From NCBI RefSeq assembly GCF_900167395.1, contig NZ_FUWK01000002.1, forward strand, positions 60,001-92,000: a DNA stretch of 32,000 nt, given 5' to 3'. This document shows positions 1 to 32,000 of the stretch, piece by piece; position 1 is the stretch's first letter; the number at the start of each line of letters is the position of its first letter. Origin of the DNA: Nitrosomonas europaea (GTDB lineage: Bacteria; Pseudomonadota; Gammaproteobacteria; Burkholderiales; Nitrosomonadaceae). The notes under the pieces are model-generated. The model was not told where the DNA came from, made no database searches, and saw only the letters and a program-made list of their open reading frames with translations. The translations under genes were made by a program, and so were the position numbers.

Positions 1-37
1 TCTCACCACGATTTGCGATCAATATTTTTTCAAACAT
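1..37 (-). CDS. accC: Biotin carboxylase (acetyl-CoA carboxylase), first 12 codons only; the gene runs off the left edge
   Basis: The reverse complement of 1-37 reads ATG TTT GAA AAA ATA TTG ATC GCA AAT CGT GGT GAG, giving MFEKILIANRGE, the typical AccC N-terminus. It lies 69 nt downstream of accB, as in the conserved accBC arrangement. Confidence 0.7.
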   Translation of the reverse strand, partial: MFEKILIANRGE

Positions 38-106
38 AAAAATTAGGTGCTGGGAACCTGGTCTGGATGGATGCTTGAGAATTCAGGAAATCACCCCGGG
101 AAATCA

Positions 107-565
107 TCATTCGATGACAAACAATGGCTCTCCATATTCAACCGGCTGGCCATTCTCCGGCAAAATGGTCTTGATTTTGCCGTCACGGTCAGCCTCGATT
201 TCGTTGAGCAGCTTCATGGCTTCGATGATACACAGCGTTTCTCCGGATTTCACATATTGCCCGATTTCGACAAATGGCTTCGCTCCGGGAGCTGAGGCAC
301 GGTAGAAAGTCCCTACCATGGGGGATTTAACGATATGTCCCTCCGGCAGACCAGGTTTATCCGGTGCATCAGTCTCGCTCACCGTAGCTGTTACCGGCCC
401 TGCCGGAGCAGGTGCATGATATTGCGGTACTATTGTGGCAGTCGATTGTGTCAGGGTTATGGATTTGCTGATACGTACTTTTTCTTCACCTTCAGTCACT
501 TCCAGCTCGGTAATACTGTATTCTTCAACTAATTCAATCAATTTTTTGAGTTTTCTCAAATCCAT
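107..565 (-). CDS. accB: Biotin carboxyl carrier protein of acetyl-CoA carboxylase
   Basis: 152-aa ORF with an Ala/Pro-rich linker and the biotinyl-lysine motif ([15 protein letters not shown]). A GGAGGA Shine-Dalgarno lies just upstream of the ATG. Confidence 0.93.
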
Positions 566-765
566 ATTTTCCTCCGGGGCGGATCCCGTCCATAAACACT
601 CTGATTTGTCTTCAGGTTCGAAATTTTTTTGTTTCCTGATAACGATCGTTGACCGATCTGGAACCGAATCAGTTCATCTGATTTGTATTGCTATTCATTT
701 CAATTATCGGAATCTGCCTGATTGTGGATAAAATCTTTTCAGCGACGCCACCCTGTCCATACTAT

Positions 766-1209
766 TTATCTGGTCAAAGCAAATTGAAGCGCCAGTTCAT
801 ATCCCGCAGCACCCAAACCACTGATGACCCCAACTGCGATATCCGAGAAATAAGAGGTACGACGAAATGATTCACGAGCATAAACATTGGAAAGATGGAT
901 TTCCACAAATGGCAGGCTGGTAGCAGCCAAAGCGTCACGCAGGGCAATACTGGTATGTGTCAGTGCGGCCGGGTTGATGATAATGAAATCGGTACCATCA
1001 CTCATGGCCCCCTGCACCCGGTCGATCAACTCATGCTCAGCATTGCTCTGAAAGATACTCAATGCTACAGGTGCTGCCTGCGCTTTGACCGTCAGATTCC
1101 TGTTAATATCTTCCAGTGTTGTTTGCCCGTAGACGGCGGGTTCTCTTCTGCCCAGAAGATTCAGATTGGGGCCATGGATCACCAGGATATTTGCAGCCAT
1201 ATCGACCAT
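766..1209 (-). CDS. aroQ: Type II 3-dehydroquinate dehydratase
   Basis: 147-aa ORF with [30 protein letters not shown] and other AroQ hallmarks. The aroQ-accB-accC order is conserved. An alternative start at 1200 is possible. Confidence 0.92.
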
Positions 1210-1371
1210 TCATTTACGATGGCCAATTATGTCCTTTTCTCCTGATATTGTACAGTTTTTTATGTATTTTCCCCGAAGTTACAGCAAAATACCTGATTCT
1301 GGCAAATTACAGAGTTGCTGATTCAGAGGCTGCCTCATTTATCTCTTGCAAACAAATACTGTCGAACGGAA

Positions 1372-2478
1372 ATGGCAAGTGATTTTATAGTGATTGGCGC
1401 AGGAATCATCGGCCTTTCCACTGCGCTTCGATTACTTGAAGAAGGTGCATCAGTCACCCTGCTCGATCGCCGGGAAGCAGGGTGTGAAGCCTCATGGGCG
1501 GGTGGAGGTATTTTGTCTCCTTTATATCCATGGAATTATTCGGATTCCGTAACCCGCCTGGCTGCGTACAGTATGTCACGCTATCCGGAGTGGACGGCAG
1601 CACTGAATACAGCCACTGGTATCGATCCCGAATATCAGATCTGCGGGCTTGTCATTCTTCCACCTTGCGATCCAGAGGCAGCCGTCAACTGGTGCTCCGC
1701 CCATGCGGTACGGCTGACATACCTCTCATCCTCACACCATGGCGGATTATCCTGGGCTCACATCAACGACGAACAGGGAAACGCTCAGGCGCTGTTTCTC
1801 CCTGAAGTTGCTCAGGTTCGCAATCCACGTCTGCTACAGGCGTTATACAAACGTATCAGACAACTGGGCGGAAAGATCATCGAGCATTGCGAAGTCCAGG
1901 AACTGGAGATATCCGGTCAGAAAGTTCATGCCATCCGGACACCATCTGAAAAACACTCTGCTGATCAGTACATTCTTTCAGCTGGTGCCTGGAGCAGAAA
2001 AATTCTCGGAGAACATGCACTGAATCTCGCAATAAAACCCATTCGCGGGCAAATGCTTTTATACAGGCTGCCGGGAAATCCGCTTTGCTCCATTGTGTTG
2101 CAACGAGATCTCTATCTCATTCCGAGACGTGATGGACACTTGCTGGTGGGTAGCACGATCGAGGACACAGGATTTGATAAGCAGATCACCCTCGATGCAA
2201 AAAACAGGCTGTCCAGCTGGGCGGAAGAAATCCTGCCACAACTGAAAAATACGCCACTCCTGAAACATTGGTCGGGCCTGCGCCCCGCCACACCCGACAA
2301 TATCCCGATAATCGGCCCACACCCGTTTCTTGAAAACCTTTATATCAACAGTGGACACTTTCGCTATGGTGTAACGATGGCGCCCGGCAGTGCGGAAATA
2401 CTGGTGAACGAAATCCTGAAACGTACTCAACCTTTTGATGTCACCCCGTATCAGAGGGGGTGGCATCCATCCGAATAA
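1372..2478 (+). CDS. thiO: FAD-dependent oxidoreductase, probably glycine oxidase ThiO
   Basis: N-terminal Rossmann dinucleotide fold (DFIVIGAGIIGLSTALRLLEEGASVTLLDR) and a C-terminal GHFRYGVTMAPGSAE motif typical of the ThiO/DAO family. I prefer the start at 1372 (MASDF...) over the track start at 1315. Confidence 0.7.
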   Translation: MASDFIVIGAGIIGLSTALRLLEEGASVTLLDRREAGCEASWAGGGILSPLYPWNYSDSVTRLAAYSMSRYPEWTAALNTATGIDPEYQICGLVILPPCDPEAAVNWCSAHAVRLTYLSSSHHGGLSWAHINDEQGNAQALFLPEVAQVRNPRLLQALYKRIRQLGGKIIEHCEVQELEISGQKVHAIRTPSEKHSADQYILSAGAWSRKILGEHALNLAIKPIRGQMLLYRLPGNPLCSIVLQRDLYLIPRRDGHLLVGSTIEDTGFDKQITLDAKNRLSSWAEEILPQLKNTPLLKHWSGLRPATPDNIPIIGPHPFLENLYINSGHFRYGVTMAPGSAEILVNEILKRTQPFDVTPYQRGWHPSE

Positions 2479-2480
2479 TG

Positions 2481-3452
2481 TCAGATATATTTATTGAAAC
2501 TCACAGGTTCAGCTTTCGGTAGCGGAAAAGTTACCGATTCAAGAACCCCGGACAATTCTTCGATTATTACACCCTGGTTTGACTGTTTTGCTGCAATCTG
2601 TTCAAGACGTTCGAGCACCTGCTGAACCAGTATTTCCGGAGCAGACGCACCAGCAGTAATTCCGATACACCGTTTATTGGTCAACCAGCTCTCTTGCAAC
2701 TGCTCTGCCTGATCAACCATGTAAGCTTCTACATTCTCATTTCTTGCCACCTCACAGAGGCGATTGGAATTCGAACTGTTCGGTGACCCTACCACGACGA
2801 CCAGATCACAAAGCTTGACCAGCTTCTTGACCGCATCCTGACGGTTTTGTGTGGCATAGCAGATATCATCTTTCTTGGGACCGATAATTTTTGGAAAACG
2901 CTGCTTCAGCGCTTCGATCACACGTGCTGCATCATCGACCGACAAAGTCGTCTGGGTAACGTATGCCAGATTACTTTCGTTCTTGACTTGAAGCCTGGCC
3001 ACATCTTCCGCCGTTTCCACGAGATACATCGTGCCCTTGCTTTTTGCAATCTGCCCCATGGTTCCCTCGACCTCAGGATGACCCTGATGGCCGATCATGA
3101 CGATTTCCTTACCTTCCTTATCCATTTTTGCCACTTCGACATGTACCTTGGTCACGAGCGGGCAGGTCGCATCGAATATCTGCAGTTTACGAGCGGCTGC
3201 TTCCCTTCTCACCTCATGAGAAACACCATGCGCACTGAAAATGAGCATACTCCCTTCCGGTACTTCCTCGAGATTCTCCACGAACACCGCTCCTTTTTTC
3301 TCCAGGTCTTCAACTACGAAGCGGTTATGGACAACTTCATGCCTTACGTAGATAGGTGCGCCATACATCGCCAGCGCACGCTCGACGATTTCAATGGCCC
3401 GGTCAACCCCCGCGCAGAATCCTCTCGGGTTCGCAAGCAATACTCTGATCAT
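2481..3452 (-). CDS. ispH: 4-hydroxy-3-methylbut-2-enyl diphosphate reductase
   Basis: 323-aa ORF beginning [24 protein letters not shown], with conserved Cys in [12 protein letters not shown] and the SSNSNRL motif of IspH/LytB. Confidence 0.95.
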
Positions 3453-3742
3453 CAGCCTGTTTCTCCATAGTTTGTGTACAAGTCCGATTATAAAATAATC
3501 CTGAAAAGGTTTTGAGTTTTCATCTCAGAAGCGATATCTTGTTTCATCTGTAACTAAAGCAGTATTACAGCGACTCGTGTATCTGGTTCGATTATGTTCA
3601 AACTCGCAATAAAACGATTTTTATTGTTTCACCATACATAATCCTCTTAAAATTTCGCTGTATACTCTCGCGATATTTACGTTACGCTGCAAAAACAACT
3701 TAACTGGCTTCGGAACTTGACAGTTTTATTGGGAATTTCCTG

Positions 3743-4036
3743 ATGGGTGCGCTGGCTTTTTATACTTTCATCTACTTTGTCGGGCATTTTGCTGCACTCG
3801 GCCTGAATATCATTACAAACAAAAAACTACTCAGACATCGCTGGGCTGGTCTGGCTGGTGTAATTATCGTAGCAATCATGCATGGGTATAAAATCATTAG
3901 CACCACTCCCCCGTCAGGTCACGATGACGATACGCTGTATGCGCTCAGTTATTTCGTCATCTTTCCAGTAGTGGTCATCAGTGCAGTTCTCTTTTATCTG
4001 AGCGAAAAAGATAAAAAAGACGGCGGTTCAAAATAA
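3743..4036 (+). CDS. Small hypothetical membrane protein with three hydrophobic segments
   Basis: 97-aa ORF with three TM-like stretches and a Lys-rich tail. No family recognised, and the Shine-Dalgarno is weak. It sits in an AT-rich gap directly upstream of hisC. Confidence 0.45.
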   Translation: MGALAFYTFIYFVGHFAALGLNIITNKKLLRHRWAGLAGVIIVAIMHGYKIISTTPPSGHDDDTLYALSYFVIFPVVVISAVLFYLSEKDKKDGGSK

Positions 4037-4075
4037 TCACTGCCTTACTCAATATATTCCGCCTCTCTCTGATAC

Positions 4076-5155
4076 ATGACTTCACCGTCACCTGACCAGG
4101 TCATTCGCCAGGAAATCCTTGCACTGTCAGCCTATCATGTCCCCCCTGCCAAGGATATGGTCAAGCTGGATGCAATGGAAAACCCCTACCGGTTGCCCCC
4201 TTTTTTATGTGAAGAAATCTCCCGGATAGCGGCAGACACATCCATCAATCGTTACCCTGATCCACACGCCGCCGCGCTCAAGGAAGTGCTCAGTACCACA
4301 TTATCCGTTCCGGCCGGAATGGAAATCATGCTGGGCAATGGTTCAGACGAAATCATTCAGATCATCATGCTGGCGGCAGCAAAGCCGGAAGCAAAGCTGC
4401 TGACGATCGAACCGGGATTTGCCATGTTCAAAATGATTGCTACATTCGCGAACATGCAGTATATCGGAATTCCCCTGAAACCTGATTTTTCGCTAGATAT
4501 CGACAGGATGCTCGCAGCAATCGAGCGCCATCAGCCTTCCGTCATATTCCTGGCCTACCCGAATAATCCGAGCGGCAATCTGTTCGATACCAGCGCTCTG
4601 GAAAAGATCATCGAAATATCCCCGGGACTAGTCGTAATCGATGAAGCCTATCATCCTTTTGCCGGAAAAAGTTTCATTGGCAGGCTTGCCGATTATCCCA
4701 ATCTGCTGGTCATGCGGACACTTTCGAAACTGGGACTGGCCGGACTCCGCCTGGGGCTCCTGGCCGGCAGACCGGAGTGGCTATCTCATCTGGAGAAACT
4801 GCGCCTGCCCTATAATGTCAATGTGATTACCCAGCTTGTTGCGACAAAAATCATGCAGCACTATGATGTGTTGCAGCAACAGGCAGATGCAATCAGACAA
4901 ACACGTACCAGATTACGCACTTTCCTGGAAAATCTGAATGGAATCGAGGTGTTCCCTTCGAATGCCAACTTCATTCTGTTCCGTCTCGATGGGGCCAGCC
5001 AGATTTTCAGATTGCTTCAGCAGCATGGCATTCTGGTGAAGAATCTTGACAACAGCCACCCCTTATTAAAAAATTGCCTCCGTGTAACGGTAGGCACACC
5101 TGAAGAGAATGATCGTTTCTGCAACACACTGCAAGACCTGATCGCAGGAAATTAA
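4076..5155 (+). CDS. hisC: Histidinol-phosphate aminotransferase
   Basis: 359-aa ORF with class-II aminotransferase features ([14 protein letters not shown], and [13 protein letters not shown] carrying the PLP lysine). First gene of the his block. Confidence 0.93.
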
Positions 5156-5190
5156 CCGGAAAACCGAACACGACATCCGTTCGAATTTAA

Positions 5191-5784
5191 ATGCTCATGC
5201 GTACAGCACAAGTCACCCGCAATACTCAGGAAACACAAATCACGGTAACGATCAACCTGGACGGCCAGGGAAAAGCGGAATTGGACAGCGGAGTTCCTTT
5301 CCTTGATCACATGCTCGATCAGATTGCCCGTCACGGCATGTTCGATCTGAGTGTTGCCGCAAAAGGTGATCTCCATGTCGATGCACACCATACAGTGGAA
5401 GATATCGGCATCACACTGGGCCAGGCGCTGAATCGTGCAGTCGCTGACAAGAAAGGACTCGTGCGCTACGGACATGCTTATGTACCTCTCGATGAAGCCT
5501 TGTCCAGAGTCGTCATCGATTTATCGGGCAGGCCCGGTTTGCAGTTCAACACCACATTCACACGCGCAGTCATTGGTAATTTCGATGTCGATCTGATCCA
5601 GGAATTCTTTCAAGGCTTTGTCAATCATGCCATGGTAACGCTACACATAGACAATCTGACCGGTAAAAATGCGCATCATCAGGCTGAAACCATTTTCAAA
5701 GCATTTGGCCGGGCGCTGCGTATGGCGGTAACAACCGACCCGCGCTGTGATAACCTTATCCCATCCACCAAAGGCGTGCTGTAG
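5191..5784 (+). CDS. hisB: Imidazoleglycerol-phosphate dehydratase
   Basis: 197-aa ORF with [30 protein letters not shown] and [15 protein letters not shown] motifs. It is monofunctional in length. Confidence 0.95.
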
Positions 5785-5814
5785 ACAAAACACCCTGAAC
5801 ATTCTGATACAAAC

Positions 5815-6453
5815 ATGAACTCGATTGCCGTCGTTGATTACGGAATGGGCAACCTGCGATCAGTATCCAAAGCACTGGAATATGTCGATTCATCTGCTGT
5901 CGTCACTGTAACCAGTGATCCCGAAACCATCCGATCTGCCGCACGCGTCGTTGTTCCCGGTCAGGGTGCGATGCCTCATTGCATGCAGGCGCTGGATGAC
6001 CAGGGTTTACGCGAATCAGTTATCGAGGCTGCTAAAAACAAGCCTTTCCTCGGTATCTGCCTTGGGTTGCAAATGCTGTTCGAGGAAAGTGAAGAAGGCA
6101 ATATTCGTGCACTGGGCATTCTGCCTGGCAGAGTCAAAAAACTGGAATCTACGGATACAGCCGATAGCGACATTCCGAAAATCAAGATCCCTCATATGGG
6201 CTGGAACCAGGTTCACCAGACTCTGGAGCACCCGTTATGGCACGGGATCGATACCGACACACGTTTTTACTTCGTTCACAGTTATTACGTGGCAACAGAT
6301 GAACCGCAAATAGTGGCAGGCAGCACCGAATATCCGGTTCCATTCACCTGCGCAGTGGCCAGGGATAATATTTTTGCCATTCAGTTTCACCCTGAGAAAA
6401 GTCATTCTGCAGGACTGGCGTTATTGAGTAATTTCCTGAAATGGACGCCCTGA
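5815..6453 (+). CDS. hisH: Imidazole glycerol phosphate synthase, glutamine amidotransferase subunit
   Basis: 212-aa ORF with VVDYGMGNLRSV, the catalytic Cys in LGICLGLQML, and FHPEKS. Confidence 0.95.
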   Translation: MNSIAVVDYGMGNLRSVSKALEYVDSSAVVTVTSDPETIRSAARVVVPGQGAMPHCMQALDDQGLRESVIEAAKNKPFLGICLGLQMLFEESEEGNIRALGILPGRVKKLESTDTADSDIPKIKIPHMGWNQVHQTLEHPLWHGIDTDTRFYFVHSYYVATDEPQIVAGSTEYPVPFTCAVARDNIFAIQFHPEKSHSAGLALLSNFLKWTP

Positions 6454-6521
6454 TAACATTCAGCTCTTTCCTTGTTTTTATCTTATTTTTCAACCCTGAT
6501 CATCAACCCAGATAAACCTGT

Positions 6522-7271
6522 ATGCTGATTATTCCTGCTATCGATCTGAAAGATGGACATTGTGTCCGACTGAAGCAAGGCATCATGGAAAATGCCACAG
6601 TATTCTCGGAAAATCCTGAAACAGTAGCACTGCACTGGCTGGATAACGGAGCACGTCAACTGCACCTGGTCGATCTCAATGGTGCATTTGCCGGAAAACC
6701 CAAAAATGGCGAAGCAATCCGTGCGATCGTCGAGGCTGTCGATGGCAGAATTCCAATCCAGCTGGGCGGAGGAATACGCGATCTGGAGACCATAGAATAC
6801 TATCTGGATAATGGCATCACCTACGTGATCATCGGAACGGCAGCAGTCAAAGTACCTGGTTTCCTGCACGATGCCTGCTATGCGTTTCCAGGCCAGATTA
6901 TGGTCGGGCTGGATGCCAAGAGTGGAAAAGTGGCCGTCGACGGCTGGTCCAAGGTAACCGGCCATGATGTCATCGATCTCGCTAAAAAATTCCAGGATTA
7001 CGGCGTGGAAGCAATCATCCATACCGATATCGGCCGCGATGGTATGCTCAGCGGGCTCAATATCGAAGCCACCGTGGAACTTGCTCAGGCACTGACGATT
7101 CCTGTCATCGCCAGTGGGGGTGTAACCAATCTGGATGACATCAGAAAATTGTGTGAAGTCCAGTCTGAAGGAATTACTGGCGTCATCACCGGCCGTGCGA
7201 TTTATCAGGGCTCACTTGATTTCAAAGAGGCTCAAGCCCTGGCAGATCAACTGGATGCAGCAACTATTTGA
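6522..7271 (+). CDS. hisA: 1-(5-phosphoribosyl)-5-[(5-phosphoribosylamino)methylideneamino]imidazole-4-carboxamide isomerase
   Basis: 249-aa ORF beginning [17 protein letters not shown], with [17 protein letters not shown] and SGGV motifs. Confidence 0.95.
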
Positions 7272-7370
7272 TCGGTTCAGTTATGTCCCATCCGAATATC
7301 ATTTGCACTCACAGCACATTTTTTACCCTGTCTCTCTTCTATTCAGCCTGCTTCTGACAATTTCTGATCA

Positions 7371-8147
7371 ATGGGATTAGCCAAACGTATCATCCCCTGT
7401 CTTGATATCAAAGATGGGCGCGTCGTCAAAGGAGTCAATTTTGTCTCGTTGCGGGATGCGGGAGACCCGGTCGAAATTGCCCGCAGCTATAATGAACAGG
7501 GCGCTGACGAGCTCGTTTTCCTCGATATTACCGCCAGCTCGGAAAATCGCGACTTAATTCTGCATATCGTCGAAAAAGTCGCCGCACAGGTGTTCATCCC
7601 ACTGACAGTAGGCGGAGGCGTCCGTAAGGCCGAAGATGTACGCAGGCTTTTGAACGCAGGTGCAGACAAAGTCAGCATCAACACCTCAGCGGTATTGAAT
7701 CCGATGCTGATCAAGGAATCAGCAGATCACTACGGCTCCCAGTGTATCGTGATCGCAATCGATGCCAGACAAATACCTGATGCAAATCCTGAATCTCCAC
7801 GCTGGGAAGTATTTACCCATGGCGGACGCAAACCCACTGGAATCGATGCAATTGAATGGGCTCAAAAAATACAAGCCCTGGGCGCCGGAGAAATTCTGCT
7901 AACCAGCATGGATCGTGATGGTACGCGTTCCGGATTCGATCTCACACTGACACGTGCAATCTCCGATTCAGTCGATTTACCGGTCATTGCAAGTGGTGGT
8001 GTCGGTCATCTGGATCATCTGGTGGAAGGTATTCTGGCAGGCCATGCCGATGCCGTACTGGCAGCAAGCATTTTCCATTATGGCGAGTACAGTATCCTAC
8101 AAGCCAAACAATATCTGTCATCGCACGGGATAGAAGTTCGCCTGTAA
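7371..8147 (+). CDS. hisF: Imidazole glycerol phosphate synthase, cyclase subunit
   Basis: 258-aa ORF with [35 protein letters not shown] and ASGGVG motifs. Confidence 0.95.
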
Positions 8148-8303
8148 CAAAATAGGATTATCTTTCCTTGATTCCTATATAACCCTAGCTTCAGCTCGAT
8201 CAGGAGTGCCCTTTTACCTGGCATTATTGCCCTTGCATTTTAAAAATACCCTTGAAACTGTTAAGATCGCCCGAAGAAACAAAAGAACACGTGGAGCACG
8301 TCA

Positions 8304-8693
8304 ATGACAGACAAGTGGCTTGACACAATCAACTGGTCGGCAGACGGCCTCATTCCAGCTATCGCACAAGATAAAAACAACGGTAAAATTCTGATGGTCG
8401 CCTGGATGAACCGCGAAGCACTCAAACGTACTGTCGAAAGCGGTGAAGCGGTTTACTGGTCACGCTCCAGAAAAAAACTGTGGCATAAAGGCGAGGAATC
8501 CGGGCATACCCAGAAAATCAGTGCGATCCATCTCGATTGCGATGAAGATATCCTTCTCCTCAGTGTGGAACAGAAAGGAGGAATTGCTTGCCATACAGGC
8601 AGACAAAGTTGCTTCTTCCGTCAATTGAAAAATGGAGAATGGGTCGTCACAGAACCTGTTATCAAAGACCCGTCACAAATTTATACCAAATGA
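8304..8693 (+). CDS. hisI: Phosphoribosyl-AMP cyclohydrolase
   Basis: 129-aa ORF with [35 protein letters not shown] and CHTG motifs. Confidence 0.93.
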
Positions 8694-9028
8694 CAGCATC
8701 GACCATACTGCAGCGGCTGGCACGGACAATCGAAGCACGAAAGAACGCTGATCCTTCCATCTCTTATACGGCAAAATTGCTGAACAGCAGCCAGGATAAG
8801 GTGCTGAAAAAAATTGCTGAGGAAGCCGCTGAAACCATCATGGCTTGCAAAGACAATGACAGAGAACAGATCATTTATGAAACGGCAGATTTATGGTTTC
8901 ATTGTCTGATCATGCTCACCCGGCATGACATTTCGCCGGAAGATATATTGCGGGAACTGGAACGCCGGGAAGGAATATCCGGCATCGAAGAAAAGTTATC
9001 GCGATCCCAACCCAACAAAACTGAGTAA
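8690..9028 (+). CDS. hisE: Phosphoribosyl-ATP pyrophosphatase
   Basis: I prefer the start at 8690, which overlaps the hisI stop as ATGA. The product [18 protein letters not shown]...SYTAKLL...KKIAEEAAE...ADLWFH matches the HisE/MazG-like family. The track ORF starting at 8588 is an upstream extension inside hisI. Confidence 0.88.
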
Positions 9029-9029
9029 T

Positions 9030-9380
9030 ATGGAAGACTGTCTATTCTGCAAAATCGTCCGTGGAGAAATCCCGGCCACCAAAATCCATGAGGATGAGGA
9101 TACACTGGTATTTCTCGATATCCATCCGGCAGCACCCGTACATCTGCTGGTGGTACCCAAACAGCATATCGGATCACTGAGTGAAGTCGATGCGAGCCAT
9201 CAGCAGTTACTCGGTAAAATGTTGTGGCTGGCTCCCCGGCTGGCAGCCAGTCAGGGATGTACAGATGGATTCCGAACCATTATCAACACCGGCCGAGTAG
9301 GCGGACAGGAAGTGTTTCATCTTCACCTTCACGTTATCGGAGGGAAGGATCGTCTGCCCGCCATGGTTCACCACGACTAA
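9030..9380 (+). CDS. Histidine triad (HIT) family nucleotide hydrolase
   Basis: MEDCLFCKIVRGEIPA at the N-terminus and the HLHLHVIGG histidine-triad motif. The start at 9030 lies 1 nt after the hisE stop. Confidence 0.9.
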   Translation: MEDCLFCKIVRGEIPATKIHEDEDTLVFLDIHPAAPVHLLVVPKQHIGSLSEVDASHQQLLGKMLWLAPRLAASQGCTDGFRTIINTGRVGGQEVFHLHLHVIGGKDRLPAMVHHD

Positions 9381-9395
9381 CCGTTCAAGGAGCAA

Positions 9396-9629
9396 ATGAT
9401 GGGAAGTTTCAGTATTTGGCACTGGCTGGTTGTTCTGGCAATTGTCGTCCTGGTATTCGGGACCAAAAAACTGCGCAATCTTGGCAGTGATCTGGGCGGA
9501 GCAGTCCGTGGATTCAAAGAGGGAATGAAAGGGGCTGAAGAAGAAAGCACTCCGCCCCCCCCGGCTCAGCAGGTCACCGGCCATTCGATCAAAAGTGAAA
9601 TAGAAGAAAAAGATCAGACGAAAGTGTGA
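9396..9629 (+). CDS. tatA: Twin-arginine translocase subunit TatA
   Basis: 77-aa ORF with one TM segment followed by [23 protein letters not shown]. An AGGAG Shine-Dalgarno lies upstream. Confidence 0.93.
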
Positions 9630-9713
9630 TCTGACACATGGCTCTCCGCAATTACCGGGACAGGATGCTCGGGATAATCTCCAAGTGCAGTTCAACAATG
9701 TTCGAATCTGAAA

Positions 9714-10109
9714 ATGTTTGATATCAGTTTCGCTGAACTCGTGGTCGTTGGAATTGTAGCGCTGATCGTCATCGGGCCGGAACGGTTGCCGGCCGTTGCC
9801 CGCACAGCAGGTTATTTTCTGGGGCGTGCCCGTCGCTATGTCGATCAGGTCAAGCATGACCTGCATGAAGAAATGGAACTGGACAGCCTGAGAAAACTAA
9901 GAGATTCCATGCACGAAACCGTCAATTCATTTGAGAATTCGGTACGCAGCGAAATAAACAAAATTCAGGAAACTACAGAAACCCAGTCTGCAGTCATACC
10001 GGATAAACAACCTCCATTTGAAAAAGCTGCGGAAAATATCGAACCGGTCAATACCAGTGAAACCAAAACTTCATCAGCACCTGCCGAACCCCGGCAGCCG
10101 AACAGTTAG
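9714..10109 (+). CDS. tatB: Twin-arginine translocase subunit TatB
   Basis: 131-aa ORF beginning MFDISFAELVVVGIVALIVIGPERLP, followed by an amphipathic helix and an acidic tail. Confidence 0.9.
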   Translation: MFDISFAELVVVGIVALIVIGPERLPAVARTAGYFLGRARRYVDQVKHDLHEEMELDSLRKLRDSMHETVNSFENSVRSEINKIQETTETQSAVIPDKQPPFEKAAENIEPVNTSETKTSSAPAEPRQPNS

Positions 10110-10205
10110 CTTCTGTAAGGATTCAATCACTGCAAGCCGGTGATCGTCCTCATTTCCATCAAATCAGACAGCCCAATCTAACAACAGGACGAACCGCAGT
10201 AACAG

Positions 10206-10982
10206 ATGGATGACGATATTACTTTTATTTCACATCTGGTGGAATTACGCTCCCGGCTGATCCGGGCACTTCTGGTACTGTTTCTGGGTTTTCTCCCCTG
10301 CGCTTTCTTTGCGCGAGAGTTATACAGTTTTCTGGCTTTCCCCCTGCTGGAAAAATTACCACAAGGCGGGCAGATGATCGCCACCGAGGTCGTCACCCCT
10401 TTCTTCATCCCAATGAAAGTAGCGCTGATGGTGGCATTTCTCATCACACTGCCGCATACGCTCTATCAGCTTTGGGCATTCGTCGCACCCGGTCTGTACA
10501 GCCACGAGAAACGCCTGTTTCTGCCGCTGGTATTCATCAGCAGCCTTCTTTTTTTCACAGGTATGGCATTTGCCTACTTTGCCGTACTGCCACTGGTATT
10601 CGAGTTCATCGTCTATTTTGCGCCGGAAGGGGTCGCCGTCATGACTGACATCAGCGAATACCTCGGTTTTGTCCTGTCGATGTTCCTGGCTTTCGGAATC
10701 ACATTTGAAGTACCGGTCTTCGTACTGATACTCATTCGGACCGGTCTCGTCTCGATCGAGAAAATGAAATCTGTCCGCCGCTTTGTACTGGTAGGTGCAT
10801 TCGTCATCGGTGCGATTTTCACTCCACCCGATGTCATGTCGCAGATCTTGCTGGCAGTCCCTTTATACCTGCTCTACGAACTGGGCATCATCCTGGCTGC
10901 CTTGTCGATGAAATCATCCTCCCGCAAGTCACCACTACCCGTTACGCAAAATCGGCATAACGATACCGGAGAAAATGAGTAA
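10206..10982 (+). CDS. tatC: Twin-arginine translocase subunit TatC
   Basis: 258-aa polytopic membrane ORF with HLVELRSRLI, WAFVAPGLY and FTPPDVMSQ motifs. Confidence 0.93.
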   Translation: MDDDITFISHLVELRSRLIRALLVLFLGFLPCAFFARELYSFLAFPLLEKLPQGGQMIATEVVTPFFIPMKVALMVAFLITLPHTLYQLWAFVAPGLYSHEKRLFLPLVFISSLLFFTGMAFAYFAVLPLVFEFIVYFAPEGVAVMTDISEYLGFVLSMFLAFGITFEVPVFVLILIRTGLVSIEKMKSVRRFVLVGAFVIGAIFTPPDVMSQILLAVPLYLLYELGIILAALSMKSSSRKSPLPVTQNRHNDTGENE

Positions 10983-11086
10983 TCAATACACCAGCCACTA
11001 CAGGTCACATCTTCTCCTGTCAATCAGCAAACTTTCCTTACACCACAGATAATTACCCGCCTCTCACCCCGGATCAGGCGCAATGC

Positions 11087-11113
11087 TTGACATGACCATA
11101 GCGCTGTTATAGT
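11087..11113 (+). promoter_or_regulatory. Sigma70-like promoter of the riboswitch-btuB operon
   Basis: TTGACA (11087-11092), a 15-nt spacer, then TATAGT (11108-11113) preceded by TGT, which gives an extended -10. It lies immediately upstream of the riboswitch core. Confidence 0.5.
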
Positions 11114-11119
11114 CTGCGC

Positions 11120-11330
11120 CCCTTGTTTGAGGTGTCCCAGATGCATTTGCACGAGGGATGAAACGGGAAGCCGGTGCGCGCTGGAATCAGCCAGCGCAAT
11201 GCCGGCACTGCCCCCGCAACGGTAAATGAGTCAATGATCTGCACACGCCACTGTGCTGTATGGCACGGGAAGGCGCAGAATCAGGAAAACACAGCTTCCG
11301 CTCATAAGTCCGGAGACCGGCCTGAAGCAA
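11120..11330 (+). promoter_or_regulatory. Cobalamin (B12) riboswitch aptamer
   Basis: Conserved elements in the correct order: AAACGGGAAGCCGGTG (11161-11176), GCCACTG (11247-11253), GGGAAGGC, and the B12 box AGTCCGGAGACCGGCC (11307-11322). It sits in the leader of a TonB-dependent receptor. The outer boundaries are approximate. Confidence 0.85.
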
Positions 11331-11462
11331 TATCATGTTATTGCGGAGGGCAATACACGGCACCGAATCTCATTCCCGGTATTTAATCGTGCCCGGTTCC
11401 CTGCTGTTTCTCCGCAATCTGTTTACAACCCGATCATCGCGCGGGTGTGCGCGGAGGAAACA

Positions 11463-13301
11463 ATGTCCGAAAATCATGCTTCATCTGTACTGACTCTGTG
11501 GCTGGGAGCCAGTCTTTCTGCCCTTTCATGGGCAGAAGAAATCAGTTATCTCGAAAAACCAGTAGTCGTTACCGCCAGCCGTACCAATGAGGCTGCAGAA
11601 GATACGCTCGCCTCGGTTACCGTCATCACGCGAACTGATATCGAGCGCCAGCAAGCGCGCTCCATGCAGGATCTGCTGCACGGTATCGCAGGTATCAATA
11701 TCGCCAATACCGGCGGCCCTGGAAAATTGACCACACTTCTCCTGCGAGGGACAGAGTCTGACCACGTACTGGTTCTGGTCGATGGCATCAGAATGGGCTC
11801 CGCCACATCCGGATTTTCTGAAATCCAGAACTATCCGGTAGAACTGATCGATCGTATCGAAATCGTCCGGGGACCCCGATCCAGTCTGTATGGCCCGGAA
11901 GCCGTGGGAGGGGTAATCCAGATATTCACCCGCAAAGGTGGAAAAAAAGGATTGAAACCCACTCTCAGCTTCGGAGGTGGCAGCTACGGAACCATCAATG
12001 GCTCAGCCACCCTCTCCGGCAGCAGTGAACGTGCCTGGTTCAATCTCGGTATCAGCGGATCGGACACCAATGGCTTCAATGCCTGCAAAGGATCTTTCAG
12101 TGCGGGATGCTTCACCATCGAACCGGACAAGGATGGCTATCGCAACATCTCCGGCTCGGCTCGCGCTGGTTACCGTTTTGATAATGGATTGGATGTCGAA
12201 GCGAGTTTTTTACATACTGATGGTCATTACGAGTATGACGGCAGCTTTCAAAACAGAACTCAGCTGGCACAACAAGTATTCGGGGGAACAGCACGCTATT
12301 CACTCTTTGAACCCTGGCGTATCACGTTGACAGCGGGACGCAGCAATGAAGATTCCGATAATTTCAAGGAAAAGCTATTCACGACACGCTACCACGCCCG
12401 GCGCGATACGATCTCCTGGCAAAATGACATAACCATCACCCCGAATCAGCTTTTGACCATCGGTACGGATTATCTGTACGATCGTATCAACAGCTCGGAA
12501 AAATTCACCACCACTTCACGCTATAACTGGGGCGTATTTGCGCAACACCAGATTTCACTCGCAGCGCACAAACTGCAACTTTCTGTACGCCATGATGACA
12601 ACCAGCAATTTGGCAGTCAGGTAACCGGTGGCGCTTCCTGGGGCTATTCACTGACCGAACGGGTCAGGCTGACTGCCGGCTTTGGCAGCGCATTCAAGGC
12701 CCCTACTTTCAACGAACTGTATTTCCCCGGATTTGGCAATCCTGATCTCAAACCGGAAGATGCCCGCACGGTGGAACTGGGTGCAGCCGGACGGTTTGAC
12801 TGGGGCAACTGGTCACTCAACCTGTATGAAACCTGGATCGATGACTTGATCTCATACAATGCCGCAACATTCACTCCGGATAATATCGATAAAGCACGCA
12901 TACAAGGGCTGGAAGCTATCCTCAACACCGAAATCAAAGGCTGGCTGATTCAAACCAACCTCACTTTTCTTGACCCGCAAAATCGTTCCAAGGGAGCCAA
13001 TAAAGGTAATATCCTGCCCCGGCGCAGCAAGCAGGCTTTCCGGATCGATGCCAGTCGTCAGCTCGGTGATTTTGTTGTAGGAGCAATGTTTCTGGCAGAA
13101 ACCAATCGCTATGATGATCTGGCAAACAATCAGAAACTCGATGATTATGTCAAAGTTGACTTGCGAGCAGAATATCTGATCAATCCGCAATGGCGCATTC
13201 AGGGGCGGATCGAAAACCTGTTTGACAAAGACTATGAAACCGCTGCATTCTTCAACCAGCCCGGGCGCAACTTTTTTGTCACCCTGCGTTACCAACCATA
13301 G
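11463..13301 (+). CDS. btuB: TonB-dependent outer-membrane cobalamin receptor
   Basis: The start at 11463 (MSENHASS...) is preceded by GGAGGA. The product has a signal peptide, a TonB box (KPVVVTASR), a plug domain (RIEIVRGPRSSLYG) and a beta-barrel. It is controlled by the upstream B12 riboswitch. The track start at 11253 lies inside the riboswitch. Confidence 0.88.
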   Translation: MSENHASSVLTLWLGASLSALSWAEEISYLEKPVVVTASRTNEAAEDTLASVTVITRTDIERQQARSMQDLLHGIAGINIANTGGPGKLTTLLLRGTESDHVLVLVDGIRMGSATSGFSEIQNYPVELIDRIEIVRGPRSSLYGPEAVGGVIQIFTRKGGKKGLKPTLSFGGGSYGTINGSATLSGSSERAWFNLGISGSDTNGFNACKGSFSAGCFTIEPDKDGYRNISGSARAGYRFDNGLDVEASFLHTDGHYEYDGSFQNRTQLAQQVFGGTARYSLFEPWRITLTAGRSNEDSDNFKEKLFTTRYHARRDTISWQNDITITPNQLLTIGTDYLYDRINSSEKFTTTSRYNWGVFAQHQISLAAHKLQLSVRHDDNQQFGSQVTGGASWGYSLTERVRLTAGFGSAFKAPTFNELYFPGFGNPDLKPEDARTVELGAAGRFDWGNWSLNLYETWIDDLISYNAATFTPDNIDKARIQGLEAILNTEIKGWLIQTNLTFLDPQNRSKGANKGNILPRRSKQAFRIDASRQLGDFVVGAMFLAETNRYDDLANNQKLDDYVKVDLRAEYLINPQWRIQGRIENLFDKDYETAAFFNQPGRNFFVTLRYQP

Positions 13302-13310
13302 GATAAAAAT

Positions 13311-13892
13311 ATGCTGACACTACCATTACGACATCAATACCTGATCGGATCGATCCTGATCATTCTGATGATCGCCACACGTGAATATCATTTCGCTTCA
13401 TTACATACTCTGCCGGGAGCCTCCTGGGCGGTTTTCTTCCTGGCCGGTGTTTATCTCAGCTCAAGCTGGTCATTACTTGGGTTCCTGGTACTTGCCTGGA
13501 TACTTGATTTTTCAGCTTACTTTACTGCTGCAGGAAGTGATTTCTGCCTGACCTCAGCCTATATTTTTCTGCTGCCCGCCTACGGTGCACTCTGGGTTGC
13601 CGGCCGCTGGTTTGCAGCTCGTTATCAATTTTCATGGCGAGCGCTGGCATCCTTATCCATCAGCCTCCTGATCGGCGCGATGCTGTGTGAATTATTCTCC
13701 AGTGGCGGATTCTATTTCTTCTCCGGCCAATTTGAAGAAACCACATTTGCCGAATTCTGGCAGCGTGAATTGCACTACTTCCCGCTTTATCTCCAGTCCC
13801 TGCTGTTTTATGTCGGTACTGCGGCCACGATACATACCCTGTTCGTGCTGATTCATAAATCACGCCATCCTCAGATTAATGCCACCGGCTGA
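13311..13892 (+). CDS. Small 6-TM membrane protein, candidate BtuM-like (solitary ECF-S-component-like) cobalamin transporter
   Basis: 193 aa with about six hydrophobic segments. It lies between btuB and cobO in the riboswitch-controlled operon and overlaps the cobO start. His27, Asp66, Cys79, Tyr84 and Arg152 fall within one residue of positions I recall as conserved in Thiobacillus BtuM. This is recollection, not an alignment. Confidence 0.55.
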   Translation: MLTLPLRHQYLIGSILIILMIATREYHFASLHTLPGASWAVFFLAGVYLSSSWSLLGFLVLAWILDFSAYFTAAGSDFCLTSAYIFLLPAYGALWVAGRWFAARYQFSWRALASLSISLLIGAMLCELFSSGGFYFFSGQFEETTFAEFWQRELHYFPLYLQSLLFYVGTAATIHTLFVLIHKSRHPQINATG

Positions 13893-14505
13893 CAGCACAG
13901 ATATGGATGCGGACAAGGCGCAGCGTTATCGTTCGCGGATGCAGCGCCAGAAGGCGGTCGTGGATGCGGCGATTGTCCGCGCTGATAAAAGCAAAGGGCT
14001 GTTGCTGGTATTGACCGGCAACGGCAAAGGAAAATCGAGTTCTGCCTTCGGGATGGTTGCCCGCGCACTGGGACACGGCATGCGCGTGGGGGTTGCGCAA
14101 TTCATCAAAGGACGCTCCGATACCGGCGAGGAAGCTTTCTTCACACAGCAGAAAAATATCGTCTGGCATGTGCTGGGAGAAGGATTTACCTGGGATACAC
14201 AGGATCTCGCTCGTGACAGAGAAACCGCCCGCCGAGGGTGGTCAGTCGTACAAACCATGCTGCGCGATCCATCGATCGATCTGCTGATACTTGATGAACT
14301 CACCTACCCGCTCAAATTCGGCTGGCTGGAAATCAGCGAGGTACTGAGTGATCTTCAGAACCGGCCAGCCATGCAGCATGTCGTTATCACCGGCCGCGCC
14401 GCACCGGATACGCTATGTGGGGCAGCCGATACTGTCACCGAAATGCGTGACATCAAACATGCTTTTCAGGCTGGCATTCAGGCACAAACGGGGATCGATT
14501 TCTGA
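13879..14505 (+). CDS. cobO: Cob(I)yrinic acid a,c-diamide / cob(I)alamin adenosyltransferase
   Basis: 208-aa ORF with a P-loop-like LLLVLTGNGKGKSSSAFG, then GVAQFIKG and LILDELTY motifs of the CobO/BtuR family. An alternative start at 13903 is possible. Confidence 0.9.
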   Translation: MPPADSTDMDADKAQRYRSRMQRQKAVVDAAIVRADKSKGLLLVLTGNGKGKSSSAFGMVARALGHGMRVGVAQFIKGRSDTGEEAFFTQQKNIVWHVLGEGFTWDTQDLARDRETARRGWSVVQTMLRDPSIDLLILDELTYPLKFGWLEISEVLSDLQNRPAMQHVVITGRAAPDTLCGAADTVTEMRDIKHAFQAGIQAQTGIDF

Positions 14506-14701
14506 TAACCGTCTAAAATTCACAAGTTGATATAGCAATGAGGCCTGTCATAAAATATTTCCTTCATCACATTCATTTGATTAAAAGTGTATACAGCGCC
14601 AGACGATCTGCTTCATACACGGAGTACAAACACTGGAAAGGAATGCAAGATTACGTCCCCGCAAAACATGCACGTACTCTTGGAATTATTGAGAAATTAC
14701 T

Positions 14702-15040
14702 ATGCTCAGGCTTATACCCAATAAAGGACTGAAAAAGACGATAAACACGCTTACGGTTGCCGAAAAAGCCAGAATCAATCATCAGGATATCGAAGAACTG
14801 CTGCTGAGGTACCAAAGGAGCTGTCCCGAAGATGCCGCCAGGAACATAACCGAGGTCACGAATCCAAATCAGGAAAAGCATGAAGGCCTTAGGGTATTTG
14901 TCATCCAGACATGGATGGCGCTCATGGTGGCAAATTCCTACGGGCTTGAAACCTATCAGACTTTGAAAACATTCATGGACAGGCAAGGCTACAAAACACA
15001 ACCTGATTCCACATACATGGCAACAGAACAAAAAGACTGA
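14702..15040 (+). CDS. Hypothetical protein, orphan, possibly a gene remnant
   Basis: 112-aa ORF of protein-like composition in an AT-rich gap. No family recognised. It overlaps a second short ORF (14538-14732) in another frame and an antisense ORF of unprotein-like composition. Confidence 0.25.
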   Translation: MLRLIPNKGLKKTINTLTVAEKARINHQDIEELLLRYQRSCPEDAARNITEVTNPNQEKHEGLRVFVIQTWMALMVANSYGLETYQTLKTFMDRQGYKTQPDSTYMATEQKD

Positions 15041-15079
15041 ATTACTTCTCCTTGTATTGGAGCTATAACGAAATATGCA

Positions 15080-15436
15080 TTATTTCGATGAGGTTCCGGT
15101 TGCTTTGTCCGTTTCCTCAGGGATATAAATCATGGAGCCATCTTTCAGCCGATAGGCAACACCGGCTCGTACCCCTTCACCCTGCCCGATTTCACCGGTA
15201 CTCTTATAGTGCTTCATTTCTTCCCCCTTGCGCACGATCATTTCCATCTGTGGAGTATCAGGATTGCGGATAACTACCATGTCCTGAGCAGCAAAAGGGT
15301 TGAGTGGATTTTCGAGTATCGCGATCAGCAGGCCAGCAATGATCACCAGAAATACGTCAATGATGTTGACCACTGACAGAATCGGATCGTCACTATCCTC
15401 ATCGTCCAGAATACGGGTCAGCAGCCGGTCAGCCAT
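15080..15436 (-). CDS. DUF2149-type single-pass membrane protein (ExbD/TolR-like partner of the adjacent MotA/ExbB channel)
   Basis: 118 aa with an acidic N-terminus, one TM segment (ILSVVNIIDVFLVIIAGLLIAIL) carrying an embedded Asp27, and a soluble C-terminal domain. Its start overlaps the stop of the upstream MotA/ExbB-like gene by 8 nt. Confidence 0.75.
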   Translation of the reverse strand: MADRLLTRILDDEDSDDPILSVVNIIDVFLVIIAGLLIAILENPLNPFAAQDMVVIRNPDTPQMEMIVRKGEEMKHYKSTGEIGQGEGVRAGVAYRLKDGSMIYIPEETDKATGTSSK

Positions 15437-15971
15437 GTATTGCCTCCTGCGGAGTAATTACGTGAGCATTGTTGCTGTCAGCAATGAAAGCAGATCGCTG
15501 GTTACCATTGAGCAATATATTAAGTTCGGTCAGCAGCCACCGCCGCCGCATGGAAAGAACAACATAGCTGATGGAAGCAGTCACCAGTGCCACAATCACC
15601 GCTGAAAACGCCACCACCAGGTTTTCTGCAATCTCTTGGGTATTGCCCGCTGCCACAGCTACCAGTGCCGGGCCCATCGGAATCATAGTTGCTACTAATC
15701 CCAGCATCGGTGCAACACGGCTGGTAAGGCGCAATGGCTCCAGTAGTTTGAGCAGATGGAGTTCTATCGCCTCTGTGTTGGCTTGCGGGTGGCGCTCACG
15801 GTAATGTTGCAAAGACTGTCTTACCGAAAAATGCAATGAGCGCAATATCAGATCAAATAGCAACATACCTAACGCAAACAATGAAAGCACAAACATGATG
15901 CACAATATGATCAGCACGGGCGTCAGAAAGAAGCGGGAAATTTCATATAAAAATGATTCAAGTGCGTTCAT
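15429..15971 (-). CDS. MotA/TolQ/ExbB family proton-channel protein
   Basis: 180 aa with three TM segments and an ExbB-like signature region (APMLGLVATMIPMGPALVAVAAG). A GAGGT Shine-Dalgarno lies upstream. Confidence 0.8.
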   Translation of the reverse strand: MNALESFLYEISRFFLTPVLIILCIMFVLSLFALGMLLFDLILRSLHFSVRQSLQHYRERHPQANTEAIELHLLKLLEPLRLTSRVAPMLGLVATMIPMGPALVAVAAGNTQEIAENLVVAFSAVIVALVTASISYVVLSMRRRWLLTELNILLNGNQRSAFIADSNNAHVITPQEAIHG

Positions 15972-16067
15972 CAGCAGTTACCTCATGTTCGGAAACATGG
16001 AAAATGAATACAATGTTTATGCCTGTTTGAATGTGCGCGTGCGCACTTCGTGCCAGGTGCCCCACGC

Positions 16068-19000
16068 CTACCAAAAAAAGCCACTCACTATGATCAGGAT
16101 CAGTAACCGGGCATAGGTCCATATCAGTTGAATTGCTTCCCCGGCCGGTGATACTTCACTCATCTGCTGCCCACTGATATTTTCAGTTTCTCCGGTGACT
16201 TGCGGCGCGGAATCAGCCGGTACAGCATCTGATAGCGTGGTGGTTGCTGATTCTGCCGGTTTATTGTCCAGTGCAGCCATACCAAAATTGGTCATCAGCT
16301 CTTGTACATAAGCCTTGAAAGTTTCGTTACCGGTATGGATATCATGCTGTTGTGCCAGCTCGATATAGATGGTTATCAGTTCCTGAATGGTTTGCTCACC
16401 GGCCTGCCAGTAATCCTTGCGAATTGCTTCCAGCATACGCTCAACAATTTGTGCCAGTGCTGCCGGATGGTTATGCTCGAACCACTCACGTAAACCAAGC
16501 TGGTAATGGTCGTTTATATAAATCTCATGAAAAGATTGCCATTGATCATCCCTTACGATGTTGCGATCCATGACCTGCCAGCCCCAAAAATTATTGATCG
16601 TATTCAACACTTGTAAAGTTCCGCTGTAACCTTCTTTCATCATCTCGGCCAGCCAGTTTGGATGCTGATAGACTGATCGCAGCTCGGTTGCGAGGAATTT
16701 ATCAGCCGCTTCCAGTTGTGCGCGGTTCGGATCACGCATATTAGAAATATATAATTGCGGCGCCGCACCATCGAGATGCCGGACAGCCATGGAAATACCA
16801 CCCAGATATTCAAACGGATGATCGGTATCGAGCAGCCCGCGCAGATTGGATGAGCGGGAAAATACTGTTGCACGTGTTCCGCGCAGATGCTCGGCATAAG
16901 CATTCACTTCACCGTTTTTGCTATCTGTGTATTTCTTGCTCCAGCTGGCTGTACTCGGACCATATGTCCAGGACATATTGGACAGATACTGTCGTTCGAG
17001 CTTGCCATCGCCTTCCTCCCACCGATTGGATGCCAGTGTTGCATCTGTCAGGCCAGTACCATAATTTCCACTTTCATTACCAAAGATACGGGTATGCGCG
17101 ATCGCACCAGCATCTTCCCTGGATAACCCTCGTGCCAGCATCTCCGCCAGAATGCGCAAGCTGTTGGTGCGTACGAAATTTTGTTCAGCCGGCTCATCTT
17201 CTGCAGCCAACATCACGATCGCCTCGTTGAGACGTTCCATGACATTGGGGAACTGATCACGATACAGACCGGTAATCGATATCACCGGATCGATACGTGG
17301 ACGGCCCAGTTCTGCCAATGGAATTTTTTCCATACCGGTTACACGACCGCCTTCATCCCAGATCGGCCGCACTCCCAGGGCATACAAGATCTGTGCTTCC
17401 AACATGCTGAGGTGGCGCATGGTTTCTGTACTTCACAGCGTAAAAGCAAGCTTGTCCGGAAATTGTCCATCGTGAGTCGACTGATAGGTCAGAATCAGAT
17501 GTTCCAGTGATTCCTTACCGGCCTCATATGCTGCACGGGTCGGGATGCGTGAGGGATCAAAGCCATACATATTGCGTCCCGTTGGCAAGGCATCCGGATT
17601 ACGGATCGGGTCTCCTCCGTAGGAAGGATCAATCCAGCGCGCCGCCAATGCGCGCAGCACCGATTCTATTTCGCCGGCTGTACGAAAGGTGGCAGCAAAT
17701 ACGCGGCCACATTCAGCGAGTTCAACGCGTATTTTGTTTTTTAATGTATCCAGTGATTTGTCACTCAGTACCCATTCATCGACGAAGTGATACGGTGCAG
17801 ATGCCTGTATCTGCCGGTAATCTTCGGTAAACACCTCTCCAGCATTATTGAAGCCAAACGCTTCGTAAAGTGGCTGCCCCAGCATTTGCATGACGGTGCT
17901 GATCATATGGGCGCGCTCCATATCCTGCCCCAGCACATGCAGCCCGAGCGGCTGCTGCGCAATGGCCAAATGTTCCAGATAATCCTCGATTTCGCGCAGA
18001 AAATCAGGAAAGCTACGTTCCAGATCAGCAACTTTCCACGACATATCCTGATGAATGTTCATTCTGATCACCAAATCAATAATCTGCTTGCGCGCGTTTT
18101 CTTTCACCAGTCCTTCATCAAGAGATTCATATTCACGAATCGCATCATTGATCTGAGCGAAATCATCAGACAATCCGGCAGGGGAAAAAGGTGGTGTCTG
18201 ATGACTGACGATCACTCCCCGGCCGCGTCGTTTAACATGTATCGCCTCCGCGATGTTGTCCACAATGTACGGATAAATCACCGGCACATTACCTGCCAGT
18301 AGATTGGGATCATCGAATGCCCACAATCCTCTCTCCTTGCCGGGTGTCCATTCTTGCGTGCCATGGGTGCCAAAATGAACGATGGCATGTGCGGGTTGCT
18401 GTGTACGTATCCACAGGTAGGTAGCAAGATAAAAATGATTGACCGGAATTTTCGTGTCGTGAAACAACTTCTCTTCGTTTTCATCCGCGATTTCTCCGCG
18501 CGGCGGTTGTGGCAGTACTGCCAGTCGGCCGAGTTTCAGGCGCGGGATCACAAAACCGGTTGTACCGTCCTCGTGCTGTACCACCCAGGGGCTTCTTTCC
18601 GCTTTTCCCCAGTATGTATCGATCCGTTCGCGTACTTCCTCAGGCAGTGTTGCAAACCATTCCCTGTATGTGACCAGCGGCAGAAAATCCCAGTGAGGCG
18701 TCTGCATCAGTTCCGGCAGGGAGTCTTTGCGATAAACCGGCCGCAGCATCTCGCCGACAGCCGCTATGACCTGATCCTCACTGACGGTATCAAACGCGTA
18801 ACCTTCATCGCGTAACCGTTCTGTCAGGTGAGTGATTGAACGGGGAACATTCAGGTTGGATGCACCCTGGTTATGTTCTCCCGGAGGATGATTCCAGAAT
18901 AATAATGCGACGTTTTTTTCTGCATTCGGCAGCGTTTTCAACCGAGCCAGATTGATGAGTTTGCCGATGAGCAGATCCATTTGTTCCGGCATCGACACCA

Positions 19001-20166
19001 GCTCTCCATCTTCGTTCGTGGTAACCAGTACCGGATCCTGTAATCCGATATATTCAGCGACAGTCAGCATAAAAGGCAGCATAAAGCTGCTGATACCGGT
19101 TTTATCCTCGGCATAATCCATTGCGGTATTGCATGAAATTGATTACCGGGATATCAAGCGATCGATACCAGGCTTTGCGCTCATCCGGGTTGATTCCCAG
19201 AAATGTGTTGACCATCAGGACATCTAAAATGGTTTTTCCATCGAGCATAATCAGAGGTTCATCAGCCACATCCATCGGTTGTGAAGCGGGGTTGGGAAAA
19301 CCGCTGCTGTCAGCTGTACCGATTGTTTGTACAGCTATTCGTATGTTTCCCGGCATTTTTCCCTCAGATCTTCTACCCTGTTGCTCATCCTGTTCCGGGG
19401 AACGGGTGGTTGATCTGGAACGAGAACGGCTGGCCCGGTAAAAAATCAGTGGCACTCCTTCAGCGCGTTCAATAGCTGCGATCGTTTCATCAAGTTGACG
19501 TGTTTGCCCATCGCTGAGGTAACTGCTGGCAGTTTCCATTCCGATGATCGGATTATCACGCCAGGGCTGGTTATGTCGCTGTTGCCACCAGTCCAGATAC
19601 TCGGGGAGAGAAGCAAATACCATCTGTTCAGCATCCGGATGATAAATACCGCTGTCAGGTAGTTCAATCGGTGGCGCTGCAGCCGATACATCCTCGCCTG
19701 TCAGCCAGGTTTTCAGGTAGTGCATCATGCGTTCGCGGTTGACATGTGTACCGCTGATGTAATAAGTGAATAACTGACGAGCCTGTTCTTCTTCCATCCG
19801 TTGCGCTTGCATGCGCAGCGACGGGTTAAACCGGTGGACACTCAAGACAGGAATTGTCAGAGTACGCAGTTGTTCACCTGCCACCTGCCCGACCTGCGAT
19901 ATGGCTTCGTTGTTAGGAGCATCAATGATGACAAAAGCTGCACCATTGAGTACTCGTGACACACCTGTTTCACCTTCTCGATCCACTTGCGTCCATGCCA
20001 GATCCAAATCTTGATCACGTGCAGTGGCTTCCATTAGCTTGAATTTATGTTCCAGTACAAAACTTGTACTCAATACGGCAACCTTCGTTGCTGTGGCAAC
20101 CAATGGTGATAAGCAGATTAGTAATCCCAGCAACAGGCGGCATTTCATCAGGTATCTCTCATTCAT
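16068..20166 (-). pseudogene. CobN/ChlH-family chelatase-like gene (HmuS/'BtuS'-like, exported), disrupted by one frameshift and one in-frame TGA
   Basis: Three consecutive ORFs (19102-20166, 17433-19121, 16068-17420; 354+562+450 aa) together cover a CobN-length protein. ORFs 1 and 2 overlap in different frames, so a frameshift lies within 19102-19143. ORFs 2 and 3 share a frame and are separated only by TGA at 17433-17435, giving ...LAFTL*STETMRHLSMLEAQILYALGVRPIW. That position is the conserved Trp of the CobN/ChlH 'LWGT(D/E)xx(R/K)' segment. The N-terminus (MKCRLLLGLLICLSPLVATA) looks like a signal peptide and the C-terminus (LIWTYARLLILIIVSGFFW) like a membrane anchor. The true start is probably 20148. 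Confidence 0.8.
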
Positions 20167-20207
20167 TCAGGGGACGTAAATGAGAATTATTGGTGTTGAA
20201 GAGATTT

Positions 20208-20239
20208 GCGTCAATGTGGCAAATTGTCGCACCAGTAAT
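20208..20239 (-). promoter_or_regulatory. Copy B of the shared 32-nt motif, overlapping a sigma70-like promoter upstream of the CobN-like gene
   Basis: The + strand gcgtcaatgtggcaaattgtcgcaccagtaat matches copy A at 28 of 32 positions. On the - strand the motif contains TTGACG (20209-20214), followed by a 17-nt spacer and AATAAT (20186-20191), about 20-40 nt upstream of the candidate start codons. Confidence 0.5.
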
Positions 20240-20368
20240 GATCAGTAGCCTAAAAATAGCGTAATTCATGTACAGATCAAATCCGACAAAACATCAGGAT
20301 CTCACCAGCGATCAGGCTGAATACATCAGCAAATTTTTGTCTGATATCACGTGCTTTAAGCAGAATTA

Positions 20369-22591
20369 TCAGAATTTATAGGAAACATACCCCATGAATG
20401 TCCTGGGCATACCTGGTGTAAAACTGACTCGTGAACCACTCGCATCTTTGTTGACATCAACTGCGTAGCGTTTATCGAATAAATTCTGGACATTAAATGT
20501 TAATCCCCAGTGTTTTCGGTCATATCCTACGGTGAGATTGGTCAGGAAATGATAACCACCATGCCGTTCAGTATTGGCGTTATCAGTAAAATAATCACTT
20601 TGTCCACGTGTCTCGATTCTCCCGTGCCATCCGCTCAAATGCCGGTAAGTCGTATAAACAAAATACATGTGCTCAGGAAAACGAGGCACCTGGTTACCGG
20701 AACGGTTGGCATTGATCGTGGTACGCTGATTGGTAGCAGGATCAATAATTGTCAGCGGCTCAGTCAATCTGTTGAATTTCAGATCCGTATAAGTATAACT
20801 GGCACCAACTTCGAACCCGGAGGTGAAGGCATAGTTACCAAAAAATTCAAAACCGTTCTTACTGGTTTTGCCCGCATTGGTATACAGTGTTTGCAGGTTC
20901 TGCACAAAAGAAATGATTTCATTACTGACATCGGTATGATAGCCAGTGAGATCAAACGACCAGTTACGTCCGCGTCCCTTGAACCCGGCTTCATAATTGA
21001 GATGACCGGAGGCCTTCAGCGTACGTCCAAATTCAACCGCATTCTGGACTTCACTATCTGCCGGAACCTGGTTGGCATGTGCAACTGATGCATACACATT
21101 GATCAGATCAGTAGCGCGATACGTTACCGCTGCTTTGGGCGCAAACAGATCGTATTTTTCCCTGACCTGAATCAAACCACGCCCCGGTGTATAGCGCCCA
21201 CTTGCAAAATCGTAACGCTGGAATTCATTGCGCTCGATATCGAAGCTGACCTGATCAAAGCGCATTTGCAGATCGACGGTGAGACGATCCAATGGAGAGA
21301 GGCTTTCCAGAAAATAGACCCCCCATAAATCATTGGTGGATTTGCTGCGGGAATTGATCTGCCCTTTACGATCAGAAAGAGTGGATATGATACGTCCGCT
21401 TCCCGGCACCGTCAGTACGTCAGCGTAAGCATACTGTAATGCACCATCATTCCAGTTACGCCGCCAGGTACCACCAATTACCATCGATCCGGGTATACCA
21501 AATAAAGAGTGCGTATAGATTCCTTCAAGATCAAAACCAAAATTCCGCTCCCAACCATCCGTGACATTGATTTGTCCAGTAACCGGATGAAACTGTTTCC
21601 ATTGGTTGTAATAGATACGCGGCTTGAACAGCCAATCCCCCGCACGATGTTCCAGGCGACTGTTCATAAACAATATCTGGGAATCTCGTGCGGAATTTTT
21701 CCAGGGATCCTGTGTTTCCAGTGCTTTCCCAGTATTACGATATTGGGCATATTGCTCCCGGCTGAGCGAGCCTGGCAGATTTAACTTGACATCACTGTAA
21801 GTAATCTCGGTTTCAAGCAAGCTCGATTCCCCCAGCTGCCAGCCATGTTTGAGTCCCGCATTAGTGCTGCTAAAGCGATTATGTCTCCGCCAGTCGTTAT
21901 CGGTATGGCGGCGAGAAAAGGTAAAAGCAAGCGCATGTTCATTGAAAACCTTACCGAAACGAGTATGCAGGTTATGTGTGCCCCAGTTCCCCACACCGCC
22001 ACGGATAACATTGTGCTGATCATCGAATGCGGAGCGTGAAATGATGTGAATGGTGCCGCCGGCTGTCCCTGCGCTGTAAAGATCTCCCGGCCCGCGTGTC
22101 ACTTCGATCCGTTCAACATCATCCGGATCAACAAAATCGAGTCGTCCAAAACTGTCTGGATCGAGTATCGGTACGCCATCGCGCAGCAGATTGATCTCCC
22201 GCACACCAAATTGCGCTTTCAATCCTGCACCACGGATCGAGATTTTGGCGTCATAAGCATTATTATTACTCTCGATGCGTAAACCCGGCACCTGACCCTG
22301 AATAGCATCTTTGATATTAAACATGCGCACATCTTTAATCCGTTTTTCATCTACTACACTGATCGACTGCGGTACTTCTTTGGTAGTACGCGCTTCGCGC
22401 GTGGCAGTAACACTGATGGTATCGAACTGTGCCGGCTGTTCAGGTGAAAGTTGTTGTGCAAATAAAGGAAGTGCCGGTAACCAGAACATCAGACAGGAGA
22501 ACCATTTCCATGCAGAAATTCTTGCAGGATATATTCGATGAATAAGCCAGTCCAATGATGTATTTTTGTCACAACCACGCCAAACCTTCAT
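20369..22591 (-). CDS. TonB-dependent outer-membrane receptor (HmuR-like position in the cluster; substrate unknown)
   Basis: 740 aa with a long signal region, a TonB box (DTISVTATRE), a plug (RIEVTRGPGDLYSAGTAGGTIHI), a beta-barrel and a C-terminal ...YVSYKF. A GGAGAAGG Shine-Dalgarno lies upstream of the 22591 start. Confidence 0.88.
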   Translation of the reverse strand: MKVWRGCDKNTSLDWLIHRIYPARISAWKWFSCLMFWLPALPLFAQQLSPEQPAQFDTISVTATREARTTKEVPQSISVVDEKRIKDVRMFNIKDAIQGQVPGLRIESNNNAYDAKISIRGAGLKAQFGVREINLLRDGVPILDPDSFGRLDFVDPDDVERIEVTRGPGDLYSAGTAGGTIHIISRSAFDDQHNVIRGGVGNWGTHNLHTRFGKVFNEHALAFTFSRRHTDNDWRRHNRFSSTNAGLKHGWQLGESSLLETEITYSDVKLNLPGSLSREQYAQYRNTGKALETQDPWKNSARDSQILFMNSRLEHRAGDWLFKPRIYYNQWKQFHPVTGQINVTDGWERNFGFDLEGIYTHSLFGIPGSMVIGGTWRRNWNDGALQYAYADVLTVPGSGRIISTLSDRKGQINSRSKSTNDLWGVYFLESLSPLDRLTVDLQMRFDQVSFDIERNEFQRYDFASGRYTPGRGLIQVREKYDLFAPKAAVTYRATDLINVYASVAHANQVPADSEVQNAVEFGRTLKASGHLNYEAGFKGRGRNWSFDLTGYHTDVSNEIISFVQNLQTLYTNAGKTSKNGFEFFGNYAFTSGFEVGASYTYTDLKFNRLTEPLTIIDPATNQRTTINANRSGNQVPRFPEHMYFVYTTYRHLSGWHGRIETRGQSDYFTDNANTERHGGYHFLTNLTVGYDRKHWGLTFNVQNLFDKRYAVDVNKDASGSRVSFTPGMPRTFMGYVSYKF

Positions 22592-22661
22592 AAAAACCTT
22601 CTCCCTTATTCCTGTTAAAACAGTTACCAGTAGAAATAAGGATGCTGCATAGATTTAAGAT

Positions 22662-22693
22662 GCGTCAATGTGACAAATTGTCACATCAATAAT
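22662..22693 (-). promoter_or_regulatory. Copy A of the shared 32-nt motif, containing a perfect 19-bp palindrome (candidate operator) upstream of the TonB-dependent receptor
   Basis: The + strand gcgtcaatgtgacaaattgtcacatcaataat contains ATGTGACAA-A-TTGTCACAT (22668-22686), a perfect 9-1-9 inverted repeat about 70 nt upstream of the receptor ATG. Confidence 0.55.
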
Positions 22694-23234
22694 TTCTCAT
22701 CTATATATCAAGCATTTATATCTAAAGAGAGTCTATTTGCTTTTGTAAAACTGTTATGAGACAGGTGAATTTCGTGACAAATGAGTATGCAAAAAGGTAA
22801 AAACAAACGGAGTGAAAAAATTTCTCAGAAAGACAAGAGACGATAGTCCCAGGATAAAAGAAGAGAGATTATTTTTCGTTGAGAAGGATGAGCTTGCCGG
22901 ATTATGCTGGTGTACTACAGAACGATACTTGATATTAAACCAATGATTATTTGAGTTTTATTAATTCTTATGTCATAAATCAGGTTGATACGTGTCATAC
23001 CTGATAGAAATCTGATTGCTTATATGTCGATTTCTTTTACAGTAGCTGCAGGCAGGTACGAAATGTCTTATGTTGTAAATCAGTACTTCAAACATACCGT
23101 TGATACAAGTGCAAGAGATGTTCAATGCTGCGGGATGACCCGGGCAGGTGGTGCGTGGCGTATGTTGCCGACGAACTTCCTGCCCCGCGAATGGCAAGCA
23201 CATAAATTCTCGTACCCTGCTAACCCACAGCCCT

Positions 23235-25880
23235 TCAGTTCAGACTCTTGCTCACGACCTCGTACACATCCTTGCTCAATTCACGTTGGGATAGTGATTC
23301 CAATGCCTTGCGCATTAACGTGGCGTGTTCGTCAATAAACTGATGCCAGTGCGTTAATGGTGCCAGCAGGCGGGCGGCCATTTGCGGGTTACGTTGATCG
23401 ATGTCGGCGATCTGATCTGCCAGAAACTGATAGGCTTTACCTGAGCTGTCATGGAAACCGGCAAAATTCTGATTGGCAAAAGCGGCGATCACGGCACGCA
23501 ATTTATTCGGATTACATGCATCAAATGCTTCATGGTTCAAAAGCTGCTGCACTTCCTGCAGGACATTACCCCAGGGCCGTGTTGCCTGCACCTGAAACCA
23601 CATATTTACTACCAGCGCATCATGTTGCCATTGCCGGTAAAACGCCTGCAGCGCTTCCTGTGCTGCTGCCCCGGCATGTTCGGCATGAACCAGCCCTCTC
23701 AGGGCAGCAAACTGGTCAGTCATGTTGTCTGCCTGAATAAACTGCTGCTGCGCCAGATCACGATAATATTCATCATCAATGTGCAGCAAATATGCCAAAG
23801 CCCGATTGCGTAAGCTGCGTGCTGCCATCGCCCGTGCAGATAACCCGGATGCGTTATCCTGCAAAGCCTGGTAACAGCTCAGCAGTTCTGTCTGCAATTG
23901 CATGGCAAGCCGATACTGTAACTGCGTTAATGCCCAACTAATTGCCGGCGGGTTGGCTTTGTCATAAAGGCTTGCCAGATATTGCTCACCGGGCAAATCC
24001 AGCATGCAGGCCAATAAAGCGGCATCCATAGCTGCGTGATCAGCCAGCAATTGTTTAAGTACCTCTATCAGTACCGTCTGCTCTGCAAGGTTATCTTCGC
24101 CGTCAATCGCTTTGCTCAGCACGATGCGCATCAGGCTCTGCATGGCATCCCAACGGCAGAAACCATCGCTATCGAGCAGAATCAATTGCCGCAGTTGCGT
24201 CAGCTGGTAGTCATAAAAAACTCTGACCGGTGCCGAGAAACCACGCAATAAAGATGGCACAGGGTTTTCTGCCACCTGCTCAAACACGATGGTCTGATGC
24301 GCCTCACAGATATCCAGTACGGTTTCCGTACCTCTGGCCAGCCCGTCAATCACCAGAGGCAATGCGCCTTTGCTGCCGTAGAGTGCAACCTTGAGCGGGA
24401 TATGAAGCGCTTCTTTCTCAGTCTGCCCGGGTGTTGCGGGCGTATGCTGGCGAACAGTCAGACTATATTGCTCGCGGTCAGCGTCATAGCTGTCGCTGAT
24501 ATGCAATTGCGGCGTGCCAGCCTGCGAATACCACAGACGAAACTGGCACAGATCCCTGCCTGATACTTCCTCCATGCACTGGACGAAATCATCGCAAGTG
24601 ACGGCCTGCCCATCAAAGTGGCTGAAATACAGATCCGTTGCCTGGCGGTATTGCTCCGGCCCCAGTATATTGGCCAGCATGCGCACCACTTCAGCCCCTT
24701 TCTCATAAATGGTGACGGTATAAAAATTGGATATCTCCATATAGGAATCCGGCCGCACCGGATGCGCCATCGGACCGGCATCTTCAACAAACTGTACGCC
24801 GCGTATGAGACTGACATCCTCTATCCGCTTGACCGCACGGCTGTTCATGTCCGCTGAGAATTCAGAATCGCGATAAACCGTCAACCCCTCTTTCAGGCTC
24901 AACTGAAACCAGTCACGACAAGTGACCCGGTTGCCGGACCAGTTATGAAAATACTCATGGGCGATTACCCTTTCCACGCGCTGAAATGCGGTATCAGTCG
25001 TACTGGCCGGATGAGCCAGTACACAGGACGTGTTGAAGATATTCAGCCCCTTGTTTTCCATTGCCCCCATGTTGAAATCATCCACAGCGACTATCATGAA
25101 ACGATCCAGATCGTATTCCCGGCCGTAGACCTGTTCATCCCAGTGCATGGCTTTTTGCAATGACTGCATCGCGAAATGACATTTATCACTGTCTTTTGCT
25201 TCGGTATAGATTTGCAATAGAATCTGGCGGCCGGATTGCGTGATAAAGCTGTCTTCCAGACAGACCAGATTGCCCGCAACCAGCGCAAATAGATAGCTGG
25301 GTTTTTTGAAAGGATCGTGCCAGTGCACGATGCGCTTGCCATCACGCACCGTATCGGACAGACAATTGCCATTGGAAAGTATGGTCGAAAAAGTACCTTC
25401 CCGGGCAATGATTACCGTTTCAAACTCGCTCATGACATCCGGCCTGTCCAGATAATACGTGATCTTGCGAAAACCCTCGGCCTCACACTGCGTGCAGTAC
25501 ATGCCACTGGAGCGATAAAGTCCTTCCAGTGCAGTATTTTTTTCAGGATAGATGCGGGTTTTGCAGTGCAGTACAAACTGTTCCGGTACGTTGCGAATGG
25601 TCAGATTGTGCGGTGTTATCTGATAACCTCCGGCATCAAGCGGCTGCTCATCAATCGCCAGAGAAAGCAATTCCAGCTGCTCGCCGTGCAAAACCAGATG
25701 ATCTGCTTTTGTACTCTGCGGATTGCGGGTAATTGTCAGCCTGCTGCTGACATCGGTATAACCTTCGTGCAGCTCAAACGTCAGATGCGTTTTTTCAATC
25801 AGAAATTCTGGAACACGGTAATCAGCAAGGCGGGTAACAGCAACAACAGGGGTAATGGGAGTACCAGATATATCGGACAT
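23235..25880 (-). CDS. pepN: Aminopeptidase N (M1 family zinc metallopeptidase)
   Basis: 881 aa with the GAMEN exopeptidase motif and the HEYFHNWSGNRVT...LKEG zinc site (HExxH-18-E). Confidence 0.95.
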   Translation of the reverse strand: MSDISGTPITPVVAVTRLADYRVPEFLIEKTHLTFELHEGYTDVSSRLTITRNPQSTKADHLVLHGEQLELLSLAIDEQPLDAGGYQITPHNLTIRNVPEQFVLHCKTRIYPEKNTALEGLYRSSGMYCTQCEAEGFRKITYYLDRPDVMSEFETVIIAREGTFSTILSNGNCLSDTVRDGKRIVHWHDPFKKPSYLFALVAGNLVCLEDSFITQSGRQILLQIYTEAKDSDKCHFAMQSLQKAMHWDEQVYGREYDLDRFMIVAVDDFNMGAMENKGLNIFNTSCVLAHPASTTDTAFQRVERVIAHEYFHNWSGNRVTCRDWFQLSLKEGLTVYRDSEFSADMNSRAVKRIEDVSLIRGVQFVEDAGPMAHPVRPDSYMEISNFYTVTIYEKGAEVVRMLANILGPEQYRQATDLYFSHFDGQAVTCDDFVQCMEEVSGRDLCQFRLWYSQAGTPQLHISDSYDADREQYSLTVRQHTPATPGQTEKEALHIPLKVALYGSKGALPLVIDGLARGTETVLDICEAHQTIVFEQVAENPVPSLLRGFSAPVRVFYDYQLTQLRQLILLDSDGFCRWDAMQSLMRIVLSKAIDGEDNLAEQTVLIEVLKQLLADHAAMDAALLACMLDLPGEQYLASLYDKANPPAISWALTQLQYRLAMQLQTELLSCYQALQDNASGLSARAMAARSLRNRALAYLLHIDDEYYRDLAQQQFIQADNMTDQFAALRGLVHAEHAGAAAQEALQAFYRQWQHDALVVNMWFQVQATRPWGNVLQEVQQLLNHEAFDACNPNKLRAVIAAFANQNFAGFHDSSGKAYQFLADQIADIDQRNPQMAARLLAPLTHWHQFIDEHATLMRKALESLSQRELSKDVYEVVSKSLN

Positions 25881-25895
25881 GATCAGTAAAGAACA

Positions 25896-25928
25896 ATAAG
25901 TGGGTCAAATAAGCATTAACCCACTTAT
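25896..25928 (-). terminator. Hairpin downstream of metG, a candidate intrinsic terminator, abutting the pepN start
   Basis: A 10-bp perfect stem (ataagtgggt at 25896-25905 with acccacttat at 25919-25928) and a 13-nt loop. On the - strand it is followed by TGTTCTTTAC, which is only a moderate T tract. Confidence 0.35.
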
Positions 25929-26001
25929 GTCTCTTGATTTCAAGCCGTCAAGTGTAATCAGCAGGAGAAAATACCGAATGCACCGCCGTCACGGCTCAAC
26001 A

Positions 26002-28122
26002 CTATTTCACTCGCATACCCGGTTGTGCACCGCTATCCGGGGCGAGCAGGAAAGGCCCTCCTCCGTTTTCACCACTTGCAGCCAGCACCATGCCTTCGGA
26101 TAATCCGAATTTCATTTTGCGTGGAGCAAGATTGGCGACCATGACCGTCAGACGCCCTTTGAGCTGTTCCGGATCATAAGCAGATTTGATGCCGGCGAAG
26201 ACAGTACGCTGTTCAGAGCCGATATCCAGTGTCAGTTGCAGCAATTTGTCAGCACCCGGGACATGTTGCGCATCCACAATACGGGCAATGCGCAGATCGA
26301 TTTTGACGAAATCTTCGATTGAAATGGTTTCCGCAATCGGAGCAACGGGATGCTGTTGCGCCTGACCATGTCGTTGCGGGGAGTGTGATTCAGTTTCTGT
26401 ATTCATCGTTTGCTGCATGGTTTGTTGATTGGCCGTAATCAGTGCAGTAATCTGCTTTGGATCGATACGGGTCATGAGGTGCTGATAGGGGTTGATCACA
26501 TGGCCGGGCGGCAGCAGTGTATCGGATAAAGGTTGCCCGGCCTGCTGCTTCTGCCAGCTCAATTCACCCAGATTGAGGAAATCCTCAATTTGTGCGGCAG
26601 TGCGCGGCAGGATCGGCTTCAGATAACAGGAAAGCAGATAAAACATCTGGATGCCCAAGCTGCAGGCACGGTGCAGCTCCCGCTCCCGCGTTTCATCTCT
26701 GGCAATCTCCCAGGGGGCGAGCTCATGAATCAGCTCATTGACTTCATCTGCGCGTCGCATGATATGGCGTACTGCTGCAGAAAAATCACGTGCTTCATAA
26801 GCAGCCTCGATCACCCCCGGCTGCCAGCCGGCAAAATGTTCATCCACCATTTGCTGCAGCAGACGGTAATCCTCACCACTCACCAGCTTGCCGCCAAACC
26901 GCTTGCTGATGAATCCCGCACACCGGCTGGCGATGTTGATGTATTTGCCCACCAGATCAGAATTGACGCGCGCGACGAAATCATCCAGGTTGAGGTCGAT
27001 ATCTTCCATACTGCCATTCAGCTTGGCGGCATAGTAGTAGCGCAGCCATTCCGGGTTCAGCCCCTGTTCCAGATAGCTTTCCGCGGTAATGAACGTACCG
27101 CGTGATTTACTCATTTTTTCACCGTTCACAGTCAGAAAACCGTGAGCAAAAATCTGTGTGGGTGTCCGGTAGCCCGCGTTCTCCAGCATCGCTGGCCAGA
27201 AAAGTGCATGGAAATAAAGAATATCCTTACCGATGAAATGATAAAGCTCGGTTGTGGAATCCTTTTTCCAGTACGCGTCGAAATCAATTCCCTTCCGGGC
27301 ACAGAGTTTTTTGAAGCTGCCCATGTAACCAATGGGCGCATCCAGCCAGACGTAAAAATACTTGCCGGTTTCACCGGGGATTTCGAAGCCGAAATAAGGA
27401 GCATCACGCGAAATATCCCAGTCGGAAAGTTTGTTCTCTCCTGCTTCACCCAGCCATTCCGCCATTTTGTTGGCTGCTTCTGCCTGCAGGTGATTCCCTT
27501 CATGCGTCCAGCGACGCAGAAAATCCGCACAGCGGCTATCGGACAATTTGAAGAAGAAATGCTCTGAAGTTTTTCTGACGGGAGTTGCACCGGAAACGGC
27601 AGAATAGGGATTCTTCAGTTCGGTCGGCGTATAGGCCGCACCACAAGCCTCGCAGGAATCTCCGTATTGTTCGGCTGCACCACATTTGGGACATTCACCT
27701 TTGACAAAACGATCCGGCAGAAACAGGTTTTTGATCGGATCATAAAGCTGTTCGATTGCACGCACGGCAATCAGTCCCGCTTCTTTCAATTTGCGGTAAA
27801 TATCCTCGGCATAGTAGCGTGTCTCATCGGAATGCGTACTGTAATACTGGTCGAAAGCAATATGAAAGCCGGTAAAATCACGCAGATGTTCCGCATGAAC
27901 GCGTGCAATCAGCGCTTCAGGCGAAATTCCTTCCTTTTCGGCACGCAGCATGACGGGCGTGCCGTGAGTATCATCCGCACAAACATAATAGACGGTATGC
28001 CCCTGCATTTTCTGGAAACGCACCCAGATATCGGTCTGGATATACTCAACCAGATGTCCGAGATGAATGCTGCCATTGGCATAAGGCAATGCGGAAGTTA
28101 CCAGGATATTGCGTATAGTCAT
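26002..28122 (-). CDS. metG: Methionyl-tRNA synthetase with a C-terminal tRNA-binding (EMAPII/Trbp111-like) domain
   Basis: 706 aa with the HIGH-type motif ([12 protein letters not shown]), zinc knuckles (CPKCG...CEACG) and KMSKS. The C-terminal ...[10 protein letters not shown]...[19 protein letters not shown] marks the tRNA-binding domain. Confidence 0.96.
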
Positions 28123-28221
28123 CAGTTACCAGTCAAATATATGAAAAAAGAATTGTATAACAAACCAGCCGACGCGATATTTGCTAACATCAATAGTTTT
28201 TGATCACAGGAGCTTTTTCAA

Positions 28222-29307
28222 TTGATCACACAACAACAAATTGAAACAGTACTGGGGCAGATTATCGATCCCACAACCGGCAAGGATTATCTAACCAGCA
28301 AGGCAGTCAGCGACATTCAAATCAAGCAGGATAATGTCTCGGTCAATATCGAACTTGGTTATCCGGCCAAAAGCGTGCTGAATACCGTTCACCAGCAAAT
28401 CGAACAGGCTATACGCACTGTGCCGGGGATCGGATCGATAACAGTCAATGTAACCAGCAATATCATTGCCCACAGCGCACAACGTAAACTTAAGCTGATT
28501 CCCGGCGTCAAGAATGTTATCGCCGTGGCTTCAGGCAAAGGGGGGGTCGGTAAATCCGCGACTGCCGTCAATCTTGCATTGGCACTGGCTGCTGAAGGCG
28601 CAACTGTGGGAATTCTGGATGCGGATATTTACGGCCCCTCACAACCACAAATGCTCGGTGTCAGCGGACGGCCCGATTCTCCGGATGGCAAAACCATCGA
28701 ACCGATGCAGGCACACGGTATCCAGATGATGTCGATCGGATTGCTGATCGATGTGGAAACACCGATGGTCTGGCGCGGACCGATGGTGACACAGGCTTTG
28801 CAGCAATTGCTGAACGACACCCGCTGGCATGATCTCGACTATCTGGTCATCGATCTGCCACCTGGCACCGGTGATATTCAATTGACACTCGCCCAGAAAA
28901 TTCCGGTGACCGGTGCGGTAATCGTTACCACGCCGCAGGACATCGCACTGCTGGATGCCCGCAAAGGCTTGAAGATGTTTGAAAAAGTCGGCATTCCCAT
29001 TCTGGGTATCGTGGAAAACATGAGTCTGCACACCTGTTCACACTGCGGACACACCGAACCGATTTTCGGAACCGGCGGGGGTGAAAAAATGTGCCGGGAT
29101 TACAACGTCGAACTGCTCGGTGCACTGCCGCTGGATATCCGCATCCGTGAACACACTGATGCCGGCAAGCCCAGCGTAGTAGCCGAACCGGACGGACAGA
29201 TCGCAGATATTTATCGCACCATTGCACGCCTGGTTGCCGCCAAAATCTCCGATATGGCGCGCGATTATTCGGATGTGTTTACTCAGATCATCATGGAAGA
29301 CGACTAA
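28222..29307 (+). CDS. apbC: Fe-S cluster carrier ATPase of the Mrp/ApbC/NBP35 family
   Basis: 361 aa with a TTG start, an N-terminal DUF59-like region, a deviant Walker A (ASGKGGVGKS) and a CxxC motif (HTCSHCGH). It is divergent from metG, as in many proteobacteria. Confidence 0.92.
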   Translation: MITQQQIETVLGQIIDPTTGKDYLTSKAVSDIQIKQDNVSVNIELGYPAKSVLNTVHQQIEQAIRTVPGIGSITVNVTSNIIAHSAQRKLKLIPGVKNVIAVASGKGGVGKSATAVNLALALAAEGATVGILDADIYGPSQPQMLGVSGRPDSPDGKTIEPMQAHGIQMMSIGLLIDVETPMVWRGPMVTQALQQLLNDTRWHDLDYLVIDLPPGTGDIQLTLAQKIPVTGAVIVTTPQDIALLDARKGLKMFEKVGIPILGIVENMSLHTCSHCGHTEPIFGTGGGEKMCRDYNVELLGALPLDIRIREHTDAGKPSVVAEPDGQIADIYRTIARLVAAKISDMARDYSDVFTQIIMEDD

Positions 29308-29316
29308 GGGCCTCTA

Positions 29317-29883
29317 ATGTCAATCAAGTCAGACAAGTGGATCCGCAGAATGGCTGCTGAATACAATATGATCGAGCCATTCGAGCCCAATCAGATTAAG
29401 CAGCGCAATGGTGAGAGTATCGTTTCCTATGGCACCTCCAGCTATGGCTACGATATTCGCTGCTCAGATGAATTCAAGCTGTTCACCAATCTGAATTCAA
29501 CCATCGTCGATCCAAAACGCTTTGATTCCAACTCGTTTGTCGATGTCAAAGGCGATATATGCATCATTCCACCCAACTCTTTTGCACTGGCACGTACTGT
29601 CGAGTATTTCCGTATCCCGCGCAACGTACTGACGATCTGCCTCGGAAAATCCACCTATGCCCGCTGCGGCATCATTGTCAATGTCACCCCCTTCGAGCCG
29701 GAATGGGAGGGTTATGTCACACTGGAGTTTTCCAATACCACTCCTTTGCCTGCCAAAATTTATGCCAATGAAGGCGTAGCGCAGGTCATCTTCTTCGAAT
29801 CCGATGAAGTATGTGAAACATCATACAAAGATCGTAACGGCAAATACCAGTTTCAGCAGGGAGTCACACTGCCCAAAATATAA
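29317..29883 (+). CDS. dcd: dCTP deaminase
   Basis: 188 aa beginning [13 protein letters not shown], with [19 protein letters not shown] and LEFSNTTP motifs of the Dcd family. Confidence 0.94.
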
Positions 29884-29887
29884 ACTT

Positions 29888-29913
29888 GAGAAATACCCGC
29901 ACCGGTATTTCTC
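29888..29913. terminator. Hairpin between convergent dcd and the cupin gene, a candidate bidirectional terminator
   Basis: A 10-bp perfect stem (gagaaatacc at 29888-29897 with ggtatttctc at 29904-29913) and a 6-nt loop. It starts 5 nt after the dcd stop. The flanks are T-rich on both strands but contain no long U-run. Confidence 0.45.
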
Positions 29914-29988
29914 ATCCACTCATCTCTCCTTATTTCTATTTCATTCCCGGTTCTTGCCTCAAAAAAAGAATCCCTCAGGTGGAGTCCG

Positions 29989-30324
29989 TTATTCACCCCC
30001 CTGATGGGTGTATTCGGCCGGCGCAAAAAACACCAGCACGGTCAGATCTTCTGTGATATCGCAGAAACAGTGCTCAACATTGGCCGCCACGAAAATGATG
30101 CTGCCAGCGGAGATCTCTCGATAATCGCTGCCTATCCGCATACGTGCCTTACCGTGCACCACATAATAAACCTCATCCTCGGTATGCGGCTCCTGTAAAT
30201 CTTCCGCTCCTGCCGGCAAGGTATAAACCCCCATACTCAACGAAGGTACCCGCAAGAATTCCAGATAAGACTCGCCCGATTCTTTCCGCCTGCCCATCAA
30301 ATCAGACAGTTGATAGATATCCAT
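29989..30324 (-). CDS. Cupin domain protein
   Basis: 111 aa with cupin motif-like segments (HTEDEVYYVVHGKARMRIG ... IIFVAANVEHCF). Confidence 0.75.
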   Translation of the reverse strand: MDIYQLSDLMGRRKESGESYLEFLRVPSLSMGVYTLPAGAEDLQEPHTEDEVYYVVHGKARMRIGSDYREISAGSIIFVAANVEHCFCDITEDLTVLVFFAPAEYTHQGGE

Positions 30325-30547
30325 ACGTAAACATTCTCCTTGATTGATGATTCAGATCAGATCTCGAATGAGAATTCGATCTATCAGCAATTATAAGATC
30401 GCAAGCCTGAAATATCCGGTTATGCCAGACCTGATATTTTAAAAAATTGTCTCACAAGAATCGGGGAGGTCTGGCTTGCACGCGGAGAATTGCACGCCCA
30501 TAATCAGGGTGCCTATTCAGAACCCCTAAACGCAGAGGATTTACGTC

Positions 30548-30850
30548 ATGTATGTCACTATTGTCTATGCATCCGTCAAAACAGATAAAACGGAAGCATT
30601 TAAGGAAGCCACCCGTATGAATCACGAACAATCGATTCGCGAACCGGGCAATATGCGTTTCGATATTCTGCAGTCTGCCGATGATCCAACCCGGTTTGTA
30701 CTTTATGAAGCATACAAAACCAGGAAAGATGCTGCAGCACATAAAGAAACCGCACATTATCTAACCTGGCGCGATACCGTTGCAGATTGGATGGCTGAGC
30801 CACGTAAGGGGGTGATATATGGTGGTTTGTATCCAACCGGGGATGACTGA
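30548..30850 (+). CDS. Antibiotic-biosynthesis-monooxygenase (ABM/YgiN-like) domain protein
   Basis: 100 aa with the ferredoxin-like ABM pattern (MYVTIVYASVK...EPGNMRFDILQS...FVLYEAYKTRKDAAAHKETAHY). Confidence 0.8.
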   Translation: MYVTIVYASVKTDKTEAFKEATRMNHEQSIREPGNMRFDILQSADDPTRFVLYEAYKTRKDAAAHKETAHYLTWRDTVADWMAEPRKGVIYGGLYPTGDD

Positions 30851-32000
30851 TGATGCCCTTTTCTATTGCCCGGCTGCCGCGCATCGAATTTGGTGCAGGG
30901 GTTCTGAAAAAACTGCCGGATATCATCGAAAGTTATGGCAACCATATTTTGCTGGTTACCGGCGCGCACTCCTTTATGAATACTCCCTACTGGCGGCTTC
31001 TGATCGATCAGTTTGAGCATCGCGCCATCACCTGGCGACATGCCATGGTAGCGGAAGAGCCTTCTCCTGCTTTGATCGATGACTTCGTCATAGATTATGC
31101 CAATGAACACTTTGCTGCAGTCATTGGCATCGGAGGTGGCAGCGTACTCGATACTGCCAAAGCCGTAGCCGGGTTGCTGCAAGTACAACATTCAGTAATG
31201 GATTACCTCGAAGGAGTTGGCCCGGAGCTGTCGTATCAGGGGCCAGCCGTACCATTCATCGCTGTCCCCACGACCGCCGGCACTGGCAGTGAGGCAACCA
31301 AAAACGCCGTACTCAGCGTGCAAGGTGAGAATGGTTTCAAGAAATCCTTCCGTCACGACAAACTGGTTGCTGAATATGCAATCGTCGATCCGGATTTACT
31401 GGCCAGTTGCCCGCCCGGCGTCATCGCTGCCAACGGTATGGATGCGCTGACACAATTGCTGGAATCGTACGTATCCCTCAAAGCCAATGCCCTCACCGAT
31501 GCACTGGCGATCAGTGGATTGCAAGCTGTTCGTGACGCACTGCTCCCGTTTTATCACCAGCAAGGCGAGCTGGCGCAACACCGGGAGAAAATGGCTTACG
31601 CTGCACTGCTCTCCGGTATCACGCTGGCGCAAACAGGGTTGGGTTCGGTGCATGGCCTGGCATCCCCGCTCGGTGCGTTCTACCCGATTCCGCATGGTGT
31701 CGTTTGCGGTACCCTGGTTGCAGCCGCCACCCGGATCAACCTTCACAGCATGCACATGCGTGAGCCGGATAATCCGGCATTGGCAAAATACCGGCATGTT
31801 GCTGAGATTTTGTGCAAGCAGCACTTTAACGATCCGGAAATCGCCTTTGATGCCCTGATCGATCTGTTGACGCAATGGACAGAAGAACTCACCCTGCCCC
31901 GGCTGTCACACTACGGTCTGCAACCTGCCGGGCTCGATAAAGTCATCGCCCACTGCCGTGGCAGCAGCATGAAAACCAATCCGATCGTGCTCACTGATGA
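30850..32000 (+). CDS. Iron-containing (group III) alcohol dehydrogenase, 3'-truncated by the window edge
   Basis: This ORF is not in the ORF track because it has no stop. My own translation from the ATG at 30850 (overlapping the ABM stop as TGATG) is open to 32000. It reads MMPFSIARLPRIEFGAGVLKKLP...IGIGGGSVLDTAKAVA...PFIAVPTTAGTGSEATKNAVL...GMDALTQLLESYVS...GSVHGLASPLGAFYPIPHGVVCG, which carries typical Fe-ADH motifs. Confidence 0.85.
   Translation, partial: MMPFSIARLPRIEFGAGVLKKLPDIIESYGNHILLVTGAHSFMNTPYWRLLIDQFEHRAITWRHAMVAEEPSPALIDDFVIDYANEHFAAVIGIGGGSVLDTAKAVAGLLQVQHSVMDYLEGVGPELSYQGPAVPFIAVPTTAGTGSEATKNAVLSVQGENGFKKSFRHDKLVAEYAIVDPDLLASCPPGVIAANGMDALTQLLESYVSLKANALTDALAISGLQAVRDALLPFYHQQGELAQHREKMAYAALLSGITLAQTGLGSVHGLASPLGAFYPIPHGVVCGTLVAAATRINLHSMHMREPDNPALAKYRHVAEILCKQHFNDPEIAFDALIDLLTQWTEELTLPRLSHYGLQPAGLDKVIAHCRGSSMKTNPIVLTD

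Follow-up and report, generated by a model that had tools for sequence, protein, structure and literature searches.

The locus described here raises the question of how a chelatase-family protein could act in the cell envelope beside a proton-channel pair. It lies in a window of 32,000 nt of Nitrosomonas europaea DNA, the whole stretch that was analysed, where genes for a TonB-dependent receptor, a CobN-family protein, a MotA/ExbB-like protein, and a DUF2149 protein form one cluster on the minus strand (Table 1). Pfam supported all four products with matches far above chance, confirming the four co-oriented genes proposed in the initial annotation. The other ORFs of the window included ispH, hisCBHAF, HinT, tatC, btuB, cobA, pepN, and metG, together with a Mrp/ParA-type NTPase, dCTP deaminase, BCCP, a DAO oxidoreductase, and a cupin; neither an AAA+ chelatase subunit nor a TonB gene was found in the window. 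The combination of receptor, CobN-like protein, and channel pair is already known, and matches hmuR-S-(T)-U-V and PA1922-PA1925. Our best explanation, which as a whole we consider about 60% probable, takes the locus for the decayed remnant of a module that is widespread in Proteobacteria and corresponds to hmuR-S-U-V of Bacteroidota; in the intact module, de-chelation would take place in the periplasm without ATP and the channel pair would serve as a stator.

Table 1. Features of the cluster, its promoter motifs, and the lesions of the CobN-like gene (window coordinates)
Feature	Position	Strand	Description or evidence
TonB-dependent receptor	20369..22591	-	Intact, 740-aa ORF; Pfam Plug 2e-21, TonB_dep_Rec barrel 1e-38
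CobN/HmuS-like (de)chelatase pseudogene, predicted envelope protein	16017..20166	-	Repaired length ~1384 aa; Pfam and NCBIfam NF004644 on three pieces
MotA/ExbB-like proton-channel subunit	15429..15971	-	Intact, 180 aa, three TM; Pfam PF01618, 2.4e-6
DUF2149 single-pass protein	15080..15436	-	Intact, 118 aa; Pfam PF09919, 1.8e-28
25-nt motif	22661..22685	-	TGTGACAATTTGTCACATTGACGCA; 17-nt palindrome abutting TTGAC -35-like element, upstream of receptor gene
Second motif copy	20207-20231, within 20186..20231	-	TGCGACAATTTGCCACATTGACGCA; upstream of CobN-like gene
Lesion 1	19115..19130, near 19121-19125	-	11-nt deletion relative to L202 (CAATACCGTAACGGCGACCGTGCGGAATAT versus CAATACCGCAATGGATTAT), frameshift
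Lesion 2	17433..17435	-	In-frame TGA for TGG, Trp of KLAF(S/T)LWSTETMR
Lesion 3	16068..16070	-	TAG for CAG (Gln) at cytoplasmic end of C-terminal TM helix

The CobN-like gene of the window is broken. The Pfam profile CobN-Mg_chel matched three consecutive minus-strand ORFs, 19102-20166 (1e-14), 17433-19121 (2e-145), and 16068-17420 (1e-106), which covered profile positions 2-118, 179-759, and 765-1089 of 1090, and the last stop severed a tail at 16017-16067. These pieces were colinear with the intact orthologs of 1415 aa in locus L009 and 1375 aa in L202, the closest metagenome ortholog. The Trp lost in lesion 2 belongs to an LWSTETMR motif and was kept in 71 of 74 family sequences; the Gln replaced by lesion 3 belongs to the cytoplasmic tail WQAWRTRR, and the frame past this lesion reads AWGTWHEVRTRTFKQA up to a stop codon. 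All three lesions recurred in independent metagenome assemblies. An ENA metagenome locus (L204) was 100% identical to the window over 7701 nt, and a JGI locus (L205) carried all three with a further 26-nt deletion within the pseudogene. An intact single CobN-like ORF was present in each of the 80 related genome loci. The gene in the window is thus a fixed pseudogene in this Nitrosomonas lineage, and because three inactivating lesions are fixed in it, the module is very probably non-functional here, although the receptor and channel genes remain intact, as do both promoter motifs.

The location of the protein was examined by hydropathy and motif inspection. The N-terminus of the CobN-like protein, MNERYLMKCRLLLGLLICLSPLVATA followed by TK, combines a basic n-region with a hydrophobic core of 13 residues and an AxA site, and the same pattern was observed from the ATG start in 60 of 73 orthologs. 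At the other end, a hydrophobic helix scored at least 1.8 (19-residue hydropathy window, threshold 1.8) in 43 of the 73, usually with a basic tail after it, and most of the others fell just below; ahead of this helix, at least 60 of 74 sequences carried a linker rich in Pro and Ala as well as a conserved VxGQxLxEV motif. Both the signal peptide and the C-terminal anchor support the predicted envelope location, as the initial annotation had proposed.

These features bear on the automatic annotation of the gene as a genuine cobaltochelatase CobN of cobalamin biosynthesis. The public names read CobN, the best NCBIfam model is NF004644 (cobaltochelatase subunit CobN; cut-off 1248 bits, about 1621 bits for the three pieces together), a B12 salvage operon adjoins the cluster, and the window protein resembles the CobN-CobS-CobT and ChlH-ChlI-ChlD systems in its Pfam family (PF02514), its layout of six domains, and the invariant histidine of HFGTHG. 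However, those systems are cytoplasmic, require an AAA+ motor, and insert metal, whereas the window-type protein is predicted to be exported and has a proton-channel pair as companion. The lack of an AAA+ partner nearby held beyond the window: no ChlI/ChlD or CobS/CobT gene was detected within the 10 kb flanking each of 73 related loci, and no Mg_chelatase, CobS, CobT, or VWA match was found among 41 Walker-A ORFs in the flanks of related loci, whereas an archaeal CobN from the same search had a ChlD-like neighbor. Genes for cob biosynthesis are lacking, and the cluster is not preceded by a cobalamin riboswitch, either in the window or in 12 sampled loci. The adjacent B12 salvage operon, to which the initial annotation had attached importance, recurred in only 1 other locus of about 75. 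Furthermore, the catalytic half of the protein is nearer to HmuS, and the lineage persists despite the broken gene. Export signals, the absence of CobST/ChlID nearby and of a riboswitch on the cluster, and the HmuS-like catalytic half contradict a genuine cobaltochelatase, and we regard this reading as highly improbable.

The preferred comparison is with hmuYRSTUV of Porphyromonas gingivalis and Bacteroides thetaiotaomicron. HmuS of Bacteroidota is an ATP-independent, membrane-bound heme de-chelatase. The two loci share the gene order receptor, CobN-like protein (HmuS), MotA/ExbB (HmuU), and DUF2149 (HmuV), a CobN-like protein whose membrane-anchored body lies in the periplasm (by prediction, for the window type), and the lack of a neighboring AAA+ partner. 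The initial annotation was right about this likeness and about the SEED annotation "BtuS metalloporphyrin salvage," and HmuS has now been proven to be a heme de-chelatase. The C-terminal catalytic half of the window protein scored 216 bits against HmuS (PDB 9d26) and 131-144 bits against CobN and ChlH. Equivalents of HmuS H538, E577, and D1208-H1209..E1212 were kept, whereas canonical CobN has DDxxQ where HmuS and the window protein have Asp-His..Glu. By contrast, the methionine-rich insertion of HmuS is missing, the site-1 heme ligands Met-79 and His-254 are changed to Pro and Leu, and Q1198 and W1202 are Ser and Arg. The N-terminus of HmuS is an anchor, whereas that of the window protein resembles a cleavable signal peptide. 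The window cluster also lacks the HmuY hemophore and HmuT, and differs in its YncD/PqqU-like receptor, its betaproteobacterial host, and its pseudogenized chelatase. Thus, the match to HmuS stood for gene order and the Asp-His..Glu site but not for strict family membership, which fails on three HmuS-defining features (the Met-rich insertion, Met-79, and His-254).

We also surveyed related loci in a sample of 80 species-level genomes, the best of at least 575 matches. At least 80 species-level proteobacterial genomes carry the cluster, so it is no rarity in that phylum, and PA1922-PA1925 of Pseudomonas aeruginosa is a published example under Zur regulation. That operon has an architecture identical to that of the window (receptor, CobN-like, MotA/ExbB-family, and DUF2149 genes) and belongs to the same proteobacterial family as sister clade "Z" of the census; its members share the DHxxE motif and are about 43-46% identical to the window protein in the central region. 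Of 66 informative proteobacterial loci, 65 had the MotA-like/DUF2149 pair beside their CobN-like gene, a near absolute co-occurrence in the neighborhood census that had been suggested.

The Pseudomonas zinc literature views the cluster as an importer of ions. On that reading, free or loosely bound Zn2+ or Co2+ would be imported, and the CobN-like protein would be a periplasmic metal-binding or hand-off protein rather than a tetrapyrrole enzyme. PA1922-PA1925 has a Zur site and its expression rose 44- to 147-fold on mutation of znuA, 9 related loci have Zur-like boxes (TGTTATNNNATAACA) upstream of the receptor, and the flanks of 8 loci contain COG0523 GTPases. However, a scan of the 80 related loci found no Zur-like box in the window's clade, and the two upstream regions of the window, which like L202 lay outside that scan, had none by reading. 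What this clade has instead is a 25-nt motif of its own, present at two promoters. The first copy also occurs upstream of the L202 receptor gene; the second overlaps a sigma-70-like promoter (TTGACG-17-AATAAT, 20214-20186), and its position upstream of the CobN-like gene is kept in L009 and L202. Moreover, tetrapyrrole-cavity residues in common with HmuS are conserved, the receptors of one clade exceed NCBIfam heme/hemoglobin-receptor cut-offs, and a 1300-1400-aa chelatase fold would be an odd choice for ion hand-off. We consider this explanation improbable.

The receptors themselves vary. About 87% of loci had a receptor in the cluster. This figure comprises 49 loci with the receptor directly upstream and 13 in which TonB occupied the position just before the CobN-like gene, with a receptor-sized ORF of about 780-930 aa further upstream that Pfam confirmed as a receptor only in L006 (Hydrogenophaga taeniospiralis). 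YncD-like, CirA-like, and heme-type receptors were found among the loci, and none in L009. The initial annotation had envisaged the import of a tetrapyrrole. The nearest solved relatives of the window receptor, over its full length, were YncD (1.7e-39) and the PQQ transporter PqqU (4e-39); it shared 82% identity with its counterpart in the intact L202 cluster, and the receptor of PA1922-PA1925 is CirA-like. Because the window receptor is of the YncD/PqqU type rather than the heme or B12 type, a tetrapyrrole is no more than a candidate substrate.

Papers of 2025-2026 still describe the role of the channel pair as unclear, in agreement with the initial annotation. The MotA/ExbB-like protein scored 27.8 bits against the MotA_ExbB cut-off of 22.9, was equal in length to its L202 ortholog, and was present in identical form in 108 collection blocks. 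Its gene and that of DUF2149 share 8 nt, an overlap suggestive of translational coupling. Like TonB-ExbB-ExbD, TolQ-TolR, and MotA-MotB, the pair combines a MotA/ExbB-family channel with a single-pass partner bearing an invariant TM Asp (Asp27 in the alignment of DUF2149). By hhalign this residue falls on the TM Asp of ExbD, in a match of only 19 columns with a probability of 19%. An AF2 model of DUF2149, of moderate quality (pLDDT 67.5), contained the TM helix and a 5-strand domain; neither sequence nor fold search with this model detected a structural relative of the periplasmic domain, which is unrelated to that of ExbD/TolR by these searches.

In published models, HmuU/V energize the receptor or act in inner-membrane transport. 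The first of these models, also published for PA1924, would make the pair ExbB/ExbD paralogs that energize the receptor through a TonB encoded elsewhere, with the CobN-like protein acting alone. The MotA_ExbB match, the ExbD-like TM helix with its Asp, and the frequency of a receptor in the cluster are all in its favor. However, 16 loci contain a complete canonical ExbB-ExbD-TonB set inside the cluster (directly upstream of the CobN-like gene in 14, directly downstream of DUF2149 in 2) and still retain the extra pair, and it is therefore unlikely that this pair is just the energizer of the receptor. The association of the pair with the CobN-like gene is also closer than that with any one type of receptor, and DUF2149 lacks the ExbD periplasmic domain by sequence and fold search. 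We regard the receptor-energizing model as rather unlikely. That the pair instead works with the (de)chelatase itself as a PMF-driven stator is a tentative proposal from these gene patterns, and we hold it as a possibility below even odds. The central hypothesis of the initial annotation, in which such a stator would take the place of the AAA+ motor, gains indirect comparative support from them. Recombinant HmuS without partners halts after 1-2 turnovers, possibly through a missing partner; on the other hand, soluble HmuS has some activity without HmuU and HmuV, and heme de-chelation persists in a B. fragilis btuS1 btuS2 double mutant.

In the mechanism that we propose, the TonB-dependent receptor of intact relatives would bring a metal chelate, probably differing between clades, into the periplasm. 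The class-I-chelatase-fold protein would be exported by its cleavable signal peptide, tethered to the inner membrane by its C-terminal helix, and would process the chelate there without ATP, most likely stripping the metal at the His/Glu plus Asp-His..Glu site by analogy with HmuS. The ExbB-like channel and DUF2149, with its ExbD-like TM helix and presumably essential Asp, might form a dedicated PMF-driven stator that serves this enzyme and not the receptor; the client of the Ton system, TonB, is anchored N-terminally, whereas the candidate client here is a C-terminally anchored enzyme. The chelatase copy of the window itself is dead, and it is the gene family that is of interest.

Pfam matches were obtained for all four products of the minus-strand cluster at 15080-22591, and the four-gene assignment of the initial annotation was therefore correct. 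The cluster is transcribed in the order receptor, CobN-like gene, MotA-like gene, and DUF2149 gene. The CobN-like gene is read as three successive ORFs, which span Pfam profile positions 2-118, 179-759, and 765-1089. The cluster is surrounded by housekeeping genes (ispH, hisCBHAF, hisIE, HinT, tatABC, pepN, metG, an Mrp/ParA-type NTPase, dCTP deaminase, and others), and the metG-pepN...CobN-like synteny is common to the window and Nitrosomonas sp. SJ624. A protein from a Nitrosomonas sp. MAG shares 99% identity with the DUF2149 protein, and 108 public-collection blocks contain the MotA-like protein. A separate B12 operon lies on the plus strand; its 193-aa ORF gave no match in Pfam or NCBIfam. 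The mechanical ORF start of btuB is a GTG at 11253. Because this codon falls within the riboswitch, the true start lies beyond it, and btuB is called at 612 aa in other assemblies. The proximity of this operon had been noted as worth following, but the arrangement recurs only in one related locus (L035; riboswitch and cobA after DUF2149, 16140-17111), and the adjacency is therefore probably coincidental.

Features of the window considered in this analysis
Feature	Position	Strand	Details
TonB-dependent receptor, 740 aa	20369-22591	-	Pfam E 1e-38 and 2e-21
CobN/Mg-chelatase-family gene, three successive ORFs	19102-20166, 17433-19121, 16068-17420	-	Pfam E 1e-14, 2e-145, 1e-106
Lesion 1	~19121-19125	-	11 nt deleted, frameshift
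Lesion 2	17433-17435	-	TGA
Lesion 3	16068-16070	-	TAG
MotA/ExbB-family protein, 180 aa	15429-15971	-	PF01618 E 2.4e-6
DUF2149 protein, 118 aa	15080-15436	-	Pfam E 1.8e-28; 8-nt overlap with MotA-like gene
25-nt motif, copy 1	22661-22685	-	upstream of receptor gene
25-nt motif, copy 2	20207-20231	-	upstream of CobN-like gene; overlaps promoter-like TTGACG-17-AATAAT
B12 operon	11113-14505	+	cobalamin riboswitch (11113-11339), btuB, 193-aa ORF (13311-13892), cobA
112-aa ORF between cobA and DUF2149	14702-15040	+	gene call in other assemblies; no family match

The CobN-like gene of the window is a fixed pseudogene. Its lesions were defined against the intact orthologs of Nitrosomonas sp. SJ624 (L009, 1415 aa) and of the closest metagenome cluster (L202, 1375 aa), which are 72-82% identical to the window gene. 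Besides the frameshifting deletion, a TGA replaces the Trp of LWSTETMR, a residue present in 71 of 74 family members, and a TAG falls on the Gln that closes the C-terminal membrane helix. Past the TAG, the frame reads AWGTWHEVRTRTFKQA, a basic tail as in the orthologs. The CobN-like ORF is uninterrupted in 80/80 related genome loci. Among metagenome contigs, L204 (ENA) was 100% identical to the window across 7701 nt, and L205 (JGI) carries all three lesions and an additional 26-nt deletion, differing from the window solely inside the pseudogene. This deletion maps to window positions 16170-16195, with no other difference in 7.7 kb apart from a scaffold gap; it is consistent with ongoing decay in a second population of the lineage, with an assembly artefact as the alternative. 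Sequencing error, selenocysteine, and a programmed frameshift were rejected as causes, since the three lesions are independent, conserved Trp and Gln codons are turned into stops in two of them, the whole set is found again in independent assemblies, and the remaining genes of the window are full length. The receptor, MotA-like, and DUF2149 genes match their L202 counterparts in length. The window copy is thus a decayed one. Its Nitrosomonas lineage does without the function, and the biological weight of the window itself is low.

We next examined which genes travel with the CobN-like gene. At least 575 relatives were confirmed in a scan covering one genome per GTDB species; the best 80, all from Proteobacteria, were used for the census. 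The architecture, initially taken as a find worth following, is therefore widespread, and it is known from two systems, the Hmu locus of Bacteroidota and the Zur-regulated cluster PA1922-PA1925 of Pseudomonas aeruginosa. The parallels drawn in the initial annotation, Hmu and BtuS, were sound. At loci with a complete CobN-like gene and at least 1 kb of downstream sequence, MotA-like and DUF2149 genes were present in the same cluster in 65 of 66 cases, as the proposed co-occurrence had it. At one locus (L018), the pair lies directly upstream of the CobN-like gene, and in five others (L066, L035, L040, L059, and L076) an insert of 0.9-2.1 kb separates the CobN-like and MotA-like genes. The L066 insert (13036-14100) has a stop-to-stop ORF of 354 aa whose product looks secreted, and it occupies the hmuT position of Bacteroidota.

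The genes preceding the enzyme gene were more diverse. Immediately upstream, 49 of 71 loci have a gene for a TonB-dependent receptor and 13 of 71 have one for TonB. The 13 TonB-upstream loci (14 by the HMM census) are seven-gene operons with the order receptor, ExbB, ExbD, TonB, CobN-like, MotA-like, and DUF2149 (L002, L004-L008, L010, L019, L021, L022, L029, L037, and L063), where the receptor was assigned from ORF size, with Pfam confirmation in L006 (Hydrogenophaga taeniospiralis) only. Pfam identified ExbB (PF01618, 1.6e-29), ExbD (PF02472, 5.1e-21), and TonB (PF03544) in L004, L006, and L019. In L016 and L017, ExbB-ExbD-TonB directly follows DUF2149, so the canonical set, whose ExbB is 141 aa, can stand before or after the CobN-like gene. 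In L009, the interval from pepN to the CobN-like gene (5016-8222) holds multicopper-oxidase and cytochrome c genes and no receptor. Because this closest named relative has other genes there, the receptor is not a constant member of the cluster even among Nitrosomonas.

The family alignment (L001-L080; window-repaired residues 1105-1125) splits into three clades at the position of HmuS His-1209/Glu-1212. Two clades have DHxxE as in HmuS and one has DDxxQ as in canonical CobN (43/74 and 30/74 members, respectively). Clade A, which includes the window, reads ..LLDTDHPFEYLGG, and its receptors are variable, often with a Ton set of their own; the receptor of the window is nearest to YncD and the PQQ transporter PqqU. 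Clade Z (..LSTDHPFEYLGG) has CirA-like receptors preceded by Zur-like boxes in 9 loci and corresponds to PA1922-PA1925. Clade H (..LTTDDPFQYLGG) has the canonical-CobN residues, and its receptors scored above the NCBIfam heme/hemoglobin-receptor cut-offs in both loci tested (L044 and L046). With receptors varying across clades while the enzyme, channel, and DUF2149 genes stay constant, these results indicate that this trio is the invariant core of the cluster and that the receptor is exchangeable.

Regulation also differed between clades. The Zur-like boxes were found by scanning the 80 related loci with TGTTATNNNATAACA (two or fewer mismatches), and all 9 lie in clade Z upstream of the receptor, ~2 kb upstream of the CobN-like gene; the upstream regions of the window and L202 were read directly instead. 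PA1922-PA1925 has the gene order of the window and a Zur box before its receptor, which has no counterpart in the window's clade. As the scan of the 80 related loci gave no Zur-like box before the cluster in that clade, Zur or Fur control was rejected for it. Cobalamin riboswitch control was also rejected, with no such element for the cluster in the window or in 12 sampled loci. The window cluster instead carries two copies of a 25-nt element, TG(T/C)GACAATTTG(T/C)CACATTGACGCA, consisting of a palindrome and TTGAC, and TGTGACAATTTGTCACA is the candidate protein-binding sequence. The element is neither a Zur nor a Fur box. In the upstream regions read directly (window and L202), it was seen twice in the form TG(T/C)GACAATTTG(T/C)CACATTGAC. 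L202 holds both copies (2765 and 5217), and L009 holds that before the CobN-like gene (8533-8549). The palindrome resembles a CRP site (TGTGA-N7-TCACA) with the spacing off by one, and it was left without assignment. At least 119 metagenome contigs (L081-L199), many of them small and phage-like, contain an exact 19-mer of the motif. What lies downstream is heterogeneous, ranging from genes for receptors, a PEP-CTERM protein, and a LuxR-type regulator to numerous small phage-like ORFs. The 19-mer is sometimes in tandem, 47-66 nt apart, and a terminator-like hairpin often precedes it on the small phage-like contigs.

We then asked which known group the CobN-like protein resembles. Cytoplasmic CobNST/ChlHID chelatases have AAA+ subunits encoded with, or needed by, the large subunit. 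By contrast, family matching of the window's ORFs gave no ChlI/ChlD- or CobS/CobT-like gene, and Mg_chelatase, CobS, CobT, and VWA domains were not found among 41 Walker-A ORFs of 250 aa or more located within 10 kb on either side of 73 related loci, in agreement with the originally noted absence of an AAA+ partner. Of the 73 loci checked, 8 have COG0523 (CobW-type) GTPase genes no more than 10 kb from the cluster; these GTPases are typical zinc-starvation metallochaperones. Archaeal neighbourhoods were considered as a comparison lacking an outer membrane, and the Archaeoglobaceae CobN from the same homolog list (P0095) was of the canonical type with a ChlD-like neighbour, in contrast to the envelope type. 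All three pieces of the window protein had NF004644, "cobaltochelatase subunit CobN", as their top NCBIfam model (210, 808, and 603 bits; model cut-off, 1248), which places the protein within that model. Since this "equivalog" evidently describes the envelope clade, the CobN name is no evidence of function.

The signal peptide and C-terminal anchor that had been proposed were both recognized. The repaired window protein begins with MNERYLMKCRLLLGLLICLSPLVATA|TK, a signal-peptide-like segment with an AxA site, and a signal-peptide pattern from an ATG start was present in 60 of 73 orthologs, for example MKRLFLCALLALVGPWAQA|ADK. A C-terminal hydrophobic helix scored at least 1.8 (19-residue window) in 43 of 73 orthologs, with most others just under this value, and a basic tail usually follows. 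Before the helix are a Pro/Ala-rich linker and then (V/I)xG(Q/M)x(L/M)xx(V/I), a motif present in at least 60 of 74 sequences from all clades, at which the channel pair may dock. In all orthologs, the final ~95 residues (window 16017-16260, minus strand) run in the order linker, motif, 10-25 residues, transmembrane helix, Gln, and basic tail; the linker recalls the TonB spacer. Judged from these sequence features, the body of the protein would be periplasmic, with the C-terminus as its tether, and would not have the cytoplasmic location expected of a CobNST/ChlHID-type chelatase. A like periplasmic body with a membrane tether is given in the literature for HmuS and BtuS1/2.

For comparison with HmuS, the family definition of Nath et al. 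2025 (PMC12583661) was used. HmuS converts heme to PPIX and Fe(II) in an NADH-dependent, ATP-independent reaction (PMC12583661); the enzyme of B. thetaiotaomicron is a membrane-bound heme de-chelatase in which His-538 is essential, and soluble recombinant HmuS makes 1-2 turnovers only. The six-domain fold was recognizable in the window protein, with VHFGTHGTQEW and DNIAEAIHVKRR aligning with HmuS 534-539 and 577. Equivalents of H538, E577, D1208, H1209, and E1212 are all present. Those of His-538 and Glu-577 are invariant in 74 family sequences, although the HFG(T/A)HG/Glu-577 feature is non-discriminating because it is common to the whole superfamily. In the LSLDHxxEFMGG region of HmuS, the window has SRSSNLRGLLDTDHPFEYLGG, which keeps D, H, E, GG, and S1199, with Q1198 replaced by Ser and W1202 by Arg. 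The C-terminal half scored 216 bits against HmuS and 131-144 bits against CobN/ChlH, and the central part was equidistant.

Other features of HmuS were absent. The methionine-rich domain IV insertion (22-120 residues) is missing, with residues 428-483 of the query (55 aa) corresponding to HmuS 713-933 (220 aa), and the alignment with M. tuberculosis CobN is contiguous over this region. A single-sequence PDB search with the N-terminal piece gave no HmuS match, and a profile of 26 N-terminal domains was required to reach HmuS 68-293 (E 4e-8). In this profile alignment, HmuS Met-79 corresponds to the Pro of IIDAPN and His-254 to the Leu of NTFLGIN. Of hmuYRSTUV, the window has equivalents of R, S, U, and V, no HmuY upstream, and no HmuT, since just 96 nt separate the CobN-like and MotA-like genes. 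Because the insertion, Met-79, His-254, Q1198, W1202, hmuY, and hmuT all fail to match, the protein is best filed, on alignment, as HmuS-like and outside the HmuS family proper.

Finally, we considered what the channel pair serves. It resembles an ExbB-ExbD type stator in having a MotA/ExbB-family channel and a single-pass partner with a transmembrane Asp. The PF01618 match of the MotA-like protein (2.4e-6, 27.8 bits; cut-off, 22.9) is far weaker than that of the canonical ExbB of related loci. Asp27 of DUF2149 is invariant in 33 sequences, within DDPILSVVNIxDVFLV. When DUF2149 was compared with ExbD of related loci by hhalign, the transmembrane helix alone aligned, over 19 columns and with the two Asp residues matched (E 1.2e-3, probability 19%). 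DUF2149 did not belong to ExbD/TolR: Pfam returned DUF2149 alone and not the PF02472 periplasmic domain, an ExbD HMM built from related loci matched none of the DUF2149 ORFs, and a PDB profile search gave chance-level matches only, with no ExbD or TolR. A Foldseek search of the PDB with its AF2 model (moderate, pLDDT 67.5) returned nothing at E<=0.001. The periplasmic part is predicted to have five strands, and the DUF2149 family is small (514 clusters at 50% identity).

The roles offered in the literature for HmuU/V and PA1924/25 are guesses, namely energizing the receptor, inner-membrane transport, or modulating HmuS. Four comparative observations favour the CobN-like enzyme as the client of the pair: the pair is tied to the enzyme and not to a receptor type, it is kept beside a complete canonical Ton system in the same operon, the ExbD periplasmic domain is missing from its partner protein, and a membrane-proximal motif and helix are conserved in the enzyme. 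The initial annotation had asked how a proton-channel pair might be coupled to a chelatase; the question is a real one, and the census adds indirect support for the proposed PMF-driven role. In the reading we put forward, at roughly one chance in four, the ExbB-like/DUF2149 pair works as a PMF-driven stator, and its client is a C-terminally anchored, periplasmic enzyme of the class-I chelatase fold instead of TonB. Proton flow would drive a conformational cycle of the enzyme, through substrate loading, macrocycle distortion, or product release, and the stator would take the place of the AAA+ ChlI/D or CobS/T motor of the cytoplasmic homologs. The result would be a portable de-chelation engine of enzyme, channel, and DUF2149, into which different clades plug heme-type, CirA-type (under Zur), or YncD/PqqU-type receptors.

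The CobN-like family joins two bodies of literature without mutual citation, that on the Bacteroidota Hmu system, with HmuS as a proven anaerobic heme de-chelatase, and that on the Zur-regulated PA1922-PA1925, which is linked to zinc or cobalt starvation. The census supplies test systems in the intact seven-gene operons with a Ton set and the extra pair, such as that of Hydrogenophaga taeniospiralis. If the pair does power the enzyme, proton-driven stators would gain a new kind of client, the question of how a chelatase-fold enzyme runs without ATP would be answered, and the poor in vitro turnover of HmuS might be accounted for.
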